Source of the DNA: a virus
IMG/VR virus record: IMGVR_UViG_3300012349_000001
Reading direction: 5' to 3' (one strand)
Length of the DNA: 60,532 nt
The notes beneath the pieces are model-generated. The model was not told the origin of the DNA. It saw nothing but the letters and a program-made list of their open reading frames with translations, and did no database searches. Made by a program: the position numbers and the translations under genes. This document shows, one piece after another, positions 1 through 60,532 of the stretch. How positions within the stretch are numbered: the first letter of the stretch is position 1; each line of letters begins with the position of its first letter.

Positions 1-123
1 AAATTTGACTTCGGAGGCCAATCGGTCAATATTCCCGGCAACGTGCAGAGTTGGATTGAAGCGGCGATGGCATTGACGGGTACACCTGGGAATTGGGCAG
101 GTCCCCTAGGCACCATCGCTATG
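1..123. repeat. terminal overlap, copy 1 (identical to 60410-60532)
   Basis: Bases 1-123 recur exactly at 60410-60532, giving a 60409-bp circular or terminally redundant unit. Confidence 0.95.
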
Positions 124-645
124 CATGAGAGCGGCGGTAACCCGAATGCTATCAACAGGACTGATAGCAATGCTCTTGCTGGTCATCCATCACAAGGCAT
201 TATGCAGATGATACCATCCACTTTTGCAGCCCACGCATTAAGCGGTCATGGAAACATCTTAAACCCGATAGACAATATTTCCAGCGCTGTGGGTTATATC
301 TTAGAACGCTATGGAGATGTATTTCATGTTCCGGGAGTTGAAGCAGTAGCAGCGGGAAAAAGCTATATAGGCTATTTCAATGGTGGTTCCATAAATGAGC
401 CTATTCTTGGAAAAGGGTTAAGAACAGGGGCAAATTATTCATTTGGAGAGAGGGGTCCTGAAACTGTAGTCCCGGGGTATTTACCATCAGGTATTAACTT
501 AGTTCAGCAGAATAGTCATGCAATGCCCCCAATCCATATCCATGTGCATCCCAACGACCTCAACATAGATAGCCGTAGGATGGCTAGGGCGTTGGCCCCA
601 GCCCTTACAGACGAGATTAGGTATCGGGTAGGTGCGACGATATGA
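43..645 (+). CDS. SLT-type lysozyme module belonging to the tape measure protein; frame is open from 60398 across the junction
   Basis: Motifs HESGGNPNAIN and GIMQMIPSTF, plus a GERGPETVVP tail motif. No SD before GTG 43. Lies in the -1 frame relative to the TMP ORF. Confidence 0.8.
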   Translation: MQSWIEAAMALTGTPGNWAGPLGTIAMHESGGNPNAINRTDSNALAGHPSQGIMQMIPSTFAAHALSGHGNILNPIDNISSAVGYILERYGDVFHVPGVEAVAAGKSYIGYFNGGSINEPILGKGLRTGANYSFGERGPETVVPGYLPSGINLVQQNSHAMPPIHIHVHPNDLNIDSRRMARALAPALTDEIRYRVGATI

Positions 646-691
646 GCATAACGTTAAAAAAGTCTGCCACTATAACGATAGGGGGTGAACT

Positions 692-2200
692 ATGCCCTAT
701 CGTGTAAGTGTCAACGGCTCCGACCAGCTTGTAGTACAGGGCTCCCTGAATGCCCAATCCTCAATAGGCAAACATGGGCAAGCTAATTTCACCCTCGAAA
801 CGGGAAGTGATATCCATTTCACACCATTAACTCAAGTCAGCGTCTATGACCAGAATAACGTCCTATCCTTTTCTGGATACATGAATGATCCGACCGAAAC
901 GCCCAACGGCTATAATGACCCGCTCGGATTTCATGGCTACATCAGGAATGCTATTACCTGCTCAGATCAATCTTGGCTCGCTTCTAAGAGGCGTGTAGCG
1001 GCGGCTTTCACAAATAAAACATGTGGCTACATGGCTCAATGGCTCCTTGACAATATCCTGAGTCAGGAAGGTGTAACGAGAGGTCAGATCTATGATGGAT
1101 TAACGCCCAGCGACACGTTGTATCCCAGCGACACGTTGTACCCGGGCGGGAACGTTGGATTGATCCCCCAGGCTATCTTTGGCTATTGCAAAGTCTCAGA
1201 AGCGCTAGACGCTCTTGCAAAAGCGGCTTCTGACTCTGGTGTCCCCTACTACTGGATGATAGATCAGAACAAACAGTTCTGGTTTGTTCCCTACACGACA
1301 GTTGTCAATAACACACTGATAGATGGTACGCTACAAGATACTATTAGTGTGAAATGGGCTAACCCGTCTTATAGAACTCAGCAAATAGTAAACGGGGGTG
1401 TAGCTCAGACGCTCTCGCAACCTGAAACGCGTAAAGGGGATGGCAGTTCTACAACCTGGACGATGCTCTTTGATCTTGCGACGGTTCCTACAATCACAGT
1501 CAATGGCACAGGCAAGACGGTAGGCATAGGAGGAGTTGATACTGGAAAAGACTTCTACTGGAATAAAGGCTCAAAAGTCATCACTCAGGACAGTAGTGCT
1601 ACGAAGCTCATAAGTACTGATACACTTGCGGTTACCTACATCGGTCAATATCCGAACACCATCATTAGCCAGAACGCGGCTCAAGTGGCTTACCAAGCTG
1701 GCATAGATGGAACGAGCGGCATCATTGAGGACTTGATCACGGACCCATCTCTCAATGATATGAATAGCGCTCTTGCAGAGGCCTCGTCCGCTCTTACGTT
1801 CTATGGACAACAGGGGGCTGCGCTCACATTCGATACGCTGCAACCTGGATTTGCGCCCGGTCAGCTCATCCCTGTCAACCTGCCTTGGCACGGTCTTAAT
1901 AATCAGCAGCTCTTAATCGAGAGTGTGATAGCCAGTGATCAGAGAGACGGTATAAACATCTACTACACGATAACAGCGGTACTTGGTGCTTACGACGTAA
2001 CTTGGGTGGACTTCTTCTCGAAACTGCTCAAAACACCACCACCTGCAAATAGTATTAATGTTGGCTCAAATCAGGATGTGAATATTCTTACTCAGCTTGC
2101 AGCAACGTTCGCACCTTCAGCTAATCTGAATATCACCGTTAATGCCTGTCCCATACCAAGCAACACTTTATATCCATCTGATACACTTTGGCCATGTTGA
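692..2200 (+). CDS. tail tip structural protein (distal-tail/baseplate type), 502 aa
   Basis: First ORF after the tape measure, with a G-rich SD before the ATG. Function is assigned by position only. Confidence 0.55.
   Translation: MPYRVSVNGSDQLVVQGSLNAQSSIGKHGQANFTLETGSDIHFTPLTQVSVYDQNNVLSFSGYMNDPTETPNGYNDPLGFHGYIRNAITCSDQSWLASKRRVAAAFTNKTCGYMAQWLLDNILSQEGVTRGQIYDGLTPSDTLYPSDTLYPGGNVGLIPQAIFGYCKVSEALDALAKAASDSGVPYYWMIDQNKQFWFVPYTTVVNNTLIDGTLQDTISVKWANPSYRTQQIVNGGVAQTLSQPETRKGDGSSTTWTMLFDLATVPTITVNGTGKTVGIGGVDTGKDFYWNKGSKVITQDSSATKLISTDTLAVTYIGQYPNTIISQNAAQVAYQAGIDGTSGIIEDLITDPSLNDMNSALAEASSALTFYGQQGAALTFDTLQPGFAPGQLIPVNLPWHGLNNQQLLIESVIASDQRDGINIYYTITAVLGAYDVTWVDFFSKLLKTPPPANSINVGSNQDVNILTQLAATFAPSANLNITVNACPIPSNTLYPSDTLWPC
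1106..1140 (+). repeat. tandem 18-nt repeat encoding PSDTLY-PSDTLY
   Basis: CCCAGCGACACGTTGTA occurs twice, 18 nt apart. A related NTLYPSDTLWP peptide closes the same ORF (2163-2197) using different codons. Confidence 0.9.
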
Positions 2201-2208
2201 GGTGATTT

Positions 2209-2598
2209 ATGCCAGTAGTAACTCTTACAATTGTAAATAGCGGCCATGGTCTCCTGGCTGATGGTCTCACAGGGGCCGACAATCCGAAGGCGATGTACTT
2301 CGCGCTTGGCACCGGGTCATCTACACCTATAGCGACACAAACGAAGCTTGATGTAGAAATATTCAGGAAGAAAGTGAGCAGTTTTAGCAATGGAGCGAAT
2401 GTAGGCGAAAGGCTCATTAATTGCTTCATAAGTGACACCGATGCTGTAGGTGTTTCAATCACCGAAGTAGCTGTTTTTGGTGGCAATAGCGCTACAAGTT
2501 TAGCTAACAGCGGAAAGATGATAGGGAGGGCTTTGTGGAGCCATCCAGGGAAGACCAATTTAGAAAGTATAACTTTGCAGCTAGATTCAACGACATAA
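2209..2598 (+). CDS. hypothetical tail-module protein, 129 aa
   Basis: ORF in the co-directional tail array; starts 9 nt after the previous stop. Confidence 0.6.
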   Translation: MPVVTLTIVNSGHGLLADGLTGADNPKAMYFALGTGSSTPIATQTKLDVEIFRKKVSSFSNGANVGERLINCFISDTDAVGVSITEVAVFGGNSATSLANSGKMIGRALWSHPGKTNLESITLQLDSTT

Positions 2599-2712
2599 AG
2601 GAGGTGTGATACGGGACAATATACAAAGATCGGGCCCTTCAATCAAGGGGGAGCGCCTGGAATCAATAAAACATTTCTTGATGGGGTTGAAAATGCGCTA
2701 CAAGCTGGGGGT

Positions 2713-3054
2713 ATGACGTATTTCATCACGCCGTACCATTTGACGACAAACCCAACGGTCAATAGTGGCGCAACACGCGACCAAACTTGTACGGGTGTTG
2801 GTGGTATCCCATCAGGCGCTCTTGCTGTCTGGGTTGCGATCTCTATCACGTGTAGCGCGGCTGCTACCTCGCTCAGCTTGTATCCTACCGGAGGTTCTGC
2901 AACGGGATACCCACAGGTTAGTGCGCCTGTTGCTAGCCAATTCTTTGAAACAGCTATCCTTATCCCACTCAGCGCAGGAGGACAATTTACAGCCAAATCA
3001 AACGGAGGGAACACAGTCATGCAAGACTGGTACATCTATGCTTATGTCATCTAA
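2713..3054 (+). CDS. tail fibre-like protein; coding signal probably begins upstream near 2599-2611
   Basis: First ATG is at 2713. The same frame is open from 2599 and encodes TGQYTKIGPFNQGGAPGINKTFLDGVENAL behind SD AAGGAGG (2598-2604). Confidence 0.6.
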   Translation: MTYFITPYHLTTNPTVNSGATRDQTCTGVGGIPSGALAVWVAISITCSAAATSLSLYPTGGSATGYPQVSAPVASQFFETAILIPLSAGGQFTAKSNGGNTVMQDWYIYAYVI

Positions 3055-3154
3055 ACGGCATGGCAAAGAATAGCGATATACCAACGATAAGGAGCAAGAG
3101 CGCAAGAAAGATGACATTTAGAGCGACTTTGGAACATTTGATAAGCTGAAGCAT
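3047..3154 (-). CDS. 35-aa hydrophobic peptide MLQLIKCSKVALNVIFLALLLLIVGISLFFAMPFR (paralog of 24239-24340)
   Basis: ATG preceded by GAAAGGAAA. Single predicted TM segment. Antisense to the tail genes. A second copy shares the ending IVG..FAMPFR. Confidence 0.55.
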   Translation of the reverse strand: MLQLIKCSKVALNVIFLALLLLIVGISLFFAMPFR

Positions 3155-3223
3155 AGCAATATTTCCTTTCTTCGATGTTAAACGGGTGGGAAGGGGAAAT
3201 ATAACTTATACAAGAAGGGAGCC

Positions 3224-4279
3224 ATGACAGCAAGTAACAATTATTACGGTTTTGTCGGCTTTCTTAGCCCGGCATATGCCTTTACACTTTACGATCAAAA
3301 TGGGTCACCATTGAATCTGACAGGTGTTGACGCTGCAACCATGGCATTTGAGTTGTTTGATATCAACGCACGCACAACAATACGCGGAAGCGGGACAATC
3401 ACCATTGTCAATGCTTCTCAAGGACTTGTCAGTTATCAATGGACATTTCAAGACTATGAGGCAATTTCAATTGCAAATTATAGAGCATATGCGACTGCAA
3501 AATTGCCAGGAGAAGCCGGGCCGCGTGCCTTTTTAGTTGGCACTGTTCTATTTGCTACTTTCCCAGGAGGTGCACCAGTGGCCGTACAAGATGTCAATCT
3601 CGACCAAGTAAATGGTCAAAATGTCCCCACTACCGTAAATGGTATCTCAGTTCCTAACGGGACGGTTCCAGTTGTAGTGGTAGTTCCATCAAGAGTAAAT
3701 GCGCAGTCAGGTGATTTTGCTGCTGGGGCCATAGCAGATCTCGCAACGCTTTTAGCTCTTGCAGGCACTTCAGGAGATGCCAACACCGTCAATAGCTTGA
3801 TGGGCAGGTTGACGAAGCTCAGGGACTTGCTGAGCGCATCACTTGCAGTCAATCTTGATGCGACAAACTCAACACATCTAGGCAATATCGATACTGCTAC
3901 CAGTGACCTCGTAGCCGATCTGGACACGCTCATCACGAACACAGGGAGAATACCAGCCTCTCCTGCTCAGGAAGGAGGCAATCTTGCCACGCTCATCCCT
4001 GGTGTGCAGGGATGGATCGCTGCTACAGGTCCCGGGACAGCAGGCCAGGATAACGCTCTCGCCTTTGCGCAACAAGTGCGTAAAATTGCACTCTACAATG
4101 CGAGTCCAAACAATGTGCCTCTTGAATTTGACCAGACAGCAGCGGCAACCTCTTTTCCCATTCCACCCGGGGCATTCTGGATTATCGATGGCGCTCTCTG
4201 CACTAATGTGCATGTGTTCCCATCGGTCACATTGCCAATTAACACGACCAGTGGTCTCTATGTGAAAGGATGGAAGTGA
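3224..4279 (+). CDS. tail fibre/baseplate-associated protein, 351 aa
   Basis: SD GAAGGGAG before the ATG; lies in the tail array. Function by position. Confidence 0.5.
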   Translation: MTASNNYYGFVGFLSPAYAFTLYDQNGSPLNLTGVDAATMAFELFDINARTTIRGSGTITIVNASQGLVSYQWTFQDYEAISIANYRAYATAKLPGEAGPRAFLVGTVLFATFPGGAPVAVQDVNLDQVNGQNVPTTVNGISVPNGTVPVVVVVPSRVNAQSGDFAAGAIADLATLLALAGTSGDANTVNSLMGRLTKLRDLLSASLAVNLDATNSTHLGNIDTATSDLVADLDTLITNTGRIPASPAQEGGNLATLIPGVQGWIAATGPGTAGQDNALAFAQQVRKIALYNASPNNVPLEFDQTAAATSFPIPPGAFWIIDGALCTNVHVFPSVTLPINTTSGLYVKGWK

Positions 4280-5790
4280 TGAGTCAACTTAATCCATCCC
4301 CAAAGCTACTGAATGGCAATGTGGGGATCAACACACCCTCTCCGGGCGAGGCTTTAGAGGTTGGGGCTACTACCTCAACACCAGGGCGCTTGAAGCTTAA
4401 CTCCTATCTTGAGACTGATTCAGCGGGCTCAGCCGAGGTATTGCGTATCTTTTTCAATACTCCAGCGAATTTAAATGGGAACGCTGCAAAGGCCGCGATA
4501 GCATGGTTCGATGCCTCGGTATCCACCACACAGTCAAAGGTCTGGGCGCAAGCACACGATTATCTGCACTTCTATAATCCTGTAACATTCGCTCCAAGTG
4601 CAGTCAACACGGGTACGGGCGTCATCACACTCCCTGCACAGAATGACGCTTATGTTGACAAATATCAGGTACAATTTAGCTCAAGTGGTACGCTTCCGGG
4701 TGGCCTATCGCCTGCCACTAACTATTACCTCAAACTCCTGACTTCAACGACATTTCAAATTTACAACGATTATGGACTGACGAGCCAAGTCACTTTGACG
4801 ACGCAAGGCACAGGCACGCATACTATCACGCCTAATAACGATTTTTGCAGCACTGATGGCGTGATATTCAACAGACATCGCCACTTCTCGATAGAAGTCT
4901 CTAAAGCTGATGGGCAGACAAAAACGAGTCGTTTTAGCATACCATTCGACTATGACACAACTGAGATTTCTACGTTTAGTGCCAATTTCAACGTTAATGC
5001 AGGTCTTAGCCGGATCGTGGGCGCACAGTCCAGTGACAAGCAACTGCAATTCGGGAATGCGCCGACTCCGAATCCGCGAGAGCCTGATGGGACAAATATC
5101 CGCTGGATTGTAAAGCAGGACAATGTTAGTGAAGCTGGCTCCAACGCTGGCTCAAACTTGCGGATCATTCCATGCAACGATTCCGGCGTGGCTCAAGCAT
5201 CCGCCTTGTATATCCAGCGATCCAGTGGCTTCGTTGGACTTGGTGGGAATAGCAGTCCGGGTGTACTACTGGATATTGGTGTTTTCTCGGCTGGTGGTGT
5301 GACAACACAGGCTCGAATAAATCGCGGCAATAACGTATCTCAGCAGGCACAACTACTATTCTCGACTGGCGGAGCAAACCAATGGTCTACTGGGATACGC
5401 AATGATAGTACCGAAAACTATCAGATCAGGGATAGCGTCAACTTCCGTAACCATCTTGTGTGTTATTTGACGCAAGGCATCACACAATTAGCATTAGGAT
5501 TTGCCAAGGCACTTACCACCAAATCAGGCAATTATACGGCGACCAACCAAGACCATAACATTCTGGTGGACGCTACGAGCACCGCTATCACTATCACTCT
5601 TCCCACAGCAGCCACATTAGCTGGTCAAGAGTTTCTGATAAAGGACTGGAAGGGCCAAGCTGCAACGCGCAATATCACCATTGCCACCACATCAGCGCAG
5701 ACGATTGATGGTGCTTCAACCAACGTTATCAATGCAAATTACGGGAAAGTACGTGTGGTGAGTGATGGTGCGAACTGGGCAACCATTTAG
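4270..5790 (+). CDS. tail fibre / receptor-binding candidate, 506 aa
   Basis: Overlaps the previous stop. Gly/Ser/Thr/Asn-rich with a beta-rich C-terminal region, as is usual for fibres. Confidence 0.5.
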   Translation: MEVMSQLNPSPKLLNGNVGINTPSPGEALEVGATTSTPGRLKLNSYLETDSAGSAEVLRIFFNTPANLNGNAAKAAIAWFDASVSTTQSKVWAQAHDYLHFYNPVTFAPSAVNTGTGVITLPAQNDAYVDKYQVQFSSSGTLPGGLSPATNYYLKLLTSTTFQIYNDYGLTSQVTLTTQGTGTHTITPNNDFCSTDGVIFNRHRHFSIEVSKADGQTKTSRFSIPFDYDTTEISTFSANFNVNAGLSRIVGAQSSDKQLQFGNAPTPNPREPDGTNIRWIVKQDNVSEAGSNAGSNLRIIPCNDSGVAQASALYIQRSSGFVGLGGNSSPGVLLDIGVFSAGGVTTQARINRGNNVSQQAQLLFSTGGANQWSTGIRNDSTENYQIRDSVNFRNHLVCYLTQGITQLALGFAKALTTKSGNYTATNQDHNILVDATSTAITITLPTAATLAGQEFLIKDWKGQAATRNITIATTSAQTIDGASTNVINANYGKVRVVSDGANWATI

Positions 5791-5804
5791 AAAGGAAAAG
5801 GACA

Positions 5805-5996
5805 ATGCAGGAGACAATGGAAACGGACCTTTCCACAATAACCAATATTATGGAGTTGAAGGCCCATAAAGCCGACCAATATGACATCTTGGAGAATGCG
5901 AATAGGCAAATCCGAATAGCAGAGATGAACATTCAGGCTATCAACACGCGGATTGCACAACTACAACACCAGCAAGAGAAAGAAAAGGAGGTTTAG
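5805..5996 (+). CDS. small coiled-coil protein, 63 aa
   Basis: SD GAAAGGAAAAGG before the ATG. Heptad-like sequence. Sits between the fibre and the endolysin. Confidence 0.5.
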   Translation: MQETMETDLSTITNIMELKAHKADQYDILENANRQIRIAEMNIQAINTRIAQLQHQQEKEKEV

Positions 5997-6803
5997 ATGT
6001 CAGATTATAGCAAGGCACTATGGATACCGAACAACAACTATTTCCCTAATACAGGCAAGAAGAGCTTCTTGATACTTCACTCTACTGCCGGGGGCTCGTC
6101 TGCTCAGGAGATAGCCAACTACTTCAAAGGTACTGAGGGCTCAAACAATCCCGTCTCAAGTCATTATGTGATTGGGAAGGATGGTACAGTCATTCAAACT
6201 GTACGGGAAGCTGACGGCGCATGGGGGAACGGTGTCGTAACTAACTCAAACTGGACTGGAAACCCAAATCTGTATACTATCAGCATAGAGCATGTGAAGA
6301 GCAGCACAGACAATTCAGAGCCTCTTACACCTGCTCAGCAAGCGGCATCTTTCGCACTTATCAAAGACATCTGCCAACGGAACGGGATAGGGATGCATGA
6401 TGCTGATAATACAACAGGCATCACTGGTCACTTTAGTATTGACCCGGTAAATAGGGCAAGATGTCCAGGTAACTTTGATTTTAATGCTTTATGGGCATAT
6501 CTATCAGGAGGAACACCAGTGGCAAACACACAACCAACACCTTCTCAGCTCAAATCAGCTCAAGACTCGTGGGACAGCGTGCTCAAGAGTACACCGGCTG
6601 GGCCAGCACCAAAGGGGACTGGCATTTACCAGGCGTGGGTAGCTGCTCTTGTGGTGTCTGGCAAGTTCTACGGTCCTCCACTAACCCGCGAGTATGACTC
6701 TGTAGATTGGAATGGCAACAAAATCACGGTCCAGGAATTTGCACATGCTAGATGTGAGTGGAACGGATCTGCCAATTGGTACGATGCACACGGGAAGATT
6801 TGA
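5997..6803 (+). CDS. endolysin, N-acetylmuramoyl-L-alanine amidase (Amidase_2/PGRP-like) with a C-terminal extra domain
   Basis: Motifs FLILHSTAGG, SSHYVIGKDGTV, DGAWGNG and YTISIEHV. Confidence 0.8.
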   Translation: MSDYSKALWIPNNNYFPNTGKKSFLILHSTAGGSSAQEIANYFKGTEGSNNPVSSHYVIGKDGTVIQTVREADGAWGNGVVTNSNWTGNPNLYTISIEHVKSSTDNSEPLTPAQQAASFALIKDICQRNGIGMHDADNTTGITGHFSIDPVNRARCPGNFDFNALWAYLSGGTPVANTQPTPSQLKSAQDSWDSVLKSTPAGPAPKGTGIYQAWVAALVVSGKFYGPPLTREYDSVDWNGNKITVQEFAHARCEWNGSANWYDAHGKI

Positions 6804-6811
6804 GGAATGAT

Positions 6812-7171
6812 ATGAACCAAACGATCAATACGATCATCTTCATCTTTGGGGTATTCATCGCTGTCTTTGCAGCATTGTACATCATCTATATCATCAAGCA
6901 GAAGCTTCCTGAGCATATACGCGTGGCTCTAGAGCAGTTCGCTCGGCAATCTGTCTTTCAAGTTGAGCAGACGAGTGGGACTCTTTCCGGGCCAGCAAAG
7001 AAGCAACTAGCTGTTACGGCTGTGATGAAGCTCTTTGAAGCGTTTAGCTTGCCTGCTCCACCTCTGGTAGCCATAGACATAGCTATAGAGGCTGCTGTGT
7101 ACCTGCTCTCAAAGGTGACCGTGGTCGAGAGCAACGAAAAGCCTCAGATTGAAGCACCTAAGCAGGGATAG
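6812..7171 (+). CDS. holin-like membrane protein, 119 aa
   Basis: N-terminal TM segment TIIFIFGVFIAVFAALYIIYII. Immediately follows the endolysin. Confidence 0.6.
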   Translation: MNQTINTIIFIFGVFIAVFAALYIIYIIKQKLPEHIRVALEQFARQSVFQVEQTSGTLSGPAKKQLAVTAVMKLFEAFSLPAPPLVAIDIAIEAAVYLLSKVTVVESNEKPQIEAPKQG

Positions 7172-7173
7172 CT

Positions 7174-7527
7174 ATGAACGCGATTGCTCAGGGACTGAAT
7201 GCGAATGCTGGCATATTCAGCATGCTCATTGTCTGCCTTAGTGCATGGTATGCCGTAAAAGCCATGTCTAAGAGCAAGGCGAATGAGGATGTGAACAATG
7301 CACAGCAGAGGCTAATGAGCACGATGAAGGATGAAATTGATGGATTGCGTAGAAAGGTAGATGATACGGCAAAGGATAACACACGGCTAAGGCAGACGAT
7401 AGATACAATGTGCTCTGCTCTGAAGAAACAGGGGCTTATTATCACGATTGATGGGGATTTGATTATTATAGGCAATAGCAAGGGAGATAATACGATAGCG
7501 CGTATTCAGGAGCAAATCGTCTCATGA
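7174..7527 (+). CDS. membrane-anchored coiled-coil protein (lysis accessory candidate), 117 aa
   Basis: One N-terminal TM segment followed by a charged helical region. Last gene of the + strand late block. Confidence 0.5.
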   Translation: MNAIAQGLNANAGIFSMLIVCLSAWYAVKAMSKSKANEDVNNAQQRLMSTMKDEIDGLRRKVDDTAKDNTRLRQTIDTMCSALKKQGLIITIDGDLIIIGNSKGDNTIARIQEQIVS

Positions 7528-7557
7528 AAGAGCCCCGAGTTGTTCACCGGGGCCTAA

Positions 7558-7691
7558 AGTACCCTACCAGCGGGTCGTATTGGATTAAGTAGAGAGTATA
7601 TCCCTATGCAGTTGCAGTACCCTCTAACGGGTCAATAGTGTGCAGTATCCAAGTCGAAAATGGATGGTGTTGCAGTACCCTCCAACGGGCT
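7558..7691. repeat. three ~18-19-nt direct repeats AGTACCCTnnnAnCGGGyy spaced 58 bp apart
   Basis: Copies at 7558-7576, 7616-7633 and 7674-7691. Copies 2 and 3 also share the GTTGC prefix. Located in the 236-bp gap between convergent modules. Confidence 0.85.
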
Positions 7692-7763
7692 AGATATTAG
7701 TATACCAGCAAGACCTAACCCTGGCAAGCCTGTCTCTCTAACAAGCTTGCCACTCTGGGATAA

Positions 7764-8069
7764 TTATCTTTGTGAAGGTTCAGGCACTTTCTCTTTGTAC
7801 TGAGCAAAGAGCACTGCCATCATAGCACGGTCGTACTCCTCTTCTTCAAGAGCAACGTAGTATACATATCGGAAGCTAGCTGGAAGTTGAAATTTTCCCT
7901 GTTCAATCCCTTCCCACTTGCACATTTCTATGATCTTGCCTGTTCTCCCTGACCAATTGTCCAAGGCAAATTGTATTGCCTCTTTGTGCTCCGGTGCTTC
8001 TAGAATTTCGTCATGCAGCACCTCGCCAGTTTCAGGATTTTGGAACCTGACTTCGATCACTTGAGCCAT
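7764..8069 (-). CDS. hypothetical protein, 101 aa
   Basis: ORF whose start overlaps the stop of the upstream - strand gene. Confidence 0.6.
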   Translation of the reverse strand: MAQVIEVRFQNPETGEVLHDEILEAPEHKEAIQFALDNWSGRTGKIIEMCKWEGIEQGKFQLPASFRYVYYVALEEEEYDRAMMAVLFAQYKEKVPEPSQR

Positions 8070-8485
8070 TATTCATCCTCCCCTACTGGCTCCCAATCCT
8101 GGTCAAGAAGCCCTTTTTCTTGGATGACCTTTACGGCAGCCTCAATACTAGATACTTCCTGATGCTCATTTGCTGGCATACCTTGTACACCAGTCTTGAT
8201 AGTGTATGTGCCATCCAAGAGACTGCCATCTACTACGGTGTACATGTTGTTGTACTCTGTTCTTGCAGTAGAGTACTCACTCTCTCCAATTGCTTGCTGA
8301 AGAGTCACAATACCGTTGAGTTGTCTTACACGTCTATGGGCGTTCTGCCGATGCTTATAGACTTTCCCGTAGTCAGCAGGACGAGAGTTACCGTCCTCTC
8401 CGAGGAACATGATTGACCATCCGCCGACAGTCTGATAAGCCTTGTAGGTCCCTGGTTGGTGATTAACGAAAATTGTTGTAGACAT
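8069..8485 (-). CDS. hypothetical protein, 138 aa
   Basis: First gene downstream of the consensus promoter at 8536-8564; SD GAAAGGA. Confidence 0.65.
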   Translation of the reverse strand: MSTTIFVNHQPGTYKAYQTVGGWSIMFLGEDGNSRPADYGKVYKHRQNAHRRVRQLNGIVTLQQAIGESEYSTARTEYNNMYTVVDGSLLDGTYTIKTGVQGMPANEHQEVSSIEAAVKVIQEKGLLDQDWEPVGEDE

Positions 8486-8535
8486 TTATTTGGTCCTTTC
8501 TTGTTTCAAGTGTCATCATTATTGGTGACAGTGAT

Positions 8536-8564
8536 AGTATACTTGACATCTACAATGATGTCAA
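8536..8564 (-). promoter_or_regulatory. sigma70-type promoter TTGACA-N17-TATACT with a 9-bp inverted repeat
   Basis: -35 at 8559-8564 and -10 at 8536-8541 (on the - strand). CTTGACATC (8542-8550) and GATGTCAAG (8557-8565) form a perfect inverted repeat. Confidence 0.7.
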
Positions 8565-8600
8565 GGCTTTTTCAGACCAATTTCTATGAGATTTCAAACA

Positions 8601-8626
8601 AAAGAAAAACCCGTCCGAAGACGGGC
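8601..8626 (-). terminator. intrinsic terminator
   Basis: On the - strand: CCCGTC-TTCG-GACGGG followed by TTTTTCTTTT, just after the lipoprotein gene. Confidence 0.75.
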
Positions 8627-8651
8627 CTGTTGATACACTTCTGACTGAAAC

Positions 8652-9224
8652 TCACTTACTCTTGACATTAATTTGGACTGAAGAATTTCCCCCGGCGTCT
8701 GTCACTGTTCCATTCTCGTCCAATTTCACAGGATAGGGGAATGCGAGCGCATCTGTTTCACTGTAGACAGGCTCAATTTCAGATCCTCCACCCGGAAGCG
8801 TGCGAATACACAGCACCCATGTAGCATTGGTTGTTCCCGTGTACAAGCCGTTCGGCTCAGCTTGTGGGATAGTAACGTTTCCTCCTGCTGAGTTTGCATT
8901 GTAATCTACCTGACTTGGATTAGTGAGCTGCGTTGTGTACGGGATGGGATAGCCCTTCGATGGGCACACAAATATAGGCTTGCCCATTGAATAGATTACT
9001 GTCCAGGTATTTACTACCTTCATCCTGGCATCATATATCTGCTGAAGCTCGTCCCGTTCGGGGCTGTAGTCATACTTGTGCAACGGCTGATTCTTGGCAT
9101 AGGTCGCCTGCTGGCTATCAACCTGGCTTGACTCCGATGCTGTTTGAGGCGAATTGTCTGCACATGCAGCCATCACTAGGGAAGCCAGCAATAGCCATGG
9201 TGCAATAATAAAAGCCCTTTTCAT
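8652..9224 (-). CDS. secreted lipoprotein, 190 aa
   Basis: Signal peptide MKRAFIIAPWLLLASLVMAAC with a lipobox-like MAAC. Start chosen at 9224, next to the upstream stop. Confidence 0.65.
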   Translation of the reverse strand: MKRAFIIAPWLLLASLVMAACADNSPQTASESSQVDSQQATYAKNQPLHKYDYSPERDELQQIYDARMKVVNTWTVIYSMGKPIFVCPSKGYPIPYTTQLTNPSQVDYNANSAGGNVTIPQAEPNGLYTGTTNATWVLCIRTLPGGGSEIEPVYSETDALAFPYPVKLDENGTVTDAGGNSSVQINVKSK

Positions 9225-9225
9225 T

Positions 9226-9630
9226 TTACCTCGCTGGAAACTGTTGAAAGAATGATGACAATTCAGGCATATCCTGAATGATTTGTGGTCGAGAGCACTG
9301 AGAAGCATCAAGCGCGTTATAGATATCGCCTGCATTCTGCTTCTCTTGTGCTTGTAGCTGTGGTTTCATGCTTGCATAGTTCGGATCTGCCATCTCAAGA
9401 TTGGTATTAGAAATAGCCGTCAAGTCATTCTCAATACGCGCCTTTTGCGTCACAAGATACTGCATACTGCATGTTGTAACGTGGCGTTCGCTATTGGCTA
9501 GAGGGACAGCAAGATGGTAATTATACCAGATAGTAAATGTAGTACCTCCTATGATGAGAATAGCGATCAATCCTATCCAGATAAGACACCCAAAACTCAC
9601 GCCTAAAAATGTTTTCTGGCCTTCGTTCAT
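9226..9630 (-). CDS. membrane protein, 134 aa
   Basis: N-terminal TM segment LGVSFGCLIWIGLIAILIIGG; co-directional array. Confidence 0.6.
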   Translation of the reverse strand: MNEGQKTFLGVSFGCLIWIGLIAILIIGGTTFTIWYNYHLAVPLANSERHVTTCSMQYLVTQKARIENDLTAISNTNLEMADPNYASMKPQLQAQEKQNAGDIYNALDASQCSRPQIIQDMPELSSFFQQFPAR

Positions 9631-9850
9631 AAAGGCCTCCTTTCAATCATACAAACGAACATCACAACGTTCTATCAAATGTATAGCCAATTCTGATTAC
9701 CTAGCAAGCCTATTGCCAATCATCACCATAACATACAAGAGCATGCCCGCGCCTCTGAGAAGCAGGAACAGATAGAGCGAGAATATGCACAAGAAGATGA
9801 GCAGAGGAGTACGCGCTAAGATTGGCTCTTCCTGAAAATCAGCTCTGTGC

Positions 9851-10072
9851 TCAGTATATATTCTCTCCTTTTGCATCTTCTTCTGCACGATAGAGGTCAT
9901 GCGTACCGTAGGGATACGGTCGGTCGGTGCTGTCAAGTGGTCTAGATCTTCGTAAAACCTGAATTGTACATCTTTCATATTCATCGCCCGCGAACATATA
10001 AACCAGAATAATAATAGCCATTGCGCCCAAGAAACAGAACATAAGAATAATATACAATAATGCGTCTATCAT
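9851..10072 (-). CDS. small membrane protein, 73 aa
   Basis: ATGA start/stop overlap with the 10069-10620 gene. N-terminal TM segment. Confidence 0.5.
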   Translation of the reverse strand: MIDALLYIILMFCFLGAMAIIILVYMFAGDEYERCTIQVLRRSRPLDSTDRPYPYGTHDLYRAEEDAKGENIY

Positions 10073-10620
10073 ATCTTGCTACCAAAGACTTTCACATCAA
10101 AATCACACGGGCCGTCTGAAGGAACGATAGGGATACGCACGCCATGGCAATGGTACTGTATGCGTCTCAGAAGCTTTTCTGAGGCCATGTGGCGTAAATT
10201 GGACACAACTATGAGCGTTGGCATGCTACCTAGCTGCTCTACCGCCTGGTGGATGAGATCGACCGTGTGATGATTAGCTGAGGCGTATATTTGCACACAC
10301 GGCTCGTCCTCTTCAGGCTCTTCCTGTGGGGCAAGAGCAGGCTGCTTCTCTGTCGTGTAGGGACTCCTGATAGCAGGCAGATCGTAGCGCGTGGGTGCTT
10401 CTCCAATGTCGAGCGCGCTAAGCATTCTCTCTTCTTCTGCTCTCCTTATTCTTCTCTGCTCTTCTTTGATGCCATCAAGGACTTCTGCTCTCCTTATGCT
10501 AGTAGCGCTACTATTCCGTTCGCTCAGAATTTCATTCGCCCACGCCTTTACCTCAGCATTCGTTTCTATATCTTGCAAAAAGCCACGTGGTGTTACTACT
10601 GCTTGCTGCATTTCTTGCAC
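10069..10620 (-). CDS. hypothetical protein, 183 aa
   Basis: GTG start preceded by GAGGAG. Only 87 nt downstream of tnpB. Confidence 0.6.
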   Translation of the reverse strand: MQEMQQAVVTPRGFLQDIETNAEVKAWANEILSERNSSATSIRRAEVLDGIKEEQRRIRRAEEERMLSALDIGEAPTRYDLPAIRSPYTTEKQPALAPQEEPEEDEPCVQIYASANHHTVDLIHQAVEQLGSMPTLIVVSNLRHMASEKLLRRIQYHCHGVRIPIVPSDGPCDFDVKVFGSKI

Positions 10621-10639
10621 GGTGATACTCTCCTCTACT

Positions 10640-10800
10640 ACATTGCCTATACATCCTGAATTGCTGTCATGTTGTTGGGGCTATTTTCATTGTGTGACGT
10701 ACTCTCGCTATGCGGCATGGGCTTCTACGGGATCACCCGTTGGCTCCGTCCGAACCGAAAGTTGTTTTTGCCCTAATCTCAAGATGTTGATAGCCGCATT
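10640..10800 (-). ncRNA. candidate omega/reRNA scaffold of TnpB; boundaries not determined
   Basis: In characterised TnpB elements the guide RNA overlaps the 3' end of tnpB and the right end. A hairpin ACGGG-TGAT-CCCGT is visible here. Confidence 0.3.
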
Positions 10801-11919
10801 GTGATCACGGTCCAGCTCACAGCCACATTCGCATGAGTGCCAGCGTTCAGATAGCTCTTTCTTCTTGACCATTCCACATCCTGAGCAGGCTTGGCTTGTG
10901 TAGGATGGATTCACAAAGAGGACAGATCTACCAGCGTTTGCAGCTTTGTATTTCACCATCTCTGTAAAATTGTACCACCCGGCATCTAAAATTGACTTGT
11001 TTAACCCGCCTTTTGCAGCAGCCCCATTGTGCAAATACTCCCCGTTCTCACCTTGTTTGGGTTTAGGAGCTTTAGAAAGGTTTGCGGGTGCTAAATCTTC
11101 AAAGACAATCACCTGATAGCGATTGACCAGCTTACGAGACTCTTTGTGATGGAAGTCCTTACGCTGGTTACGTACCTTTCGATAAGCCTTAGCAACCTGT
11201 CTAACAGCTTTCTTACGCCTATGGGACCTGCGTTTCTTGCCAGAAAGCTTTCTCTGAAGTTTGGCTAACTTCTTCTCAGCACGTCGGTAGTGTCTAGGAT
11301 TCTCGATCATACTACCATTGGAAAGAGCAGCAAAATGGGTAATACCTAGGTCAATCCCCACGTCTTCACAGGAGAGTGGTGTGGTGTTTGCCTCTACTTC
11401 GCAGGCAAACACCACGTACCATGCATCCCCCTCACGTTTGATGGTTGTTGTCTTGATACTCCCTTCAAGTGCTCTATGCATCTTGACAGTGATAGATCCG
11501 ATCTTTGAAAGGATGAGCTTGGCATGTTTCTTCTCACTTGGGTTAAACTTCCATCCTGAACCATCTGGGTAGGTAAAACTATCATAGCGGTTACGCCCTT
11601 GAAATCTAGGAAAGCCGGGCTTCTCGCCTGCTTTCACCCGCCTGAAGAAAGCTTTATATGCAAGATCAACGCGTCTCAGCACGTTAGTAAGTACATGAGC
11701 ACCAATTTCTTGATACTCAGTGCGGATCTCGTGTTTAATCTCAGGGAGATCATTTATCTGATCAAAGCAAGTAATGCCCTTCTGTGCATACTTATAGGCC
11801 TCTTTGCGCTCTTGCAGAGCCGCGTTGTACAGCTCTCGACAACGGTCCAGTGTCCATTGCAGCTTTTGGGCAACTGCCTGGTTAGGATACAGCCTATACT
11901 TATATGCTTTTATTGCCAC
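10708..11919 (-). CDS. tnpB: TnpB (IS200/IS605-family RNA-guided nuclease), 403 aa
   Basis: RuvC motifs IDLGITHFA, VIVFEDL and LDRDHNAAINI. Zinc finger CSGCG...CECGC. GTG start after AAAGGAGGT. Confidence 0.9.
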   Translation of the reverse strand: MAIKAYKYRLYPNQAVAQKLQWTLDRCRELYNAALQERKEAYKYAQKGITCFDQINDLPEIKHEIRTEYQEIGAHVLTNVLRRVDLAYKAFFRRVKAGEKPGFPRFQGRNRYDSFTYPDGSGWKFNPSEKKHAKLILSKIGSITVKMHRALEGSIKTTTIKREGDAWYVVFACEVEANTTPLSCEDVGIDLGITHFAALSNGSMIENPRHYRRAEKKLAKLQRKLSGKKRRSHRRKKAVRQVAKAYRKVRNQRKDFHHKESRKLVNRYQVIVFEDLAPANLSKAPKPKQGENGEYLHNGAAAKGGLNKSILDAGWYNFTEMVKYKAANAGRSVLFVNPSYTSQACSGCGMVKKKELSERWHSCECGCELDRDHNAAINILRLGQKQLSVRTEPTGDPVEAHAA

Positions 11920-12070
11920 GCTGTACCTCCTTTAATCGCTCAGTAAGCAGATCATCTAGTACCTGCTGCATAGTCTTTCCTTCCATTGCAGCAAGCATTT
12001 TTAGCTTTTGTTGCGATTGCTTCCACACTTTGAGGGAGGTAACCGCTTTGTTCTCTTTGATGTTCTCCAT
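11900..12070 (-). CDS. ribbon-helix-helix (CopG/Arc-like) protein, 56 aa, apparently leaderless
   Basis: The beta-helix-helix pattern KAVTSLKVW / KQSQQKLKMLAAMEG / TMQQVLDDLLTERLKE. The ATG lies about 7 nt after the -10 box. The 3' end overlaps the tnpB start by 20 nt. Confidence 0.6.
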   Translation of the reverse strand: MENIKENKAVTSLKVWKQSQQKLKMLAAMEGKTMQQVLDDLLTERLKEVQRGNKSI

Positions 12071-12106
12071 ATGGAGAATTATACTACTTTTCTCCATAGG
12101 TGTCAA
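12063..12106 (-). promoter_or_regulatory. consensus promoter TTGACA-N17-TATAAT with three ATGGAGAA/TTCTCCAT half-sites
   Basis: -35 at 12101-12106, -10 at 12078-12083. A 16-bp palindrome TTCTCCATATGGAGAA lies at 12063-12078, with an extra half-site at 12090-12097. Confidence 0.75.
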
Positions 12107-12141
12107 GAGATCATTGTAGCAGAGAGAGGAAAACAAGCAAC

Positions 12142-12170
12142 AAAAAAACCGCCGCTTTGTGGGCGACGGC
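12142..12170 (-). terminator. intrinsic terminator
   Basis: On the - strand: CCGUCGC-loop-GCGGCGG followed by U7. Confidence 0.75.
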
Positions 12171-12309
12171 TCTGGGAGACTAGACCAGATCTCCACAGCT
12201 TGGGCACTGGCCTTGGAACGCGGAGGACTCAGGCGTGTACTGCTCAAGATCCTCCTCGTGCTCTCCGCTATAGAGGGCACAATCTACGCTACAATAGACG
12301 ATATCCGTT

Positions 12310-12609
12310 TTACTGCTCTTGACCATTTTTTCTTCTATATTCACTTTGATACTTCAAGCGTTTGTCCCTGTGTTCTAGATATTTCTGATGCTGATATTTT
12401 TTGTCAGCATCAGTTCCCTTTCTCCTTTGCCGTGCGCCTTTCTGCGCCTCCACAACCTTCTCCGGATTATTGGATTTCCACCGCTCCCTGGCACCAGCAT
12501 CCCGTTGATTTCGGCATCTGTAGCAGAGGAGCCCCTTCTTCGGGAAACGATGCTCCTCTGCTTCTGCCTCTGTGCATACTTTGCAGATCCGACCCACAAC
12601 TAGACCCAC
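12310..12609 (-). CDS. zinc-ribbon protein with basic NPEK-type repeats and no nuclease domain, 99 aa
   Basis: CKVC...CYRC followed by WKSNNPEK. Resembles the N-terminal regions of the two HNH proteins at 22411 and 23254. Confidence 0.6.
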   Translation of the reverse strand: MGLVVGRICKVCTEAEAEEHRFPKKGLLCYRCRNQRDAGARERWKSNNPEKVVEAQKGARQRRKGTDADKKYQHQKYLEHRDKRLKYQSEYRRKNGQEQ

Positions 12610-12830
12610 ACGCCTGGACGGGAATTATGCGATCCTTCCTCACACCTGACTTGCAGATCAGGATCGAGAGACTCGCCAAAGAGGAGATCCCCACACTCTG
12701 TACAGGGACGTGCTAACATGACATTATTTCCCTGAGACTTTGCGACTTTTGCTGCTTTTATCTCATCAACACGATAACAATCAAACTCACCTTTTTGACC
12801 GAATGATAATGTTTTCACTGAAATTCTCAC
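12600..12830 (-). CDS. hypothetical protein, 76 aa (uncertain)
   Basis: GTG start preceded by the same intercistronic motif seen upstream of the gene starting at 13076. No clear SD. Confidence 0.3.
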   Translation of the reverse strand: MRISVKTLSFGQKGEFDCYRVDEIKAAKVAKSQGNNVMLARPCTECGDLLFGESLDPDLQVRCEEGSHNSRPGVWV

Positions 12831-12866
12831 TTTCTTATTCTGGCCCTAAGGCCTGGGAGGACTTGA

Positions 12867-13076
12867 TTACTTTCCTCGCTCTACTATGACGTTACTGAAG
12901 GCAGATTTGAGAATCTTCTCTGCCTCATCAATATCTCCAAGCTTCACAAGATCTACAGCAGCACTGTAGGCTGCATGTTGGTCTCTGGTAAGCTCCTGAG
13001 CGGCATTGCCGCTTTTAGGGGAGATAACAACGAATGCGGCTCCTGGGCCATGTGCATGAATAACGTTATGGGACAT
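12867..13076 (-). CDS. hypothetical protein, 69 aa
   Basis: SD GAAAGG before the ATG; co-directional operon. Confidence 0.55.
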   Translation of the reverse strand: MSHNVIHAHGPGAAFVVISPKSGNAAQELTRDQHAAYSAAVDLVKLGDIDEAEKILKSAFSNVIVERGK

Positions 13077-13133
13077 TTGCTTACCTTTCTGGCCCGTAGG
13101 ACTGGGAGGATTGCACCTCCCTTTTGCTGCTAT

Positions 13134-13460
13134 TTACGAATTATTAATAACTGCTTCCATTTGACTCAAATCGGGATTGATCCATTTTACTTTCAATGAA
13201 CGGCAATATTGTACAGGAGAACCATTCTTCCTTGTGTCTTCAACGGTCATTTTTACGATATGACCGTTGAATTCGAGGTCCCGACTTACGCACGTCCCAC
13301 TCAGACCGCCATCAAATCCGTACATATCGCCCATCTGGCAATTCTCTGGCAACTTTTCAAATTCGCCATTGAAACCATCAAACGAACATTTACCGCCATT
13401 CTTATTAATAAGATCAACTGCACGCTGTTCTACTCTCTGAATTGCTCGAATTTTAATCAT
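13134..13460 (-). CDS. hypothetical protein, 108 aa
   Basis: Start set at MIKIRAIQ, after SD AAGGAG. Confidence 0.55.
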   Translation of the reverse strand: MIKIRAIQRVEQRAVDLINKNGGKCSFDGFNGEFEKLPENCQMGDMYGFDGGLSGTCVSRDLEFNGHIVKMTVEDTRKNGSPVQYCRSLKVKWINPDLSQMEAVINNS

Positions 13461-13485
13461 ACCGAAATTTCTCCTTGTGCGCCTC

Positions 13486-13722
13486 TCAGGACTGCCCTGG
13501 AGGCTCACTGCACTCTACTGGACGCTCTAACCCAAACACTTTATACAGATCAACTTGATCATCAGGATGACCATGGACACCTTGGAGCCAGCGCTCATAC
13601 CTTGCCTGACCTTCAGGCGTACGAGGCTCTTCCTCCTCTTCCACCTCCTCTTGAACTTCTTCAGGGACATTTACAAGACTCTCGATCATTTCCTGCTCTG
13701 CGCCATCTTTAAGATTTGCCAT
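13486..13722 (-). CDS. acidic hypothetical protein, 78 aa
   Basis: Start set at MANLKDG, after GAAAGG and downstream of the duplicated promoter. Confidence 0.55.
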   Translation of the reverse strand: MANLKDGAEQEMIESLVNVPEEVQEEVEEEEEPRTPEGQARYERWLQGVHGHPDDQVDLYKVFGLERPVECSEPPGQS

Positions 13723-13755
13723 CTCGTTTGCCTTTCTACTCTGCAAGAACAACTC

Positions 13756-13806
13756 TTACTTAACTGCTATGTCTACATTGTAAACTATCGTAAACAGCTT
13801 GTCAAG
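13756..13806 (-). promoter_or_regulatory. 51-bp promoter cassette copy A (TTGACA-N17-TACAAT)
   Basis: Identical to 15614-15664. -35 at 13800-13805 and -10 at 13777-13782 on the - strand. Confidence 0.8.
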
Positions 13807-13840
13807 GGGTTTTGACAAGAGTTTTGAATTTGCTCAAAAC

Positions 13841-14167
13841 TCATGGCCTCGCTTTCCGCCTAGGATGATCTTTCCTGTACTGCTGGTCATACTCTCTGAC
13901 TTCACCAGGATGATCTTTCCTGTACTGCTTGGAATATTCCCGATACCTCTCAGGATTATTTGCGTACACTTGACGGGAGTCCTCCTTATGCTCTTCTGGA
14001 TGACTTTTGCGCCACCTCTCAGCAGCATCTTGCACATTGCTAGGATGATCTGATTGCCAGCCCCTGATGACAGCAAAACGATGCACGGCAGAGCATTCCT
14101 CGCATCGTTTTCGATTGCCATGAGAACCTGAAATATCTTCATGGCAATCCAGGCACTGCCTAGGCAT
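13841..14167 (-). CDS. zinc-ribbon protein with Y/W-x3-(N/H)P-E repeats and no nuclease domain, 108 aa
   Basis: CLDC...CEEC followed by SHPEEH, NNPERY and two KDHP units. The repeats are also visible in the DNA (13861-13883 and 13906-13928). Confidence 0.6.
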   Translation of the reverse strand: MPRQCLDCHEDISGSHGNRKRCEECSAVHRFAVIRGWQSDHPSNVQDAAERWRKSHPEEHKEDSRQVYANNPERYREYSKQYRKDHPGEVREYDQQYRKDHPRRKARP

Positions 14168-14582
14168 CTTTGACCAGCCCTACCTCTCGCAGCCTTGGCC
14201 CTATTGGTCCTTCTTGATGATAGGGACCCAGCCAGAACCTCTCTACAGCATCAACAATGGCTGCACACTCGATATATCGAAGGTTGCGTAGACGCTGAGA
14301 GAAGTCAGATTTGCCGAACTCTAACGTGGCCTCAGAATGATCATCGGCTACCTCTGCCCACAGATACCCAATGCTAGCAGGATCCGCATGACGAGCGCCG
14401 TTGAGGACGCGGACAAGCAGTGTTGCTTCTTCTTCTGTGAACGCTGGCAACGAGCGCCGGAGCGCTTCATAATAGCGCTCCAGATCACGCTCCAATATTC
14501 CAGATGGGGATTTTTCCCCACCTGAACGATCTCTGATCTCTTGCTCAATTTGCCCCTTCGGACGAAAACTAACAGGATGCAT
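14160..14582 (-). CDS. hypothetical protein, 140 aa
   Basis: Start set at MHPVSF; the longer 185-aa version would overlap the upstream gene. Confidence 0.5.
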   Translation of the reverse strand: MHPVSFRPKGQIEQEIRDRSGGEKSPSGILERDLERYYEALRRSLPAFTEEEATLLVRVLNGARHADPASIGYLWAEVADDHSEATLEFGKSDFSQRLRNLRYIECAAIVDAVERFWLGPYHQEGPIGPRLREVGLVKDA

Positions 14583-14595
14583 TATAAAATCCTTT

Positions 14596-14952
14596 CTACG
14601 CTGATTGCCCATACACGACTTCCCAATCATGGATACTATCCCAGATACCTTTGACGAGATCATCTTCCTGATTATCAAAGGCAAGATCGAGATACTCACT
14701 CTCTGACAAATCACCATTCACAACTAACTCTTGATAATCGCCGTCGTCAAGAGCTGGCAAGCCTACAATCTCGCCGGGGCTCTGGTAGAGATTGCCAATC
14801 TCATTATTCCAGAGATTGCGCCACGTGCCATCTTCGAATAACTCAACGCTATATCCACTTCCACCCCATCCTGCTTTGGTGCTGGCAATGACGCCAGGCT
14901 TGAAATCGGAAGACTTCAGATACGCCTCAAGAACCTCTTTGAAATTTTTCAC
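14596..14952 (-). CDS. acidic hypothetical protein, 118 aa
   Basis: Co-directional array. The C-terminal half is very rich in Asp and Glu. Confidence 0.55.
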   Translation of the reverse strand: MKNFKEVLEAYLKSSDFKPGVIASTKAGWGGSGYSVELFEDGTWRNLWNNEIGNLYQSPGEIVGLPALDDGDYQELVVNGDLSESEYLDLAFDNQEDDLVKGIWDSIHDWEVVYGQSA

Positions 14953-14967
14953 TTAATTTCACCTTTC

Positions 14968-15591
14968 TTACTCGACAACTAGCTTACCGCGTACTAGACG
15001 AGCTTTTTTGCCTTCAGGCAACTGCATAGCTGCCAACTCAGGAGAAAGCTCTTTCTTGGCACGCTTCACTTTCACAGGCTCTGCAACTGCTTTGCCTGCC
15101 TCAACAATTTCGAAGGAACCTTTACCGCAGCGTCCGTATGCCTCGATCTTGGCACCCTTTCGGACTCGAACCTTGATCTCATAGCGGACTGAGAATGCAT
15201 GATTGCTATCTCCGCTTGTGAAGCCGCCCTTGCTCTCCAAGATCTCGAACTGCTTGGAGGATCTGACCAAGGATCCATACTGCATGTTGATCACGTCGCA
15301 ACCATCGACCGTAACACCGTGAGGATACGATCGCTTGTAGGTGTTGTCGGTCCAGACAACCATCTCAATCGTCTCGTACTCAATCTGAGCCTCTTCACCA
15401 TCGATCTGGAAGTACTTGCGGACAATCTCACGAGCTTGACTCTCGAACTTCATCGGGACGATCCAAGCCTTCTGGACGCCGTTCCATCTGCGATTGGGGA
15501 GACTCTTGATCTCCTCTACCAAGCTTGCATTATAGGGGCTCTTGATTGCGACCTCTCCATTAAGAGTGTTGATCAACATTGCTTTTGTCAT
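14968..15591 (-). CDS. hypothetical protein, 207 aa
   Basis: First gene after promoter copy B; SD GAAGGAG. Confidence 0.65.
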   Translation of the reverse strand: MTKAMLINTLNGEVAIKSPYNASLVEEIKSLPNRRWNGVQKAWIVPMKFESQAREIVRKYFQIDGEEAQIEYETIEMVVWTDNTYKRSYPHGVTVDGCDVINMQYGSLVRSSKQFEILESKGGFTSGDSNHAFSVRYEIKVRVRKGAKIEAYGRCGKGSFEIVEAGKAVAEPVKVKRAKKELSPELAAMQLPEGKKARLVRGKLVVE

Positions 15592-15613
15592 TGCCTCGCT
15601 CCTTCAAAATCGT

Positions 15614-15664
15614 TTACTTAACTGCTATGTCTACATTGTAAACTATCGTAAACAGCTTGTCAAG
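15614..15664 (-). promoter_or_regulatory. 51-bp promoter cassette copy B (TTGACA-N17-TACAAT)
   Basis: Identical to 13756-13806. Confidence 0.8.
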
Positions 15665-15792
15665 AGGAAAATGGCCAATTCGGAGGCAGTTTTGAGAAAC
15701 CCATCATACCCGTATTGCATCTCTAAAAATAGGCAAAGAAAGAGGCCTCTAGATTTGACTCTGAGGCCTTATCAATTCTGGTGTAGAGACGG

Positions 15793-16023
15793 CTACACAG
15801 CTTCTGTCAATACTGACGTGGTAAGCAGCTTATTCAGCGTACTGCTCTTGATCCTATACGCCTGCCGCTTGTTTACGTGAGGTAGAACAACAACCTCCAA
15901 AGCACCAGCTTTCGCCCAGCGGCGTACGGTTGTGTCATCAACACGTACTCTCTTAGCTACTTCTGCCACGGTTAGCAGCGTATCTTCCTCTTGATGGTGT
16001 GCATGGCCTGTATGTGTGGACAT
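15793..16023 (-). CDS. excisionase/MerR-type HTH DNA-binding protein, 76 aa
   Basis: LLTVAEVAKRVRVDDTTVRRWAKAG helix-turn-helix; SD GAAGGAG. Confidence 0.6.
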   Translation of the reverse strand: MSTHTGHAHHQEEDTLLTVAEVAKRVRVDDTTVRRWAKAGALEVVVLPHVNKRQAYRIKSSTLNKLLTTSVLTEAV

Positions 16024-16072
16024 GATATATTTCTCCTTCTACTGAGAATAGACAATCAAATGCATGTATCAC

Positions 16073-16100
16073 ACTATACCATAGCATCTGCAAATGTCAA
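16073..16100 (-). promoter_or_regulatory. promoter TTGACA-N16-TATAGT
   Basis: -35 at 16095-16100 and -10 at 16073-16078 on the - strand, with TGG just 5' of the -10 box. Confidence 0.6.
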
Positions 16101-16187
16101 TCAATTCTGCTTGTGCAACAAAAATGTGACACATCTTGGCACATTCCCATATAGACATAGACTACTTCCATCCGCTATAATAGAGCC

Positions 16188-16398
16188 ATGATCTAAAAGT
16201 CACATGCGGTTATTTTGACGTTGATGGGTTATGGTAGATGTGTACAGCGGCTGCATGAGGCTGGAGGATACTTGCTACGACAAATTAAAACCTGTCGGGG
16301 GACGCCGCTTTCATTGATTGGCAGAGGAAGTGGCGTTTCTCGTTGTGTGAGGATAAAAAGAGGGCTCGACCAAGATAGATGGTCGAGCCCTCTTTTGT
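16188..16398 (+). ncRNA. candidate ~210-nt noncoding transcript
   Basis: Runs from a TAGACA-N18-TATAAT promoter (16152-16181) to the bidirectional terminator. No convincing ORF or SD inside. Confidence 0.3.
16355..16398. terminator. bidirectional intrinsic terminator
   Basis: 13-bp stem AGAGGGCTCGACC/GGTCGAGCCCTCT. T-run on the + strand and TTTTTAT on the - strand. Confidence 0.8.
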
Positions 16399-16408
16399 GC
16401 AGATGAAG

Positions 16409-16609
16409 CTAGAGAGAAAGATCGTTGCCAGTGATGCTGACCGGAGCTGTGACAGGGGATGTGACGTTGCCCACTGCCACTCTATTGAGTGCGTCAAGTG
16501 TCACATCACCAACATTCAGCAGATCAGTGACACTGAGCCCACCAGTGATACCAGCCAGCTCCTCATCAGATAGTTCCCGCTCGTCATTAAAGCCATTGTC
16601 CTTGTCCAT
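16409..16609 (-). CDS. secreted-peptide precursor with a double-glycine leader, 66 aa
   Basis: LSDEELAGITGG matches the leader consensus LSxxELxxIxGG exactly. SD AGGAGGA precedes the start and a strong terminator follows the gene. Confidence 0.7.
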   Translation of the reverse strand: MDKDNGFNDERELSDEELAGITGGLSVTDLLNVGDVTLDALNRVAVGNVTSPVTAPVSITGNDLSL

Positions 16610-16641
16610 CGTTCCTCCTGAGAAAGGTTTTCATCAGTATA

Positions 16642-17361
16642 TCACAGTTTGCCGTGCTTTCTCAATAGCTCTACAGCACTCTCTTGCTGCTCATACGTAA
16701 AATACCTATTCGAGTATCCCTTGCGACTTGTTGGTACTAATGTTACATCCATCCTTTCACCAGCTATGCCGCGCCTGATATACCCGTCTAGGAGTGTGTA
16801 TTCGATGCCAATCTTAGTAGCGAAGTCGCGAGCTGAGAGTATGCCGTCTCCAGATGGCCCTACAATCGATTTCTGAGGCTGCGTTTTTGTGGTGGATGCA
16901 TGAGAGGATGAGACAGGGATAGACATGCTAGGACTATCTGTAGCAGGTTGTGACTGAGCTCTCTCTATCTCGCTTACGCGGCGTTCCAGCTCTTCGATAT
17001 AAGCTTGCTGCATATCGCAACGAGCCTGAAGCTTGCCTAGCTGCTTTACCGTCTCTGCGAGGGTTGTATCTGTCAGAGGCAGGCTGTCTACATCTGTCTC
17101 AGCCTGTCTATTAGTAGATGTGACAGCTTGTGAAGTTCTGAACATGTCTCGCTCACGTTGGACTTCTAAACGCAAATGCTCAACTTGATCTTCAGAGATA
17201 ACGAGCTGACCAGTGGGGGTTTTGCCCTCTTCCGGGACAATCTTGCCTCTCTCAATGTATCTGAGCAATGTCTTATAGCTTATCCCAATACGCTTAGCAG
17301 CACTAAGACCGTTATAGTAGTGCATAGCATGTCTCATCCTGTCTCTATAGTCTTGAGACAA
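16642..17361 (-). CDS. DNA-binding protein with N- and C-terminal HTH-like segments and a central coiled coil, 239 aa
   Basis: GISYKTLLRYIERGKI and SARDFATKIGIEYTLLDGYIRRG. TTG start; an internal ATG is an alternative. Confidence 0.55.
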   Translation of the reverse strand: MSQDYRDRMRHAMHYYNGLSAAKRIGISYKTLLRYIERGKIVPEEGKTPTGQLVISEDQVEHLRLEVQRERDMFRTSQAVTSTNRQAETDVDSLPLTDTTLAETVKQLGKLQARCDMQQAYIEELERRVSEIERAQSQPATDSPSMSIPVSSSHASTTKTQPQKSIVGPSGDGILSARDFATKIGIEYTLLDGYIRRGIAGERMDVTLVPTSRKGYSNRYFTYEQQESAVELLRKHGKL

Positions 17362-17447
17362 AGCTTGCCATTACCGGGACGCCGTGTCAACGAACAAGAG
17401 TTTCAAGGCAACAAAATAGCCCCTCTTGCGAAGGGCTGTACGCGCTA

Positions 17448-17642
17448 CTATTGACAGATATGCACAGAAGGTTGCATTTTACCACAGCAGTCACACCAGT
17501 CCCATTTGTCCGCTTCTGAGTCGCTTGCAATGTTCGTACTCACCTTCTCAGCATATCGCCTATGGCCTTCTGGACTGAGTATTCTTTCGAGATATGCTTG
17601 CCCATAGGCTTGTAACATCTCCGAATATTCGTCTCGTTTCAT
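17448..17642 (-). CDS. small Cys-containing protein, 64 aa
   Basis: SD GGAGATGAGAGG before the ATG; C-terminal sequence CDCCGKMQPSVHIC. Confidence 0.5.
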   Translation of the reverse strand: MKRDEYSEMLQAYGQAYLERILSPEGHRRYAEKVSTNIASDSEADKWDWCDCCGKMQPSVHICQ

Positions 17643-17660
17643 CCTCTCATCTCCTTTCTT

Positions 17661-18752
17661 TCATACATCCAATTCTACCAGATCTTCTAGCGGTCTGGTG
17701 ACTTTTCGATGTCCGTTTGTAACTGGTAACGGATCGGTGTTTTGCTCCGCTTGGCTGGCCGGCAATTCGCCACTATCAGCGGCGTTTTGCTCTGCTCTAT
17801 TCGTCGGCAATGGGACGGTTTTGAGCCAGTCGATAACCGATGATACCAAGATCAAATCTTTGTTCCTTCCAGAGCGTTGAAACGGCGCTCTATTGATCCG
17901 TCGTTTCGATTGTCCGGTGACCTGCATAATCTCGTCCAAAGTGACGGTCTTCTTGTTCTTTGCTAGCCATTCATTCGCCACTTTTGGATAGTTTTCCAGG
18001 ACCTGCAAAAGATCGGTATCCACCGGGTTATGCTCAGCAGATTGAGTAGGCGCTGAGACGTTTTGGGCTGGCTCATTCTGCTCAGTATCCACCGTGTTTG
18101 GAGCAACTGATCCGGGCTCTATAATTGCAGGTGCCTGGGCAAAGATAATTGAGTTTTGCATCTCTTTCAAACGCTGTTTTAGGTCCTCAATTTGCTCTTC
18201 AAAAGCCGCTTTTAATTGCTCCGATTCGCTCTCTATAGCCTGATTTACAATAGCCTCAATATCAGGCTCCATAACGTCTATCGATTCGTCTTTCAAAGTG
18301 TGGATTGCATGACCGAATAAGACCGCCATAACTGAGCGAATGATGAGCAGAATACCCTCTGTGATTTGCATCCATTGGACTGGAACAGCGAACACCCTGC
18401 CAGCCGTTGCAAAGATCATATTAATGACCATCAAAACGATTAATGCGACGCCGATTCCCCTAGCAAATTTGAACTTCTCAGGGTCCTCATCCTTGGTCAA
18501 TTTGATGAGTCCCATTCCTCCCACATCAAGAGCCGCTTGCTGAATGACGAACGCCACAGCATTGATACTCGGTGTAGGCTGTGGGACACCTGGGACAAGC
18601 TCATAGCCGCTATAGAGCACTGAGGCAAAGAGCACAGGCTCAGCAGCTTTACCAGCTAGCCCCAGAAACCAATTCCATAAGGCTGTGATGTAGTTGCTCC
18701 GAACGAAGCCACGCCAGAGCTGACGCCCATTGATACGCTTTAAATTGAACAT
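17661..18752 (-). CDS. polytopic membrane protein with a C-terminal HTH-like region, 363 aa
   Basis: About 4 hydrophobic segments in the N-terminal 170 aa. C-terminal TLDEIMQVTGQSKRRINRA. Confidence 0.6.
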   Translation of the reverse strand: MFNLKRINGRQLWRGFVRSNYITALWNWFLGLAGKAAEPVLFASVLYSGYELVPGVPQPTPSINAVAFVIQQAALDVGGMGLIKLTKDEDPEKFKFARGIGVALIVLMVINMIFATAGRVFAVPVQWMQITEGILLIIRSVMAVLFGHAIHTLKDESIDVMEPDIEAIVNQAIESESEQLKAAFEEQIEDLKQRLKEMQNSIIFAQAPAIIEPGSVAPNTVDTEQNEPAQNVSAPTQSAEHNPVDTDLLQVLENYPKVANEWLAKNKKTVTLDEIMQVTGQSKRRINRAPFQRSGRNKDLILVSSVIDWLKTVPLPTNRAEQNAADSGELPASQAEQNTDPLPVTNGHRKVTRPLEDLVELDV

Positions 18753-19244
18753 TTACCGTTTCCTCCTACGAGTTACTTTCTTCCTAATTCCTAGCTTCTT
18801 TTCCCTCTCAGCAAGTGCAATCCTTCGCTCTCTCGCCTCTAGATTGGCCCGCTTCCTTGCACTTGCCTGCACACGCTTGACGGTCTTGTGAGCCTTCCTG
18901 ACACCTTTCACAGTGCCTGCTACAGCTCGCCCGGTCGCTTTCGCACCAGCCCATAGTACAGCACCAGTCTTGCGAGCGAACCGACCGAAGCTATCACGTG
19001 GCTGCTCTTCACCCGGCATACGATAGGCTGGTAGAGCTTTCTTTGGCCTGGCCTCTACCCGCGTCTGCTTCATCGTGGCCTTAGAGCGTGCTATGGTAGC
19101 CTTGTGCTGCATAGTGTTTGGCTTGCAAGCTTTGGCAGTGGGCCTCACGTTGCGTGTACGGGCCGCTCTCACTGCCTGGGCCTCGGCCTCTTTCCACTCC
19201 TGAGCTGTCATCTTTTTCAGTGGGAGATCTTCCATGCGTTCCAT
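18753..19244 (-). CDS. highly basic Lys/Arg/Ala-rich protein, 163 aa
   Basis: Abuts both neighbours without gaps. Composition suggests nucleic-acid binding. Confidence 0.55.
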   Translation of the reverse strand: MERMEDLPLKKMTAQEWKEAEAQAVRAARTRNVRPTAKACKPNTMQHKATIARSKATMKQTRVEARPKKALPAYRMPGEEQPRDSFGRFARKTGAVLWAGAKATGRAVAGTVKGVRKAHKTVKRVQASARKRANLEARERRIALAEREKKLGIRKKVTRRRKR

Positions 19245-20824
19245 CAGGCGTTCCCCCTCCTGCGCTGGTCGTACTCATCACAGACCGCTTTCACCATCCA
19301 ATATTCATCACCATTCAGATCAAGCATTCCCTGGATGTCAGTCCTCTTTGTGCCATCCCTGTATAAGCCAAGAATGGCTTCTTTCGCCCTTTCGGGTACC
19401 TCTTTGCCCACGGTCTTTCGCGGATACTCCGAAAGTTTCGAGATGTTCTCAACTGGCTCTACAAGGCTTTCGAGACTATTTCGCCATGGTTCGCTGCTTG
19501 CTTGCTTGTTTTCATCGAAATTTCGAGACTGCTGATATTGCCTAAGCTCACTTAATCCAGGTGTATTAGCCCCATGTGGTGAATGCCTTACACGCATTTG
19601 TACAAGCATCTTGCTCACTTTGGATGAGAAAAAGTAGCCTTGCCCATCATGAAGAGAAAGCGTCTCATCATTGGTTATGCCCATAGCAGTGTACTTTTTC
19701 AGATCGTTTAATTCGGTCTGCCGATGGAGCAATTTGACATCACACTGAAGAGCCCGCTTGTCAACCTCTGCTATTTTCTGGCAGATGACCGTCAAGCCCA
19801 GTCCTCGCTTGCGACCCTTCCTCACCATGTCATTGAAGAAAGCATCTTGCAGGCGGTTGAAGATCTCGGTCCCGTTCAACTGACTCTCATTCACATTTTG
19901 TGGGAGCCAGGTCGTTGCCTCTTCTAGTAGGAATTCACACGGGACACGTATCTCGTTCGCTCGCTCTTCCTGCCATTGCTTCATACCAGCGATGATATTG
20001 ACCATGATCTGTGCTGCCTCTGGCATCTCGTATGAGTGCAGGTTAAGCACAGCCTGAATATTCTGCTCTAGGACATGCCTACCGAATTGCTCAGCATTCC
20101 CAACATTGACGACTCGGCTATCTACTCTCATCGCATGAGGCAGATAGCGACGGTCACAGAGAGACTCGTATTCGTTCTCAGTATCTGCCAGCACCATCGG
20201 TACATCTAGACGGCCTAACTCCTCACAAGTCGTTGCTGTACTGTTGCTCTTTCCAGAACCTGAAACCCCCACAATCAGTTTCCTGCCAGACAGGAATTCG
20301 TCAGCATGTGGCTGGTAGTCCTCTGAGATGTTGAGGTATTCATTGACTGGCTTTGCTTGCTCGATTCTTTTCGTGTCATCTTCAGTGTCGTCATCATAGC
20401 CGTACTCATCTAGAAGCGGCATGAGTCGCTGTATGGCAGTTGAAGCAGACCCAACAACCTGAGCAGTCTTCTGTTGCTGGCCTATCAATTGAGCTTGCAT
20501 TTGAAGCAATTCAGTAAGCCCCAGACCCTCAGCAGATCCGATCTGTATCACCTGAGTGCCACGCACCACAATAGCACGTGCCACTTGCTCGCCTTTGCCA
20601 TCCTTGATCACCAGAGTGTGACGACCTTTCCAGATTTTGACGCCTATAGCCGCGCATCCGAGTCCAACCCCTGTGAAAAAGAGGATCTTGAGCCCTGTAA
20701 CAAGGTCCCTCAAGAACGAGAGGAAGCCAGCATGGATAGCCGGATCTAGCAGGAGCAAGAATGATCCAAGAATGATGACACCAATGAAACACAGCCCTGC
20801 GAGGACAGTATCTTTCGTATTCAT
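19244..20824 (-). CDS. membrane-anchored HerA/FtsK-superfamily (DUF87-like) P-loop ATPase, 526 aa
   Basis: N-terminal TM segments; Walker A GVSGSGKS; DTENEY; Walker B LLEEATTWLP; KGRKRGLGLTVICQK. ATGA overlap with the upstream gene; SD GGAGG. Confidence 0.75.
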   Translation of the reverse strand: MNTKDTVLAGLCFIGVIILGSFLLLLDPAIHAGFLSFLRDLVTGLKILFFTGVGLGCAAIGVKIWKGRHTLVIKDGKGEQVARAIVVRGTQVIQIGSAEGLGLTELLQMQAQLIGQQQKTAQVVGSASTAIQRLMPLLDEYGYDDDTEDDTKRIEQAKPVNEYLNISEDYQPHADEFLSGRKLIVGVSGSGKSNSTATTCEELGRLDVPMVLADTENEYESLCDRRYLPHAMRVDSRVVNVGNAEQFGRHVLEQNIQAVLNLHSYEMPEAAQIMVNIIAGMKQWQEERANEIRVPCEFLLEEATTWLPQNVNESQLNGTEIFNRLQDAFFNDMVRKGRKRGLGLTVICQKIAEVDKRALQCDVKLLHRQTELNDLKKYTAMGITNDETLSLHDGQGYFFSSKVSKMLVQMRVRHSPHGANTPGLSELRQYQQSRNFDENKQASSEPWRNSLESLVEPVENISKLSEYPRKTVGKEVPERAKEAILGLYRDGTKRTDIQGMLDLNGDEYWMVKAVCDEYDQRRRGNA

Positions 20825-21174
20825 GCCCTTACCTCCTGCACTCCAAAAAAAGACATGATCGATGGTAAAAGGACACAGGTGAGCTTTATGCAGATAAGCA
20901 GCATAGCCCACGTGACGAACGTTGCAGCTACAGCTACATAATTGCCATTTAACAGGGAAAATGTCGCTTGACATACGCCGCTAAGCGCATGGATGAAGAG
21001 GACAAGCACGCCACATGCCCAGATGAGCACGTAGAATGCAAGAGCAAGTGCGGTCACGATAGCCGCAATGCTCGCGATGTATGCCAAGACCTGCAGCGTT
21101 GACCGTGCAGTCCTGATGAGGTTGTCACTTGGTATAAAAATTGTCATTAGCTTGGCTCCTTGCATGGCTACCAA
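20821..21174 (-). CDS. polytopic small membrane protein, 117 aa
   Basis: 3-4 hydrophobic segments. Translationally coupled to the ATPase gene. Confidence 0.6.
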   Translation of the reverse strand: MVAMQGAKLMTIFIPSDNLIRTARSTLQVLAYIASIAAIVTALALAFYVLIWACGVLVLFIHALSGVCQATFSLLNGNYVAVAATFVTWAMLLICIKLTCVLLPSIMSFFGVQEVRA

Positions 21175-21266
21175 GCTTCTGTTACTATGCTGGCAGCCCT
21201 GGTCTATTCAGGGTGAGTCCAGCCCTGGATTGATTTGCCGTCGCCAGGGCTGGACGCTACGAATTA

Positions 21267-21488
21267 CTACCAGCCACGCTCACGGTTGAGCTTGTGCTGA
21301 ATACGCTCTACATCGGCGTCGCTGATATCCGCAATATGACCAGCATTGCCAGCTCTACCTTGCAGAATGTCTTGCACTCCTCTGGTGTTATAGTGGCGAT
21401 AGAGAGCACCACTGCTACCGCGCATGTATTCTTCAGCAGCTTTTAGCTGAGACTCTTCAGAGCTGTCTTTCCTACTAAACCAACTCAC
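21267..21488 (-). CDS. hypothetical protein, 73 aa
   Basis: GTG start 1 nt after the upstream stop. Confidence 0.5.
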   Translation of the reverse strand: MSWFSRKDSSEESQLKAAEEYMRGSSGALYRHYNTRGVQDILQGRAGNAGHIADISDADVERIQHKLNRERGW

Positions 21489-21489
21489 G

Positions 21490-21843
21490 TCATTCTCCTT
21501 TCTCTGGCAATCGCTCCAATATCAACTTCTGCACCTCAGCTATAGCATCGAAGCGATTTTCCATGTCCTGAAAACCTTCATCCATCTTTTGCTCTAAACG
21601 TGCTACTGTCTGCTTGAGCGTGCTGACATCGGTCTTCAGCGTGCCCACATCCTGCTTGAGCACTCCAATATCCGTGGCCTGCTGTCCGCTCTGCCTCAGA
21701 AGCGTCTCCAGCAGCAGCGTCTCTCCTTCTGTCGGTCGCTGCTCAAGCACAACCCTCATCGGCTCAGTGTGCTGCTCTTTGAGCTTGGCAACTTCAGCTT
21801 TGAGCTCATCGAACTCTTCACGCGTTGGTGGATTCATCCTCAC
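21490..21843 (-). CDS. coiled-coil protein, 117 aa
   Basis: Repeated LKxDVxTLK heptads; SD GGAGGTGAGG. Confidence 0.6.
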   Translation of the reverse strand: MRMNPPTREEFDELKAEVAKLKEQHTEPMRVVLEQRPTEGETLLLETLLRQSGQQATDIGVLKQDVGTLKTDVSTLKQTVARLEQKMDEGFQDMENRFDAIAEVQKLILERLPEKGE

Positions 21844-21959
21844 CTCCTACTAGAACTAATATTCGTTGTACAAATGGTGTACTTTAGCTATACTTACACT
21901 TAAGTAGTTGTTGGCGTGTGGCTGTTTGGCTAATCAACTGGAAAGCCACGCGCCGGGAG

Positions 21960-22229
21960 CTACGCCGCCTCTTCACCCTTCTTGGTTTTTGCGGGATACT
22001 TCCGATCTCGCAAAGGGTTATACAGCTTCAGACCTTCCACCTTATCGATGGTAATCTGCTCTCCGACTTTACTGCTAAGAGCGTCTAGCACCTTCTTGGC
22101 TACATCTTGTGTCGTGTGCTTTTCTCCTTCTTCCATACGGATGATAGTAGATTCAGACACACCAGCCGCTTTTGCCAGCACTCTTCTGCTGATGTAATTA
22201 CTTTCTCGAATTTCTCTAAGAGTCGGCAT
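21960..22229 (-). CDS. XRE/Cro-CI-type HTH regulator, 89 aa
   Basis: ISRRVLAKAAGVSESTIIRMEEGE; SD AAAGGAGG. First gene of the leftward arm. Confidence 0.7.
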   Translation of the reverse strand: MPTLREIRESNYISRRVLAKAAGVSESTIIRMEEGEKHTTQDVAKKVLDALSSKVGEQITIDKVEGLKLYNPLRDRKYPAKTKKGEEAA

Positions 22230-22257
22230 AGCAACCTCCTTTCGTTAGGATAAAAAT

Positions 22258-22287
22258 ATCATACCATACAGCTTAGGTTCTTGTCAA
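22258..22287 (-). promoter_or_regulatory. leftward promoter TTGACA-N18-TATGAT
   Basis: -35 at 22282-22287 and -10 at 22258-22263 on the - strand, with TGG just 5' of the -10 box. Confidence 0.6.
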
Positions 22288-22333
22288 GCATATTTGCTAT
22301 CAATTTTCCTATCAATATTGATTGAATACATGG

Positions 22334-22362
22334 TTGACAACATGCTAGCAATGTGTTATTAT
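22334..22362 (+). promoter_or_regulatory. rightward promoter TTGACA-N17-TATTAT
   Basis: -35 at 22334-22339 and -10 at 22357-22362. CTATCAAT occurs twice, with the palindrome TCAATATTGA just upstream. Confidence 0.65.
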
Positions 22363-22410
22363 AAGAGAGTCGAGAGACACGAAAATCTTGTAAAGCAATG
22401 GAGGGACCCT

Positions 22411-23001
22411 ATGGAGCATGCAACTGAAGGATGCACCTGCGAGGGTAAATTCTGTAAAGATTGCAAGCAAACAAAGTGCTTAGGCCATATGTGCTGGTAC
22501 AATTTCAATGGTCAGAAGCATTATCGCTTCTGGTGCATCTCTTGCTATAGTAATTATAGAAAAGAAAAGGGGGTCACAAAAAGATGGTACCAGAAGCATA
22601 AGGTCGAGAATAACCAATGGCAAAAGAACAATCCTGATAAGGCGGCAAGAAGTACCAAGAAATGGCAAAAGAACAATCCTGATAAGGTAAAAGCAAATCG
22701 ACATGTCGGTAGACAAAAACACAGAGCTAGAAAAAAACGAGCTGTTGGTACTTATACATTCAATGAATGGGCGACACTAAAGGCCAAGTATAACAACACT
22801 TGTCTCCGCTGCGGTCGTAAAGAACCAGAAATCAAGTTGACTGCCGATCATGTTGTACCACTCTCAAAAGGAGGTGATAACTACATAAGCAATATACAGC
22901 CTTTATGTCATTCCTGCAATTCAAGCAAGAGAGCAAAAACCATCGATTATCGTACTCAGAAAGAAACAGAACAGCCCCTGCGCCAACAGAAGCTGTTCTA
23001 G
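22411..23001 (+). CDS. HNH endonuclease with an N-terminal zinc-ribbon/NPDK-repeat region, 196 aa
   Basis: C-terminal CLRCG...LTADHVVPLSKGGDN..NIQPLCHSCNSSK. Start set at MEHATEG, after GGAGGGA. Confidence 0.8.
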   Translation: MEHATEGCTCEGKFCKDCKQTKCLGHMCWYNFNGQKHYRFWCISCYSNYRKEKGVTKRWYQKHKVENNQWQKNNPDKAARSTKKWQKNNPDKVKANRHVGRQKHRARKKRAVGTYTFNEWATLKAKYNNTCLRCGRKEPEIKLTADHVVPLSKGGDNYISNIQPLCHSCNSSKRAKTIDYRTQKETEQPLRQQKLF

Positions 23002-23031
23002 GATTTTACTAAGACACTAAGGAGTTTACCA

Positions 23032-23199
23032 TATGACACAAGCTACATTGCAAGCTCGTAAAGAGCAGTCCAAACCCGTAAAACACAACATCAGCATCAC
23101 AGTCATCCACCAGCCGGGTGTCCGCGGCATCTGCGGACACATCGCTAAATCAGCAGATAGCTACTGTGGCAACCCCCGTTGCTGCCCTTGGGCTTGGTA
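23032..23199 (+). CDS. 55-aa peptide with a Cys-rich C-terminus (GICGHIAKSADSYCGNPRCCPWAW)
   Basis: SD AAGGAG 8 nt before the ATG. Below the 60-aa cutoff of the ORF track. Confidence 0.45.
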
Positions 23200-23253
23200 G
23201 TCTAAACCCCGGGAGTCGGCTCGTCTGGCTCCCTCGTTTCAGGGGAGAAATCA

Positions 23254-23853
23254 ATGAGTGATATACCACAAATACATTGCACAGGATCTTGCGGAAGAAC
23301 TCTTCCGGCCACTGCTGAGTACTTCCATCCCAATAGACACAGGTGCAAACAATGCATAGGAGAATACAACAAGCATTACTATGCCAATAAACAAAACCGC
23401 ATAAAAGAATATAATGGGCATAGAAAAGAGAAGAAACAAGAATACGATAAGCATCGCTATGCTAATCCTGAGATGAGAAGCAATGTAAGGAGACACCAGA
23501 ATCAACAATATCATGATGACCCTGAAATACGCAAACAATGTTACACCCGTGTCCGAAATCGCTACGCACGCAAAAAATCAGTGCAAGGCACTCATACCTC
23601 TGAACAAATTCAAGATCAGCTAAAAAGACAAAAGTATCGTTGCTATTATGCCGCTTGTGGCAACGCCAAGTTCAAAAAGAAAGACGGTAAATACATCTAC
23701 CATATTGATCACACATATCCCATTAGCCGTGTTGCTGGTAGCGATATCCCTGCGAATAGCATCGACTATCTAGTGCTGGCTTGCCCCGCGTGTAATCATA
23801 GCAAAAAGGACAAATTCCCATGGGAGTGGGCAGAAGGAGGTAGGTTATGTTGA
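23254..23853 (+). CDS. HNH endonuclease with an N-terminal zinc-ribbon/NPE-repeat region, 199 aa
   Basis: C-terminal HIDHTYPIS...LACPACNHSKKDK; SD GGGGAGAAA. Confidence 0.8.
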   Translation: MSDIPQIHCTGSCGRTLPATAEYFHPNRHRCKQCIGEYNKHYYANKQNRIKEYNGHRKEKKQEYDKHRYANPEMRSNVRRHQNQQYHDDPEIRKQCYTRVRNRYARKKSVQGTHTSEQIQDQLKRQKYRCYYAACGNAKFKKKDGKYIYHIDHTYPISRVAGSDIPANSIDYLVLACPACNHSKKDKFPWEWAEGGRLC

Positions 23854-24238
23854 ACAGCATCCATTCAATCTTCAAAATCTTCTTCAAAACCAAAGAAGAA
23901 GGGCTATCTCAAAGCGCCTATACGTGAAGTTCTAGAGGCAATCAAGGACGAGCAGTCAGAGCAGTACCATTTCGAGAGAGCACACGATTTGTGGTTAGAG
24001 TGCGATGTAGAGGACATTAAGGCATTTAGGGATAAGATCTATGCTGCTAAGCTGCAAGCTACTGGGAAGGATATGGAGTACTTCTATCGGTGCTTAGAGA
24101 GAGCAGTAAAGAGCAAATAGCTATATTTCTTGGCTAAAGAAGTTAAACGGCAGTATAGCTGCGATGGAACTTTAGCCCCAAAACTGAATAGGGAAGAAAC
24201 AATAAAGCTTCCTCCCATATGGACACGGTGTCCAGACG

Positions 24239-24340
24239 CTACCTAAACGGCATGGCAAAATATACGGCTAAGCCAACGATCGCAAGGAGTACAGCAGCAA
24301 TAAATAAGGCTTCTAGGGCTATCTTGATAGAGTGAAACAT
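24239..24340 (-). CDS. 33-aa hydrophobic peptide MFHSIKIALEALFIAAVLLAIVGLAVYFAMPFR (paralog of 3047-3154)
   Basis: ATG preceded by GGAAAGGAAAA. Shares a 16-nt DNA identity (TAAACGGCATGGCAAA) and the C-terminal FAMPFR with the first copy. Confidence 0.55.
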   Translation of the reverse strand: MFHSIKIALEALFIAAVLLAIVGLAVYFAMPFR

Positions 24341-24411
24341 TATATTTTCCTTTCCATGCTGTAGAACGAGTGAAAGGGGGTGATGTCACTGAACGAGAAA
24401 GGAGGTGATGT

Positions 24412-24621
24412 ATGTACAAGTGTTCGATTTGTGGCACATTGAAAGTCATGTGTAGATGGTGTAACTGTAGATATTGTGCGAAATGTGAAGCAATGCATCT
24501 CTACCATTGTAGTAGAGGGCAGAAAGGAGGAATAAGAGCTTATGTGGTGGCTCATAGCAGCTTTGTGCTACATGCTCTACTTCGGATGTATTGCAGCTAT
24601 AGCCTATACATGGTGGTATAG
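24412..24621 (+). CDS. Cys-rich zinc-finger-like small protein, up to 69 aa
   Basis: Strong SD AAAGGAGGTGAT; CSICG...CRWCNCRYCAKC. Confidence 0.5.
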   Translation: MYKCSICGTLKVMCRWCNCRYCAKCEAMHLYHCSRGQKGGIRAYVVAHSSFVLHALLRMYCSYSLYMVV

Positions 24622-24631
24622 CATGTGGTGA
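24542..24631 (+). CDS. 29-aa hydrophobic Trp-rich peptide
   Basis: SD AAAGGAGGAA 9 nt before the ATG. Sequence MWWLIAALCYMLYFGCIAAIAYTWWYSMW. Confidence 0.35.
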   Translation: MWWLIAALCYMLYFGCIAAIAYTWWYSMW

Positions 24632-24772
24632 TTATTCGGGTTGTCTATTGTAGTGTGGATAGCTAATTTTCTCGTAGTGCGTTATATACGGTCTAGTGAT
24701 GTGCTAGATCGGTAAAAGGTACAATATAGATAAAAGGGCCAGTTAGGAGCTGGCCCGGAAAGGACTCCTCAA

Positions 24773-24976
24773 ATGGATACAGTCCTCACAAACAGCAATG
24801 TTACACAACCCATCCTGCTCATGTCGAGTCATAGCCAAGACGAGCCATACTGCACAGATCGTCTGTGTGGCTGTCATGTCGATGTCGAGTACCATGCAGA
24901 GGTCACCAGCATTCCGCAGCACGATGAAGAGACGATACGTAGCGCGTTTGAGATATTCGGTGTAGTAGTACAGTAA
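24773..24976 (+). CDS. hypothetical protein, 67 aa (strand uncertain)
   Basis: SD GGAAAGGA before the ATG. A competing - strand ORF lies at 24743-24994. Confidence 0.35.
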   Translation: MDTVLTNSNVTQPILLMSSHSQDEPYCTDRLCGCHVDVEYHAEVTSIPQHDEETIRSAFEIFGVVVQ

Positions 24977-24996
24977 GAGCAAGAAAGGATACAAAA

Positions 24997-25275
24997 ATGG
25001 AAAAGCTTTTCAACATTTTAAAGGGAGCATTGGAATACTTAGAACTTGATGAGGACATATTCCCTGAAGAAGTTCATGAAGTAGAGATTGAACTGTTCAC
25101 TCTATGGAAGACGCAAGGATGCATTGTGACATTCCCGGAGTGGAACTATATGTGCTTTACATATAGTGACTGGAGACCGGGAGATTTCATAGGATATCGT
25201 ACAGATACATGCTATTATTGCGGCAAAAAGATGGAAGAAGATCATGATTGTCTTAAGAAGGCAGAAGTAGCATAG
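24997..25275 (+). CDS. hypothetical protein, 92 aa
   Basis: SD GAAAGGA before the ATG; co-directional. Confidence 0.55.
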   Translation: MEKLFNILKGALEYLELDEDIFPEEVHEVEIELFTLWKTQGCIVTFPEWNYMCFTYSDWRPGDFIGYRTDTCYYCGKKMEEDHDCLKKAEVA

Positions 25276-25326
25276 TCGAGCAAAAGCGGGGCTCTTCACG
25301 GGCTCCGCACTACTGGAGGTAACGAG

Positions 25327-25638
25327 ATGACAAAAGTAGTACACTGCAAGAAAGAGACGTATGATGTGTATATCGGGCGTACAATGCCCAGGCAAGGTCT
25401 GAAGGGCTCAATATGGGCTAATCCATTCAAGATAGGGCGCGATGGCACACGTGAGGAGGTGATCGAGAAGTACAGGCAATACATTCTAGGGAAGCCTGAG
25501 TTGCTAGGACAATTGGAGAGCTTGCGAGATAAACGCCTGGGGTGTTGGTGCTTTCCCCAGCGATGCCACGGTCATGTTCTGGTCGAGTTGCTAGGCGAGA
25601 GCCAGGTTCAGCCTCAGCAGTTGAAATTGACAGTGTGA
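25327..25638 (+). CDS. DUF4326-like protein, 103 aa
   Basis: VYIGR...SIWANPF...RLGCWCFPQRCHGHVL pattern; SD GGAGGTAA. Confidence 0.6.
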   Translation: MTKVVHCKKETYDVYIGRTMPRQGLKGSIWANPFKIGRDGTREEVIEKYRQYILGKPELLGQLESLRDKRLGCWCFPQRCHGHVLVELLGESQVQPQQLKLTV

Positions 25639-25742
25639 TGGCCTCTTGCTATAATGTCCTCCATCACCAAATTGAAAAGTGTTCAGGGAGAACAGTCGAT
25701 GCCGGATGGCTGGCCCGGTGCATCGGGACCCTGAGGCGAGAA

Positions 25743-25777
25743 CCGACAAAGGCAGTAGCTAGCCCGAGTCGGTTTTT
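25743..25777 (+). terminator. possible intrinsic terminator
   Basis: CCGAC...GTCGG stem with an inner GGC/GCC pairing, then TTTTTGTTT. Overlaps the 3' end of the convergent gene. Confidence 0.35.
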
Positions 25778-25977
25778 GTTTGCTCCTCGTTTCGTATGCC
25801 CAATTGCTGCTTTATATCCTCTTGCATCCATTGCATATATGCCACTACAGCAGCCTCGGCAGACTTTCGATTCACCTCTTTGGCCTCTTCAGAGAGCTCA
25901 TCCCACGGTGTCTCTAGATCCTCTAGGAGAGCTTCATATGCTGCTTTGCCGATAGCTTCTCGCAATTCTTCATTCAT
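25759..25977 (-). CDS. acidic hypothetical protein, 72 aa
   Basis: Last gene of a 4-gene leftward operon; overlaps the upstream stop. Confidence 0.55.
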   Translation of the reverse strand: MNEELREAIGKAAYEALLEDLETPWDELSEEAKEVNRKSAEAAVVAYMQWMQEDIKQQLGIRNEEQTKTDSG

Positions 25978-26174
25978 CCGATTGGCCTCTGCTCTACCGT
26001 CTCGATAATCTGCTGTAGAATGACAATACCGCCGCTGAGCAAATTCTGTAGAAAGATTTGATAGCCATCATCAGGGATAACATCTTTATCCTCTGCCATC
26101 TCCTGAGCATTTTTCAAGCATTGCAGCTCGCGTTTGAGCTGAGCAAGATGCTCTTCTGTGATCTCTATGAGCAT
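25974..26174 (-). CDS. hypothetical protein, 66 aa
   Basis: SD GAAAGGATAGG before the ATG. Confidence 0.55.
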   Translation of the reverse strand: MLIEITEEHLAQLKRELQCLKNAQEMAEDKDVIPDDGYQIFLQNLLSGGIVILQQIIETVEQRPIG

Positions 26175-26189
26175 ATCCTATCCTTTCAA

Positions 26190-26399
26190 CTACTGAATAT
26201 CTCTAAGAACGCTAAAGAGCTTTTGCTCTATTTCAGTTCTTAGGCGCATTTTTGTCACTATATCGCTTCCGTTAGACACTTGAGGCTGTACATCTAATAC
26301 ACCTTTTATCTGCTTTATAGCGTTGATAGTGTCTTGTGCATCATCATCACGAAGATCTCTCTCCAATATGACAATGAATGCGTTATATCTGTCTGTCAT
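26190..26399 (-). CDS. hypothetical protein, 69 aa
   Basis: Start set at MTDRYNAF, after GGAGGAAGG. Confidence 0.55.
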   Translation of the reverse strand: MTDRYNAFIVILERDLRDDDAQDTINAIKQIKGVLDVQPQVSNGSDIVTKMRLRTEIEQKLFSVLRDIQ

Positions 26400-26536
26400 A
26401 ACGTCCTTCCTCCGATCGGGTCGTCTAGAAGCCCTCCTCTTGCGATTTCTGGGCGAGCAAGGGCTGAGTAGGCAAATTATACCTCTCGACCTGAACAAGC
26501 CATCTCTTGCTCAGATACGAGGCTCTCTAGGGCATA

Positions 26537-26716
26537 CTAGCTCTGCCTAGACTCTTCGCCTTCACGTTGCTTTTTTATGGCAGCAATTATCCACTCAGTA
26601 ACATTATCAGTGACTGAGCGGATATAGGCCAAGTCCTCCGATGGGACCTTAACGTGTATTTCTTCTCTCGGACCATACTTTGGTGCTGGCCCGGGTTTTG
26701 TTTTTGTCTTTGCCAT
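26537..26716 (-). CDS. ribbon-helix-helix-like small regulator, 59 aa
   Basis: EIHVKVPSEDLAYIRSVTDNVTEWIIAAIKKQ. Start set at MAKTKTK, after AGGAGG. Confidence 0.5.
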   Translation of the reverse strand: MAKTKTKPGPAPKYGPREEIHVKVPSEDLAYIRSVTDNVTEWIIAAIKKQREGEESRQS

Positions 26717-26733
26717 AAATACCTCCTGACAAA

Positions 26734-26762
26734 AGACTAACATCCAATGGATATTTTGTCAA
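26734..26762 (-). promoter_or_regulatory. leftward promoter TTGACA-N17-TAGTCT with an operator in the spacer
   Basis: -35 at 26757-26762. The spacer contains CTAACATCCAATGGAT (26737-26752). Confidence 0.55.
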
Positions 26763-26797
26763 TCCTAAAAATTGGTCCCAAAATTGAAGAAAAGTGC

Positions 26798-26826
26798 TTG
26801 ACACTAACATCCAATGGATGTATAAT
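26798..26826 (+). promoter_or_regulatory. rightward consensus promoter TTGACA-N17-TATAAT with a palindromic operator in the spacer
   Basis: The spacer contains an identical CTAACATCCAATGGAT (26804-26819). ACATCCAATGGATGT is a 15-bp palindrome. Confidence 0.75.
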
Positions 26827-26871
26827 CCTTGTAGTTGAGAAAACAAATTCAATCATCGAAAGGGCAAAGCA

Positions 26872-27150
26872 ATGATCACAAAGAAAGCATTAATCGCAAA
26901 GTTACAGAGCATGAATTTGGACGAGGTTCTTTTTCAGGGCGCACGTCGCTCGTCCTTCGACCATGGGAAGTGGCACGCCGCTCAGGTCGCACTAGGAAAA
27001 ATCATCGGGGGCTGTTTCGGTCAATCCACCTACACGACAAAGCGGGGTTCGCTGAAGGATACTCCAAAGTGGTTTAGGCAGATGTACACCAACATCACTT
27101 GGGACTCAGGGGACGTAACCCCCGGATCGATCCTACAGGCACTAATCTAG
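26872..27150 (+). CDS. hypothetical protein, 92 aa
   Basis: First gene after the rightward promoter; SD GAAAGGG. Confidence 0.6.
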   Translation: MITKKALIAKLQSMNLDEVLFQGARRSSFDHGKWHAAQVALGKIIGGCFGQSTYTTKRGSLKDTPKWFRQMYTNITWDSGDVTPGSILQALI

Positions 27151-27179
27151 GACACCAGTAACGAGAGGAGACCACTGAA

Positions 27180-27596
27180 ATGGCAACATCACTCAAAGAA
27201 GTCAAAATCACCGCAAGGTATGCACATAAAACCAACGGCAAGTTCAACGGCCTGGTCACCTACGCAGTTCGCAGCTCGGACGGCTCGACCATCTACTGCA
27301 CAACGTTGGTTGACGGGAAAGCTTCTGGGTGTAGTTGTCCTGCCAAGTCCTCCTGCTACCACAAGAAACAGCTTGAAATCAAAGAGTCCGCTCGACCCTT
27401 TGCAGCAAAAGTTCTCCCAGTATGGACAGAAGCGCTCGTCAAGACTGGCAAGCTGGTAGCACCTGCTAAGGCTGTCAAAGTGGTCGAGTTGCCAGTAGGT
27501 AGCTCCGAAAAGAAGGAGGTACATACGCCTACAGATCTCTCGAATAAAGGGCATTTAAATGTAAGTCGTGGATTTAGTCTGTTAAAAGTATCATAG
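27180..27596 (+). CDS. SWIM-type zinc-finger protein, 138 aa
   Basis: CSCPAKSSCYH fits CxCxnCxH; SD GAGAGGAG. Confidence 0.5.
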   Translation: MATSLKEVKITARYAHKTNGKFNGLVTYAVRSSDGSTIYCTTLVDGKASGCSCPAKSSCYHKKQLEIKESARPFAAKVLPVWTEALVKTGKLVAPAKAVKVVELPVGSSEKKEVHTPTDLSNKGHLNVSRGFSLLKVS

Positions 27597-27633
27597 AAAG
27601 TTGGAGCAAATAGCCCGAAAGGAGCAAATTCAA

Positions 27634-27780
27634 ATGCGGATAGTGTATGTTGTCAAAGTTGTTGGCAAGCCTGGGCATGGTGGTCGGTTTGCCGACGTGG
27701 ACAATGCGCAACGTGCTCAAGAAGTGCTGAGCCGTATCCACAAGAAGAAAGTGCGCATTGTCCAAGAGCGCAGAAAGTAG
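27634..27780 (+). CDS. small basic protein, 48 aa
   Basis: SD GAAAGGAG before the ATG. Below the ORF-track cutoff. Confidence 0.45.
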   Translation: MRIVYVVKVVGKPGHGGRFADVDNAQRAQEVLSRIHKKKVRIVQERRK

Positions 27781-27797
27781 CCCGAAAGGTAAAAGCA

Positions 27798-28001
27798 ATG
27801 TTCAATTCAGAGGAAGCTCCGGTAGTCCTAAGCCACGACCCCAGGATCGGCAAGCTGGCACGGTGCACCACAAGCGGGTTCGTGGGAGAAATCGTCAAGA
27901 TCAGCAGATGGTCCGATGGATCTGAGCTGATCGAGATCAAGCGCGGTGCTAGTGGTGCAAGCGGTATGAGTCAATTTTTTGAGTTGATCGAGAAAAAGTA
28001 G
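27798..28001 (+). CDS. hypothetical protein, 67 aa
   Basis: Preceded by the same TAGCCCGAAAGG leader as the previous gene. Confidence 0.55.
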   Translation: MFNSEEAPVVLSHDPRIGKLARCTTSGFVGEIVKISRWSDGSELIEIKRGASGASGMSQFFELIEKK

Positions 28002-28026
28002 TCTCAAAAGGGAAAGGATCATTTCA

Positions 28027-28230
28027 ATGGAAGATTCAGTTTATAGCAAAGAATATGATGCTCTTCTGCTCAGAGCATTCCAAGCTGAGAAGGATATGCA
28101 AGCTCTTGAGAGCAAGATGTGGGCTCGATATCAGAACGGGAGGGACAAGCCTAGTGAGGAGGATGTAGAAGGCCCTGCAACTGTAGTGCAGGGTGAATAC
28201 GATCCCACCGGTTGGTGGCGATATTCCTGA
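28027..28230 (+). CDS. hypothetical protein, 67 aa
   Basis: SD GGGAAAGGA before the ATG. Confidence 0.55.
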   Translation: MEDSVYSKEYDALLLRAFQAEKDMQALESKMWARYQNGRDKPSEEDVEGPATVVQGEYDPTGWWRYS

Positions 28231-28345
28231 GTAGCGTGGGCGGGAAGGCTTAGACGGCAAGAACAAGCCTTCCCTGATGGAATAGGGACTGGTGTCGAGT
28301 CAGTCCCCAACAGATTATATACTATTATTCAAGGAGATAGATATC

Positions 28346-28987
28346 ATGGGAGTTGTCAGAAGAGTTGTCAATAATATCAATACAGTCGTCTTGCACAACA
28401 ATGATTATGTTGAAGTTCATGAGCGTTTTCGCATCCTTCATGAGCTAAAGAAGGATTTTGAGACCCTGGAAAGTGGTCCTCAGCAGATTGGTGAGCGCCT
28501 GTTGTGGCGTGTGGTCGCAAAGGTAGACGGCAAGCAATACATAGGCCATGCAGAAGTCAAGCTGAGTGCTCCCAAAGGGACAGCGGACGGGACCAATCCA
28601 TTTGAATGTGCTGAAACATCGGCATGGGGGAGACTGCTTGCCTTTGCAGGGCTGGGGACTGTCCAAAGTATTGCCAGCTACGATGAAATAGCACGCAGCC
28701 AGCCGTTCACTCAAATTGTAGAGCAGCCCAATCAAAAGCAGATCGTGAGTGCTGCTCCAGCTCTCGACAATGATCTGAAAGTACGGCTCAACAGCCTATT
28801 CGAGAGGGCAAAACCTCTAGGCGTATTGCCAGAGCCAACAGCTAAAGGCTTCCTCAGGTTTGCCTCTGAAGCTCTAGGGGTAGCTATCACGCACCCCAAT
28901 CAACTCGACGCCGACAAGCTTGATCAGATAGAAGCTGAGATAGCGCGTAAAGAAACTGAAGCTGTACAGCTAGAAGTGGCTTCGTAG
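28346..28987 (+). CDS. possible Rad52/Sak-like single-strand annealing protein, 213 aa
   Basis: ECAETSAWGRLLAFAGLG resembles the conserved Rad52-family helix ending in fGiG. Start set at MGVVRR, after AGGAGA. Confidence 0.35.
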   Translation: MGVVRRVVNNINTVVLHNNDYVEVHERFRILHELKKDFETLESGPQQIGERLLWRVVAKVDGKQYIGHAEVKLSAPKGTADGTNPFECAETSAWGRLLAFAGLGTVQSIASYDEIARSQPFTQIVEQPNQKQIVSAAPALDNDLKVRLNSLFERAKPLGVLPEPTAKGFLRFASEALGVAITHPNQLDADKLDQIEAEIARKETEAVQLEVAS

Positions 28988-29031
28988 CAACGAGGGGCTC
29001 TCTTCGCGGGAGCCTCAGAAAGTGAGTTTGT

Positions 29032-29226
29032 ATGGCAAATAAAACAGGTAAGACCAAATCGGGCGACCGCATAGGCCTCTTCATTGATGAGGAGAACAAG
29101 CAGTACGCAGTGAGATGGTACAATTTGTGTGGGTATGATGGGGTGACTATGATTTTTGCAGAGGCACCTCATGCAGAAGAATTTTTCGATGCCGTTCTCA
29201 AAGTTGAGGAAGTTGAGGAAGATTAG
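29032..29226 (+). CDS. hypothetical protein, 64 aa
   Basis: Co-directional ORF. Confidence 0.5.
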   Translation: MANKTGKTKSGDRIGLFIDEENKQYAVRWYNLCGYDGVTMIFAEAPHAEEFFDAVLKVEEVEED

Positions 29227-29287
29227 CAACAAAGCGGGCCTTTCCTCATTATCCAGGAAAGGCCCTTTCAGTCTTCAAATACGTCTT

Positions 29288-29518
29288 CTATTGCACCACC
29301 TTCCCTTCCATCGCTCTTACTGTCATATCCAGTGCTTTCTCCTCATCTCCCACAATACACGTCAGCCGATCATTTAGCTTACCAATACGGCTATAGCGAG
29401 CTGAGATGAATTTGTGCTTGCTCACACCTTCGACAAAGCCGCTTTGCACTAGTTGAGCCGCGTAGTACTCCGAGTCGATCCGCTCTAACACCTTACGCAG
29501 TTCGCTTTCCCCAGACAT
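29288..29518 (-). CDS. hypothetical protein, 76 aa
   Basis: Start set at MSGESEL, after GGAGGGAGGAA. Divergent from the XRE gene. Confidence 0.55.
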   Translation of the reverse strand: MSGESELRKVLERIDSEYYAAQLVQSGFVEGVSKHKFISARYSRIGKLNDRLTCIVGDEEKALDMTVRAMEGKVVQ

Positions 29519-29622
29519 ACTATTCCTCCCTCCGAGAGCTAAACACAACAAAAATAGATATATTCAATTTTAGCATACCAGCACCAGAGTTACACTCGTG
29601 GCAAAAGCCCTACAACAGGCAT

Positions 29623-29862
29623 ATGCTTACACAAAAGTGTGTAGGACTTGTAGTGTCATTAGAACAATTGATCGGAAAGCGGATAGTGCAGCTCCGAGAG
29701 GAAAGGAAGTGGACACAGGAGAAATTAGCTGCTGAAGCAGATCTTAACCCACGCCATCTCCAGCAGATAGAATATGGAGAAATCTGGCCCAGGGCCGCTA
29801 CGCTGAAGAAGCTAGCAAAAGCCTTCAAGATGGAACCTGAAGACATTTTGAGAGGAATATAA
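29623..29862 (+). CDS. XRE-family HTH regulator, 79 aa
   Basis: RIVQLREERKWTQEKLAAEADLNPRHLQQIEYGE. Confidence 0.7.
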   Translation: MLTQKCVGLVVSLEQLIGKRIVQLREERKWTQEKLAAEADLNPRHLQQIEYGEIWPRAATLKKLAKAFKMEPEDILRGI

Positions 29863-30013
29863 AAAAGAGCACGTGGCAGGTCTGGGCAAAGGCAAAACGC
29901 GGCTCTCATACATACAACGCCATGCTCGAGCGATTCGTCGCTTCGGGGTTTTGTCATGTTCTTAACCATATCTCAACCGATATACCCCGACCTTAACCAA
30001 ATCTTTACAAGTA

Positions 30014-30038
30014 GCACCTAAGCAGGTGCCTTTTTTTT
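30014..30038 (+). terminator. intrinsic terminator
   Basis: GCACCT-AAGC-AGGTGC followed by C and T8. Confidence 0.8.
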
Positions 30039-30063
30039 GTGTAAATTTAATATTACACAAAAA
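30034..30063. repeat. 11-bp perfect inverted repeat TTTTTGTGTAA/TTACACAAAAA
   Basis: Arms at 30034-30044 and 30053-30063, separated by an 8-nt AT loop. Confidence 0.9.
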
Positions 30064-30107
30064 GTGCAATCTCATCCATATGTTGTTATACAAGCAAAGC
30101 TTGCTTT

Positions 30108-30127
30108 ATAGATAGATAGATAGATAG
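30108..30127. repeat. (ATAG)5 microsatellite
   Basis: Five perfect tandem ATAG units. Confidence 0.95.
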
Positions 30128-30420
30128 AAGGGTTGGGGCACGCCAATGAGCTACCTCCTTTGCCGCTAGCGACGGCACTCCATTCATCAAAGCCGCTATT
30201 ACATCTCTAGCAATACTGCAATTCAAATTTAGACGAGCCTAGCGTCTTTAACGTGCAATTCATACATTGACTCATGCGCATATAGGCTTGTCCGTATACC
30301 TGAGATGGCATCTACAGAAAAACCTGTAGAGGAAGAAGCCGAGAGACAACTTCAGATTCATTCGCGATACTATGAGGCACTATACACATACCTCGCTAAC
30401 ATCAAGAAAGGTAGAAGAGG

Positions 30421-30645
30421 ATGCAGACAGAAGATCACCCATTTACTGAGAGAGAAGAGCAAATACTCAACTTAATAGCAAGCTATCACACACGCGAAGA
30501 GATGTGCAATATACTTGATATGGAATATGTCACGTTAGACACGCATATCACAAACATTAGGCGCAAAACGTATAAGCGTGGTATTAAGCTTGTGAAATAC
30601 GCCGTTGATCGTGGCTATGGAAAGCGTGAGGTGGCAGCATCATGA
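30421..30645 (+). CDS. LuxR/GerE-type HTH protein, 74 aa
   Basis: FTEREEQILNLIASYHTREEMCNILDMEYVTLDTHITNIRRKT. Confidence 0.6.
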   Translation: MQTEDHPFTEREEQILNLIASYHTREEMCNILDMEYVTLDTHITNIRRKTYKRGIKLVKYAVDRGYGKREVAAS

Positions 30646-31055
30646 GCACGCTCTACCATCCACACGGCTATTGCGTGCTCTGTGGCGCTCCAAAAGAGCA
30701 CATCCTGGACCTGCGTTGCAAGGACTGCACCCTGCGCAGCGAGCAGGCATACTACTCCACAGCAACGACAGCAGTCCCTACAAGCTGCTACTATTCCAAT
30801 TCCACAGCGCCGCTCTACGATCGTGACACCACACCAGAGCTGCCAGCACTAAGCTCATGCAACACTGAAGAGGTGACCAGCGACCGGGCTAGCCGAATCA
30901 CCATCGGCATCTACGAGTCGATTTCGGAGCATCAAGAAACATGTGAGACGTGCAATAGGTACAAGAACATGGGTATGTGTTGTATAGAACAAGTAGCTCT
31001 GTGGGATAGCTTAGAGTATTGGGAGAAACAGATTGCAAGAGAGGTAGCACAATGA
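30642..31055 (+). CDS. Cys-rich hypothetical protein, 137 aa
   Basis: ATGA overlap with the previous gene; CVLCG...CKDC. Confidence 0.55.
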   Translation: MSTLYHPHGYCVLCGAPKEHILDLRCKDCTLRSEQAYYSTATTAVPTSCYYSNSTAPLYDRDTTPELPALSSCNTEEVTSDRASRITIGIYESISEHQETCETCNRYKNMGMCCIEQVALWDSLEYWEKQIAREVAQ

Positions 31056-31255
31056 CAGAGAAGATTATAGTGCTAGAGCTGCATAGCCTAGCAGAAGTGT
31101 GCGCACTTGCAGAAGCTATTGAGAAGCGTATGAGCGTCTTAGCCAACGGGTACACACGTGAGGAGGTGTTGAAGTTTCTCTCGCTTCAGCAGATAGCCGT
31201 GCGCATGCCGCAAGTTACTGCACAGGAGAAAAGAGAAGAGGCAAACCATGGATAA
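31052..31255 (+). CDS. hypothetical protein, 67 aa
   Basis: ATGA overlap with the previous stop. Confidence 0.5.
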   Translation: MTEKIIVLELHSLAEVCALAEAIEKRMSVLANGYTREEVLKFLSLQQIAVRMPQVTAQEKREEANHG

Positions 31256-31376
31256 AGAAGCACAAGACTTTGAACACTGGCTCAAGGAAAAGTTACGCAG
31301 GTACCTCATATTACCTTCCCTCTCTCATCATTCTTGCAATCCGTTCCATTAACTCAAAACAATATATCACAATAAC

Positions 31377-31407
31377 TTATCCACAGATGTGGATTTCTTG
31401 TGGATAA
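31377..31407. promoter_or_regulatory. inverted pair of consensus DnaA boxes
   Basis: TTATCCACA at 31377-31385 and TGTGGATAA at 31399-31407, with a partial TGTGGAT between them. Confidence 0.7.
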
Positions 31408-31428
31408 CTACCAGAAAGAGCACACCCA

Positions 31429-31551
31429 ATGATATGTGGAACAGTATTCCTCATCATAAGCGTCATCAGCGCTTGCATCATCATCTATGAGCTAAGAGTG
31501 CAGAAGCATCTCGACAAGTACAAAGACAAAGATTGGAGGTATGATGGTTAG
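31429..31551 (+). CDS. 40-aa membrane peptide
   Basis: TM segment GTVFLIISVISACIIIY; weak SD GAAAGAG. Confidence 0.3.
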   Translation: MICGTVFLIISVISACIIIYELRVQKHLDKYKDKDWRYDG

Positions 31552-31706
31552 CAGAAGTATCATACGCCCTTACGTAATCAGAGTCTACAAAATACAAACG
31601 CGCTTCTGTCTCAACATGTGCACAAGAGGCAAAAGATACAGCAGTGCGTACAAACTGTATGCAGAAACGAAACTACAGTACACTACTTTGCGATATTGGA
31701 GGCGTG

Positions 31707-31910
31707 ATGGATAACACACTTACAGCTAAAGAGCAGCGTATCCTTGAGCTTGTGCAGCAAGGGCTGACAAACTATCAAATAGCTGTAGCAGTAAACACCA
31801 ACCCTAACTATCTTACAAAGCGCCATCTCAAGAGCATCAAGCGCAAATTAGGCGTGAATAGCAAAGAAGAGATGATAGCATTGAAGAGAGAGGAGAGTTG
31901 CAGTGAATAG
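31707..31910 (+). CDS. LuxR/GerE-type HTH protein, 67 aa
   Basis: LTAKEQRILELVQQGLTNYQIAVAV...LKSIKRKLGV; SD GGAGG. Confidence 0.65.
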   Translation: MDNTLTAKEQRILELVQQGLTNYQIAVAVNTNPNYLTKRHLKSIKRKLGVNSKEEMIALKREESCSE

Positions 31911-32053
31911 AAGCGAGAATATGGGTTTTAGTGGCACAACGCGAAGTGTGTTGCTCGGTGTTGGTATGTATTGTCGACACCTATTGCGTTTTTCGACACT
32001 GTATGCTATACTCTTTCCAGTACATCGAAAGGAGACGAAAAGTGGTTGTTTAT

Positions 32054-32251
32054 ATGCCAGAAGCAGAAGAATTTTATACACCAGACGAGATAGCGGCTAT
32101 CCTCAGAATAACGGAGGACTCTGTTACCAGACTTCTCAGACGCAACAGAATGCCTGGATACAAAGTCGAAGGTTCTTGGAGGATCAACAAAACGGAGTTC
32201 CGCGAGTACATGGCCAGCCTCAGGAACATCAAGCCAGAAGACAAAAAATAA
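32054..32251 (+). CDS. excisionase-family HTH protein, 65 aa
   Basis: YTPDEIAAILRITEDSVTRLLRRNRMPGYKVEGSWRI. Confidence 0.6.
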   Translation: MPEAEEFYTPDEIAAILRITEDSVTRLLRRNRMPGYKVEGSWRINKTEFREYMASLRNIKPEDKK

Positions 32252-32440
32252 AGCCAGCAGTGGGCTGGCCTCCTACAATTGAAAATTTAGTAGCATTCAG
32301 GTCATCAGCTCTGCTGTGGAAGGTTAAAGCTAATGACCCTTGGATATCGCTACCTACTTTTAGTATAGTCTTGGCGCTCAAAAAGGTCAAGGCAATGCAT
32401 AGACGTGCTGGGTAGTGATAGATAGAAACGGAGTACGTCT

Positions 32441-33535
32441 ATGAATAAGAATATCCCCTCTCATGAGACAAAAATGGAGCCCCTTGTGTCTTTCCCGTAC
32501 AATGCATTTCTCATGGTGCGCCTGGAATATGTCCAGATCTTACGGGATGACCTTCAAGCCAAGCTACTTAGGATCATTGAAGCTCATATAGAAACGCAGC
32601 GCCTGGTGCTCTACCGAGAGGCCATGAACAAGTCTGACTCGAATCAACCCATAGATATTCCAAAGGATATCTATGTCCCCATCTCGTACAAGCTTTTCAT
32701 GAATGATCTATTTGGCTTGGTTTCAAGTGAGAATACGATTAAGAAAAATCTTAATATCTTGATCAGCTATAAAATCATCTTCAGAAAAGAGGCACCAAAG
32801 AAGAAATATGCTCCTCCTGAGTACAGCATTAACACCACTGCATTGCAGATGCTTCTTGATGCCCTCAAAAATCCAGGGTATCAAAGTTTGATACCCTCAA
32901 TTCTTGATACCCTCAAACTTTCATACCCTCAAGAGTTGATACCCTCATGGTATCAACTCTTGATACCCTCGATTCTAAAATCAAGCTCAGATGAAAAATC
33001 GAGGGTATCACAGGTTGATACCACTATAAGATTAGAAGAAGATTACTCTAGTAAGAATGAAAGCCCCGATCCTTCACCCATTCCTTCATCCCCACAATCA
33101 TCTCCTATAGCCACTACGCCTACAGGAAACGATCCCATGCCTGACTTGCCTTCCAAGCAGCGAAACACTGAGCCACTTCTTACGGCAGAGGAGAGACGTG
33201 TATTCGATCTGCTTTGTGAGGTCTTCTATGCCATACCACCTGAGGTCATCACGCCCAAGATCAAGAAACAGTGTGCGGATCTTGCTCCTCATGTGCGTAA
33301 TGCTGAAGATTTGAAGAGCTTGCGAGACTATGCACGGCTTCAGATCGACAATGACCCAAACGCCATGGACAAACAGATCTACCTGGGGAATTTGATTAAA
33401 GCTGTGAATGGGTGGAAGCAGAAGCAGACACAGGAACGGGTTACAGTGCTTGAGGAAAAGAAGCGACTTAGAACAGAAAAACAAGTAAAAGAAGAATGGA
33501 ATGCCTCACTAAGAGCAGATCCATGGGCTAGATAG
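32441..33535 (+). CDS. replication initiator candidate (lambda O-like arrangement: iterons inside the gene), 364 aa
   Basis: Lies immediately upstream of dnaB and carries the TTGATACCCTCA array at 32856-33022. Confidence 0.55.
   Translation: MNKNIPSHETKMEPLVSFPYNAFLMVRLEYVQILRDDLQAKLLRIIEAHIETQRLVLYREAMNKSDSNQPIDIPKDIYVPISYKLFMNDLFGLVSSENTIKKNLNILISYKIIFRKEAPKKKYAPPEYSINTTALQMLLDALKNPGYQSLIPSILDTLKLSYPQELIPSWYQLLIPSILKSSSDEKSRVSQVDTTIRLEEDYSSKNESPDPSPIPSSPQSSPIATTPTGNDPMPDLPSKQRNTEPLLTAEERRVFDLLCEVFYAIPPEVITPKIKKQCADLAPHVRNAEDLKSLRDYARLQIDNDPNAMDKQIYLGNLIKAVNGWKQKQTQERVTVLEEKKRLRTEKQVKEEWNASLRADPWAR
32856..33022. repeat. iteron array, consensus TTGATACCCTCA
   Basis: Perfect copies at 32888, 32904 and 32936. 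One-mismatch copies at 32856, 32920 and 32960. Inverted partial copies at 32877, 32949 and 33000. The first four tandem copies (32888-32936) are 16 bp apart. Confidence 0.85.
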
Positions 33536-33551
33536 CAAAGGAGAGAAAAAC

Positions 33552-34940
33552 ATGCAAAACCATAAAACAGCGTCACAGACATTTACTGAAGAGAGAATTA
33601 AGGCTAACATCGAAGCAGAAGAGAAGCTACTAGCCTGCATCCTGGATAGGCCACGCACACTCAGCAGAGTAGCAGACTATCTGAAACCTGAGCACTTCTA
33701 TCGCCATGCACACCAGATTATCTATAGTGCCCTGCTCAAGCTCTATCAGCAGGAACGAGACTGCCATGTCGATAATGTCATCGATGAGCTAGAGCGGCAA
33801 GATAAGCTCGAACAAGTCGGCGGGCGTGGGCAGGTGCTCTTCCTCTCAACGGGCTTTGCAGTGGGGGATGTAGAGGACTATGCAGAGAATGTCATCCACA
33901 AAGCGAAAATGCGACGGCTTGGCTATGCCGCTTCAGAGATCCTGGCAAAGGCAATGAACGAAGATGATGACGCGATAGACTATGCTCAACAACTGATCTT
34001 TGATATCGCAATGGAGAGTGACACCACAGCTACCCTGACGTTTGCTGAAGCACTCGCCGAGTACATGGCAGATCTGAAGCAGCGTAGACAGGATGTGCTA
34101 GATGGCAATGCGCTAGGGCTACCTACTGGCTTCACTGAGCTGGACCAGACACTCGGAGGGCTCCAGCCATCAAGCCTCTATACGATCGGTGCTCTTACTG
34201 GCTATGGCAAAAGCGCATTTGCAACAAATATCGCTCTTAATGTCGCGATCAAGACAAAACACGTCATGCTTGTCAGTCTAGAAATGTCGCACAAAGAGAT
34301 TGTACAGCGTGTGCTGGGAATGGATGCTGAGATGGATCAATCAGGCTTGCGAGATGCTAATCCTGACATCTTGACCGATGAGGTTATGCGCTCTCTGGAG
34401 ATACGAGCCAAGAGCCTGGAAAAGTGCGATATCAAGATTGAAGATCATGCCTATTCCATCAGTGACATTTGCGCAAAAGTAAAGCGCGTTCACAGCAGGA
34501 AGCCGCTAGATCTGATCATAGTGGACTACCTGCAGCTCATCGAAACGATAGAGACCAAGAACAAAAGCGCCACACGGGCTCAGGAGATAGCTGACCTCTC
34601 CAGACGATTAAAGCGGCTCGCTCAGGAACTAGAGGTCCCGGTGATTATTCTCGTTCAGCTTAACCGGAAGGTAGAGGACAGGCAAGAGCAAATACCCAAG
34701 CTCTCTGATATCAATGAGTCCGGGGGAATTGCCAGGGATAGCGACGTGGTGATGTTTCTCTACAGCACTGCTGAAGAAATGCAGAAGCGTGAGGAGAACA
34801 AGATGTATCAGATCAATGTGAAAGTTGCGAAAAATCGCAACGGTCGTTTGCATGAGATAGCACTCGTATTCAGTCCTCGTATTATGAAATTCAAGAATAG
34901 TTATACAGAGGATAAAGAAGAAGATGTCTTTTCTCTCTAA
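33552..34940 (+). CDS. dnaB: replicative DNA helicase DnaB, 462 aa
   Basis: Walker A GALTGYGKSAF, plus IVDYLQLI and VQLNRKVEDR. DnaB-type N-terminal domain. Confidence 0.9.
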   Translation: MQNHKTASQTFTEERIKANIEAEEKLLACILDRPRTLSRVADYLKPEHFYRHAHQIIYSALLKLYQQERDCHVDNVIDELERQDKLEQVGGRGQVLFLSTGFAVGDVEDYAENVIHKAKMRRLGYAASEILAKAMNEDDDAIDYAQQLIFDIAMESDTTATLTFAEALAEYMADLKQRRQDVLDGNALGLPTGFTELDQTLGGLQPSSLYTIGALTGYGKSAFATNIALNVAIKTKHVMLVSLEMSHKEIVQRVLGMDAEMDQSGLRDANPDILTDEVMRSLEIRAKSLEKCDIKIEDHAYSISDICAKVKRVHSRKPLDLIIVDYLQLIETIETKNKSATRAQEIADLSRRLKRLAQELEVPVIILVQLNRKVEDRQEQIPKLSDINESGGIARDSDVVMFLYSTAEEMQKREENKMYQINVKVAKNRNGRLHEIALVFSPRIMKFKNSYTEDKEEDVFSL

Positions 34941-35262
34941 GATGCTGAAACAGCTAAAAAGAGACATTGAGCCAAAAGAGTGCCTTGTGTGTGTCCGCCC
35001 AATGAGCTATACAGATGCGCTTGGTCTTCCTTGGTGTGCTGAGCATGAGCATCATGGACAAGTACTCACCTGGGGATGTCAGCATAATTTCCCAGAATTG
35101 CACTTTGGGGACTATGCGCTAGGCCCTGGTGACGAGTGTTGGTGGCTGGCAATCATGGGAAGCTGCGAGACTGGAAGTAACCGGGGTGATGAGGGCTTTA
35201 TGTGGACTGCTCTAGCGTATGTTGAGTACTTGGACAGTCAGGAACAGGAGAAAGTATCATGA
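34924..35262 (+). CDS. Cys/His-rich hypothetical protein, 112 aa
   Basis: CLVC...PWCAEHEHHG. Shares this motif with the next gene. Confidence 0.55.
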   Translation: MSFLSKMLKQLKRDIEPKECLVCVRPMSYTDALGLPWCAEHEHHGQVLTWGCQHNFPELHFGDYALGPGDECWWLAIMGSCETGSNRGDEGFMWTALAYVEYLDSQEQEKVS

Positions 35263-36086
35263 AATGGTCAAAGAAAGCCGCTATTAAGCGAATGGAAGCA
35301 AATCAGGAACTACAGCAGGTTTATGAGAAGTATCCTCTTGCTCAAGTTCTGATTGAGAGTGCTGCAAAGCTAGAACGCTATCCAGAGTACAATCGGATAT
35401 CCTGTTATTCGGCCTACAAGGACTGGCTAAATGCAGCGACTACACCGCATGACAGCAAGGAATACTGGACATGCGTAGGCGTGATTGATGACTTGCTTCC
35501 TCCAGATGCTTGCGACCTCGAGCTGGACGAGAGCAGTATTGCTACTAATGATCCCTATCTCCCCGACTTGCCACCATTGCCTAAGAAGGATTGGCAGTAT
35601 GATGAGAATGGAGAGCTAAAAATACGGACCATCTCAGCACAAGAACTTATGCAGAAGAAAAGCTTCCCTGAAGAAGATGCCAGATTTGAAAAGATGCGTG
35701 TCTGGCTAGAGCGCGTGAAAAGAGTAAAGGATTATAGTATAGATCCTCCATACAAACATGCTAAGAAGGTAGCAGATACTTTAGCAATTCTCAAAGGAGA
35801 AAAGCCGTTTCCTGTGTGTCAATATATTAAGCGTGTTGAGAAGTATGGAAAAAAGGACTTTCCTACTTTTTGTAGGAATAATCCGCTAGAAAATGGCTGG
35901 TGTGAAGAGCACCAATTTAGCCATGAAATTGCACTGCTAGGGCAATCTATGAACTTTGCGCCTATCCAAGTTAGTGAGAATATTAAGATAGGTGAAGGTA
36001 TAAGCGAATGGAAGTACTTTGCCAATCAGGCAGCTCCTGAGCAGGTTGAAGAGATAAGACAAGCAATATTGAGGGAAAGAAGGTAA
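35259..36086 (+). CDS. hypothetical protein, 275 aa
   Basis: ATGA overlap with the previous gene; contains GWCEEHQFSH. Confidence 0.6.
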   Translation: MKWSKKAAIKRMEANQELQQVYEKYPLAQVLIESAAKLERYPEYNRISCYSAYKDWLNAATTPHDSKEYWTCVGVIDDLLPPDACDLELDESSIATNDPYLPDLPPLPKKDWQYDENGELKIRTISAQELMQKKSFPEEDARFEKMRVWLERVKRVKDYSIDPPYKHAKKVADTLAILKGEKPFPVCQYIKRVEKYGKKDFPTFCRNNPLENGWCEEHQFSHEIALLGQSMNFAPIQVSENIKIGEGISEWKYFANQAAPEQVEEIRQAILRERR

Positions 36087-36090
36087 GAAC

Positions 36091-36210
36091 GTGGGAGCAA
36101 CTCGACTCGTCGGCAGCAATGCAGTACATCCGTTGCTGAGGACAGCCAAGTATGAAGAGGCGCTGCATGCGTTTCTCGACTGGCTGATGGAAGGAGAGGG
36201 AGCGGGATGA
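36091..36210 (+). CDS. 39-aa hypothetical peptide
   Basis: GTG after GAAGG; its stop overlaps the next ATG. Confidence 0.35.
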   Translation: MGATRLVGSNAVHPLLRTAKYEEALHAFLDWLMEGEGAG

Positions 36211-36437
36211 GCAAAAAGTACACACCAGAAGACGAACCGCGTATACGTGAATTGACCAAGAGCATCAATGCCGTGCTCAACACCACGCTCTACAAGCTGC
36301 TGCAAGAGCTATTCGTGGATGTGTACGGCGGAGAATGCGAAGAGGAGTATATAGAGATATTGAGCAAGCTTGTGCTGATAGAGCAAGAAGACTTACCAGT
36401 AGCAGAGATGAAATATAAGCGAATAGGAGATGAATAG
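36207..36437 (+). CDS. hypothetical protein, 76 aa
   Basis: Co-directional and tightly packed. Confidence 0.55.
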   Translation: MSKKYTPEDEPRIRELTKSINAVLNTTLYKLLQELFVDVYGGECEEEYIEILSKLVLIEQEDLPVAEMKYKRIGDE

Positions 36438-36692
36438 ATGCTCCAAGTAGAACAAACCATCCCAAGCAAATACAGTAAATTGTACGCAGATTATGTAGAT
36501 AAGGTACGCAAGAGCAAGAAAGTAGATACCATCATGTGGGTAGTACTTGATAGAGGGCACAGAATAGAGATGATAGGCAAAGAGAAGCATAGAGCGATGA
36601 TAGAGCAGTTATTGGGAAGCGGTGATGTGCAGCGGATGAAGGTGGCAGAAGAGGTGATGAGAAGGAGTATAGGGACATGGGAGGTACGGTAG
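36438..36692 (+). CDS. hypothetical protein, 84 aa
   Basis: Starts directly after the previous stop. Confidence 0.55.
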   Translation: MLQVEQTIPSKYSKLYADYVDKVRKSKKVDTIMWVVLDRGHRIEMIGKEKHRAMIEQLLGSGDVQRMKVAEEVMRRSIGTWEVR

Positions 36693-36693
36693 G

Positions 36694-36975
36694 ATGAACA
36701 TACCAGACAAATGCACAATTGACAATATTGAGAAGTGGCTAAGCCATACCACAGTCTATATCCGCATTATCCCTGGACAAGAATGGGCGCTATGGAAAGT
36801 TGGGAGCTACTACTGCTTACAGCAAGTGCTTCCAAAGCATGGTGAGAAGAAGATGGATAAAAATCTTATGCAGCTTCTCTTGTGGTTCCTGCTGGGGGAT
36901 GCTGTGCAAAAAGCTCAGTACGACCCACCACCTGAGGGGAACGTGATTAGTTTTGCAGAGAAGAGGGCGAGATGA
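36694..36975 (+). CDS. hypothetical protein, 93 aa
   Basis: Starts 1 nt after the previous stop. Confidence 0.55.
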   Translation: MNIPDKCTIDNIEKWLSHTTVYIRIIPGQEWALWKVGSYYCLQQVLPKHGEKKMDKNLMQLLLWFLLGDAVQKAQYDPPPEGNVISFAEKRAR

Positions 36976-37280
36976 AGGTTGCAGACTTCCAAAAGCTCAT
37001 CACAGACGCTGGCCTCAACCTGCACTTGAGCTACGCTGGTCGCTTTGTCGTCACGCTCCGGGTCACCGGACGTATCCAGTGTTGCACTCTGATCCTTGAT
37101 CCTGAGAAATCAGAGGATGAGGCCAGAGCGTATGTCGCAGCCAAGAAAGCAGAACTTGAGGATGCATCGCGGACTCAGCAGGGCAGGATGGCAGAAGAGC
37201 GGACTCAGAAAGCACAAACGAAACCTGTACAGAAGAAACAGGATACGCGCACGGTGGCTATGAACTATCCGGCGCATTAG
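36972..37280 (+). CDS. hypothetical protein, 102 aa
   Basis: ATGA overlap with the previous gene. Confidence 0.55.
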   Translation: MKVADFQKLITDAGLNLHLSYAGRFVVTLRVTGRIQCCTLILDPEKSEDEARAYVAAKKAELEDASRTQQGRMAEERTQKAQTKPVQKKQDTRTVAMNYPAH

Positions 37281-37294
37281 AGAAAGGACGATCT

Positions 37295-37693
37295 ATGAAG
37301 ACACTAGATATCAAACCCTGTACAACTATCTCAGGCTTGGAAGCTCCGAAAGGATGGCATATTGCAGGTCCATGGGGTGATGGTCTCTATTGGGAACGGC
37401 TCGTAGGTGAGCGCATCACCGTGATAGAAGACATCTCAGTGAAAGCAGACGGTAAACGTTGGCTACATGTCAGCATTGCCAAATCGAAAAAGCACCTTAT
37501 CCCAACTTATGAAGATATACAGGTAGTACGTAAAGCGTTCATAGGTGAGCACAGAGAATCGTATATGATTTTTCCAACGAAAGATAGATATGTAAATCTT
37601 GGGAATGTCTTGCATCTTTGGAGCTGTCTTGATGAGCCTGATGGTGTACTACCACATTTTGAAGGTTTTGTTGATGGAAGGATGACGATATGA
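37295..37693 (+). CDS. hypothetical protein, 132 aa
   Basis: SD GAAAGGA before the ATG. Confidence 0.6.
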   Translation: MKTLDIKPCTTISGLEAPKGWHIAGPWGDGLYWERLVGERITVIEDISVKADGKRWLHVSIAKSKKHLIPTYEDIQVVRKAFIGEHRESYMIFPTKDRYVNLGNVLHLWSCLDEPDGVLPHFEGFVDGRMTI

Positions 37694-38274
37694 TCAAGAA
37701 CAATGACTCCCGGTGGAAGTCGACACCCATGACCAGCCCGGAAAGCTTCGACGCATTCTACAGGAGCAAGCTCGAATCCTTCACTGCTCAGCTACGCGAA
37801 TTTGTCTTCGATTCGGTGTATGTGGTTGGAAAAGAATATGCATGCCTCGTATGCGGTTGTAGAGTCTTCTGTAGAAAGCAAGACATAGCCTCGGGGCACT
37901 GTGTGCTATGTTTTCCTAGCTGGCTTCACACTCGCTCAGAATCGCAACGTGATGCCCTCCTGAGCCATTATCCCAAATTGGAAGAATGCGCGAGAGAGTG
38001 GGAAGCCTCTGGGCACAAAAACCCTGCACAGCATCCACCTCGTCTGCCACGGCAAAAGCAAGGTGATGAGGAGCTTGGCAGGCAAATCAAAGAAGCGCGG
38101 CTAAAGATGGGCATGACGACTCATGAGCTTGCAGCGAAGATCACGAAAGTCAAAGGCGGCAGATTGACAGAACGCTCTATCAGAGCATACGAGGGAGGGA
38201 GTGCTCGACCATCCAAGAATGTCATGGAGCAATTGAAGAGTATATTAGGATTGGAGATACCAGAGGATGAGTGA
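37690..38274 (+). CDS. protein with a C-terminal XRE-type HTH, 194 aa
   Basis: LGRQIKEARLKMGMTTHELAAKI...RSIRAYEGG. Confidence 0.6.
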   Translation: MIKNNDSRWKSTPMTSPESFDAFYRSKLESFTAQLREFVFDSVYVVGKEYACLVCGCRVFCRKQDIASGHCVLCFPSWLHTRSESQRDALLSHYPKLEECAREWEASGHKNPAQHPPRLPRQKQGDEELGRQIKEARLKMGMTTHELAAKITKVKGGRLTERSIRAYEGGSARPSKNVMEQLKSILGLEIPEDE

Positions 38275-38473
38275 AGCGCCAAGCAGCGACCACTATAAAA
38301 GCTGTAAAATAGAGCCAATAGAGTACATAGAAGCTAATGAGCTAGGTTTTCACGCTGGTAACGTAGTCAAGTACGTATCACGGTATAAGCAGAAGAATGG
38401 TTTGGATGATCTAAAAAAGGCAAGATGGTATATTGACCGTCTTATCGAATTGGAGGAAAGTAAGGATGCCTGA
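38267..38473 (+). CDS. DUF3310-like protein, 68 aa
   Basis: HYKSCKIEPIEYI...GNVVKYVSRYKQKNGLDDLKKARWYI. Confidence 0.6.
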   Translation: MSEAPSSDHYKSCKIEPIEYIEANELGFHAGNVVKYVSRYKQKNGLDDLKKARWYIDRLIELEESKDA

Positions 38474-38693
38474 TGAGAGACGGATCGATGAAATACTAAT
38501 CTTTGCCAAATATGCAGGCACGTGTACCGACTGTGGGTACAGGATAGCTGTAAATGCATCTATTTGGTTCAATACGCACACAAGAAAGGCTAGACATAAG
38601 AATTGTCCTGAGATAAGTTATGATGGCAGTGAGCAGAGAAATACTTTTGATACTTGGATAAAGGCGTTTCAGGATATGGAAGGAAAGAAGTGA
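38466..38693 (+). CDS. small zinc-ribbon-like protein, 75 aa
   Basis: Start set at MPDERR, overlapping the previous gene end; CTDCG...HKNC. Confidence 0.5.
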   Translation: MPDERRIDEILIFAKYAGTCTDCGYRIAVNASIWFNTHTRKARHKNCPEISYDGSEQRNTFDTWIKAFQDMEGKK

Positions 38694-38941
38694 TGAAATG
38701 CTCACAATGTGATAAAGATCTATGTGAGAGAGGATCATGCCATAATGCATACTGTGTCGCATATGATGACGATGTGTGGTGCGAATGCGATGGAGATGAA
38801 TGGGAAGATCCACTAGATTATTTGTGCTCATGCTGTGGAAGTGATCTATGTGTATGCGGAGGGTGCCATACTCCTGCATGCGAGGAAGAGTCTTTTGAGT
38901 GCTCTGTGCTATCGTACAAGTTTATAAGGTCGAATGAATGA
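38693..38941 (+). CDS. Cys-rich protein, 82 aa
   Basis: Start set at MKCSQC. Several CxxC pairs. Confidence 0.5.
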   Translation: MKCSQCDKDLCERGSCHNAYCVAYDDDVWCECDGDEWEDPLDYLCSCCGSDLCVCGGCHTPACEEESFECSVLSYKFIRSNE

Positions 38942-38957
38942 TATAAGGTAAGAGCGA

Positions 38958-39098
38958 ATGAACATACTTTACATCTCTCTAGCGTGCTTTATGCTGCTTA
39001 TAGTGCTGATATTTGTTACAGGAAGAAATAGCAGCAAGAGAGTCAGGACACCGCGACTTGATAGGGTATTGTTTAGGATATACAGGAGAAGAAGATAG
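38958..39098 (+). CDS. 46-aa membrane peptide with a basic tail
   Basis: TM segment ILYISLACFMLLIVLIFV; weak SD. Confidence 0.3.
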   Translation: MNILYISLACFMLLIVLIFVTGRNSSKRVRTPRLDRVLFRIYRRRR

Positions 39099-39203
39099 TA
39101 TAGTAAGGTATAGATATCTGTAGATAGATGTAGGAATGTATGAATGATAGTAGGAGAGGTATCCTATTTAGAAGATATAGGGGATAGGAGAGGTAACCTA
39201 GTG

Positions 39204-39232
39204 TTGACAGAAGGGCTTCGATATGGAATAAT
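39204..39232 (+). promoter_or_regulatory. promoter TTGACA-N17-AATAAT upstream of int
   Basis: -35 at 39204-39209 and -10 at 39227-39232. TAGGAGAGGTA occurs twice upstream, at 39151 and 39185. Confidence 0.55.
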
Positions 39233-39275
39233 AGAGAGTGTAAATTTCAGTTTAAGTACGCTATGAGGCAGGTCA

Positions 39276-40187
39276 ATGGAAGAGCGAAACTTAGTCCCAC
39301 AAGAAGTCCCTAGCCTACCGCAATCGTTTGCAAATGTTGCTGGGCAGTTATCACCAAAATCTAAACGTATTTATGAGCATGACGCCATAGCTTTTGCGAC
39401 ATGGCTTAATGAGAACAAATGCGAATTAACACGTGAAAGTGTTATTATGTATAGACAGTACTTGAGTCAACGTTATAAGCCTACAACAGCAAAAAGGATG
39501 TGGTCGGTTGTGTGTAGAATACTTGACGAGCAAGTTATGTCAGGGAACATTGCGAATAATCCAACAGAAGGAGTAAGAGGGCTTAAAGCTAATGGCAATG
39601 CTTCAAAGCATATTTCTCTATCTAAAGAGCAAGCACATGCTTTGCTTGAAGTTATAGATGTGAGTACGAAAAAAGGCAAGAGGGATTATGCAATTATACT
39701 GCTGCTGATCAAGACTGGATTAAGAAGATTTGAGTGTGCAGCATTAAACCTAGAGGACATGAGAGAAGAGCAGGGACATCATACTCTATTCCTTAGTGAA
39801 ACAAAGGGTGATAAGCTTGATACGGTCAAATTATCACCAGACGTATGGAGAGCGATTGATATCTATCTAGAGACTGTGGACAGAAATAATGTATCTCAGA
39901 AAGATCCTCTGTTTATTAGCTTCAGAAAAGGAGATCATCAGCAGAGCAAGCGCATTTCCCCAAATGATATTTATCGATCTGTCAAGGAATATGCTGAGAA
40001 AGCAGGGATCAAGCAGTTATCACCCCATGGGTTGCGTGCCACGTTTATCACGCTCTCTATTGAGGGTGGAGCGCCACTTCATAAGGTTCAGTATGCAGCT
40101 CGTCACAGCGACCCGCGAATGACCGAGCACTACCACAAACGCAAGCAAAACTTGGATAAAAGTGCTGTTGACTATATGGATTGGTAA
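39276..40187 (+). CDS. int: tyrosine recombinase / phage integrase, 303 aa
   Basis: TGLRRFE, HGLRATFITL and AARHSDPRMTEHY supply the R..H-x-x-R..Y catalytic pattern. Confidence 0.9.
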   Translation: MEERNLVPQEVPSLPQSFANVAGQLSPKSKRIYEHDAIAFATWLNENKCELTRESVIMYRQYLSQRYKPTTAKRMWSVVCRILDEQVMSGNIANNPTEGVRGLKANGNASKHISLSKEQAHALLEVIDVSTKKGKRDYAIILLLIKTGLRRFECAALNLEDMREEQGHHTLFLSETKGDKLDTVKLSPDVWRAIDIYLETVDRNNVSQKDPLFISFRKGDHQQSKRISPNDIYRSVKEYAEKAGIKQLSPHGLRATFITLSIEGGAPLHKVQYAARHSDPRMTEHYHKRKQNLDKSAVDYMDW

Positions 40188-40200
40188 GGAAAGGACACCC

Positions 40201-40410
40201 ATGAACCAACCCACTGAAGACAAACGTAAAATCTGGCAAGTGAAGGAATTGGACAATTTAAATTTTGTCGAGCAAATACGCTATGTTCCTGCAATAAGTA
40301 GGAAAGAGGCAAAGGATATTTATGCACAAAAGCATAAAAAATATCCTTTTACACGCTTGGCGGCTAGTGTCGTTGGCTGGCATATGAGCGAGTGGGTAGG
40401 AGAAGCTTGA
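40201..40410 (+). CDS. hypothetical protein, 69 aa
   Basis: ATG after GGAAAGGA; followed by a strong terminator. Confidence 0.5.
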   Translation: MNQPTEDKRKIWQVKELDNLNFVEQIRYVPAISRKEAKDIYAQKHKKYPFTRLAASVVGWHMSEWVGEA

Positions 40411-40429
40411 TCAGATCTTGCAATTCTTG

Positions 40430-40480
40430 CAGCCGAGAGCCTCTCTTTGGGAAACTGAAGAGAGGCTCTGGCTGTTTCTC
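40430..40480 (+). terminator. intrinsic terminator
   Basis: 16-bp stem CAGCCGAGAGCCTCTCT/AGAGAGGCTCTGGCTG with one bulge, followed by TTTCTCC. Confidence 0.75.
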
Positions 40481-40490
40481 CTATTGAGGA

Positions 40491-40555
40491 TGGACCTGGA
40501 GGGACTTGAACCCTCGATTACCTCCCGGTGTCTTTTCCCGTTAGACCACAGGCCC
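40491..40555 (-). pseudogene. tRNA-like element lacking the anticodon arm
   Basis: 7-bp acceptor stem, D arm GTCT/AGAC and T arm GAGGG-TTCAAGT-CCCTC are present. Only 13 nt lie where about 22 nt of anticodon arm plus variable loop are expected. Confidence 0.6.
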
Positions 40556-40844
40556 ATCTTATTTTACTTCACCAGAAGCTCAAGAAAGCCTCTTGCTCAA
40601 GGTCAATGTGTGAATGACGCATAGCCCAAATATACCCCTAGAACGCACTAGGATACCCCAAGTTATAAACCCGCTCTACAGGCTGCTCTAAAAAAGTGGA
40701 GACCCACGGCACGTGTATGGCGCGTGGGCCTAAATGTGTGAAAAGGGTTCAATGAGCTATCCCTCTCCACTCAGTATATCATGGCTTCGTACAATATGCA
40801 CAAATATATCAGTCATTCTTAGTGCAATATGCTATACTGTGGGT

Positions 40845-41063
40845 ATGGAAGACCCAAGAAGAAGAGGGAACATTAGAATACACCTGCAAAGCATCATGAA
40901 AGCTCTATATGGTACTACAGACTATAAAGCAGTATCCATGAGAATAGATCGATACGATAAAGATATGCTGGTGATTGTTGTAGATCATCCAAGCTTACCA
41001 GTGATTGGTAAGGGCTTTAAATATCCAAATGTGATAATAGAGAGGAAGATAGCGGATGAATAG
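40845..41063 (+). CDS. hypothetical protein, 72 aa
   Basis: Start set at MEDPRRRG, close to a TATACT box. Confidence 0.45.
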   Translation: MEDPRRRGNIRIHLQSIMKALYGTTDYKAVSMRIDRYDKDMLVIVVDHPSLPVIGKGFKYPNVIIERKIADE

Positions 41064-41202
41064 GGATAGAATATCTGATATGCAAACACGGTTATATCAT
41101 GCACAGAATGATCGTATCTCAACAGACGCTATTGTCGGACTGCTGGTGTTCTTGGCTGGCGTTGCGGTGGGAATAATGCTTGAGAAAAGGTGGCAGAGGT
41201 GA
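41056..41202 (+). CDS. 48-aa membrane peptide
   Basis: ATG overlaps the previous stop. TM segment AIVGLLVFLAGVAVGIML. Confidence 0.35.
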   Translation: MNRDRISDMQTRLYHAQNDRISTDAIVGLLVFLAGVAVGIMLEKRWQR

Positions 41203-41447
41203 GTAACTATCCATTGCAGCATAGCCCGCATGATGGTACGCAACAGCAAGAGTGCGACCATCGGGCCTTCTACCGGGTGACTGGAGGCGCCTATGTTGCT
41301 ATCCGTTACTGCTCGAATTGTGGGAAGTCGTGGCGAATGCCGACGCAGGGTGACTATCTCTTTGGTGATCACCCGGTCGCTGAGTGGGAGCCGATCAAAG
41401 AGGGCTTGGAAGTTGAGCAGCGTGTCCTGCCGGACTATGAGGAGTAG
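41190..41447 (+). CDS. hypothetical zinc-ribbon-like protein, 85 aa
   Basis: GTG start overlapping the previous ORF; CDH...CSNCG. Confidence 0.45.
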   Translation: MAEVSNYPLQHSPHDGTQQQECDHRAFYRVTGGAYVAIRYCSNCGKSWRMPTQGDYLFGDHPVAEWEPIKEGLEVEQRVLPDYEE

Positions 41448-41558
41448 CAATGCAGTTTTGGATAGGGATTGGTGTAGGGATAGTGGCGACAGTTGTATGC
41501 GGTGCTCTCATCTTCTACATCGAATTGAGGAGGAATCCGCCATGGTAGAGAGGATGCT

Positions 41559-41786
41559 ATGCATTTTGTAGGCATAAAGTGTGAAACTTGCAGCAAATTA
41601 GCGAATACGAATGATGCTATAGACAATTTGCCAAGGGGATGGATAGCTCTTGTGCAGTATTGTGGATTTAAGCTCTTTAGCTCAGCTAGTAACGAAGCTC
41701 TGCACTTTTGCTCATGGAAGTGCCTGTATGTCTGGACAAGAGAGCGCGAAAGCTCTGAGGTTGTAGAGCAAGAGAGTGCTAAATGA
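41559..41786 (+). CDS. Cys-containing hypothetical protein, 75 aa
   Basis: SD GAGAGGATG region before the start; CETC...CSWKC. Confidence 0.5.
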   Translation: MHFVGIKCETCSKLANTNDAIDNLPRGWIALVQYCGFKLFSSASNEALHFCSWKCLYVWTRERESSEVVEQESAK

Positions 41787-42018
41787 TCTATCGTCTCGCT
41801 ATGGGCCCAAAAGGTGCTCAAGTCGTTACGCTTCAATCAGAGCAAGAGCAGCATGGACAGCCAAAGAATATGGTTTCACACAAGATGCGTACGAGAAGCA
41901 TCACCATGCTGTAGCGGCTCTGTTCTCGCTCAAGATACGACTCGGGGCGAAATTGACGCAAGCGGAATTGTATCAAGTATCGGCTTTGCTAGAGGATGTT
42001 GCACATGGTGGACAATGA
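41776..42018 (+). CDS. hypothetical protein, 80 aa (frame uncertain)
   Basis: Three overlapping frames are open here. This one has the most protein-like C-terminal half. Confidence 0.35.
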   Translation: MLNDLSSRYGPKRCSSRYASIRARAAWTAKEYGFTQDAYEKHHHAVAALFSLKIRLGAKLTQAELYQVSALLEDVAHGGQ

Positions 42019-42078
42019 GCGATAAGATGGCAGCGTTTTGGCGGGAAGTGGCAAATTTTGGCAGGAAAATGCACGGAT

Positions 42079-42552
42079 ATGGCAGAAGAAGAAATTCTTA
42101 CAGTAAAGCAATCTCAGCTTATTGAGTTGATTATAGCTGGCAAAACACAGGAAGAAGCGGCGACTACTCTTGAAGTTGGAGCAAGAACAGTAGCTCGATG
42201 GATGACACTGCCTCACGTAAAAAAAGCCTATGAAGAATTAAAAAGTGATGTATCGCTGCAAGTTCGCGAAAAGATCAAAGGGCTTTCCGATAAAGCTCTC
42301 GATGCATTAAAAGACAGTTTAGAGTGTAAGTCTAGTTTAGTAAAATTTCAGGCATCAACCTATGTTTTAGAGCGTGTAGCGCCCGCTGAGAAGCAGACAC
42401 AGCAATCACAAGAAGACGAAAGAATAGATGCAAACTTGGTGCCATATATGACGAATGAAGAGCGAATAACCGTTGCCGATATCATTCAGCGTGCAAAAGA
42501 GCGAAAAGTAGAAGCAGAGGAAAAGATCACTCCCATTAGGAAACACGCATGA
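42079..42552 (+). CDS. terminase small subunit candidate with an N-terminal HTH, 157 aa
   Basis: LTVKQSQLIELIIAGKTQEEAATTLEVGARTVARW. Overlaps the terL start (ATGA). Confidence 0.6.
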   Translation: MAEEEILTVKQSQLIELIIAGKTQEEAATTLEVGARTVARWMTLPHVKKAYEELKSDVSLQVREKIKGLSDKALDALKDSLECKSSLVKFQASTYVLERVAPAEKQTQQSQEDERIDANLVPYMTNEERITVADIIQRAKERKVEAEEKITPIRKHA

Positions 42553-44033
42553 TCATTGCTGACTCTTTATTAACCATTATAGAAGCTGAAAAGGCTAGAA
42601 GTGACTTTGCAACATTTGTAAAGGAAGCTTGGCATGAGCTAGAGCCAGACACACCGCTGCTGTGGAACTGGCATCTTGACGCGCTTTGTGTCCATCTGCA
42701 AGCTCTCTACACCCGCGAAATCACCCGTCTCATCATTGGTATAGCCCCGGGCCACGCGAAATCTACCCTCGTCTCTGTGATGTTTCCTGTCTGGTGCTGG
42801 ATAAATGACCCGTATTCCAGGTGGCTTTGTGCCTCTCATAGCTTGGATTTAGCTATTCGTGATAATCGTTATCGTCGTCGCTTGATAGAGTCTGAATGGT
42901 TTCAAGAGCGATATGGGCATATCTTCAAATTTGCGCATGACCAGAGGCTCAAGTCTTACTATGAGAATGACAAAAAAGGATATCATATGGCTCTAGCTGT
43001 ACGTGGTAGTGGAACAGGCAAGAGAGGAACACACCTGCTCATAGACGATCCGCACAATGCTATGGAGGGTGAAGCTGACCAAAGGGCAGTGATAGAGTGG
43101 TTTGGCAAGACTTGGATGAGTCGCATTAATGACCAGCGTACAGGCCTCATGGCACTAGTCGGCCAGCGGCTGCGTGCTAACGACCTGATTGGTCACATTC
43201 TCGAATTAGGTGGATGGGAACATCTCTGTTTGCCAGAAGAATATGAGCCTAGTCGCAAGAGTATCACGAAGATTGGCTGGCAAGATCCGCGTGCAGAGGA
43301 AGGTGAGTTACTTTGGCCTGACAGGTATCCGAAAGAGGTGCTCGATAAGCTAAAGCTAGGGCTAGGTAGTCTCGACTATGCAGCGCAATTTCAGCAGCGT
43401 CCGGTGCCTGCTGAAGGCGGTCAATTCCGCAAAGAATGGTTTAGATATTTCACTCAAAATGCGGAATACTACACTCTTGAGACTGATACAGGGATCAAGA
43501 ACATATTTACTGGCAACTGCTACAACCTCATCACGGTTGACGTGGCTATCTCGCAAAAGCAAACAGCAGACTACACCGTGATTTGTGTGTGGGCTATCAC
43601 GCCACAAAAGGAATTGCTCTTGATCGATCGCATTAGGGCGCGTCTCAATAATCCTGAGCAGCAAAAACAAATCAAGCTCCTCTACCAGCGGTATAACCCC
43701 GATTCTATCGATATTGAGAACGTGGCCTACCAGCTTGCGCTTATTCAGCAGTTGCTCGAGCAGGGTCTACCAGTTCGTGAATATCGACCTGTGAAGGACA
43801 AGGTTTCGCGTGCCTCTACCGCTGCTGTATTCTACGAGGCAAGCCGTGTCTATCATCCCAAAAATGCTAGCTGGCTACCAGAATGGGAAGACGAGTTGCT
43901 TTTATTCCCTTTAGCAACACATGACGACCAGGTAGACAATGCAAGTATGGCTTGTGATGTGATGGCAAAACATGGAATTGAGCTACTTGACGACGAAACA
44001 GCTAATGCAATACGCGGATATGTGGGGTTTTAG
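42549..44033 (+). CDS. terL: terminase large subunit, 494 aa
   Basis: Walker A-like GIAPGHAKST, Walker B HLLIDDP, coupling motif VGQRLRANDL, nuclease motif THDDQVDNAS. Confidence 0.9.
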   Translation: MIIADSLLTIIEAEKARSDFATFVKEAWHELEPDTPLLWNWHLDALCVHLQALYTREITRLIIGIAPGHAKSTLVSVMFPVWCWINDPYSRWLCASHSLDLAIRDNRYRRRLIESEWFQERYGHIFKFAHDQRLKSYYENDKKGYHMALAVRGSGTGKRGTHLLIDDPHNAMEGEADQRAVIEWFGKTWMSRINDQRTGLMALVGQRLRANDLIGHILELGGWEHLCLPEEYEPSRKSITKIGWQDPRAEEGELLWPDRYPKEVLDKLKLGLGSLDYAAQFQQRPVPAEGGQFRKEWFRYFTQNAEYYTLETDTGIKNIFTGNCYNLITVDVAISQKQTADYTVICVWAITPQKELLLIDRIRARLNNPEQQKQIKLLYQRYNPDSIDIENVAYQLALIQQLLEQGLPVREYRPVKDKVSRASTAAVFYEASRVYHPKNASWLPEWEDELLLFPLATHDDQVDNASMACDVMAKHGIELLDDETANAIRGYVGF

Positions 44034-44035
44034 CT

Positions 44036-45721
44036 ATGAGTATATTTGGTGGCTTTCTGCAAGCGGGACAGTACCTCTATGCAGCGATGCGACGTGTGTT
44101 CGACAATCCTGCCAACGACTTTACAGAAGACACGTTCTATCAGCGTGAGCTCGACTATATGCTGCTGTGGGCCTACTACAACGGCTCCATGTTCGATAAG
44201 TCTGCTCGCCTCATAAACGGCTTCGGTATGACTGGGTGGACGTTCAGAAGTTGGGATCGCTATAGAGCCAATTACAACCTCTACAGAAATATCCGCTTGA
44301 TCTACAATCCCTGCCGTCGCCTGGTGGACTTCTACGCAGGTACAATTTACCCAGGCGTACTTTCTGAGGATGGAGACGATTTGCCAGACGGCGTTACACT
44401 CGCGATTCCCTTCTCAGAGGACACAAAACCTGAGCTGAAAGCAGCCGTAGCTCAGTTCTGGGAATGGTCAAACTGGCAAGCGAAAAAGTCTGTTGAGGTC
44501 CGCTATGGAGCTGCTCTAGGCTCTGTTTTGGTGGAAGTTGTTGATGACTTTGAGCAAGGCTATGTATGTGCTGAAATCGTGTGGCCTGGCTTCGTTTGGG
44601 ATTTGGAGCTTGACTACTCAGGAAATGTTACCTCATATGTTATCCAATACAGCGCAAAAGATGAAGAAGGTTTCTATCTCTATAAAAAGGAAGTTGACAT
44701 CAACTCATTCCGCTACTACAGAAATGATGAACCATACGACTACGGGCAAGGTGCTGTTGTACCGAACATTTACGGCTTCATTCCTGCCGTGTGGATCAAG
44801 CATCAAGATTCTGGCAATGACCATGGCAGCCCCTGTATCGCTGGCAGCATGGCAAAGATCGATGAGCTGAATAGCCTCGTGAGCCATGTGCATGATCAAA
44901 TTCACAAGGTCATCGGAGCGCCGCTAATCATGTGGTCATCTGGGAGCATTGCTAATCTTTTCCCTACTGCCAAGCGTGGGCCGACATCGGAATTTGTCGA
45001 GCCGACCACAGATCAGGAAGCCATCCTCATGCTAAAAGGACCCGCCGACGGGCGACTTGATAGCTTGGTAGGGAACCTTGCGTTAGGGGATACGCTGCCA
45101 ATTATTCAGCAGACGCTTGGTGAAATTGAGGATGACAATCCCGAGTTGACCTTCTATAAGCAGCTCAGGGAGATGTCACAAGTCACCGGACCTGCGGCGT
45201 CTAGGCTTGTGGGAGACGTGGCTGGACGTGTGGTAGAGGCTCAAGCTGTATACGATCAGTTTAACATCAAGCTCTTTGGTATGGCTGTGGCGATCGGTGG
45301 CTACCGTGCCAATTCAGGCGCGTGGGGACCGCTCAGTGATCAGCAGAAGAAGTTCCTGCCGTTCAATCTCGACTCTTACAAAGCAGGAGATCTTGAAATG
45401 GCCATCATGCCACGTCCGCTACTCACGCCCACAAAGCAGGAGAAATCACAGGAGAGCTTGGCAATGTGGCAAGGCGTACAGGCCGCTGTAACTGCTGGTG
45501 TGCCTCTCAAGCTCGTCCTAGCGCAAGAGGGGTGGACTGATGAGGAGATTGCAGAGCTTGAGCAAGTACAGCAAGAGGAGGATGCGGCTCAGCAAGCCAA
45601 GTTTGAGCAGCAACAGAAGATCATGGCTCAGAATCAACCTCCTCAGCAGAATGCTCAGAATAATCCAATGCAGAGCAGCGACAATCCAGCTAATCAGCAG
45701 CAAAAGCAACTAGTAGGATAG
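44036..45721 (+). CDS. portal protein, 561 aa
   Basis: Size and position directly after terL. Q-rich acidic C-terminal tail. Confidence 0.75.
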   Translation: MSIFGGFLQAGQYLYAAMRRVFDNPANDFTEDTFYQRELDYMLLWAYYNGSMFDKSARLINGFGMTGWTFRSWDRYRANYNLYRNIRLIYNPCRRLVDFYAGTIYPGVLSEDGDDLPDGVTLAIPFSEDTKPELKAAVAQFWEWSNWQAKKSVEVRYGAALGSVLVEVVDDFEQGYVCAEIVWPGFVWDLELDYSGNVTSYVIQYSAKDEEGFYLYKKEVDINSFRYYRNDEPYDYGQGAVVPNIYGFIPAVWIKHQDSGNDHGSPCIAGSMAKIDELNSLVSHVHDQIHKVIGAPLIMWSSGSIANLFPTAKRGPTSEFVEPTTDQEAILMLKGPADGRLDSLVGNLALGDTLPIIQQTLGEIEDDNPELTFYKQLREMSQVTGPAASRLVGDVAGRVVEAQAVYDQFNIKLFGMAVAIGGYRANSGAWGPLSDQQKKFLPFNLDSYKAGDLEMAIMPRPLLTPTKQEKSQESLAMWQGVQAAVTAGVPLKLVLAQEGWTDEEIAELEQVQQEEDAAQQAKFEQQQKIMAQNQPPQQNAQNNPMQSSDNPANQQQKQLVG

Positions 45722-45733
45722 AAAGGGTAGAGC

Positions 45734-46096
45734 ATGAATAGCAGATACGATGGTGAGCTAATACTACCTGATGGTACTCATGTGCGTACTGTACCAGAAC
45801 TACCTATACTCGATTGGAGCTTAGAGCGCGATCCTGTAGAAGAGTCTGTCAAGCCTGATTTTAGAAGCATAGCCAATACTACGTTTAAAGCAACCGGTAC
45901 GCTTACATCACGAGATATAACATCATTGATGGATATGATGGTTGATCATTATCTTACACCACCTGAAATATACGTCCATGTGCCTAATCATCGCTATTGG
46001 CAGATTCAATATGCTGCGCAAGGCAAGCACTATCCCAGACCTCGCAAGCGCAAGAGTCAGGCAAGGATGAGCAAGAAATGGAGAGGTAGAACATGA
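45734..46096 (+). CDS. hypothetical head-module protein, 120 aa
   Basis: SD AAAGGGTAGAG before the ATG; basic C-terminus. Confidence 0.55.
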   Translation: MNSRYDGELILPDGTHVRTVPELPILDWSLERDPVEESVKPDFRSIANTTFKATGTLTSRDITSLMDMMVDHYLTPPEIYVHVPNHRYWQIQYAAQGKHYPRPRKRKSQARMSKKWRGRT

Positions 46097-46623
46097 CGTG
46101 TGTCGTAGGGTTGGTATCAGATGAAAAAGTGTACATCGGCAGTGACAGTCTTGGCACTGATGAGAACGGCAAGACGCTTATCAGCACCTATGGGAAGATC
46201 ATACGCTTAGGTGACTTTCTCATAGGTAAAGCAGGTTCCATTCGTATGGGTCAAATCTTGCAGTATTCTTTCAAGCCTCCTGTTTGCGAAACTGAAGATA
46301 CTGCTTGTTATATAGCTACGCTATTTGTTGAGGAGATGCGAGCATGTTTCGATAAATATGGCTTAAAAGACGATGATAGAGGCGTGATGCTCGTAGGCTT
46401 CAAAGGCAGGCTGTTCTATATCAGTGCGCACAATTATCAGATTGAGGAGGATGTGTGTGGGTATAACGCGATAGGATGCGCTACTGACATAGCTCTCGGC
46501 TCACTCTACACAACGGAAGGCGTGGCGGATTGGCTTCCTGGAAGTCGTGTAAAGATGGCGTTAGAAGCATCTGAAAAGCACAACGCGAATGTGAGAGGTC
46601 CTTTCGTGATAGAGTCGGTTTAA
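46093..46623 (+). CDS. proteasome beta/HslV-like Ntn-hydrolase (prohead protease candidate), 176 aa
   Basis: MT-CVVGLVSDEKVYIGSDSLGT with Thr at position 2. Also KIIRLGDFLIGKAGS, GVMLVGFKGRLFYIS and YNAIGCATDIALGSL. Confidence 0.55.
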   Translation: MTCVVGLVSDEKVYIGSDSLGTDENGKTLISTYGKIIRLGDFLIGKAGSIRMGQILQYSFKPPVCETEDTACYIATLFVEEMRACFDKYGLKDDDRGVMLVGFKGRLFYISAHNYQIEEDVCGYNAIGCATDIALGSLYTTEGVADWLPGSRVKMALEASEKHNANVRGPFVIESV

Positions 46624-46853
46624 TGCGAAAAGGACCTCATGTAGGGAAGTATCCGCGTGCTCGAAACAAAGATGGCACGTGGCGCAAGAAACGTTCTGAT
46701 GCTGGCAAGAAACGAGAGAAGAATATGAGTGAAGATGGCATCACGCAAGAGGAACTTACCACAATAAAGGATGGTATCCTCAACATTGCACGTGATATAG
46801 CACCAAGAGATGAACAGTTCAAGAACTTTGCAAGCTGCTTTGGGATGAGCTAG
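46623..46853 (+). CDS. basic hypothetical protein, 76 aa
   Basis: TAATG stop/start overlap with the previous gene (ATG 46623 starts on the last base of its TAA). Confidence 0.5.
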   Translation: MRKGPHVGKYPRARNKDGTWRKKRSDAGKKREKNMSEDGITQEELTTIKDGILNIARDIAPRDEQFKNFASCFGMS

Positions 46854-47092
46854 AGCAAGCTATTCGTCAAGATCCTGGATTTATTCCAGAGGGCAATCAT
46901 AGACGTGGCAAACATATCCCTGTATGGCAACAGATCATAGCGCGTCGAGCTTTTGACTTTGAAGCTCATACAGTAGGTCATACTCTTGAGTATCTGCATG
47001 AGTGTGGTAGGGAGATGCCAGGTGGTATGAAAACTAGGATAGTACCATCTATTCCAGACATGACCGAATTGCCAAAGGAGCAAGAGCAGTGA
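46814..47092 (+). CDS. start-less 92-codon ORF in the -1 frame of 46623-46853
   Basis: Protein-like sequence LWDELEQAIRQDPGFIPEGNHRRGKHIPVWQQIIARRAFDFEAH. Its TGA overlaps the next GTG start. No ATG, GTG or TTG near its 5' end. Confidence 0.4.
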   Translation, partial: TVQELCKLLWDELEQAIRQDPGFIPEGNHRRGKHIPVWQQIIARRAFDFEAHTVGHTLEYLHECGREMPGGMKTRIVPSIPDMTELPKEQEQ

Positions 47093-47310
47093 GCGATCCT
47101 GAAGGGTATCTCAAGTTCAGCAAAGGCTATGCTGTCTATTATTTTCAGCTTCACAAGGGCAGCGAGAGAGAATCGCATAAGGTTGTTGGCTTTGGCAGTA
47201 GAATGTGTGCTGCTATCCATCTAGAGCCTGCTGAAGCCTTGAATTTGCTCAGGTGGCTTGAGCAGGAGCGCGAAACTTTAGAGCGGCTAGCAAAGGAGCA
47301 AGATCCGTGA
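47089..47310 (+). CDS. hypothetical protein, 73 aa
   Basis: GTG start overlapping the previous stop (GTGA). Confidence 0.5.
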   Translation: MSDPEGYLKFSKGYAVYYFQLHKGSERESHKVVGFGSRMCAAIHLEPAEALNLLRWLEQERETLERLAKEQDP

Positions 47311-47705
47311 AACTTTGGAAACGCTTTCTCGACTGGCTGCACTACCTCAGACATCCTTCTACCGTCATCACCATGGACGAGGCACCTGCAAAAGGTGTAG
47401 ATATCCACTTTACCTATGAAGGCTCACAAGAGACGTGGCGTGTGTATGACAGGCCACTTACTGAGCAAGAGATACAGCAGCATGCTCAAGTACTACACGT
47501 TGATGGTGAGGCTGTAGCTGGGAAAATTAGTGATAACCTCCTGCCAGACATGCAGCAAAGAGCGAAGGAACGAGAGCAGGAACGTGTGAGAGCACTTGGC
47601 GACGTGCTTGATTGGCCTATTGGGGACTATTTTGAGTTTGGTAAGCCTGATACGAGCATGATGTACAGGTTTTTAGAAGAGGAGGAAGATGACACCAAAC
47701 ATTGA
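47307..47705 (+). CDS. hypothetical protein, 132 aa
   Basis: GTGA overlap with the previous gene. Confidence 0.55.
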   Translation: MKLWKRFLDWLHYLRHPSTVITMDEAPAKGVDIHFTYEGSQETWRVYDRPLTEQEIQQHAQVLHVDGEAVAGKISDNLLPDMQQRAKEREQERVRALGDVLDWPIGDYFEFGKPDTSMMYRFLEEEEDDTKH

Positions 47706-47994
47706 GATTGACAGACTTGATGGAAGTTGTCCAGTGCAAGCCACTGGCAAGATAGACGATCACTCAGCATTCTACTTCCGGGGCAGGCATGAGGCGTGGC
47801 AATTCGTAGCAGGCCCCAAAGAGCTGAGCACTGAGGAATTAGTTAGCGTTAAGCTTGGGTTTGCCTCTAATGATCGTGTATTTGTCTTAGAAGGTGACGA
47901 CGATGAGCGTTTGTACCTGGACTATGATCACGTGCGAGATGTCCTACAGACGTATGCTCAGCAGTATATCGAATGGATGAAAGAAAGAAGGTAA
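47689..47994 (+). CDS. hypothetical protein, 101 aa
   Basis: SD GAGGAGGAAG before the ATG. Confidence 0.6.
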   Translation: MTPNIEIDRLDGSCPVQATGKIDDHSAFYFRGRHEAWQFVAGPKELSTEELVSVKLGFASNDRVFVLEGDDDERLYLDYDHVRDVLQTYAQQYIEWMKERR

Positions 47995-47997
47995 GAA

Positions 47998-48237
47998 TTG
48001 AATAAAGGCGAAATACTCGTAGCTATCCACAATATGAGAGGTGAATATGCATATGAGCAGAATGAGACTCTCAAGAGAATAGGCAAGTCTGCACTCGAAG
48101 GCATGCCGATCCTGAACACAGACCTTGCAATCGCCTACTATGAAGCTAAAGCTAAAGTGTCTGTACTAGATGAGTTGCTTGAAAAGATAGCAAATACACC
48201 AGAGGATATAGGAGAGGTAAAGCATAATGCCAAGTGA
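47998..48237 (+). CDS. hypothetical protein, 79 aa
   Basis: TTG start after GAAGG. Confidence 0.5.
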   Translation: MNKGEILVAIHNMRGEYAYEQNETLKRIGKSALEGMPILNTDLAIAYYEAKAKVSVLDELLEKIANTPEDIGEVKHNAK

Positions 48238-48757
48238 CTTTTTAGTGGACTTGATAGACCACAAACGACGTGTAGGACTCTATCTACAGAAGGTAGCAAA
48301 TGCGCTATTTGGCAGAGCGATTGTACACGATAACTCCAAATTTAGTCCAGAAGAATATGAGCCGTATGACAAAGCCTTCCCTGAATTCAAGAAGCACGCG
48401 TTCGGATCTGAGGGAATGAAAGCCGTCTATGAGAGCATCAGTCCTGCACTAGACCATCACTTTGACCTTAATCGACACCATCCTGAGTACTTCAAAAGCG
48501 GTATTGACGGTATGAACTTGATAGATGTGATAGAGATGGTATGTGACTGGCTAGCTGCTTCTAGTAGAAGTAAGGTAGATATTCATACGGGGCTTTTGGT
48601 AAATAAAGAGAAATTTGGGATTGATGATCAATTGTTTGGGATTATTGAGAGAACAGTTATTGAGCTGACAGGTCCATCGTGTGCTCATCAACCTAATCCG
48701 AACACGCTGTATCCTGATGTGCTGCTCAGTGGAAAGGAGACACATGAAAAAGACTAA
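48227..48757 (+). CDS. DUF5662-like (HD-related) protein, 176 aa
   Basis: AIVHDNSKFSPEE...DHHFDLNRHHPEYF...EMVCDW pattern. Confidence 0.5.
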   Translation: MPSDFLVDLIDHKRRVGLYLQKVANALFGRAIVHDNSKFSPEEYEPYDKAFPEFKKHAFGSEGMKAVYESISPALDHHFDLNRHHPEYFKSGIDGMNLIDVIEMVCDWLAASSRSKVDIHTGLLVNKEKFGIDDQLFGIIERTVIELTGPSCAHQPNPNTLYPDVLLSGKETHEKD

Positions 48758-48799
48758 GAAGGGCAAAGGGAAGCCGATGAAAGGGAAAGGTGGGTATTG

Positions 48800-49417
48800 A
48801 TGACTGAGCAAGAACTTATAGAGCAACTAGCCGACAAAGAACATGCGTCGTGGGCTAGATGGCAACAATACTTACATAGTAAATGCCTGGATACGACGGC
48901 TGAGTATGTTCATGGAGAGGATAAAGAGAAAGCGCAAGCAATTACGAACTTATTATCGAAGTTTGAAGGTGCGATTATCGTCTTCCCAGAACTGGTAGAA
49001 CGTTGGCAACGGCAAGTAGATACACCCTATGCACAGCTATCAGAGCGTGAAAAGCAGTCTGATAGGGATGAAGTGGCTCACATTCTACCGATCATAGAGG
49101 AGTACGCACATAGCGAACCTCGTAACGCTACCCCGCTTGAAACTATCGATCTGAGGCTTCACAGGATAGAGAACACGCTAGCGCAGGCACGGGAAAACCC
49201 TAGCATGTCACTCTTAGACCTATCTGCTCTCACTCAGACGATAGCACGGATGGATCAACAGATCCGGCGCTTGGATACTGAGGTCTTTGCTACTGGGATA
49301 TCCATAGGCAAGGACGATACCACAGAGCGATCAAGGCAGACGCTTCTAGGCCGTGTAGACGAGTTGTCTGGTATGGCAGCACTCGGGCCTGTAGACCAGT
49401 CGTTTTTTGTGGAATAG
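48800..49417 (+). CDS. hypothetical protein, 205 aa
   Basis: ATG after AAAGGTGGG. Confidence 0.55.
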   Translation: MTEQELIEQLADKEHASWARWQQYLHSKCLDTTAEYVHGEDKEKAQAITNLLSKFEGAIIVFPELVERWQRQVDTPYAQLSEREKQSDRDEVAHILPIIEEYAHSEPRNATPLETIDLRLHRIENTLAQARENPSMSLLDLSALTQTIARMDQQIRRLDTEVFATGISIGKDDTTERSRQTLLGRVDELSGMAALGPVDQSFFVE

Positions 49418-49485
49418 CTCATGGCTAATCGAATATCTTGGATGTATTAACAGCATCTTGACAATATAGAAAGGTATCAAGTATC

Positions 49486-50094
49486 ATGGCCCCAACAACT
49501 CCAAATCCTACTCCAGGAGGCCAGGAGTCAAATAGAGTAGACCCCCCGGGCCAGGAGCCCAACTCAAAAGGCCAGGAGCCGAATGAGCCACCAAAGCAAA
49601 AGTTATCTCTTGAGGCGTTAGAAGCAATCGTTGCTGAGTTACGCGAAGAGAATGCCAAGAACCGCGTCAAGCTACAGAAGCATACTGATGAGCAGAAAAA
49701 GCAAGCAGCAGAAGCCCAGGCGGCTGAAGAGGCACGCTTAAAAGAGCAAAATCAGTTCAAAGAGCTTGCAGAGAAGTATGGAGCGAAAGTACAGGAGCTA
49801 GAGCCAGTACAGGAGCGCTATGCAGCTCTCTCGACACTTCTAGGAGATCAGATCAAGGCACAAGTCAAAGAATGGCCTAAAGAAGTCAAAGACCTTTTGC
49901 CAGGTGATGATACTCCGATTGAAGACCGATACGCTCAGATACAGAAGCTGCAGGCATTCGTAGACAAGCTCACAACGCAAGCTCGACAACCTGGTCATGG
50001 ACCCAATCCGAAGCCAGCAGGTGACCCGACTCAAGACGATCTCAAACAAAAAGAAATACAACGGTTACGCGCCACAAATAAATATAACGCTTAG
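49486..50094 (+). CDS. scaffolding protein, 202 aa
   Basis: Helical and rich in Ala, Glu, Lys and Gln. N-terminal GQE(S/P)N repeats. Located upstream of the capsid genes. Confidence 0.6.
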   Translation: MAPTTPNPTPGGQESNRVDPPGQEPNSKGQEPNEPPKQKLSLEALEAIVAELREENAKNRVKLQKHTDEQKKQAAEAQAAEEARLKEQNQFKELAEKYGAKVQELEPVQERYAALSTLLGDQIKAQVKEWPKEVKDLLPGDDTPIEDRYAQIQKLQAFVDKLTTQARQPGHGPNPKPAGDPTQDDLKQKEIQRLRATNKYNA

Positions 50095-50147
50095 GCGCAA
50101 ATACACCCTTTTGACCACTCTTTACAAGTGGGGAAGGAATTGCCCTT

Positions 50148-50543
50148 ATGGCATCTATAACACGGAGTGGACAAGTCAGTGTGACCACGTCCGTTCCTCC
50201 TACGAATTGTCAGCTATCAGGCTTATATGCAGGTGCTGCGCTCAGTGCTGGAGATGCCTGCTACATAAACACCTCAGACGGCAAAGTCTACCAGTCCATC
50301 GGCACGGCTGCAAACGCGGCTGCTGTGGTGGATGGTTTCACCCCCAGCGATGTCCCACTTGGTGAAGTTGTCACCCTCATGTGGCACGTCAACCTGCGCT
50401 ATGGGGCTGGTCTCTCACCCGGCAGCTTTGCCTATCTCGACACAGTAGCAGGCGGTTTAAGTACAGTAGCCACAACTGGTGGAACAGTGCCAATTGGCAG
50501 AGTTGTAGACGCAACACGTATCTATGTTCAGAAAAGCTATTAA
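50148..50543 (+). CDS. DUF2190-like head decoration/cement protein, 131 aa
   Basis: Small Gly/Ala/Val-rich beta protein (AGDACYI...GKVY...GEVVTL) directly before the major capsid gene. Confidence 0.5.
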   Translation: MASITRSGQVSVTTSVPPTNCQLSGLYAGAALSAGDACYINTSDGKVYQSIGTAANAAAVVDGFTPSDVPLGEVVTLMWHVNLRYGAGLSPGSFAYLDTVAGGLSTVATTGGTVPIGRVVDATRIYVQKSY

Positions 50544-50570
50544 GGCTCTATAGCAGAAAGGAGCCGATAA

Positions 50571-51656
50571 ATGGCTTACGGAACATTAAGTATCTTTGAT
50601 ACCATTGGTGGCCGTAGAGCAGCCGCTAATGACTACATCGGGTTGTACGACCCCGCCACGCTCTATCAGCAGCTCTCTGTCTTCTTAGAAGCTCACAACC
50701 ACATCATGGACGCTATGAGTAGCGACTTGATGGAGCCAACGACTGAGCGCTTCCTCACCTACGGCTCAAATGACGAAACTCAGATGATCGATGGTGACGA
50801 AATGTCCAGGCCGGAAGTCCAGAAGGTTACTGTAACCCCTACCATGATGGGTTTTCCGCTCCGTATCCGTCAGGTGGCCTATGGCGTCACCCAGTTGTTC
50901 ATGGAGACGAAAACCATAGGGGACTTGGAGCAAGTGGTTACGGCCTGTACCGATGCTGATCTGCGCGATAGGTTGGCAAGTATCAGAGCTGCGCTATTCA
51001 ACCCGACCAACAGCTTGACCTATAAAGACCGCTTTGTAGACAATATCACGCTTCCCTTGCGTCAACTGCTCAATGCAGACGGGACGTACATACCCCCGGA
51101 CTACTACGGCAATACGTTCAACTTCAACACACACACGCACTACCTAGCTACAGCCTCGTTTAGCAATACTGACTTGCACTCGCTAGTTGACACGGTTGTA
51201 GAACACTTCAACACCGGATCTCTGCGCGTGTACATCAATCATGCGAATGAGGCTACAGTTAGAGGTTTTACTGACTTCCTGCCGTATTGGGACGCAAGAG
51301 TTACCCCATCCATCAATCTTACCAATGCGCTTGGTACGCCTTTAGATGTGCTCAATATCTACAACAGGCCTATCGGTATCTTTGGTGCAGCAGAGGTGTG
51401 GACGAAACCCTGGATAGCAGCTAACTACGCTTTTGCATTTAATACAGACGCGCCGAAACCCCTTCGCATGCGCACGCGCCCGACTGCTGGTGTCAATCGT
51501 GGTCAACTCCGTATCGCTGCACAGCTTTCTATGTACCCGCTTATGGCAACATACATGGAGAGGGAATACGGGATATCTGTCTTTAATCGCGAGAACGGAG
51601 CATGCATGGATTTGACGCACAGTACGTATCAAGCGCCACCTGCATGGAGTTTATAG
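50571..51656 (+). CDS. major capsid protein, 361 aa
   Basis: Strong SD AAAGGAG. Size and position after the scaffold and decoration genes. Confidence 0.7.
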   Translation: MAYGTLSIFDTIGGRRAAANDYIGLYDPATLYQQLSVFLEAHNHIMDAMSSDLMEPTTERFLTYGSNDETQMIDGDEMSRPEVQKVTVTPTMMGFPLRIRQVAYGVTQLFMETKTIGDLEQVVTACTDADLRDRLASIRAALFNPTNSLTYKDRFVDNITLPLRQLLNADGTYIPPDYYGNTFNFNTHTHYLATASFSNTDLHSLVDTVVEHFNTGSLRVYINHANEATVRGFTDFLPYWDARVTPSINLTNALGTPLDVLNIYNRPIGIFGAAEVWTKPWIAANYAFAFNTDAPKPLRMRTRPTAGVNRGQLRIAAQLSMYPLMATYMEREYGISVFNRENGACMDLTHSTYQAPPAWSL

Positions 51657-51681
51657 CATAGAAAGGGTATAAGGTAAATAT

Positions 51682-51888
51682 ATGCCAGATAAAAATACAC
51701 CACCTGATGGTCAACAACCGCCTACAGCAGACGTGCCTCAGCAGCCACCCGCTGAGGCACCTACTGAGCCAAAGCAAAAGCTTGATGTGACCATACCAGG
51801 CGGAAAGTATCTCAACGCGGCCGGTCAACTCGTGAACGCGAACGGTGAGCCAATTGATGAGACGGGTCGAGTGCTCAAGCTTCAGTGA
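51682..51888 (+). CDS. Pro-rich small protein, 68 aa
   Basis: Co-directional ORF. Confidence 0.45.
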   Translation: MPDKNTPPDGQQPPTADVPQQPPAEAPTEPKQKLDVTIPGGKYLNAAGQLVNANGEPIDETGRVLKLQ

Positions 51889-51908
51889 ATTGCGTGGAGA
51901 ATACGTAG

Positions 51909-52346
51909 ATGGATAGGACAACCGCATTAAGCTATCTCACAAAGGAATTTTCTGACATAGCCACAGATGCCAAGTTTGACGCAAATGCGACAAGTACGGC
52001 TTACAACACAGCTATCGACAATTCCTTGCGGCACTTGAACTATCTTGAAACGGATATTCCTACAGCAAATGTTGATCAGACGAACGTGATCAAGTACCTA
52101 GCTCTGCTCGAATACTTCACGCTGAAGCGCTTCATGCGACTGTACAGCCTCAAATACAACGTATCGGCTGGGAACAAGGCGGTTGAGGCTAGCAGGGCAC
52201 AGGCCTTTAGCCAAATGAGGTCGCTCCTAGGGCAAGCTGAAGCCGATCTAGCACGCTTGGGTATCCCACTCGGCGGAGTTGCTTCATTCGAGATGGGGCG
52301 TATCACCACAGACATTCTAGAGCCTAGCACGTTAGCGGAGTTTTAG
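51909..52346 (+). CDS. head-tail connector candidate, 145 aa
   Basis: First gene after the capsid genes. Function by position. Confidence 0.4.
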   Translation: MDRTTALSYLTKEFSDIATDAKFDANATSTAYNTAIDNSLRHLNYLETDIPTANVDQTNVIKYLALLEYFTLKRFMRLYSLKYNVSAGNKAVEASRAQAFSQMRSLLGQAEADLARLGIPLGGVASFEMGRITTDILEPSTLAEF

Positions 52347-52357
52347 AAGAGGTAAAT

Positions 52358-52624
52358 ATGGCAGATCAAGTACCAAGTGTAGGAAGAATTGTCCACTATG
52401 TTATGGATGAAGGCAACCACAAGGGGGAACATAGACCAGCCATTATCACGAATGTTTGGTCAGATACTTGCGTGAATTTGACTGTGTTTACCGACTGGTC
52501 TAACGACATTAACGGCTATTGCGGTATCTTGTGGCGTACATCTGTACTGCAAAACGAGGGAGACGTAAACCCAAAGAGCTTGGGATCATGGCACTGGCCC
52601 GAGTATGTGCCTGCCAAGGAATAG
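52358..52624 (+). CDS. hypothetical protein, 88 aa
   Basis: SD AGAGG before the ATG. Confidence 0.5.
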   Translation: MADQVPSVGRIVHYVMDEGNHKGEHRPAIITNVWSDTCVNLTVFTDWSNDINGYCGILWRTSVLQNEGDVNPKSLGSWHWPEYVPAKE

Positions 52625-52627
52625 ACC

Positions 52628-52996
52628 ATGCCAATACTTGACGACACCGACTTGCAGGTCCTGGCCGACCTCGTAACCGATCTTGCTCACAAGGATGACT
52701 GCCTCATCACGCACACGGCAAAGGTAGACGATCCCTATGGCACTGAGACGGCAGGCACGGTCACGACTCGCACGGTCAAATGCTTAGTAGTGCCGCTTCC
52801 TAGACCCGTTGTTTTACAGGCATTTAACGAGAGGATAGGCGCGTTTGCAAAGTGGCACGTCTCATTCCCTCTCAACACAAACCCCCAAGAGGGGGACTTG
52901 CTTACCATTAACGGGCAAAAGATGATTGTACAGATTGTATTGACACCACAAACGTTTAGTATCAATGATGAAGTATTAGCGGCAACGGTGACATGA
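52628..52996 (+). CDS. head-tail adaptor (head closure) candidate, 122 aa
   Basis: DPYGTETAG...VKCLVVP...WHVSFPL...EGDLLTINGQKM resembles the head-tail joining family pattern. Confidence 0.55.
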   Translation: MPILDDTDLQVLADLVTDLAHKDDCLITHTAKVDDPYGTETAGTVTTRTVKCLVVPLPRPVVLQAFNERIGAFAKWHVSFPLNTNPQEGDLLTINGQKMIVQIVLTPQTFSINDEVLAATVT

Positions 52997-53403
52997 TGAG
53001 CGACAACGCATATAACAATTGGAGTGCAATAGCTAAAGCTCTTGAACCTGCATGTACAGAGATAGTCAGCTCTGTAGCACGCAATGGTGCTGGTGAAGTG
53101 AGAAACCAAATTGCATCGAATGGACAGGTGAGGACAGGGAACATGCTGAAAAGTGTGTACGCCTCTACTCCTGAAGGTAGCGACTATCAGAGCGATGTGG
53201 AGAGGTCACTACCAGAGGTAAAACCGGAAAATAATCAGGAAGCAATTATAGGCGTATCAGCAGATTATTCTGTGTTTCCCAACTATGGGACTATCCACCA
53301 GCCACCTCGTCCATTTTGGGAGCCTGCGATGGATCGTGTGCAACTTGATTTTGAGGTTGGGATGGAAGACCTTGCAAAACGTTTAGAAGACGCTGGAAAG
53401 TAA
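52993..53403 (+). CDS. HK97 gp10-like tail-completion/head-tail joining protein, 136 aa
   Basis: VRTGNMLKSVY...IGVSADYSVFPNYGT...PRPFWEPAMD. Confidence 0.65.
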   Translation: MMSDNAYNNWSAIAKALEPACTEIVSSVARNGAGEVRNQIASNGQVRTGNMLKSVYASTPEGSDYQSDVERSLPEVKPENNQEAIIGVSADYSVFPNYGTIHQPPRPFWEPAMDRVQLDFEVGMEDLAKRLEDAGK

Positions 53404-53422
53404 ATAAAGTACAGGAGATTAT

Positions 53423-53746
53423 ATGCAAGTTTGGAGAAAGTACAAGGTAAACCAGATAGTAGACTATCAGACAGATGACAGCGGTGTTAAATGTAGTACA
53501 AGGAAAGTTATGCTTGGCGTCTCGTCAGACATGGAGACCAACCCTGGCAACCATGAAAATTCTGCTGTAAATGTAGAAGTTACTATCGAAAGTTCTGAAA
53601 GCTCAATGCTCTCTCAGATTTTCGACGGTGAGATAGGGCATGAAATTGAGATACGGTTCACAGCAGGCGATATGCTCAAAGAGAAAGACGACACCTGGGC
53701 AAGAATAGTCGGTACCTCCGTTGATCCCTCGCCTGCTATAAACTGA
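53423..53746 (+). CDS. hypothetical virion-module protein, 107 aa
   Basis: SD AGGAGA before the ATG. Confidence 0.5.
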   Translation: MQVWRKYKVNQIVDYQTDDSGVKCSTRKVMLGVSSDMETNPGNHENSAVNVEVTIESSESSMLSQIFDGEIGHEIEIRFTAGDMLKEKDDTWARIVGTSVDPSPAIN

Positions 53747-53780
53747 GTCCACTAGATAAACAAAAAGATAGGATATACGC

Positions 53781-54095
53781 ATGGACACCGTAAACAATCG
53801 CGAAACGGTTTCAAACGACAAAGCTCACTATATCAATCATCTCGGTCAAATATTCAATGCCGTTATAAAGCGCATAACGCACCATGACGGCAATCATCAT
53901 GCAGAGCTTGACGTTGATGTAAATGGGCAAACTGAGACTGTAGAGGATGTGCCGTACAATACGTTGCCAGAGGCGCATAGCTGGAACCATGTCATCACTG
54001 CTGAGCACACAGAACCTAAAATGCCTGTAGTGCCACCTGCTACGACTGAAGCGACTGTAGAGCCAGTACAGCTCACTGAGCAGGTTGCTCAGTGA
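53781..54095 (+). CDS. hypothetical protein, 104 aa
   Basis: Co-directional ORF. Confidence 0.45.
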   Translation: MDTVNNRETVSNDKAHYINHLGQIFNAVIKRITHHDGNHHAELDVDVNGQTETVEDVPYNTLPEAHSWNHVITAEHTEPKMPVVPPATTEATVEPVQLTEQVAQ

Positions 54096-54538
54096 GCACC
54101 AATGAAGTCGTCAGCGGCTTTGAGTTCATAACCTCGACATTGCGAGCTAGCAGTCAGTGGGTAACTCTTAGCCCCGGGGGTGTCAAGCGAGGAAGAGCTC
54201 CTGTTGGGACGGTATTCCCGTGTACGATAACCGCATTCCAGGGCGGAAATGATGTTATATACGCGAATGCCGTTAGAGCATTCATTGACGCTCTTTATCA
54301 GATAAAAGCAACGGGTCCAACAGATCCAAGCTTTGGGAGTACACAAGCAGTATTCGATCTTGCAGCGGCTATTGATGACGCATTTGGAGGTGATCAGGGG
54401 CTCAAGCATATTCCCGTACCTGGGGGATACATCCTCTCATCGTATCGCCAGTCACCACTGCAATACGACGATGATACAGCAGGTATTCAATATACGCATA
54501 TCGGCGGATTATGGAGAATTAGAGTACAGAAGAGATGA
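54092..54538 (+). CDS. tail terminator-like protein, 148 aa
   Basis: GTGA overlap with the previous gene. Located directly upstream of the major tail gene. Confidence 0.4.
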   Translation: MSTNEVVSGFEFITSTLRASSQWVTLSPGGVKRGRAPVGTVFPCTITAFQGGNDVIYANAVRAFIDALYQIKATGPTDPSFGSTQAVFDLAAAIDDAFGGDQGLKHIPVPGGYILSSYRQSPLQYDDDTAGIQYTHIGGLWRIRVQKR

Positions 54539-54564
54539 ATTAGATAGATAGGAGGGATTAGAAG

Positions 54565-55842
54565 ATGCCATGGAGTCCTGAGGTATCAACGATAGGCCAG
54601 ACCGTACAGGTAGGGATTGAATCAACACCAGGAACAGCAGTACCAGCTAATAAAAGAATTGATAATCTCGCGTACGTCTTCGGACCTAAAGGCGACTTTA
54701 AAGAAACATCAGGCACAGGACGTAAGTATCCATCAGTGCAACAACTTAATGCAGAATGGATTGAAGGTACGCTATCGGGGTCGATGGACTACAACAGTAT
54801 GGTGTATCCGTTGGCAGGCGCATTAGGCGTTGTAACACCAGTTGCGCACGGAGCTTCAGCAGTTGCCAAGGACTGGATACTTGATGCTTCACTCTCAGGC
54901 GCAAAGCAGCCTCAGACGCTCTCCTTTGAGCAAGGTGATCCTGCGACGAGGGCTCATAAGTTTGCCTACGGCTTGCATACAGCGTTTGGCTACAAGTTCA
55001 ACCGCAAGACCGATGCCTCGGTCTCTGGTACTGTGCTAGCCCAGTCGGTGACTGATGGCATCACCATGACAGGCTCCCCAACTGCTGTTGTCTTGTCTCC
55101 TATCACAGGCCAGCACTTCAACCTCTACTTGGACAGCACTTCAGCAGGACTCGGTGTTACTCAGGTGCTTAAAGCTCTCTCTGCTGAATTTGCGATGGCT
55201 TCGATTTATGGCCCCGCTTGGTACATCAACCGTGCCAATCCCTCCTACTCAGCTCATGTCGACCTGAATCCAACGGCTACTTTCAAGTTCATGGTAGCAG
55301 CAGACGCGGCTGGCATGGCGAGCTTGGGAGATATGCGCACTGGCGTCACGAAGTTCTGCCGCGTGGAAGCGCTTGGACCTGTGATCGACAATAATCAGAC
55401 CGTAACACTTGGTGCACAATCGTCTGGTACCTTCACGCTGACATATAAAGGTCAAACCACAGCAACTATCGCGTACAACGCGGCTGCTTCTGCTGTGCAA
55501 ACCGCATTCCTTGCGCTGTCTACGGTCGGGGCTGGCAATGCAACGGTATCCGGCAGCGTAGGCGGTCCCTACGCAATTGCACTCAGTGGCGCTCTTGCTC
55601 AGGACACGACGGCTATCACAGGCACATTTACCGCTTTAACCACTCCCGGGAACGCCTCCATCACACAAACGCAGGTCTATGCTCGTTTCTGGCATGACAT
55701 GGCTATCAAGATTGGGCAGCCAGGCCAGTGGGCGGACAGCAACGGCGTGTTTATGATCGAGTGGACATGCTCCATTTTCGAGGATGGTGGCTGGGGCCAC
55801 GCCCATCTGGTGACTCTCACAAATTTACTAACGGCTCTTTAG
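54565..55842 (+). CDS. major tail protein, 425 aa
   Basis: SD AGGAGGGA. Located before the chaperone pair and the tape measure. Confidence 0.65.
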   Translation: MPWSPEVSTIGQTVQVGIESTPGTAVPANKRIDNLAYVFGPKGDFKETSGTGRKYPSVQQLNAEWIEGTLSGSMDYNSMVYPLAGALGVVTPVAHGASAVAKDWILDASLSGAKQPQTLSFEQGDPATRAHKFAYGLHTAFGYKFNRKTDASVSGTVLAQSVTDGITMTGSPTAVVLSPITGQHFNLYLDSTSAGLGVTQVLKALSAEFAMASIYGPAWYINRANPSYSAHVDLNPTATFKFMVAADAAGMASLGDMRTGVTKFCRVEALGPVIDNNQTVTLGAQSSGTFTLTYKGQTTATIAYNAAASAVQTAFLALSTVGAGNATVSGSVGGPYAIALSGALAQDTTAITGTFTALTTPGNASITQTQVYARFWHDMAIKIGQPGQWADSNGVFMIEWTCSIFEDGGWGHAHLVTLTNLLTAL

Positions 55843-55849
55843 GAGTTCT

Positions 55850-56212
55850 ATGCCTTTATCACACTCTCAGGTACAAAAAGACGAAGCAACGGTTTCTATA
55901 CCAATGCTCGGTGAAATGCTCAATATCGTCTACTATCCGTCAAGGATGACAGATGATGTATTCATCAAGTTTGCAGAGATTGAAACCGTAAAGACGATCA
56001 ATGATGCAAAAGGCGCTTTGACCAGCATGAATGAAATGTTGGCTGGCATGATCAAATCATGGGACTTTTATGAGGATGACGAGCAAACGGTTATGTGGCC
56101 TCTAGAGCCTGCCATGCTTGCAAAAGTGGACATGACCTTCAAGCTGAAGTGTCTCTTCGCTATCATGAGGCACGTCCGCCCGGAAGCTCAGGTGCCTCAG
56201 ATCCCGACATGA
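55850..56212 (+). CDS. tail assembly chaperone (gpG-like), 120 aa
   Basis: Canonical position, with an overlapping -1 frame ORF downstream. Confidence 0.7.
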   Translation: MPLSHSQVQKDEATVSIPMLGEMLNIVYYPSRMTDDVFIKFAEIETVKTINDAKGALTSMNEMLAGMIKSWDFYEDDEQTVMWPLEPAMLAKVDMTFKLKCLFAIMRHVRPEAQVPQIPT

Positions 56213-56409
56213 TCGATCTGGGGCGCTGGCTAGCAACTGATGGGCTCGTTGGCGCAATGACCGACGACTACCCGCTTTGGGTAGCATCTGATCGGTGTCA
56301 CTGCCCACCTTGGGAGTTGGCAAAGCAGTCTGTGTGGTGGCGTGATCGGGCACTAAAGATATTGGATAGAGAAAACTACGCAAGAGAAGAGAAGAGAAAA
56401 CATCAATGA
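56080..56409 (+). CDS. -1 frame extension (gpT-like part of a G/GT fusion)
   Basis: The -1 frame is open from 56080 and ends 15 nt before the tape measure start. No independent SD. Confidence 0.6.
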   Translation, partial: RANGYVASRACHACKSGHDLQAEVSLRYHEARPPGSSGASDPDMIDLGRWLATDGLVGAMTDDYPLWVASDRCHCPPWELAKQSVWWRDRALKILDRENYAREEKRKHQ

Positions 56410-56423
56410 GAGGAGGGTAGTTT

Positions 56424-59400
56424 GTGGGAATTGTCGCATCTCAGCTAACAGGCGTGATCTCAATTACCGGGGCTGCTCAGGGTAAAGCTGACATCCTCAG
56501 CGTAGGCTCTGCTTCACAGACGGCACAGGCTGACCTTACTCAACTCCAAAATGCCGCTAAAGATGTCAGCTCTATCCTCTCCTCTCGAATGTCTGCTGAG
56601 CTGAAGAATGCTCAATCGGGCTTGCAGGATCTAGCCGTGCGTGCCGATGCTGCCGGTCTCGATGTCAGCAAATTCGCCTCCCTCCAAATGCAAGCTGCCG
56701 AGTCCTCTGCTCGTCTAGGAGTAGCCCAGGCCCAGGCCGCTGCAGCTATGGAAAAGGCCAACCTCGTTACAGCGGACGCCTCCTCAAGTACCGAGCAAGT
56801 CGCACTCGCACAATCGAAAGCGGCTCTTGCTGCGGAACTTGTCCAGAAAGCAGAGGCAAATGCTGGCAACGCTATGGCAATGGTTGCAGGCGAGGCCACG
56901 CGACTATCAGATGCCCTTGAAACATCTAATGTAAAATCCAACGTCTTCTCGACTGCCATGGCTACGGGCGAGAAAAGTACTGGTGGGTTTCTCAGTGGCA
57001 TAACGGGAGCTGCAAGCGGGCTACTTGATTTTGGCATGAAGGCAAGCATGACGCTCATGGGTGTGGAGATGCTTGGTGGCATGTTCATGAAGGTTGCAAC
57101 CGCAGCGGGCGACATGATCGGCAATTTTCAGCAACAGATGACAAAGCTCACCACCACTGCAGGAGAATCGACAGACAAAATCAAGATGGTCGGTGACGGC
57201 ATCCTTGCCATGGCAGGCCCTACTGCTACCTCCGTAAAGAGCCTGGGCGACGCGATGTATTTTGTCGAGGGCGGCGGGGCTCATGGGAAGAAAGCTCTTG
57301 AAGATCTCAGGATAGCTGCAATGGGGGCAAAAGCTGAGAATGCCGATTTGACTGGCGTAACAAAAGCCTTGATGTTTACCCTTGCCAACTATGCGGATAC
57401 GGGCCTCACAGCAGCGGGCGCAATGAATACCTTGATCACTGCTGTTGGTGAAAGCAATATGACACTACAGGACATGTCAGGCGCGATATCCAATGTTATG
57501 CCAACCGCCCATGCATTTGGCATTTCACTGACTGATGTCACCGCAGGCCTTGCAACGATGGTCATGAAAGGGGACGATGCATCAGCTGCGGCTACCCACC
57601 TTGCTATGATGATCAAGACGCTCGAAGCACCTGCCTCATCAGGGGCCAAGGCACTCGCTTCCATCGGCCTCACGACGCAACAGGTTACCGACGAAATGCG
57701 CAAGTCCCTCCCAGGCGCTCTTGAATTGATTGTTGACCATCTCAAAAACAAGTTTCCAGAGGGCTCTACTGCTTACAATGAAGCACTCAAGAACATATCA
57801 GGTGGCAGCCGGTCAATGCAGGCAATACTAGAGACAACAGGCTCATCTCTTGATACCTTCAAGCAGAACGTTGACAAGATCACAGGGGCTGTCAAGGCTG
57901 GTGGTAACTCAATAGCGGGTTGGAATGATGTAACACAAAACTTCAATTTCATGGTAGACCAAGCAAAAGCATCTGTTGGGGCATTTGGAATTGCGATAGG
58001 AACAGCACTAGCTCCAATGCTTGGCAGTATGATCGGGTCGATAACAAGCGGGGTCATACCTGCTCTCAGCAAATTTGGACAATGGTTTATCGCAGAGGGC
58101 ATACCAGCTATACAGCAATTTGGAGCGTCAATAGCTCCTCTGCGATTTGTTGTAGAGGATCTAGGGAGATGGTTTGTTCTTGCCCTTAAAGATATAGGCC
58201 CGCTTTTAGCGCAAATAGGGCAGGTTGCTGGTACTGTTTTCGGGAATATCGCGAAATATATGGGGGAAAGTGACCAGTTTGGGGCTTTGCTTACTGATTT
58301 TGAGACTCTAGGTAATCAAATCCTTCGACTCGATCTTTCCAATTTACGAGCCCTGGGGCCAATCGTCCAAGGTGCTCTTGGCATTCTCGGGACTATCCTC
58401 ACAAGTATCGTTATTCCTGCTCTTGACTTCTTTGTCTTTAATCTTGGCAGAATGTATGAATTCTTGAATAATGGTTCAGTTGCAGCACAATTGGTCAAAG
58501 GAGCGCTTTTAGGCATAGGAGGGGCAATAGCCGCTATCCAGATCGGAGCATTTGTCGCAACCATACCCGCTCTTGTGGCTGGTTTCTTTGCCTGGGCAGG
58601 CGCTGCCGGGCTTGCTGCCGTTGCTACTATAGCCGCCACGTGGCCTATCCTCGCCATAGGAGCGGCTGTAGGTGTAGTTGTGGCTGGCATTGTCCTGGCC
58701 GTGCAGCATTGGGGCGACATCATGGGCTGGATCACAGGTAAGACAGAGCAGACGCGGATCAAGGTAGAAGAAGAGCATACCAAGATGGCAATCGCGATGG
58801 ATACCAAGACTGCCGATGGTGCTCAAAAAGCTATCAATAACATGGAGATGGAACGCACAGGCATTTTGCAAAAGATGAAGGAAACAAATGATCCTATAGA
58901 AAAAGCTGAACTTGATCACCAACTAAAAATGCTCAACGCAAATGAGCAGGCACAAATGCTGAAACTGCAAAAGGCAGATGAGGACAAGAAAAAGCAACTA
59001 GCCAAGCAAAAAGAACTGCATGACCGGATGGTGGAAGCGCAAAAGCCATGGTTTGCACGGATGTGGGACGGGATATCTGGCTTCTTTGGGAATATAGGCC
59101 ATTGGTTCACAGATCGCTTCAAAGATGCTAAAAATGGCATAGCAGGTGTATTCGGCTCTATAGGCCACTGGTTCGGGGATAGATGGCATGACATTGAGAA
59201 TATCTGGGGTGGAGTAGGCCAATGGTTCCAGGACAGATTTAAAGATGCTAAAAATGGCATAACAGGAGCTATAGGCGATATAGGCCAATGGTTCCAGGAT
59301 CGCTGGCATGATATCCAAAATATCTGGGGCGGGATTGGTAAGTGGTTTCAAGATCGCTGGAACGAGTTGCCATCTCCACTAAAAGCGACTCTTGCCTATA

Positions 59401-60485
59401 TAGGAGATGTATTTCAGACATTATGGAATATTGTCGTTGCTCTGTGGGGAAAAGCAGGCGCTAAGTTCCAAGAATGGTGGAGTGATGTTGAAAGGCCAAC
59501 AGCGGTTTTTGTGGGGATGATAGGTGGTAAGATACATGAAGCTTGGAATGCAGTTGTGGGAGCATTTCAGTTCCTTGGAAGGTGGTTTGGTGACCGATGG
59601 GAAGACACGAAGAAGATACTCGGTGGTGTAGGCGCTTGGTTCCATGATAAGTTCGCTGAAGCTTGGGGCCATGTTACAGGCTTCTTTGGTTTTCTAGGCA
59701 AGTGGTTTGGGGACAGGTGGCATGATGCACAAAATATACTCGGAGGCGTCGGCAACTGGTTTCACGATCTGTTTCAGGGAGCTTGGAATAAGGTCACGCA
59801 AATATGGGCTCCTATCGGCAAATGGTTCTCTGACACGTGGGATGACGTTAAAAAGAAGACAAGCGATAAATGGAATGAAATAAAGACAGATGCATCAAAT
59901 ATATTCAAGGGACTGATTAACGCAATTATAGATCAATTGAATAATGGCATATCGGGTATTGAGAACTTTATCAACTTCTTCGGTCAGGGCTTGGACAGCA
60001 TCGCTACCAGCTTGGGAACAAAAGGCACCATACCAGTAGCTCATCTTGGCAGGATACCGCACTATGCTGAAGGAACAGAGGCTCATCCGGGTGGCCTTAT
60101 GGTCACAGGTGAAGAAGGGCCTGAGCTTACGTGGGCACCCCCAGGGACAAAAGTGGTACGCCACAAAGAAACCATGCAGATCCTTGCAGCTATGATGGGA
60201 GGAAAGATCCCGGGCTATGCTGGCGGAATCGGTGACCTCGGCAGTCAAATTCTGGGATGGATATCTGGCGGCGCGAAAAGTATTCTCGACAACGTGATCA
60301 GCTCGCTTCACATCAAAGCCCCTGACCTGGGGCCGATGAGCAACATTTCAAGCGGCATCTTCGACACTATCAAGAATTGGGCTCTATCGTGGGTTGAAAA
60401 CCTGCTTCCAAATTTGACTTCGGAGGCCAATCGGTCAATATTCCCGGCAACGTGCAGAGTTGGATTGAAGCGGCGATGGCATTGA
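56424..60485 (+). CDS. tail tape measure protein, 1353 aa in this frame
   Basis: Long Ala/Gly-rich helical region, hydrophobic central segment, W/F-rich repeats and a GEEGPELTWAPPGTKV motif. GTG start after GAGGAGGG. Confidence 0.9.
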   Translation: MGIVASQLTGVISITGAAQGKADILSVGSASQTAQADLTQLQNAAKDVSSILSSRMSAELKNAQSGLQDLAVRADAAGLDVSKFASLQMQAAESSARLGVAQAQAAAAMEKANLVTADASSSTEQVALAQSKAALAAELVQKAEANAGNAMAMVAGEATRLSDALETSNVKSNVFSTAMATGEKSTGGFLSGITGAASGLLDFGMKASMTLMGVEMLGGMFMKVATAAGDMIGNFQQQMTKLTTTAGESTDKIKMVGDGILAMAGPTATSVKSLGDAMYFVEGGGAHGKKALEDLRIAAMGAKAENADLTGVTKALMFTLANYADTGLTAAGAMNTLITAVGESNMTLQDMSGAISNVMPTAHAFGISLTDVTAGLATMVMKGDDASAAATHLAMMIKTLEAPASSGAKALASIGLTTQQVTDEMRKSLPGALELIVDHLKNKFPEGSTAYNEALKNISGGSRSMQAILETTGSSLDTFKQNVDKITGAVKAGGNSIAGWNDVTQNFNFMVDQAKASVGAFGIAIGTALAPMLGSMIGSITSGVIPALSKFGQWFIAEGIPAIQQFGASIAPLRFVVEDLGRWFVLALKDIGPLLAQIGQVAGTVFGNIAKYMGESDQFGALLTDFETLGNQILRLDLSNLRALGPIVQGALGILGTILTSIVIPALDFFVFNLGRMYEFLNNGSVAAQLVKGALLGIGGAIAAIQIGAFVATIPALVAGFFAWAGAAGLAAVATIAATWPILAIGAAVGVVVAGIVLAVQHWGDIMGWITGKTEQTRIKVEEEHTKMAIAMDTKTADGAQKAINNMEMERTGILQKMKETNDPIEKAELDHQLKMLNANEQAQMLKLQKADEDKKKQLAKQKELHDRMVEAQKPWFARMWDGISGFFGNIGHWFTDRFKDAKNGIAGVFGSIGHWFGDRWHDIENIWGGVGQWFQDRFKDAKNGITGAIGDIGQWFQDRWHDIQNIWGGIGKWFQDRWNELPSPLKATLAYIGDVFQTLWNIVVALWGKAGAKFQEWWSDVERPTAVFVGMIGGKIHEAWNAVVGAFQFLGRWFGDRWEDTKKILGGVGAWFHDKFAEAWGHVTGFFGFLGKWFGDRWHDAQNILGGVGNWFHDLFQGAWNKVTQIWAPIGKWFSDTWDDVKKKTSDKWNEIKTDASNIFKGLINAIIDQLNNGISGIENFINFFGQGLDSIATSLGTKGTIPVAHLGRIPHYAEGTEAHPGGLMVTGEEGPELTWAPPGTKVVRHKETMQILAAMMGGKIPGYAGGIGDLGSQILGWISGGAKSILDNVISSLHIKAPDLGPMSNISSGIFDTIKNWALSWVENLLPNLTSEANRSIFPATCRVGLKRRWH
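59041..59870 (+). repeat. tandem W/F-rich peptide repeats inside the tape measure
   Basis: Reiterated units such as IGHWF.DR(F/W).D(A/I).N(G/I) and GG(V/I)G.WF.D. Confidence 0.8.
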
Positions 60486-60532
60486 CGGGTACACCTGGGA
60501 ATTGGGCAGGTCCCCTAGGCACCATCGCTATG
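60410..60532. repeat. terminal overlap, copy 2 (identical to 1-123)
   Basis: Exact repeat of bases 1-123. Confidence 0.95.

Follow-up and report, generated by a model that had tools for sequence, protein, structure and literature searches.

The virus record IMGVR_UViG_3300012349_000001 carries, amid phage genes, a tnpB gene that is preceded by a small gene resembling those of ribbon-helix-helix (RHH) proteins and has no transposase at its side. Is such a pair a mobile element, a nuclease unit taken over by the phage, or the remnant of an insertion? An earlier note on this DNA had favored a regulated and possibly phage-domesticated RNA-guided nuclease module. The whole stretch of 60,532 nt, here called the window, was compared with about 180 related loci (numbered with an L), and the gene architecture was counted among the about 100 relatives with at least 54% identity. 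The most probable answer, to which we give a probability of roughly 60%, is a non-autonomous IS200/IS605-family element consisting of an Arc-like RHH gene and tnpB, which lost its left end (LE), resides in a phage, and works by autorepression and homing as proposed below. The phage host is probably a member of the Ktedonobacteria.

The ends of the insert were placed by comparison with a related phage, L180, that does not have it. Blastn homology between the window and L180 picks up again at position 10691. The reconstructed empty site, CTCTGCT followed by ACAATGAAAATAGCCCC, is colinear with L180 and defines the insert to the nucleotide (Table 1), starting 4 nt before the -35 element. Identical junctions are found in a second sample (L186); an identical copy is thus present in two samples. 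The promoter, RHH gene, tnpB and omega-RNA travel as one unit, being jointly absent from the L180 site and lying together between LE and the right end (RE) in relatives. The homologous copies were checked for an IS end falling between the RHH gene and tnpB, which would have made the RHH gene an unrelated phage gene, and none was seen.

Some of the neighboring features belong to the phage. The terminator that had been thought to insulate the unit is phage sequence, conserved in L180 where there is no insertion, and its hairpin (12173-12145) was rejected as a candidate LE for the same reason. The phage promoter-like site next to the insert has a colinear counterpart in L180 (TTGCCC-N16-TAAAAT, L180 1321-1348). 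On the other side, tnpB is separated from the next phage gene by 87 nt (10621-10707), the spacing given previously, with no terminator between the unit and that gene. A blastn search of the GenBank phage collection with positions 10000-13000 gave no match, and the upstream phage protein (12310-12609) has no relatives in IMG/VR.

Table 1. Features of the insert and of the adjoining phage sequence, in window coordinates.
Feature	Position	Strand	Basis or detail
Downstream phage gene, 183 aa	10069..10620	(-)	88% identical to the L180 homologue
Predicted omega-RNA guide, adjacent phage flank ACAATGAAAATAGCCCCAAC	10674..10693	(-)	Position from the RE boundary; occurs once in the window
Omega-RNA scaffold, 3' part (= RE)	10694..10765	(-)	Covariation, covariance model, folds; terminus ...GTACGTCAC
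Inserted segment, 1417 bp: promoter, RHH gene, tnpB and omega-RNA scaffold, without LE	10694..12110	(-)	Blastn and empty-site comparison with L180
tnpB, 403 aa, GTG start	10708..11919	(-)	Pfam domains, RuvC triad
Shine-Dalgarno AAGGAGG of tnpB, 6 nt before GTG, inside the RHH ORF	11926..11932	(-)	Read from the sequence
RHH-like gene, 56 aa, probably leaderless mRNA	11900..12070	(-)	Sub-threshold profile matches
Putative RHH operator, three half-sites	12063..12097	(-)	ATGGAGAA 12097-12090, TTCTCCAT 12078-12071, ATGGAGAA 12070-12063
Sigma-70-type consensus promoter TTGACA-N17-TATAAT	12078..12106	(-)	12/12 match; geometry kept in at least 23 related loci
Left copy of 7-bp direct repeat ACAATGA, overlapping the phage -10	12111..12117	(-)	L180 carries a single copy (AAAATGA)
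Phage promoter-like site TTGCTT-N16-TACAAT, putative function, now pointing into the unit	12113..12140	(-)	Read from the sequence
Intrinsic terminator of the upstream phage gene, outside the unit	12145..12173	(-)	Hairpin and T-run; homologous AGAGCCGTCGC... hairpin at the same place in L180

The tnpB product has the complete domain set of its family. OrfB_IS605 (the RuvC core, 3.8e-27), Cas12f1-like_TNB (the C-terminal zinc-ribbon, 1e-23) and HTH_OrfB_IS605 (the N-terminal HTH, 6e-12) all match above the Pfam cut-offs. When aligned to ISDra2 TnpB (8BF8/8EXA, E 8e-51) it keeps the catalytic residues D190 (GIDLG), E274 (VFEDL) and D372 (LDRDHNAA), and the zinc finger CSGC...CEC is of the CxxC...CxC form that is conserved across its clade. 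The intact D/E/D triad and zinc finger ascribed to this protein are thereby borne out by both Pfam and the ISDra2 alignment. The likeness to the ISDra2 TnpB-omega-RNA complex (PDB 8BF8, 8EXA, 8H1J) extends to the domain order, the scaffold over the 3' end of tnpB and RE, and the guide formed by the flank past RE. The unit differs from ISDra2 in its sequence (about 30-35% identity in the alignment), in the CxxC...CxC finger, in having no tnpA and in the RHH gene upstream.

The arrangement recurs among the relatives. At least 23 of the about 100 have TTGACA-N17/18-TAxAAT-N6/7-ATG, a 50-64-aa RHH protein and a 20-nt overlap with tnpB, and in about 45 the RHH slot is occupied by a Y1 TnpA (Y1_Tnp, E 1e-41); relatives with an upstream Y1_Tnp gene stand at 57-69% identity. 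In multi-copy relatives the IS contains the RHH gene and its promoter, flanked by an LE with a hairpin and by an RE/omega-RNA ending in ...TCAC. Six copies of one family are alike from the G that follows TTTAT, through the LE hairpin, to the last base of TACTTCAC, and diverge outside. LE consensus sequences are present in many RHH loci. As judged from these sequences, RHH-tnpB is an IS605-family variant that is common in metagenomes of the Ktedonobacteria type and not a phage invention. A serine-recombinase remnant suspected upstream of the L182 and L100 TnpBs was dropped, as it gave no Pfam hit.

The promoter stands out. Its -35 (TTGACA, 12106-12101) and -10 (TATAAT, 12083-12078) elements form the sole 12/12 match in 9500-13500, and the ATG of the RHH gene (12070) comes 7 nt after the -10, as the earlier note had described; the RHH mRNA is probably leaderless. 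The three half-sites noted at this promoter are located as claimed, over the spacer and the -10/start region of the element's own promoter, and the last two make a 16-bp perfect palindrome that covers the edge of the -10, the predicted start of transcription and the start codon. ATGGAGAA/TTCTCCAT occur five times in the 60.5-kb window against 2.7 expected, three of the five within 35 bp at the promoter. The closest RHH homologues retain these sites; in L190 (ATAGAGAA/TTCTCTAT), L191 and L197 they show conservation with compensatory changes. They co-vary with the RHH type, and other RHH types bear different repeats at the same positions. A small RHH protein encoded just behind a strong promoter with repeats over the -10/start is also seen in the P22 Arc/Mnt and plasmid CopG/omega-type autorepressors, and the same placement here points to negative autoregulation. 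The window protein is unlike them in that the sequence similarity is not significant and the cargo is an RNA-guided nuclease. RHH autoregulation, put forward earlier as plausible, appears so from the promoter-ATG geometry in at least 23 loci, the co-variation of the half-sites and the published repression by Arc.

The protein itself is harder to classify. Pfam gives RHH_10, ParD and Antitox_RHH at E about 2e-3, under the gathering cut-offs, and relatives of the protein score RHH_10 at 1e-6. Alignment to an Arc-type set by hhalign gave a probability of 69%. An AlphaFold2 monomer, from a 5-sequence alignment, is a two-helix hairpin with no N-terminal strand; a Foldseek search of this model against the PDB found nothing significant, with the RHH proteins AtaR, MatP, CdbA and Arc among the top weak matches. 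The RHH assignment rests on sub-threshold profile hits, and the fold is a putative one. The position of the gene, within the element and beside tnpB, is that of the small RHH gene of Arc elements. Its ORF overlaps tnpB by 20 nt, as had been reported; the GTG of tnpB lies in this overlap, but the Shine-Dalgarno, which had been placed there too, lies in the RHH ORF outside it.

From this anatomy a working of the unit can be proposed. Transcription from the consensus promoter would begin with the A of the RHH ATG or with a neighboring base and yield a leaderless bicistronic mRNA. RHH would be translated first, and TnpB then from its own Shine-Dalgarno and GTG in the last RHH codons, across the overlap. 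RHH dimers bound to the three ATGGAGAA-type half-sites, in the spacer and over the -10, start and ATG, would turn the promoter off, so that the nuclease would appear only as a burst when a cell is entered, or at a constantly low level. The 3'-terminal stretch of this mRNA (10765-10694, with a further 16-20 nt or so of flank) would serve as the omega-RNA. TnpB-omega-RNA would then cut the phage locus that has no insert, and repair from the insert-bearing genome in a co-infected cell would copy the cassette. TnpA-dependent transposition should no longer be possible, since LE is absent and the RE hairpin damaged.

A mobile IS200/IS605-family element has a left end with a subterminal hairpin, lying 3' of a TAM, and the LEs of relatives measure 54-95 nt; nothing resembling an LE was found at any place in the window. 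There is also no TnpA in the window, in line with the earlier note, and no second copy of the element, so that within the window mobilization is indicated neither by a Y1 TnpA in cis nor by multiple copies. The RE boundary was placed by multi-copy relatives and by L180, and the conserved terminus agrees with the relatives' boundary. As expected of a TnpB locus, a structured omega-RNA runs over the 3' end of tnpB to RE and is followed by the guide in the flank. Its pairing is well supported: 96.9% of cells are paired, versus about 40% with the partners slid, and compensatory changes are seen at 12 of 18 pairs, a level reached by none of 500 shuffles. The covariance model matches the window with 63.6 bits (E 4e-19) and ends exactly at 10694; Rfam, run over the whole window, matched a tRNA alone and no omega-RNA family. 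Of the three scaffold hairpins, H1 (10756-10742) and H2 (10739-10728) are intact. H3 (10722-10701), the hairpin of RE, is degenerate, with C.A and A.A mismatches that occur in 0 of 17 relatives, and it is absent from the minimum-energy fold. The guide RNA may be impaired by these mismatches. Thus the description of tnpB as apparently active holds for the protein, which looks intact, and less so for the last hairpin of its RNA.

The main rival of the homing element takes these defects at face value. The insert would be a dead-end IS fragment whose LE disappeared when it came into the phage or later, and which is in decay, its proteins perhaps still made and its guide RNA crippled, with no cutting. 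We hold this to be clearly less probable, though it is the strongest of the alternatives. Besides the absent LE and the two broken pairs, unique to this copy, it can draw on the covariance-model scores: the phage-borne copies in the window, L016 and L018 reach 61-66 bits, most of the subclade 75-94, and only L123 scores lower. The reconstructed target is also preceded by CTGCT and not by TTAT, the sequence after which LE-type-1 relatives insert. Inert decay is harder to reconcile with the intact tnpB, in which 3 out of 122 highly conserved positions deviate (relatives: 0-6), or with the perfect consensus promoter, the perfect operator palindrome, the sound H1 and H2, and the recurrence of the identical copy in two samples.

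The flanking sequence is a further peculiarity. Mobile IS200/IS605 elements insert without target-site duplication; here ACAATGA stands on both sides of the insert, its right copy being the first 7 nt of the guide, and L180 has one copy. Standard IS605 biology offers no account of such a flanking repeat. In L018, an independent phage contig, the direct repeat is 11 bp long, and as in the window it starts with base 1 of the flank that matches the guide. One explanation, speculative and in our estimate doubtful, extends the homing proposal to LE-less RHH-tnpB-omega-RNA phage cassettes as a class. These would be homing endonuclease genes of a free-standing, RNA-guided kind, spreading with no transposase, and the repeats would be scars of TnpB-cut sites at which the RE side was repaired by copying of the cassette and the other side end-joined, with LE deleted. 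Exact IMG/VR searches for the reconstructed empty sites of the window and of L018 gave no match, and when relatives of L018 with an unoccupied site were sought, the sole contig retrieved was that of L018 itself.

For OMEGA systems, homing between phages that infect the same cell has been discussed, including a 'transposon non-restorative homing' (review PMC13565253). The insert is like the free-standing homing endonuclease genes of phages (T4 Seg/Mob) in that a nuclease gene lies amid conserved phage genes, is absent from the same site in a relative, and disrupts its own cut site by its presence. It is unlike them in that recognition would be RNA-guided and homing here is hypothetical. The one known empty site, that of L180, has several mismatches to the guide as well as an indel, and this sole empty-site relative would therefore not be cut. 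If LE-less copies do still home, they are natural RNA-guided homing endonuclease genes in phages; if not, the window copy is a decaying insertion between a phage promoter and its gene.

The guide bears on another reading, in which the phage has domesticated the unit as a weapon or regulator. TnpB-omega-RNA would be retargeted at the host chromosome or a rival phage, or would serve as an RNA-guided repressor, with RHH timing the expression. Many close relatives do lie in phage replication modules, the copy is LE-less and so not kept for transposition, and the insert sits on a phage promoter. The guide is nevertheless simply the sequence next to the insert, as is true of every IS605 element, with no second match in the window. 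Elsewhere in IMG/VR its exact 17-mer is found in three near-identical contigs that are unrelated to the window, where the match is preceded by CTCAG and no TAM; for a single contig family, our estimate is that this is consistent with chance given the size of the collection. The search for other targets that had been suggested, made in the window and in IMG/VR, thus yielded none with a TAM, and the supposed domestication shows no sign of a turn toward a new target. TldR-type repressors have an inactivated RuvC and a guide aimed at a host promoter, unlike the intact triad and flank-derived guide found here. We consider this reading improbable. Comparison of the flanks, as had been proposed, defined RE and the insert ends. 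It gives TTAT as the candidate TAM of the LE-type-1 families, and heterogeneous flanks for the LE-type-3 families, which are closest to the window.

An RHH gene followed by an overlapping nuclease gene also invites comparison with toxin-antitoxin modules. Archaeal RHH/MazE-TnpB, with a rearranged RuvC-III (D to H), has been proposed to form toxin-antitoxin pairs through protein contact (Altae-Tran et al. 2023, PMC10691335). The window unit shares with these an RHH-family gene directly upstream of tnpB and an apparently non-mobile state. That its RHH would likewise neutralize TnpB by contact, in an addiction module, is an idea helped by the resemblance to the ParD antitoxin, by a gene order typical of type II systems and by the published archaeal hypothesis. 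The pair shows no co-evolution, however. The nearest TnpBs (73-80% identity) carry RHHs without BLAST similarity to that of the window, most of them Arc-type, and the nearest RHHs (66-70%) are paired with TnpBs at 61-69%; in L197 the same RHH-operator cassette occurs without tnpB. Such incongruence is in keeping with a regulator that binds DNA and is coupled to its operator, not to the nuclease. Moreover, the triad is canonical, LDRDHNAA keeping the aspartates where the archaeal clade has D to H, the relatives come from bacteria or phages, and the RHH moves between elements independently of TnpB. We therefore regard neutralization by contact as very improbable.

Close to the proposed autorepressing element are the Arc-containing IS605 elements. 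That IS605-family promoters have Arc (RHH) repressors was reported by Zedaveinyte et al. (2023, bioRxiv 10.1101/2023.11.20.567912). With ChIP-seq and reporter assays, Moon et al. (2026, bioRxiv 10.64898/2026.09.24.754181) showed that Arc binds and represses the native transposon promoter, also where an element has no genes but arc and tnpB. The window unit has in common with these the small RHH gene beside tnpB in the element and the repeats over its own strong promoter. It differs in several respects. First, its RHH is ParD/RHH_10-like and not a Pfam Arc member, although several of the closest TnpB relatives carry true Arc-family proteins. Second, its genes are read in the same direction, overlap by 20 nt and have an apparently leaderless start, whereas the second preprint (10.64898/2026.09.24.754181) stresses divergent arc-tnpA and tnpB around a bidirectional promoter. 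Third, leaderless transcripts and phage-borne or LE-less copies are not mentioned in that preprint, and the copy in the window is without LE. The gene arrangement as such is thus already described; what differs is the LE-less phage-borne copy, and the flanking repeat and the shuffling of RHH cassettes are unexplained. To the recent idea of IS605-family elements with their own RHH repressor, the locus contributes comparative support from another bacterial lineage and in a very compact layout (consensus promoter, probably leaderless start, 20-nt tnpB overlap). It adds that the promoter-repressor cassette is swapped between elements along with its operator, that RHH-tnpB cassettes are common in phage replication regions, and that copies beyond TnpA mobilization exist.

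The weakest alternative, raised in the earlier note itself, takes the unit for an intact and still mobile IS with the TTCTCCAT palindrome as its left end; this palindrome is near the left boundary and could form a hairpin in ssDNA, but the reading is highly improbable, as the closest RHH relatives, L190, L191 and L181, have the same palindrome together with a separate LE of about 54 nt upstream of the -35, missing here, the palindrome varies between RHH types while RE sequences are conserved and does not resemble the window RE, and it is the inner hairpin of the relatives' LE that resembles the RE hairpin, as expected of a TnpA substrate.

The promoter, RHH (ribbon-helix-helix)-like gene, tnpB and omega-RNA on the minus strand are read as an autorepressed, leaderless unit that TnpA, the Y1 transposase of such elements, cannot move and that is at best capable of homing; this description as a whole is given a probability of about 0.6. 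On cell entry the consensus promoter would fire, and one leaderless mRNA would be translated into RHH and TnpB, its 3' end being the source of the omega-RNA. The RHH would then shut the promoter by occupying half-sites in the spacer and across the -10/start region. At best, the element would spread by cutting insert-free copies of the phage locus, followed by recombinational repair.

Arc-like RHH ORFs inside IS605/IS607 elements and IStrons were noted in 2023 (bioRxiv 10.1101/2023.11.20.567912). ChIP-seq, reporter and mutational data show that Arc proteins bind and repress the element's native promoter, also in elements with arc and tnpB only (bioRxiv 10.64898/2026.09.24.754181, preprint 28 September 2026). 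Since Arc-regulated IS605-family elements are already reported, the locus belongs to a known class. Archaeal RHH/MazE-TnpB pairs, in which RuvC-III is rearranged, have been described as putative toxin-antitoxin systems (PMC10691335), and a 2026 review (PMC13565253) discusses whether OMEGA elements home from one co-infecting phage to another. As far as term searches of these texts show, they describe neither an apparently leaderless layout in which the two genes run in the same direction and overlap, nor a ParD-like RHH type, cassette shuffling or phage copies devoid of the left end (LE).

Features of the RHH-tnpB unit and its insertion site
Feature	Position	Strand	Details
Promoter TTGACA-N17-TATAAT	12106-12078	minus	only 12/12 match in 9500-13500; ends 7 nt before ATG
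RHH-like ORF	12070..11900	minus	56 aa; 20-nt overlap with tnpB
tnpB	11919..10708	minus	403 aa, GTG start; OrfB_IS605, Cas12f1-like_TNB and HTH_OrfB_IS605 domains
Insert	12110..10694		1417 bp; from colinear alignment with the L180 empty site
7-bp direct repeat ACAATGA	12117-12111 and 10693-10687		flanks the insert
Phage promoter-like site TTGCTT-N16-TACAAT	12113-12140	minus	L180 1321-1348, TTGCCC-N16-TAAAAT; conserved in both phages

The overlapping small ORF and its perfect promoter were found as the earlier note had described them. About 180 related loci (L-numbers) were gathered from viral, genome and metagenome collections, and the layout was counted over about 100 relatives with TnpB identity of at least 54%. 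TTGACA-N17/18-TAxAAT followed after 6-7 nt by the ATG of a 50-64-aa ORF occurs in at least 23 of these, and in 19 of them the small ORF ends exactly 20 nt inside tnpB; in about 45 of the relatives a Y1 transposase fills the small-ORF slot (Y1_Tnp E 1e-41 for L024). These loci show the promoter-RHH-tnpB architecture to be recurrent and not a one-off. No Shine-Dalgarno sequence was found ahead of the relatives' small ORFs, and because a leaderless mRNA calls for just such a constant gap of 6-7 nt behind the -10, we infer one for the small ORF.

The small RHH-like proteins are of at least two types. The Arc type is bona fide Pfam Arc, with 9/9 matching and a best E of 8e-12 (L016, L018, L019, L101, L143, L160, L170, L030, L031). 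The window type, also found in L190, L191, L197, L181, L107, L111, L117, L137, L036 and L011, matches RHH_10, ParD and Antitox_RHH more weakly; the window protein itself reaches about 2e-3, below cut-offs, and the best member of its type 1e-6. The window-type profile hits RK2 ParD in the PDB at E 0.06 and aligns with the Arc-type profile at an hhalign probability of 69%. Because the profile matches are below cut-off, the AlphaFold2 monomer has two helices with the N-terminal strand absent, and Foldseek with that model gave no significant match, an RHH fold of the window protein is rated probable, not proven.

Six copies of one family in different flanks (L111, L119, L122, L124, L126, L141) share a sequence that starts, after TTTAT, with G(A/T)CGTCGGCCCGTAAAACCCCCG and, in the five of them whose 3' end is intact, ends with GGGGTACTTCAC. 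Their hairpin-bearing LE lies about 95 nt upstream of the -35; the same type (LE-type-1) occurs in eight RHH families, always preceded by TTAT. In the families nearest the window by RHH and omega-RNA type, the -35 is abutted by another LE of about 54 nt, GA(A/G)GA...GGCGGCGCATTCCCC-hairpin-GGGGTTAGCCGCC (L190, L191-195, L181, L036), also present in the solo-tnpB elements L131, L134, L149 and L104. Its inner hairpin resembles the last hairpin of the right end (RE), a likeness that a TnpA substrate should have. In relatives, RHH gene and promoter thus lie inside the IS, and the IS boundary between RHH gene and tnpB that the earlier note had named as contrary evidence was not observed. L191, L192 and L194 share >99.6% identity that starts at the LE terminus and extends at least 3.2 kb beyond it (RHH gene, tnpB, phage-type helicase gene), and their unrelated left flanks diverge exactly at that terminus (near L191 636-638).

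An empty site is provided by the related phage L180 (IMGVR_UViG_3300012211_000004), whose homologue of the downstream gene is 88% identical and which has no tnpB. The window flanks joined with one ACAATGA align colinearly with the L180 intergenic region, which holds a terminator hairpin, the promoter-like TTGC..-N16-TA(C/A)AAT and a gene start; nucleotide homology picks up again at 10691. A second sample (L186) has identical junctions. The insert begins only 4 nt upstream of the -35: TTGACA is preceded by GCCGCCCCTC in L191 versus ACAATGA and then TCTC in the window. The window copy therefore has no left end, and the whole window contains no TnpA, second tnpB or LE-like sequence, in agreement with the earlier note's finding of no transposase at the unit. 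The hairpin at 12173-12145, earlier taken for a terminator insulating the unit, is instead the phage's own, colinear in insert-free L180. As the insert sits 2 nt after the -10 of the phage promoter-like site, the phage promoter would read into the unit. Between tnpB and gene 10069-10620 behind it there is no terminator, and this gene would depend on tnpB/omega-RNA read-through. Just upstream of the empty site, L180 926-1273 encodes a 115-aa ORF, RHH-like by eye (..KRTYMVDRVVAEFIDNLPDGDRSDFVSAVLVEGI..), with no Pfam match.

IS200/IS605 transposition does not duplicate its target, yet flanking repeats are present both in the window (7 bp) and in the independent LE-less L018 (11 bp, AAAGTCGATTA), in each case starting with the base next to the RE. 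For an 11-mer placed in this way within 160 nt, the chance probability is estimated at about 4e-5. The repeats might stem from aberrant repair of an empty site cut by TnpB, with the part of the protospacer proximal to the TAM (the motif beside the target) kept on the LE side. The reconstructed target is preceded by CTGCT, versus TTAT in the LE-type-1 families. In L018, a 137-kb IMG/VR viral contig, the RHH-tnpB copy lies between repeats within 3770-3800 and 5219-5235, the left one ending 7 nt before the -35. In the 123-kb contig L016, the TGA within the TTGACA -35 (3815-3820) serves as stop codon of the called upstream ORF, which suggests that this unit too has almost no sequence left of its promoter.

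As the earlier note stated, the RuvC triad and zinc finger of TnpB are intact: alignment with ISDra2 TnpB (PDB 8BF8/8EXA, E 8e-51) places the catalytic residues at D190, E274 and D372, and the finger is CSGC...CEC. The protein deviates at 3 of 122 positions at least 95% conserved (relatives, 0-6) and shows no sign of decay. Homologues number in the thousands, the closest 65-80% identical; the closest named ones are from Ktedonobacteria (e.g. Dictyobacter, Ktedonobacteraceae), the host assignment being by homologue taxonomy alone. The window is a tailed-phage genome with large terminase, major head, sheath-like and baseplate-like proteins and a DnaB-type helicase; it also carries a tRNA gene at 40491-40555 (minus; Rfam tRNA, 45.6 bits). 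The TnpBs of L182, L184 and L100 are 75-78% identical to that of the window, and a reading frame ending ..DLVAIVYSFTARLYGQRRAKRK.. precedes their genes by about 100-170 nt; this frame was suspected to be what is left of an IS607-type serine-recombinase TnpA, with no Pfam match.

The 3' ends of relatives align to ...GTAGAAGCC-hairpin-(G)GTAC(G/T)T(T)CAC, after which similarity breaks off abruptly. In 18 sequences of the window subtype, a three-hairpin structure has 96.9% of cells paired, versus 34-47% with partners slid, and both-sided changes in 12 of 18 pairs; 0 of 500 shuffles reached the observed values. The covariance model has a single window match, 10765-10694 (63.6 bits, E 4e-19), ending at the inferred RE boundary. 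Hairpins H1 and H2 are intact. In the window, H3, which doubles as the RE hairpin, has two positions with unpaired cells (C.A, A.A) that no other sequence of the subtype shows, and the minimum-energy fold of the window scaffold lacks this hairpin. The window and the phage-borne L016 and L018 score 61-66 bits, versus 75-94 for most of the subtype; only L123 is lower. The omega-RNA is thus taken as real, and the window copy is blemished. H3 decay and LE loss fit release from selection for TnpA-mediated transposition; H3 decay might also impair the guide RNA. That the unit is an inert, decaying remnant is considered unlikely. The predicted guide, the adjacent flank ACAATGAAAATAGCCC(CAAC), has no second occurrence in the window; elsewhere in IMG/VR it occurs only in one family of unrelated contigs, lacking a TAM, consistent with chance by a rough estimate rather than a computed value. 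At L152, the strand opposite the queried tnpB carries two further scaffold matches nearby (4695-4769, 77 bits; 6188-6269, 69 bits; minus), and several elements are probably clustered there.

ATGGAGAA or its complement has 5 copies in the 60.5-kb window, 3 of them within 35 bp at the RHH promoter. The promoter and half-sites are nearly unchanged in the closest RHH homologues, L190 (70%), L191 (66%) and L197 (78% identity over 82% of the query), and L190 carries a compensating pair, ATAGAGAA/TTCTCTAT. Other RHH types have different repeats at the same positions, e.g. ATGCTAGCAT twice in L019. The nearest TnpBs (L181, 80%; L019, 77%; L016 and L018, 73%) have RHHs without BLAST similarity to that of the window, and RHHs at 66-70% identity pair with TnpBs at 61-69%. 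The two sets of identities are incongruent, and the RHH gene travels with its putative operator regardless of TnpB. In L197, which has no tnpB here, a primase gene follows the RHH-operator cassette; the promoter-repressor cassette therefore also exists apart from TnpB. Co-movement, incongruent identities and the tnpB-free cassette argue against the RHH as a protein partner or antitoxin of TnpB, and favour its prediction as a DNA-binding autoregulator tied to its operator. The L197 cassette (1-420, JGI 3300054984 contig), with a window-type RHH and the same operator TTCTCCATATGGAGAA as the window, has 79.6% DNA identity to window 12098-11937 and precedes a 162-aa ORF and a gene for a Prim-Pol/D5-type primase.

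Follow-up and report, generated by a model that had tools for sequence, protein, structure and literature searches.

Can a phage supply a secreted peptide from a genome that encodes no peptide exporter? This question is raised by a small ORF located on the minus strand (16409..16609) of the viral DNA that we analyzed, a stretch of 60,532 nucleotides referred to below as the window. The first-pass annotation, made from the letters of the DNA, had read the 66-aa product of this ORF as a peptide with a double-glycine (GG) leader, and the peptide that it quoted is the exact translation of the ORF. The gene is a member of a new and very narrowly distributed family of GG-leader peptides, present as a cargo-only cassette in uncultured, probably temperate phages.

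Organization of the peptide locus

The locus comprises the following features, listed in the direction of transcription of the peptide gene.

16642..17361, minus strand: upstream gene for a MerR_1/HTH_17-type DNA-binding protein (Pfam MerR_1, 4.1e-5), syntenic in four of four phages
16636..16665, minus strand: sigma-70-like promoter driving the peptide gene, of the extended -10 type (TTGAGA-18 nt-TATACT, with TG ahead of the -10 hexamer); 10/12 matches in a consensus scan
16610..16632, minus strand: short 5' UTR with a small 5' hairpin, ending at the AGGAGG Shine-Dalgarno sequence; block GAAAACCTTTCTCAGGAGGA invariant in three phages
16538..16609, minus strand: double-glycine leader, codons 1-24, MDKDNGFNDERELSDEELAGITGG; TIGR01847 match to residues 12-24
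16412..16537, minus strand: predicted 42-aa mature peptide, codons 25-66, LSVTDLLNVGDVTLDALNRVAVGNVTSPVTAPVSITGNDLSL (translation); stop codon at 16409-16411
16397..16411, minus strand: 15-nt block TAGCTTCATCTGCAC, made up of the stop codon and the following 12 nt; invariant in an alignment of four of four phages and found once in the window
16352..16396, minus strand: intrinsic terminator, 17-bp stem followed by a U tract (RNA fold)
16057..16346, minus strand: conserved non-coding region from the terminator to the HTH_17 gene, 72-82% DNA identity among four phages, with several invariant blocks
15793..16023, minus strand: downstream gene for an HTH_17 excisionase-like protein of 76 aa (Pfam HTH_17, 9.6e-10; PHROG excisionase families)

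The promoter of the peptide gene overlaps the 3' end of the upstream regulator gene and is located approximately 20-25 nt ahead of the start codon. Its -10 block, CTGTG(A/G)TATA(C/A)T, is kept in the DNA alignment of all four phages. The AGGAGG sequence is present, with the ATG codon 4 nt downstream, and both the Shine-Dalgarno sequence and the terminator are as strong as initially described. The terminator hairpin starts 13 nt past the stop codon of the peptide gene, and its stem displays compensatory changes in the relatives. Since a run of A residues precedes the stem, the terminator may work in both directions. A 5' UTR hairpin was predicted at the same place in the four variants (-4.8 to -8.9 kcal/mol, none individually significant); these hairpins were statistically indistinguishable from those of shuffled sequences, and RNAalifold misaligned the hairpin. 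No Rfam match was obtained over positions 15000-18000. The non-coding region beyond the terminator includes a promoter for the HTH_17 gene (TTGACA-16-TATAGT at 16073-16100, promoter scan).

The promoter, Shine-Dalgarno sequence, and terminator of the peptide gene are thus all conserved and form a self-contained unit. Since the gene has its own promoter and its own terminator, it constitutes a monocistronic, autonomous transcription unit, and since the terminator directly follows the stop codon, there is no co-transcribed immunity gene. Between the terminator and the next gene, the window harbors no conserved ORF, although homology does not exclude an immunity gene.

Both flanking genes encode DNA-binding proteins, in agreement with the first-pass annotation. 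The latter also attributed two HTH motifs to the upstream protein: the N-terminal HTH was found by Pfam, and the second was not detected by this approach. Gene callers place the start of the upstream regulator at an ATG codon (17325, 227 aa), the alternative being a TTG codon (17361, 239 aa). Genes for a 363-aa polytopic membrane protein and a membrane-anchored HerA/DUF87 ATPase are located farther upstream, and analysis with PADLOC matched the neighbors to generic HerA and HTH entries only.

The family of the upstream regulator comprises 37 proteins. At four further loci, homologs of the regulator, including the closest (57% identity), are not followed by a GG-type ORF. One peptide-less copy is carried by a phage-like contig with a tape-measure gene, assigned to a Ktedonobacteraceae metagenome-assembled genome (MAG). 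The existence of four regulator-bearing relatives devoid of the peptide indicates that the peptide gene is not bound to the regulator as an obligate partner but is an accessory, moron-like cassette. A functional pairing between the peptide and the 16642-17361 protein, for which the first-pass annotation had suggested a binding assay, is therefore unlikely to be obligatory. Just past the peptide terminator, the related, peptide-carrying loci L001 and L095 contain inserted ORFs of 72 and 89 aa, which are unrelated to each other and absent from the window. Together, insertions at the same spot and regulators found without the peptide indicate that the accessory cassette occupies an insertion-prone site.

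Leader, homologs, and core of the peptide

The leader consensus L(-12) S(-11) xx E(-8) L(-7) xx I(-4) x G(-2) G(-1) fits the window peptide at every position, as originally claimed, with L13, E17, L18, I21, G23, and G24 as consensus residues. The peptide ORF was the sole match to the GG-leader regular expression in the window. Since shuffled windows gave 0.2 matches over their six-frame ORFs, the motif taken alone is weak evidence. The case for a leader consequently rests on the combination of the motif, its N-terminal position, the score of a hidden Markov model, conservation in four homologs, and dN/dS ratios of 0.11-0.54.

With respect to position, the leaders consist of 22-24 residues in precursors of 59-66 residues and the motif is N-terminal (residues 12-24 in the window peptide). 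The window peptide matched the NCBIfam model TIGR01847 ('bacteriocin_sig') with a score of 16.1 bits (library-wide E-value of 0.013, equivalent to a per-model P of about 7e-7), and the three other variants scored 16.4, 18.1, and 17.4 bits, all values just exceeding the cutoff of 15.7 bits of this curated model, which spans only 15 positions. The remaining weak NCBIfam and Pfam matches corresponded to the leader parts of ComC, Bacteriocin_IIc, mersacidin/lichenicidin, lactococcin, lactococcin G-beta, cerein 7B, and pheromone VP1. A match to the NCBIfam model of the amyloid chaperone FapA was dismissed as noise (14.8-15.9 bits for a cutoff of 110, in two of the four variants).

Residues E10, R11, E12, L13, D15, E16, E17, L18, G23, and G24 are invariant in variants P0001 to P0003 and kept in the fourth variant, the pattern shared by all four being ERELxDEEL....GG-L. 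The first-pass annotation had named poor conservation of the GG motif in homologs as an argument against its own reading; the two glycines are present in all four variants. Among the positions involved in recognition by C39 peptidases, -12, -8, -7, -2, and -1 are invariant and -4 is occupied by I or V. This pattern fits a GG leader, since variation is found at positions -3, -5, and -6 while the former five positions do not vary. AlphaFold2, run with a three-sequence alignment, predicted a helix at leader residues 15-21 and weak helices in the core, with a pLDDT of 54.6 that is too low for a fold search. As judged from the match of all four variants to the curated GG-leader model, the double-glycine leader is genuine.

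Homologs are few. In the public data searched, we found only three other variants, all originating from related uncultured soil phages. A word-indexed search of 5.8 billion proteins returned the peptide itself, P0002 (63 aa, 75% identity), and P0003 (60 aa, 59% identity). A scan of IMG/VR with the peptide alignment added one new, fourth variant of 59 aa. When the invariant motif at the stop codon was used to screen viral and metagenome contigs, only the phage of this fourth variant and three chance matches were recovered. No further core homolog was detected by searching 1.84 billion cluster representatives with a HMMER profile built from three sequences. The additional hits of the profile search were leader-only or spurious; they comprised a fungal HEAT-repeat protein, a low-complexity protein, and two multi-leader proteins in uninformative contexts. 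A tblastn search against GenBank phages revealed nothing similar to the peptide.

Pairwise dN/dS ratios among the four variants ranged from 0.11 to 0.54, for dS values of 0.46 to 2.05, indicating that the peptide gene is a real protein-coding gene under purifying selection. Amino acid identities for the genes of the region were as follows.

Peptide: 63-76% among the four phages
Upstream regulator: 37-51% among the four phages
Downstream HTH_17 protein: 56-76% among the four phages
363-aa membrane protein: 39% between the window and the L001/L002 phage

The HerA-like ATPase was undetectable by tblastn between the window and the L001 phage. By these comparisons, the peptide gene is the best-kept gene of the region, more conserved than the upstream regulator and generally more than the downstream HTH_17 gene.

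The predicted core of the window peptide was correctly described as Cys-free and anionic: it has 42 residues, a charge of -3.2, and a pI of 4.05, and Cys, Lys, His, and aromatic residues are all missing from it. The cores of the four variants (37-42 aa) all display the same charge and pI. They are composed of just 11 residue types (V, L, S, D, T, N, G, A, I, P, and R), Cys, Lys, His, Met, and aromatic residues being absent from all four. The blocks DLLNVGDV, RV.VGN, and GND are invariant across the variants. The leader has a charge of approximately -6.5, for a total of approximately -10 in the 66-mer.

The unlikeness to cationic class II bacteriocins noted in the first-pass annotation is confirmed, as the core is anionic, lacks Lys and aromatic residues, and shows no consistent amphipathicity. 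The helical hydrophobic moment exceeded that of shuffled sequences in only one of the four variants, and a cationic, amphiphilic core, as expected for class II bacteriocins, was found in none. The two other usual attributes of this class were likewise lacking, since no co-transcribed immunity gene or conserved ORF is located past the terminator and since Pfam and NCBIfam matches to bacteriocin families cover the leader only. The absence of Cys from the core indicates that the peptide is not a lanthipeptide precursor. More broadly, a lanthipeptide or other RiPP precursor was rejected on the basis of the absence of Cys in every variant and of any Pfam match to LanM, LanC, YcaO, or radical-SAM enzymes in the genome. 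A lasso peptide was also rejected: position -2 varies between T and Y, and the Asp is placed so as to suit a non-standard ring only. Neither PHROG nor PADLOC provided a family match for the peptide. In terms of sequence similarity, the peptide thus belongs to no known bacteriocin, lanthipeptide, pheromone, or PHROG family.

The phage and its probable host

The identical peptide is encoded by three independent assemblies of approximately 60.55 kb. The complete genome measures approximately 60.5 kb, and the window represents one of its circular permutations, with a tape-measure gene spanning the ends of the window. Pfam matches identified a DnaB helicase, a large terminase, a tape-measure protein with an SLT domain, an Amidase_2 endolysin, a holin, two HNH nucleases, an HTH_3 protein, and a TnpB of the IS605 type. 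A tyrosine integrase is encoded at 39276-40187 (Pfam, 3.1e-27). The presence of this integrase, together with the HTH_17 Xis-like gene and the HTH_3 gene, indicates that the phage is probably temperate. The genome contains no tRNA gene, and no close relative was found among cultured phages.

Genes for an exporter and modification enzymes were sought among precomputed Pfam matches, which covered all genes called on the entire circularly permuted genome. There was no match to Peptidase_C39, to an ABC transporter, or to a RiPP enzyme. Since Pfam covers all called genes of the approximately 60.55-kb genome, the lack of an exporter and of a modification enzyme holds for the complete genome. This part of the claim made in the first-pass annotation therefore stands; the part concerning an immunity gene does not have the same status, as such a gene is not excludable by homology. 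The Pfam scan of the genome also provided no histidine kinase, no TPR/RRNPP-type protein, and no other receptor candidate. Because the phage genome is devoid of an exporter, secretion of the peptide would need a peptidase-containing ABC transporter (PCAT) of the host. The dependence on a host PCAT proposed in the first-pass annotation is supported by the completeness of the genome.

The host is probably a member of the Ktedonobacteria (Chloroflexota), as suggested by three indirect lines of evidence. The best genome matches of the phage TnpB were found in Dictyobacter, Ktedonobacteraceae, and Ktedonobacterales (55-69% identity), versus at most 50% in Deinococcota. Tetranucleotide usage correlated with that of the regions flanking the Ktedonobacteria/Chloroflexota TnpB loci (r = 0.65, up to 0.83), versus 0.14-0.45 for other groups. 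The homolog of the upstream regulator annotated in the Ktedonobacteraceae MAG, on the contig with a tape-measure gene, points in the same direction. All samples were soils. The large terminase was uninformative in this respect, as its best matches among cultured phages (30-37%) were spread over phages of Proteobacteria.

Is a PCAT available in such a host? Ktedonobacter racemifer encodes two HalT/LanT (C39-ABC) homologs, one in a LanM cluster with ten precursors and the other without an associated precursor (PMC3951391). In nine Ktedonobacteria genomes, class II lanthipeptide precursors contain GG cleavage sites (PMC6497799). On the basis of these LanT homologs and GG-cleaved precursors, a PCAT is plausibly available in the host of the phage, the LanT of the host class being known from literature on one cultured species.

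Possible roles of the peptide and comparison with known systems

We infer a chain of events that starts with the probable host and ends outside the cell. The host RNA polymerase would transcribe the cassette from the peptide gene's own promoter, and the precursor would be produced in quantity. A PCAT/LanT-type transporter of the host would recognize the amphipathic helix of the leader, cleave the precursor after Gly24, and export an anionic peptide of 37-42 aa (a 42-mer for the window). The exported peptide would then act outside the cell to the benefit of the lysogen or infected cell. Its most likely use would be that of an unmodified, non-classical antagonist, similar to a bacteriocin or microcin, directed against non-lysogens or competitors. 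Antagonism is the default extracellular role because biosynthetic loci carried by phages are nearly all bacteriocin loci and because PCATs export peptides encoded elsewhere. Indeed, 69 of 10,063 phage genomes and approximately 3% of prophages carried a biosynthetic locus, and clusters borne by phages or prophages were almost all for bacteriocins (bioRxiv 10.1101/2020.10.01.322628). PCATs draw on common pools of substrates and also export GG peptides whose genes are located elsewhere (PMC6016807).

We put slightly better than even odds on the peptide being a real C39/PCAT substrate. The whole chain, including the antagonistic role, receives a probability of about 0.35, and not more, because three features of class II bacteriocins are lacking, namely the charge and amphiphilicity of the core, a linked immunity gene, and core homology. 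Since the chemistry of the peptide is not that of a bacteriocin (anionic, 11 residue types, strongly conserved), its activity may differ from conventional membrane killing. Several observations run against this explanation. A small acidic phage protein could come to contain an acidic amphipathic helix and a subsequent GG for other reasons. The core is strongly conserved while the neighbors have diverged, unlike the rapid diversification of bacteriocins and pheromones. Its charge is negative (-3.2), Lys and aromatic residues are absent from it, and the transcription unit includes no immunity gene.

According to a different reading, the product is a small acidic phage protein that remains inside the cell, resembles a GG-leader peptide by convergence, and binds a protein of the host or of the phage; it might be a DNA mimic, an anti-defense inhibitor, or a partner of a flanking DNA-binding protein. 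The strongly acidic character of both leader and core, the location of the gene amid early and regulatory genes, between two HTH proteins, and the absence of an exporter, immunity gene, or receptor from the phage would all suit such a protein, as would the lack of bacteriocin-like physicochemistry in the core. Conservation beyond that of most neighbors would also be expected from contacts with a conserved target. However, all four variants pass the GG-leader model, the other matches are to GG-leader families only, and the leader is conserved precisely at the C39 recognition positions. In addition, the lack of a confident fold (pLDDT of 54.6) and a composition of 11 residue types with no aromatic residue would be odd for a small globular inhibitor, and no PHROG or PADLOC family was matched. 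We therefore regard an intracellular function as possible but doubtful. It is unlikely that the peptide is a secreted signal, exported by a PCAT in the manner of ComC or BlpC, that reports the density of lysogens or infections and steers the lysis-lysogeny decision or host development as a functional analog of arbitrium with another export route. This interpretation draws on the same leader evidence as the antagonist, on weak leader matches to ComC and pheromone VP1, and on the position of the gene right after a transcription regulator and ahead of a conserved 300-nt regulatory region and an Xis-like gene; it also makes an immunity gene unnecessary. It is countered by the absence from the genome of any Pfam match to a kinase, a TPR/RRNPP-type protein, or another receptor, by the occurrence of the upstream regulator without the peptide in related phages, and by the length of the mature peptide, 37-42 aa being long for a GG-type pheromone. 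Moreover, signal channels would not be private, because the N-terminal halves of the cores are nearly identical in four diverged phages.

The peptide might also be a leader-bearing decoy that occupies a PCAT or a LanM-type enzyme of the host and blocks the export or maturation of GG peptides during infection, the targets being host lanthipeptides or other defensive or developmental GG peptides. The phage provides a leader-bearing substrate alone, the promoter, Shine-Dalgarno sequence, and terminator suggest high expression, and class II lanthipeptide clusters featuring GG leaders and LanT abound in the class to which the host is predicted to belong. A pure decoy would nevertheless not need a core conserved under purifying selection, as observed here, and this core has no Cys for lanthionine formation. 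As there is also no comparative signal for interference, we consider the decoy very unlikely. More generally, there is a low probability that a phage of a filamentous Chloroflexota host uses the PCAT of this host to secrete a phage-specific peptide that is not a toxin, as a signal or an interference factor. Such a peptide could be a density or kin signal feeding into the surrounding lysis-lysogeny circuitry, or a competitor halting the export of host GG peptides such as defensive lanthipeptides.

If the host-PCAT reading is true, a GG peptide encoded as cargo only would demonstrate that a single phage gene can be coupled to a host PCAT, and more viral genes would have to be read as secreted effectors. 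Diversion of a PCAT for signaling or interference would represent a new class of phage-host peptide interaction. The peptide would also offer an entry point for studying how Chloroflexota secrete peptides and undergo lysogenic conversion, and possibly how their phages communicate; to our knowledge, these three subjects have not been studied in this phylum, and we likewise know of no study of GG-peptide secretion in Ktedonobacteria.

By its leader sequence, the peptide resembles the GG-leader substrates of PCATs, which include ComC (ComAB), Blp peptides (BlpAB), class II bacteriocins, and class II lanthipeptides (LanT). It shares with them a short precursor, a leader of 22-24 aa of the type L-S-x-x-E-L-x-x-I-x-G-G, and a predicted leader helix. 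It differs from them by being borne by a phage, on a replicon without a transporter, immunity, kinase, or modification gene, and by its orphan core, anionic and devoid of Lys and aromatic residues. A precedent for a transporter encoded elsewhere is provided by ComAB and BlpAB, which share one substrate pool (PMC6016807).

The nearest phage precedent is sublancin 168 of the Bacillus subtilis prophage SPbeta (sunA-sunT-bdbA-sunS-bdbB, sunI), in which a temperate phage likewise carries a bacteriocin precursor, processed and exported by a C39-ABC transporter, as a trait of lysogenic conversion. In contrast to the window, where only the precursor is encoded, SPbeta also carries SunT, a glycosyltransferase, thiol-disulfide oxidoreductases, and an immunity protein. 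Sublancin is Cys-rich and glycosylated and has no sequence similarity to the phage peptide. Phage-borne bacteriocin loci are therefore known, but with their own export and immunity genes. The ranking of the gene as a candidate for an undescribed system was overstated, as it is one cargo gene with a leader of a known type and as prophage bacteriocins such as sublancin have been described.

The arbitrium system (AimR-AimP-AimX) bears a likeness in organization, with a small peptide gene that directly follows the gene of a phage regulator, within the early region of a phage that is probably temperate. However, AimP has a Sec signal peptide and is trimmed outside the cell to a hexapeptide, whereas the leader is of the GG type here. 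AimR is a TPR receptor, whereas the regulator of the window is MerR/HTH_17-like, has no detected TPR, and belongs to a family that also occurs without the peptide.

The Nap peptides of the Neisseria nap island similarly contain a GG motif and are encoded by a horizontally acquired element, and one of them has a homolog in a phage (Inoviridae) (PMC11798529). They show no sequence similarity to the peptide of the window and differ from it by being cationic and by coming from an island that also encodes a C39 peptidase, an export channel, and an immunity-like protein. The role of the Nap peptides proved not to be the killing of competitors, an example indicating that GG peptides of mobile elements need not be competitor-killing toxins (PMC11798529).

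Conserved sequences downstream from the peptide gene

Comparison of the four phages encoding variants of the double-glycine (GG) leader peptide identified conserved sequences at and beyond the 3' end of the peptide gene.

16397-16411, minus strand: 15-nt block TAGCTTCATCTGCAC, comprising the stop codon of the peptide gene and 12 additional nucleotides
16057-16346: non-coding region of about 300 nt located between the peptide terminator and the excisionase-like HTH_17 gene

The 15-nt block, which is present in a single copy in the window, was unchanged in all four phages, whereas synonymous sites of the peptide gene had diverged and approached saturation in some pairs. The non-coding region displayed 72-82% identity across the same phages, which are diverged elsewhere, and contained several blocks that were invariant in this four-phage comparison in addition to an inverted repeat (AACGCCGCTTCC...GAAAGCGGCGT) that was likewise conserved. 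Motif GCTRTACACATCTACC was detected four times in the window (16233 -, 23686 +, 1949 +, and 36314 -) versus 0.7 expected matches. The non-coding region had no match in Rfam. This region may be an operator or an attP-like sequence.

Repeats and promoters

13756-13809 and 15614-15667: two copies of a 54-nt direct repeat (98% identical)
22258-22362: divergent near-consensus promoters (11/12 matches each) with overlapping palindromes
13862-13939 and 22616-22687: tandem duplications with a 45-nt period (n = 2), both located within open reading frames

Both copies of the direct repeat contained a near-consensus promoter on the minus strand (TTGACA-17-TACAAT); the two copies probably represent a duplication of early promoters or operators. 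The divergent promoters separate the leftward early operon, in which an HTH_3 gene is first, from a rightward HNH gene; the region is a likely genetic switch. The tandem duplications were located in the gene of a 108-aa protein containing repeated YRKDHP-like motifs (13841-14167) and in the HNH gene (22294-23001), respectively.

Putative multi-leader precursors, phage relatives, and host clue

Two metagenomic proteins, P0005 (contig L102) and P0007 (contig L101), harbored two or three tandem copies of the leader ERELTDEELDxVxGG in a single open reading frame and appear to be multi-leader GG precursors. No peptidase-containing ABC transporter was found in the 8-kb flanks of L101; L102 is a contig of only 2 kb.

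L095 3442-4554: actin-like gene (ALP_N/ParM-type) of the phage encoding the 59-aa variant (IMGVR_UViG_3300012211_000004)
10708-11919, minus strand: IS605-type TnpB gene (OrfB_IS605/Cas12f-like TNB)

The actin-like gene is located about 750 nt upstream from the regulator-peptide module, and a plasmid-prophage state is a possible mode of maintenance for this phage. Variant P0002 is encoded on contigs L001 (ERZ25039605 contig_44575, 101.6 kb) and L002 (81.4 kb), which exceed the window phage by 20-40 kb; they could represent either integrated prophages flanked by host DNA or phages of greater size. The closest genome matches of TnpB were found in Dictyobacter and Ktedonobacteraceae (55-69% identity), and TnpB was used as the main host clue.

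Membrane protein and HerA-like ATPase

17661-18752, minus strand: 363-aa polytopic membrane protein
19244-20974, minus strand: membrane-anchored HerA/DUF87 (TraG P-loop-like) ATPase

These genes belong to one shared leftward operon. Their pairing is reminiscent of modules of the DNA-translocation or conjugation type found in mycelial bacteria.

Follow-up and report, generated by a model that had tools for sequence, protein, structure and literature searches.

We describe a gene module in a soil phage genome of 60,532 nucleotides (IMG/VR record IMGVR_UViG_3300012349_000001, the whole of which was analysed and is called the window below) that is built around a membrane-anchored ATPase, a HerA-branch member of the FtsK-HerA superfamily. 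Our leading reading, which is tentative and to which we give a probability of about 0.35, is that the module is an apparatus for membrane translocation of double-stranded DNA that would move the DNA of the element across a septum or the cell envelope. A preliminary description had treated eight neighbouring genes as one functional cassette; in related loci only two to four of the eight recur jointly, and the real unit appears from this comparison to be a two-to-four-gene module.

The features listed in the preliminary description are all present, including nine minus-strand ORFs at the stated positions, the ATPase motifs, the transmembrane (TM) helices, the ATGA overlap, the basic protein and the Cys protein (Table 1). 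These are real genes and not chance ORFs: metagenomic homologues number in the tens for the ATPase, for the basic protein and for the 363-aa protein. The hairpin separates the Cys gene from the 239-aa gene and is the probable end, as read from sequence, of a transcription unit running from the XRE gene to the Cys gene; like the promoter ahead of the XRE gene, it calls for caution with the term cassette. Linkage of the XRE gene to the module is not conserved, since its homologue in locus L012 (70% identical) lies on the strand opposite to the ATPase. The dual-HTH assignment of the 239-aa protein was borne out by a MerR/HTH_17 match at the N-terminus and by the recurrence of that helix near the C-terminus (pairwise E = 5e-4).

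Table 1. Features of the leftward gene region and its flanks (window coordinates).
Feature	Position	Strand	Basis
Dual-HTH protein, 239 aa (gene callers: 227 aa)	16642..17361	-	Pfam MerR_1, 24 bits; self-alignment
Terminator-like GC-rich hairpin, then T-rich run	17418..17437	-	Sequence scan
Cys protein, 64 aa, 4 Cys in C-terminal part	17448..17642	-	Sequence
4TM/coiled-coil/winged-helix-like protein, 363 aa	17661..18752	-	AlphaFold2
Extremely basic protein, 163 aa, pI 11.8	18753..19244	-	Composition; conserved QPRDSxGRF motif
Membrane-anchored HerA-clade P-loop ATPase, 526 aa	19244..20824	-	Pfam DUF87, PDB profile search, AlphaFold2, Foldseek
Small polytopic membrane protein, 117 aa from TTG start (gene callers: 108 aa)	20821..21174	-	TM segments
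73-aa protein	21267..21488	-	No family matches
Acidic coiled-coil protein, 117 aa	21490..21843	-	Sub-threshold coiled-coil matches only
XRE/Cro-C1-type HTH regulator, 89 aa; opens leftward unit	21960..22229	-	Pfam HTH_3, 42.7 bits
Sigma-70-type promoter before XRE gene, TTGACA-18-TATGAT with TG	22258..22287	-	Consensus scan, 11/12 matches
Divergent promoter, facing away from XRE promoter	22334-22362	+	Consensus scan

A terminal overlap of 123 bp identifies the window as a complete, circularly assembled tailed-phage genome. Outside the module it encodes a large terminase, a major head protein, a tape measure protein and DnaB, and the canonical TerL (PHROG match with E = 8.6e-86) together with the tape measure protein denotes an ordinary tailed virion. 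Because the phage has its own TerL, the ATPase is not needed for morphogenesis, as had been supposed. A tyrosine recombinase gene adjoins a tRNA-like element, and the phage probably integrates. Of 185,579 species genomes, a single one gave a match, on a 1.9-kb contig from a Ktedonobacteraceae MAG, so that a filamentous host is no more than a hint; judging by the G+C content of 47% and the lack of matches in actinomycete genomes, the host is apparently not an actinomycete.

The motifs GVSGSGKS, DTENEY, LLEEATTWLP and KGRKRGLGLTVICQK all lie in the 526-aa product. Across 28 homologues, down to 29% identity, the motif columns are invariant or almost so (Walker A, Walker B and the Arg-rich motif being invariant), and the protein is therefore, on this sequence evidence, taken to be an active ATPase under selection. 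We assign it to the HerA branch because Pfam DUF87 scores 29 bits (cut-off 23.2), the best match in a PDB profile search is HerA (4d2i, E = 6.6e-8) and HerA structures make up all top 26 Foldseek matches; together with the two N-terminal TM segments seen in the hydropathy profile, this upholds the earlier view of a membrane-anchored DUF87/HerA-type enzyme. In the AlphaFold2 model (pLDDT 80), the two TM helices are followed by a small beta element, a long helix and the ATPase core at about 160-435; a disordered linker (440-473) then leads to a three-helix HTH (478-525). In distant family members, the C-terminal domain matches the winged-helix models HTH_Crp_2 and Fe_dep_repress below their cut-offs. 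The family is sizeable (307 clusters at E<=1e-30) and unnamed.

The profile searches suggested at the outset thus gave a divided result, with HerA/DUF87 matched above the cut-off, no match to FtsK_SpoIIIE and 11.9 bits for plasmid_TraB against a cut-off of 800. Membership of the ATPase in the TraB/FtsK family is ruled out by these scores, and that of the module in the TraB/Spd systems, to which the preliminary description had likened it, also by the finding of no clt-like repeat array. Membership in the T4SS was rejected as well, and NCBIfam CedD scores 13.3 bits (cut-off 600).

The genes around the ATPase are tightly packed. The stop codon of the 117-aa membrane protein and the ATPase start share an ATGA overlap, the end of the ATPase gene in turn runs into the start of the basic protein (TGATG), and the stop of the basic protein abuts the 363-aa start (TAAATG). 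The 117-aa protein has at least two TM segments by hydropathy and homologues in loci L011 and L012, in agreement with the polytopic, translationally coupled partner described before. The basic protein fits its description too (48 K+R); its family comprises 30 metagenomic clusters, several of which, as matching listed contig sizes suggest, share contigs with ATPase-family members. In the 363-aa protein, for which about four TM segments and a C-terminal HTH had been claimed, AlphaFold2 places four long helices (20-154), the four TM helices, before a coiled-coil helix (165-206) and, after an acidic disordered linker, a winged-helix-like domain (244-310). Its family has 86 clusters, and the protein yielded no Pfam model and no significant PDB fold match.

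The comparison of gene neighbourhoods covered 51 related loci after removal of redundancy. A polytopic membrane protein with at least two TM segments ends at the ATPase start in 28 of the 34 informative non-redundant loci, usually with a 4-nt overlap, and this part of the proposed neighbourhood stood; for the coiled-coil, 73-aa, Cys and dual-HTH proteins, BLAST detected no homologue in the first dozen loci. Of the 51 locus groups, 7 contain the basic protein. Downstream of the ATPase, a ParM-like actin (ALP) with an acidic adaptor of about 100 aa is present in 10 of 26 informative loci and the 363-aa family in seven, and the two never occur together (0/26; hypergeometric P of no overlap ~0.017). 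In these sister loci, ALP and adaptor occupy the slot that the 4TM winged-helix protein holds in the window phage. Broad conservation is confined to the membrane protein and the ATPase, with the basic protein and the 363-aa family in subsets. The module is 36-77% identical among phages that have few other genes in common, a pattern more in keeping with a role in the life cycle than with an accessory one.

Several neighbours give further context. ParA genes lie near the module in loci L003, L018 and L019, a GntR/UTRA regulator lies directly upstream in L003, and a TM-anchored SLT lytic transglycosylase follows the ATPase in L015. A relative of the 363-aa protein is found in an integrative element, where genes for a small TM protein, for a T4CP-like ATPase (TrwB_AAD_bind at 32 bits, which exceeds the cut-off) and for a Replic_Relax protein (76 bits) follow one another, with a serine recombinase after them.

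Characterised membrane-anchored ATPases of the FtsK-HerA superfamily (FtsK, SpoIIIE, TraB, T4CPs, CedB, TdtA and PRD1 P9) move DNA through a membrane or septum, and the layout of the module resembles that of such pumps of bacterial membranes. In the mechanism that we infer, the winged-helix membrane protein would bring the DNA of the element to the membrane, a task that a ParM-like actin filament and its adaptor would take over in sister elements; by analogy, both may be DNA-positioning devices. The C-terminal HTH of the ATPase would engage this DNA as substrate, and a hexameric ATPase ring would form a pore with the polytopic partner and drive the DNA through a septum as it closes, through a cross-wall or through the cell envelope. 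The direction of pumping and its purpose would be such that the phage genome reaches neighbouring compartments, daughter cells, spores or other cells without virions. The C-terminal HTH, the ALP of the sister loci and the T4CP/Replic_Relax element of the 363-aa relative support this scheme indirectly. The polytopic protein at the ATPase start, the nearby ParA genes, the lytic transglycosylase of L015 and the occurrence of the module in the chromosomal locus L014 also count in its favour.

The domain order of TM anchor, linker, motor, flexible linker and C-terminal HTH follows the logic of FtsK, SpoIIIE and TraB and may be taken to favour translocation. As in the septal pumps FtsK and SpoIIIE, a presumably hexameric motor is followed by a winged-helix-type DNA-reading domain; unlike them, the window ATPase belongs to another superfamily clade, has only two TM helices and a short linker, and belongs to a mobile element that supplies a polytopic partner of its own. 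In the crenarchaeal Ced system, DNA is imported through the membrane by the small polytopic proteins CedA, CedA1 and CedA2 together with CedB, a HerA/VirB4-like ATPase that bears TM helices at its N-terminus. The window module shares the TM-bearing HerA-type ATPase and the small polytopic membrane protein, but has no significant sequence match to Ced, lies in a bacterial phage and includes no recognised pilin-like component. The best sequence and structure matches of the ATPase core are to archaeal HerA (NurA-HerA) and to SIR2-HerA and DUF4297-HerA of bacterial defence, with which it shares the DTENEY strand, Walker B and the Arg-rich GRKRG motif. Those HerAs are soluble, begin with a HAS barrel and work alongside a nuclease or an NADase; the window ATPase differs in its TM helices, its C-terminal HTH and its lack of an effector partner.

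Among transfer systems, Streptomyces TraB/Spd (pSVH1, pIJ101, AICEs; PMC4447253), which serves dsDNA conjugation and intramycelial spread, likewise combines a membrane-anchored ring ATPase of the superfamily and a C-terminal DNA-recognition domain with small membrane and DNA-binding partners that are translationally coupled and have no homologues in databases; the 363-aa 4TM protein with its coiled coil recalls SpdB2, and the regulator upstream in L003 resembles TraR/KorA. The differences are a HerA-clade rather than FtsK/TraB motor, partners without detectable sequence similarity to Spd proteins, and a tailed phage, of a host judged not to be an actinomycete, as carrier in place of a plasmid or AICE. 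TdtA of Thermus thermophilus ICEth1 is also a HerA-like ATPase on a mobile element, a membrane-located hexamer needed to push DNA from donor cells (PMC5365140). No TM segments are reported for it there, and its companions are a NurA-like nuclease and restriction-modification genes; the window ATPase has TM helices, a C-terminal HTH and partners in the membrane, but no nuclease.

Other observations count against translocation. Soluble helicases of DNA repair and ATPases of defence systems also belong to the HerA clade, the window phage, as a probable integrating phage, has no obvious need of plasmid-type transfer or partition, and the module adjoins the genetic switch, where prophage defence and exclusion genes are common. 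It contains no peptidoglycan hydrolase and no relaxase, and neither a clt-like 8-bp or KOPS-like repeat array nor a skewed 8-mer recognition motif was found near it or genome-wide.

ALP and ParA neighbours suit a purely intracellular positioning role equally well, and the somewhat less probable alternative is that the module tethers or organises the DNA of the element at the membrane, without transport across it, for replication or partition, with the ATPase as a DNA-remodelling or segregation motor. The 4TM winged-helix protein, which joins membrane anchor, coiled coil and winged helix in one predicted chain, or ALP and adaptor would with the ATPase anchor phage or plasmid-prophage DNA, and the basic protein may compact it. 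The phi29 protein p16.7 brings phage DNA to the membrane, and the 363-aa protein is likewise a predicted membrane-anchored DNA binder; we know of no membrane ring ATPase partner of p16.7. In the CGP3 prophage, the actin AlpC drives phage DNA towards the membrane, and efficient replication depends on AlpA as well as AlpC (PMC4446434), a parallel to the ALP and adaptor directly after the ATPase in sister loci, although that paper mentions no FtsK-type translocase. A ring translocase with its own TM helices and a tightly coupled polytopic partner, however, exceed what tethering needs, the iterons and DnaB lie 11-15 kb from the module on the other strand, and BLAST detected neither ALP nor ParA in the window phage.

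We consider it unlikely that the module serves prophage defence, superinfection exclusion or abortive infection, with a membrane HerA that senses or expels incoming foreign DNA or triggers membrane damage. The site beside the XRE switch is typical of such genes, HerA is the scaffold of several defence systems, from which many top structural matches come, and PADLOC gave partial matches to HerA models and mad8 (E = 2e-13 to 5e-9) and, for the 239-aa protein, to mad1. Detection of MADS requires mad6, mad7 and mad8, of which only mad8 has a counterpart among the matches (mad8- and mad1-like), so MADS was rejected, and the NCBIfam model HerA_antiphage, with a cut-off of 800, reaches 17.5 bits. Membership in SIR2-HerA or another known HerA defence system, which had been considered earlier, fails because effector partners (SIR2, DUF4297, NurA or another nuclease) are absent from the cassette. 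The partners are membrane and DNA-binding proteins instead, a C-terminal HTH is to our knowledge no feature of defence HerAs, and the module is kept across otherwise unrelated phages and linked to ALP and ParA rather than to variable defence islands.

An auxiliary lytic-cycle role at the membrane, such as genome ejection or entry, packaging or release, is improbable: packaging ATPases from viruses with membranes (PH1, corticovirus, STIV) are among the best BFVD fold matches of the ATPase, which also partially matches PHROG 2666, 'terminase large subunit', but a canonical TerL is already present, the module also occurs in the chromosomal locus L014, where the 21 kb seen contain a large serine recombinase but no recognisable structural genes of a phage, and in the window the module occupies the arm opposite to the morphogenesis genes.

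The preliminary description had placed the membrane-anchored 526-aa ATPase in the HerA/DUF87 group, and both sequence and fold comparisons agree with it. The Pfam model DUF87/PF01935 of the HerA central P-loop domain matches at 29.0 bits (cut-off 23.2), the best solved relative in a PDB-sequence search with a profile of 28 ATPase homologues is Sulfolobus HerA (4d2i, E=6.6e-8; defence HerAs come next), and in a Foldseek search of the modelled core against the PDB ranks 1-26 are all HerA (lowest E-value 2.6e-11), while STIV2 B204 and DndH rank next. By sequence and predicted fold, the ATPase is a member of the HerA clade. Among viral models, the folds that match it best belong to ATPases from viruses that contain a membrane, along with a few phage proteins named 'HerA' or 'FtsK'. 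Walker A, 'DTENEY', Walker B ('LLEEA'), 'WLPQ' and 'GRKRG' are invariant in 28 sequences with identities down to 29%. The AlphaFold2 model (mean pLDDT 80, above 90 through the core) starts with two N-terminal TM helices; after a small beta element and one long helix come the P-loop core (residues ~160-435), a disordered linker (440-473) and a well-predicted three-helix domain (478-525, pLDDT ~90). Between the TM helices and the core, where an N-terminal HAS barrel would be expected, three short strands are modelled (70-95, pLDDT ~50-70). The family as a whole conserves the C-terminal domain, which gives winged-helix Pfam matches below threshold in distant members and forms a separate small ORF in one related locus (L018). 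It is predicted to recognise DNA, in a position like that of the corresponding domains of FtsK and TraB. With its TM anchor, motor and C-terminal winged-helix-type domain, the protein thus has the FtsK/SpoIIIE/TraB domain plan, built on a HerA-type motor.

A profile search of 1.84 billion representatives returned 307 family clusters (at 50% identity) at E<=1e-30, rising to 1538 when the limit was E<=1e-10. Functional names looked up for family members went no further than automatic domain labels, and our literature searches found no description of the family, which is distinct and unnamed and whose carriers are mostly soil phages and phage-like elements.

To follow the neighbourhood, we collected 65 loci encoding family members, which grouping at 90% ATPase identity reduced to 51 groups. 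Upstream sequence is sufficient in 34 groups, and in 28 of these the gene that ends at the ATPase start, often overlapping it by 4 nt, encodes a protein of two or more TM segments; in the window, the ATGA overlap proposed to couple the 117-aa membrane protein gene to the ATPase gene was confirmed. Aligning these small membrane proteins between close and distant loci did not demonstrate homology. These proteins are recognisably homologous within the close clade only, and what stays conserved is position and topology. Downstream of the ATPase, 26 groups extend for 1.8 kb or more. Ten of them (L003, L007, L009, L012, L014, L019, L024, L034, L035, L044) encode an ALP/ParM actin-like protein (PF17989), followed in the loci inspected by a ~100-aa acidic protein, and seven (the window, L013, L040, L046, L047, L059, L065) encode a member of the family of the window's 363-aa protein. 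The two never occur together (0/26 groups; hypergeometric P of no overlap ~0.017). In three groups the downstream gene encodes a different protein of three or more TM segments, and six have none of these types.

The 363-aa family comprises 86 clusters and has no Pfam model. In the predicted structure of the window's member, four long TM helices and a coiled coil are joined through an acidic, disordered linker to a C-terminal domain resembling a winged helix, and a fold search with this model against the PDB gave no significant match (best E=0.14); the equivalents in L011 and L008 are alike in architecture, with weak profile matches only. The basic protein (pI 11.8, conserved QPRDSxGRF motif) is restricted to the close clade of the ATPase (seven locus groups, 30 clusters), and several of its members appear to share contigs with ATPase-family members, since the lengths of their contigs are equal.

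All nine minus-strand ORFs named earlier, the XRE gene and the eight genes regarded as one cassette, are present in the window, but their unity was not borne out. BLAST of the first dozen related loci found no counterpart of the coiled-coil, 73-aa, Cys or 239-aa proteins, and the XRE homologue of L012 lies on the strand opposite to the ATPase. Conservation covers a core of two to four genes, so the eight-gene cassette is a local grouping around that core. In the window, the ATPase and basic-protein genes overlap (TGATG) and the basic-protein and 363-aa genes abut (TAAATG). From the position of the terminator-like hairpin, the 239-aa gene may belong to the next transcription unit.

Positions of module genes and other features in the window
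Feature	Position	Strand	Remark
Exact 123-bp terminal direct repeat	1-123 and 60410-60532		overlap of circular metagenomic assembly
Amidase endolysin	5997-6803
IS605-type OrfB/TnpB gene	10708-11919	minus	leftward arm; 403 aa
Perfect 17-nt inverted repeat	16356-16396		AAAAGAGGGCTCGACCA, 7-nt spacer, TGGTCGAGCCCTCTTTT; A/T runs both sides
Gene for 66-aa product	16409-16609	minus	leader ELSDEELAGITGG
Terminator-like hairpin	17437-17418	minus	after 64-aa Cys gene
363-aa protein	17661-18752	minus
163-aa basic protein	18753-19244	minus
526-aa ATPase	19244-20824	minus
117-aa membrane protein	20821-21174	minus
Near-consensus sigma-70 promoter	22287-22258	minus	precedes XRE gene
Tandem 12-nt repeat	22293-22316		TTTGCTATCAAT / TTTCCTATCAAT; between divergent near-consensus promoters (22258-22362)
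First HNH endonuclease gene	22294-23001
22-nt tandem repeat in first HNH gene	22619-22693		encodes WQKNNPDK, two copies
Second HNH endonuclease gene	23254-23853
364-aa ORF	32441-33535		directly upstream of DnaB gene
16-nt repeat unit	32881-32947		TCAAAGTTTGATACCC x4.2
DnaB helicase	33552-34940	plus
Tyrosine recombinase	39276-40187
tRNA-like element	40491-40555	minus	65 nt
Large terminase (canonical TerL)	42549-44033	plus	PHROG 38, E=8.6e-86
Major head protein	50571-51656	plus
Tape measure	56424-60485	plus	1353 aa

The module had also been likened to the TraB/Spd system of double-stranded DNA transfer, and this comparison held in part. The plan of an N-terminal membrane anchor and a predicted C-terminal winged-helix-type domain is indeed like that of FtsK, SpoIIIE and TraB, but TraB/FtsK family membership, a clt array and a GntR regulator were not found. 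No FtsK_SpoIIIE domain was matched in the ATPase at E<=0.1, and the NCBIfam models for TraB, VirB4-like, CedD and anti-phage HerA proteins scored 12-18 bits against cut-offs of 325-800 (plasmid_TraB, 11.9 bits, cut-off 800). A repeat finder, a tandem-repeat finder and k-mer counts detected no clt- or KOPS-like signal near the module, with no array of clt-like 8-bp repeats in 15500-22400 and no clustered or skewed 8-10-mers genome-wide; a dispersed or degenerate motif may exist. Whereas the Streptomyces translocase has a GntR-type Kil-Kor regulator beside it, the window has an XRE regulator instead; a GntR/UTRA gene ahead of the module occurs in L003 only. For type IV secretion, P-loop_TraG reached 17.9 bits (cut-off 25.8) and the VirB4-like models 13-16 bits (cut-offs 325-590), and the window cassette has no relaxase. 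Unlike archaeal-type HerA with its NurA-type nuclease partner, the ATPase is encoded with cassette proteins that lack any nuclease domain.

Membership of the SIR2-HerA or DUF4297-HerA defence systems was rejected, with partial PADLOC HerA matches only and no effector match in any neighbour, as was identity with HerA_antiphage (17.5 bits, cut-off 800). MADS was rejected likewise: mad6, mad7 and mad8 are all mandatory in its authors' detection model (MADS preprint), and only mad8-like (E=5.4e-9) and mad1-like (E=2.4e-8) matches were found, with mad6 and mad7 missing. Finally, a packaging ATPase of the PRD1 P9/STIV B204 type, which is the only packaging motor of tailless virions containing a membrane, was discarded for a phage that has TerL, a major head protein and a tape measure. 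These lie on the plus strand elsewhere in the genome, and with its own large terminase and ordinary structural genes the phage does not use the HerA-type ATPase as its packaging motor. Since the defining feature of each group was looked for and not found, the ATPase is outside the TraB/FtsK, type IV secretion, SIR2-/DUF4297-HerA, MADS and viral packaging ATPase groups.

The majority of carriers are phage-like. L011 encodes a tape measure and a lysin, L013 an intein-containing terminase, L012 a DNA polymerase A and the 95-kb contig L003 a holin and an amidase, while L007-L010 are IMG/VR contigs. ParA, also present in L003, L018 and L019, suggests that some carriers are phage-plasmids or plasmids. 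The L014 locus is on a chromosome (313-kb contig, 55% G+C). There, an HTH_17 gene and then a 4TM protein precede the ATPase, ALP and its adaptor follow it, and next comes a large serine recombinase beside housekeeping genes; no phage structural genes were recognised within the 21 kb seen. In L015 the ATPase is followed by a TM-anchored SLT lytic transglycosylase. Two further loci were found via the 363-aa family. The phage locus L022 (5090-8203) encodes a 3TM protein, a 519-aa TM-anchored P-loop ATPase and a 363-aa relative; the family profile did not detect this ATPase, which was rejected as a member with marginal N-terminal similarity only (E=0.049). In a locus that keeps the same three-gene layout, this failure of the profile to detect the ATPase suggests replacement of the motor or extreme divergence. 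In L021 (487-7990), a chromosomal-type element, the gene for an 89-aa TM protein is followed first by that for a T4CP-like ATPase (32 bits with TrwB_AAD_bind, above cut-off) and then by that for a Replic_Relax protein (76 bits). A serine recombinase and, after it, the 363-aa homologue are encoded further downstream, and an NB-ARC/TPR gene flanks the element.

Membrane-anchored ATPases of the FtsK-HerA superfamily power chromosome segregation, sporulation, conjugation and archaeal DNA import, and include FtsK, SpoIIIE, TraB, coupling proteins, CedB, TdtA and PRD1 P9. To our knowledge, the characterised ones move DNA across a membrane or septum. TraB and its Spd partners form a membrane multiprotein DNA-translocation complex from translationally coupled genes (PMC4447253), TdtA is a HerA-like membrane-located hexamer on a mobile element that can drive DNA donation (PMC5365140), and AlpC, a prophage-encoded actin, pushes the phage's DNA to the membrane (PMC4446434). 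With these precedents, the most economical reading is that the module is a membrane dsDNA pump that moves the element's DNA across a septum, cross-wall or envelope, for which we estimate a probability of roughly 35%. Architectures, coupling, co-occurrence and clade membership are established by the data; oligomeric state, DNA binding, pore formation, pumping direction and purpose we infer as follows. The DNA would be brought to the membrane by the 4TM-winged-helix protein, or by ALP and its adaptor in sister elements, it would be engaged by the C-terminal HTH of the ATPase, and an ATPase ring with the polytopic partner would pump it across.

The same proteins might instead tether DNA to the membrane for replication or partition, without transport across it, which we consider doubtful; even so, the strict alternation of ALP and the 4TM-winged-helix protein beside the same ATPase would offer a testable clue to how phage DNA is positioned at the membrane. 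A function in defence or exclusion, for which the partial PADLOC HerA, mad8 and mad1 matches speak, is quite unlikely, since these matches are outweighed by a cassette with no effector gene, by the missing mandatory mad6 and mad7 of MADS and by conservation of the module beside segregation genes. That the module acts at the membrane during the lytic cycle is very improbable, and the rest of the probability is assigned to no particular reading.

In its boldest form, which we hold to be unlikely, the pump reading would have a temperate tailed phage and its phage-plasmid and integrative relatives carry a HerA-derived dsDNA translocon convergent with TraB/Spd, to which ALP or the 4TM-winged-helix protein delivers DNA, and by which the genome spreads virion-free between cells, or past the cross-walls within a filamentous host in soil, possibly one of the Ktedonobacteria. 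Such a virus would possess a conjugation-like route of its own. If DNA is moved across membranes at all, the boundary between phage and conjugative element would be blurred, and the module would offer a way into the biology of mobile elements in soil bacteria that are poorly cultured. Within the FtsK-HerA superfamily, membrane DNA translocases are a known kind; new is the combination, mainly in soil phages, of a HerA motor with the domain plan of FtsK/TraB, a polytopic partner whose gene is coupled to it and two partner families not described before.

Nucleotide comparison of 16000-23000 with 50,697 phage records gave no match, and tblastn of the ATPase against phages gave one weak 'hera helicase' match (26% identity). 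Against 72,556 plasmids it found only haloarchaeal DUF87 proteins (~28% identity over the core), on plasmids all typed as non-mobilizable. These plasmid matches (H2-H24) include L016, Natrinema plasmid NZ_CP084477.1, and in three listed records they start within the first 130 bases. A scan of 185,579 species genomes yielded a 1.9-kb contig of a Ktedonobacteraceae MAG as the sole match, and NB-ARC/TPR/CHAT genes flank three chromosomal-type loci. Both are compatible with a filamentous soil bacterium as host, as weak hints; searches via the terminase, ALP and an alanine-racemase-like gene flanking the L014 module gave nothing decisive.

The tailed-phage genome in the window is complete, with circular assembly shown by the terminal overlap, and its true length is ~60.4 kb; other samples also yielded this phage (L001, L002). 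The tandem 12-nt repeats are likely operators of the genetic switch, with the XRE protein acting on it. The rightward operon begins with two paralogous genes for Cys-rich HNH endonucleases, the first with an internal repeat encoding a repeated peptide. In the left arm, the 66-aa product has a textbook double-glycine leader followed by a 42-aa Val/Thr/Asn-rich core and a homologue in L003 (5483-5683, 34% identity), and is a candidate bacteriocin or RiPP precursor; the inverted repeat after its gene is probably a bidirectional terminator closing the unit. A copy of the OrfB/TnpB gene with 55% identity is present in L007, a related viral contig, and L018 has one that is split. Upstream of the DnaB gene, the 16-nt repeats within the 364-aa ORF look like iterons of a lambda-O-type origin inside an initiator gene. 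Lastly, ~300 nt downstream of the tyrosine recombinase gene lies a tRNA-like element with an Rfam tRNA match of 45.6 bits (gathering score 29) and no ARAGORN call, in which the acceptor and T arms are good and the anticodon arm is aberrant; it may belong to attP or represent a degenerate tRNA.

Follow-up and report, generated by a model that had tools for sequence, protein, structure and literature searches.

Tape measure proteins (TMPs) that embed a muralytic domain are known from mycobacteriophage TM4, whose TMP carries such a motif (PMC1796659), and from enterococcal phages, in which lytic transglycosylase lysins are located in the TMPs (PMC10194240). The TMP gene that we examined resembles these siphovirus genes in that it combines a PhageMin_Tail domain and a long ruler with an SLT domain carrying a HESGG catalytic-type motif, lies between tail chaperone-like and distal tail genes, and forms a single open reading frame (ORF) in an otherwise identical phage and in its relatives. 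Nothing substantive sets it apart once a single A is restored, but the copy written in the window (the whole 60,532-nt stretch of DNA that was analysed) is broken by a 1-nt deletion. The break also invites comparison with sites of -1 frameshifting such as dnaX, IS911/IS3 orfAB and the tail chaperone G/GT pair. Like them, it has a zero-frame X_XXY_YYZ heptamer in a short two-frame overlap; unlike them, it has no stimulatory SD or downstream structure, presents UUG as a poor A-site codon and is not a conserved arrangement. A third comparison is with the indels found at the closure points of circular de Bruijn assemblies, which have a terminal overlap of length k. The window has an exact 123-nt overlap with a single-base difference on its first base, yet its deletion lies inside the contig, 123 nt from the 3' end.

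A preliminary description of this DNA had offered two explanations for the break, programmed -1 frameshifting and a 1-nt assembly error. Sequence comparisons lead us to regard it as very probably a 1-nt indel, either an assembly artefact or a sample-specific variant, in an ordinary single-ORF TMP of 1543 aa. Loss of one A from a run of four (CCA AAA TTT to CCAAATTT) would leave the gene as a 1353-aa ORF with its remainder in the -1 frame. The coordinates of the features discussed below are collected in Table 1.

Table 1. Positions of the tape measure gene, its junction and neighboring features in the window.
Feature	Position	Strand	Description and basis
TMP ORF as written	56424-60485	+	GTG start, 1353 aa, TGA 60483-60485; ORF list
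TMP body, frame 0	56424-60409	+	Ends two bases into the Pro codon at the conserved ...LLP/KF... junction; colinear with the L006 and L007 TMPs
A3 run, one A missing	60410-60412	+	A4 in the otherwise identical phage, whole gene then in one frame; blastn against L014 and L015
A_AAT_TTG heptamer	60410-60416	+	Read as cca aat ttg in the TMP frame; AAA TTT (Lys-Phe of the conserved LPKF) and one further base
Terminal overlap	60410-60532		Exact copy of 1-123; starts exactly at the indel site
Out-of-frame tail of truncated ORF	60417-60485	+	TSEANRSIFPATCRVGLKRRWH, then stop; counterpart in no relative
C-terminal module of the same TMP gene	1-645	+	Gly-rich linker, SLT, GERGPE motif, conserved ...EIRYRVGATI; Pfam PF01464; fused in one ORF in homologues
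Baseplate-like protein	4270-5790		PHROG match
Amidase_2 endolysin	5997-6803		Annotation of identical ENA contig; lysis cassette downstream of tail genes
Lysis cassette (Amidase_2 endolysin and Phage_holin_6_1 holin)	5997-7171		Annotation of identical ENA contig
Terminase large subunit	42549-44033		PHROG match
Major head protein	50571-51656		PHROG match
Major tail protein	54565-55842		PHROG match

Judged by its gene content, the window is a tailed-phage genome. Self-comparison of the window showed that its last 123 nt repeat the first 123 nt exactly. This repeat of fixed k length has no genome-terminus role, falls within the TMP gene at a distance of about 17.9 kb downstream from the gene for the terminase large subunit, and marks the closing of a circular assembly loop, not a biological repeat. 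The window thus comprises 60,409 unique bp in its present form, or 60,410 bp once the A is put back. On a circle of the latter size, terminal overlaps of 139 nt and 141 nt would be consistent with the lengths of the phage's other assemblies, 60,549 bp and 60,551 bp.

Upstream of the TMP gene, a tail-chaperone-like pair (55850-56409) consists of a 120-aa ORF (55850-56212) and a second one in the -1 frame with its end at 56409. The slot upstream of the TMP usually holds a conserved G/GT -1 frameshift. We found no in-phase X_XXY_YYZ heptamer in the 55850-56212 ORF and no PHROG family match for either ORF of the pair. An ATG at 56209 overlaps the TGA of the first ORF (ATGA), and the ENA contig has the second annotated as a gene of its own, 66 aa long.

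Three features place the gene itself in the TMP class: a PhageMin_Tail domain at aa 260-443 (Pfam PF10145, E = 5.2e-23), its great length, and its place between the tail chaperone-like and distal tail genes in the gene order of L015, a stretch of the ENA contig described below. Between about 59100 and 60000 (TMP aa ~890-1190), the protein has W/F-rich tandem units of about 20 aa (G.IG.WF.DR[WF].D...I...), which are also present in the relative P0007 and are probably part of the ruler region. A motif of the G…G(E/D)xGPE type occurs in two copies around the SLT domain (~60090-60190 and 375-475), HYAEGTEAHPGGLMVTGEEGPELTWAPPGTKV upstream and YFNGGSINEPILGKGLRTGANYSFGERGPETVVPG downstream, both conserved in relatives. 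As the preliminary description had it, the ORF as written runs to its TGA through a junk-like tail, the C-terminus being ...LLPNLTSEANRSIFPATCRVGLKRRWH (also given as ...NWALSWVENLLPNLTSEANRSIFPATCRVGLKRRWH) before the stop. Its reading of the -1 frame was also borne out: this frame is closed by a TGA at 60395-60397, opens at 60398, reads KPASKFDFGGQSVNIPGNVQSWIEAAMALTG..., crosses the overlap and stops at the TGA at 643-645. It encodes an SLT lytic transglycosylase domain (Pfam PF01464, E = 4.3e-12) at about nt 97-318, which contains HESGGNPNAIN and GIMQMIPSTF. Both frames are open over a stretch of 88 nt (27 codons). The phage also has a separate Amidase_2 endolysin and a holin downstream; this endolysin and the SLT domain of the TMP, a virion-associated enzyme, are therefore not the same.

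The base missing from the window is present in other assemblies of the phage. Using the exact product of the downstream gene 692-2200, we reached a contig of the same phage in ENA (ERZ14695916 DNA_vOTU_408, 60,549 bp). Two stretches of this contig, L014 (13,309 nt) and L015 (24,632 nt), aligned to the window by blastn with 0 mismatches and 1 gap, so that the structural module is base-identical over the 24.6 kb that the comparison covers. The single gap corresponds to CTTCCAAAATTTG (a run of four As, A4) in DNA_vOTU_408 versus CTTCCAAATTTG (three As, A3) in the window, and the missing base is an A in CCAAAATTT. In DNA_vOTU_408 the TMP is one 1543-aa gene with PhageMin_Tail and SLT domains, and the junction lies mid-contig, not at an end. 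Insertion of one base into the window TMP yields a 1543-aa protein identical to the L014 product. The SLT domain, which sits in the -1 frame of the window as written, shares one ORF with the ruler in L014, L015 and the relatives.

Records of the two protein forms followed the same division. An exact-sequence cluster table records the intact 1543-aa protein from NCBI, Logan and ENA (2 contigs, the longest of 60,551 bp), and the truncated 1353-aa form only from JGI/IMG, on one 60,532-bp contig of the same length as the window. Three contigs carrying the intact protein, from at least two samples, were read directly. The truncated product, with a V or an M start, had no entry in the gene-position index. 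The junction region found no match among 50,697 GenBank phages (blastn, distant mode), and an exact-pattern scan of IMG/VR found neither junction allele. Scanning metagenome_contigs gave the four relatives already obtained from IMG/VR and no additional copy of the window phage. In the gene-position collection there was no record of the exact 576-aa product of the window gene at 19244-20974 (- strand), and the other contigs may therefore not equal the window beyond the 24.6 kb compared. They may differ outside it, for example in the early/replication region, or use another start codon, and they may represent a sister strain instead of the same population.

More distant relatives also read through the junction in one frame. 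We searched with a 369-aa query that joins both frames and recovered proteins that match up to 100% of the query within a single polypeptide. Every protein that covers the site has the sequence ...KDWAL(S/T)(F/W)(I/V)xxILPKFDFGGGG...VN(V/I)PGNVQSWI.... Each of the eight more distant relatives that span it (50-70% aa identity; metagenome fragments L001-L005 and IMG/VR sequences L006-L008) carries ...LP(K/T)F... in one frame, with open frames of 1705 aa in L006 and 1716 aa in L007. The read-through is visible at the DNA level as TTG CCC AAA TTT GAC TTC in L001 and TTG CCT AAG TTC GAC TTT in L003. L007 has TGG GTT GAA AAC CTG CTT CCT AAA TTT versus TGG GTT GAA AAC CTG CTT CC- AAA TTT in the window, and so shares TGGGTTGAAAACCTGCTTCC-T-AAATTT with it, the extra base aside. 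Homology in the window follows frame 0 through Leu-Leu-Pro and then frame -1 from Lys-Phe, with exactly one base missing between them. Further, the repaired 1543-aa protein aligned to the L006 and L007 TMPs in an HSP over residues 773-1543, junction included. The alignment of homologues that the preliminary description had suggested as a check thus returned single ORFs; the two-frame arrangement is not conserved.

For two relatives, P0007 (480 aa) and its close relative P0003, look-ups returned the protein but no DNA record. In P0007, about 35 residues before the SLT domain (…CIRDIQQGQGLGSWVDRQNFAKVRLRRGGGS) look as though the conserved …FNKVKDWALSFVDSILPKFDFGGGG had been translated in the wrong frame. 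The reading frame seems to return in the Gly run, and P0007 lacks about 120 aa that P0003 has. This sequence suggests that indels around the Gly-rich linker recur in assemblies of this TMP family, or that the linker tolerates them.

The position of the missing base bears on its origin. In a de Bruijn graph, contigs begin at nodes where alleles merge, and the contig of an unbranched loop starts at an arbitrary place. The only difference in the 24,632 nt compared, the A at 60410-60412, falls on the overlap boundary, where position 60410 equals position 1, and the contig opens with the leading A of the shortened run. The 123-mer that begins with AAATTTG is the first k-mer common to the A3 and A4 alleles, the preceding base being C in one and A in the other. 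By our rough estimate, a contig start would fall on the indel site by chance about once in 10^4 on a 60.4-kb circle. Because the start coincides with the merge node of A3 and A4, we infer that reads of the source sample also held the second allele. The MEGAHIT k-list used by JGI for large metagenomes presumably ends at k = 123, which would fit the length of the overlap.

The same reasoning indicates that the shorter allele was read. A de Bruijn contig contains only k-mers that occur in reads, so that no fewer than a few reads of the source sample must have carried A3. Furthermore, as bubble popping usually keeps the better-covered path, A3 could be genuine in that sample and even its dominant allele. 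As the deletion lies 123 nt inside the 3' end, it was not made by trimming or joining the ends; its k-mers must have been in the reads. Given its place at the circular closure node, the loss of the base most likely reflects an artefact of assembly or sequencing, or else a variant allele taken at a graph branch. Thus, the 1-nt assembly error that the preliminary description proposed gains support in its essentials in that one A is missing relative to the identical phage and at the overlap boundary; the loss may stem from an error in assembly or sequencing or from a genuine variant in the source sample.

Two other origins of the break were considered and set aside. A deletion in the run of Cs (CCC AAA to CC AAA) was ruled out by the identical phage, which reads CCA AAA. 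Transcriptional slippage was rejected as well: the runs of A known to cause it are far longer than three or four, and a run of 3-4 As is too short.

Programmed -1 frameshifting at A_AAU_UUG, an evolved device that would yield two TMPs in a fixed proportion, a short one of 1353 aa and one of 1543 aa that carries the SLT domain, seems to us highly improbable. A codon listing upheld the earlier reading that A_AAT_TTG is phased as X_XXY_YYZ in the TMP zero frame, and the heptamer does lie within the 88-nt two-frame stretch; a trans-frame product would also restore the conserved SLT and C-terminal modules. The phasing, however, comes with the deletion. The conserved Lys-Phe is encoded by AAA TTT in the window, L001 and L007, in frame in the latter two, and removal of one base just upstream puts AAA TTT into the -1 frame, so that the X_XXY_YYZ phase is automatic. 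As it arises with the deletion, the phasing is neither an independent coincidence nor evidence of recoding, and on this sequence reading the heptamer is a by-product of the deletion. In-phase heptamers of this kind occur across the window genes at random frequency, at 25 of the 7739 codon positions (0.32%) in 23 long + strand ORFs versus 0.39% at random, with 3 of the 25 inside the TMP gene and about 0.09 expected in the 27-codon two-frame stretch. The motif would also be a poor shifter if E. coli rules apply in the host of this phage: the A-site codon UUG (Leu) would have to re-pair on UUU (Phe), which is not cognate. In a survey of such motifs in E. coli, constructs without a stimulator reached at most about 10 times the background of 0.055%, the best motifs permitted cognate re-pairing in the A site, heterogeneous ZZN codons such as UUG shifted more poorly, and even in combination with the IS3 pseudoknot the U_UUG tetramer reached no more than 1.8-3.6 times background (PMC4066793). 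A stimulator was sought on both sides of the junction. The fold of the downstream 84 nt (60417-60500), which include the segment 60417-60480 that the preliminary description had proposed as a place to look for a stimulatory structure, came out less stable than shuffled sequences (-20.2 kcal/mol versus -23.9 ± 2.9, z = +1.29; 185 of 200 shuffles folded at least as well), as did that of the 153-nt context (60380-60532; z = +1.01). There was no Rfam match at the junction at E <= 1, and no SD-like element (GGAGG/AGGA) in the 30 nt upstream (60380-60409, GGCTCTATCGTGGGTTGAAAACCTGCTTCC). With a single continuous ORF in the otherwise identical contig and in all eight relatives, no stimulator and a weak motif, the frameshifting proposal finds no support.

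The remaining readings accept A3 as real DNA. If the gene were truly split, a truncated TMP would be accompanied by an SLT protein made separately from the GTG at 43-45 (ORF 43-645, 200 aa) or the ATG at 64-66 (60473-60475). Some phages do encode tail-associated lysins as separate proteins. Direct reading, however, showed no SD-like sequence before either start, in agreement with what had been noted for GTG 43. None of the relatives is split in this way, the 200-aa product is nowhere on record in the exact-sequence cluster table, and the family-conserved extreme C-terminus (...EIRYRVGATI, ...EIRNKVQVRI) would be cut off from the ruler. We therefore consider a functional split very unlikely. 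Equally hard to credit is that A3 is real and dominant and that the heptamer created by the deletion slips -1 often enough to supply full-length TMP, a very recent correction of the 'savior' type. Such slippage would work because the junction lies in a tolerant Gly-rich linker, and 'savior'-type translational correction of indels is named as a category in a review of recoding (PMC5009743). A loss-of-function allele, carried by a defective sub-population or a decaying prophage copy with no compensating mechanism, is a possibility of another order, unlikely but deserving of some weight and in agreement with all the observations. In its favor, our reasoning from de Bruijn assemblers indicates that A3 k-mers must be in the reads, and a contig that starts where the alleles merge is a sign that the sample held two of them. 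Against it, a population plentiful enough to yield a closed 60-kb circle would probably not be dominated by a defective allele, and the 24.6 kb compared contain no other lesion. This reading overlaps with the 1-nt indel that we favor, and the likelihoods assigned to the two are not additive; the intact gene is the functional one in both, and they differ on whether the base is missing in real DNA.

The frame break is, as far as sequence comparison can tell, not a biological recoding feature. It carries a caution for similar cases, because a single-base indel before in-frame XXX YYY codons always makes a correctly phased 'canonical' heptamer, so that correct phasing where a frame breaks does not count independently in favor of programmed frameshifting. 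We recommend annotating the TMP as a single ORF of 1543 aa whose C-terminal part carries the SLT domain, and the genome as a 60,410-bp circle. With the A restored, the gene would encode a standard siphovirus TMP, composed of an N-terminal minor-tail domain, a W/F-repeat ruler, a GPE motif, a Gly-rich linker, the SLT domain, a second GERGPE motif and a conserved tail-tip motif at the C-terminus, ...EIRYRVGATI. By analogy with TMPs of this kind, the task of the SLT domain would be local cleavage of peptidoglycan at the tail tip as the DNA enters the cell.
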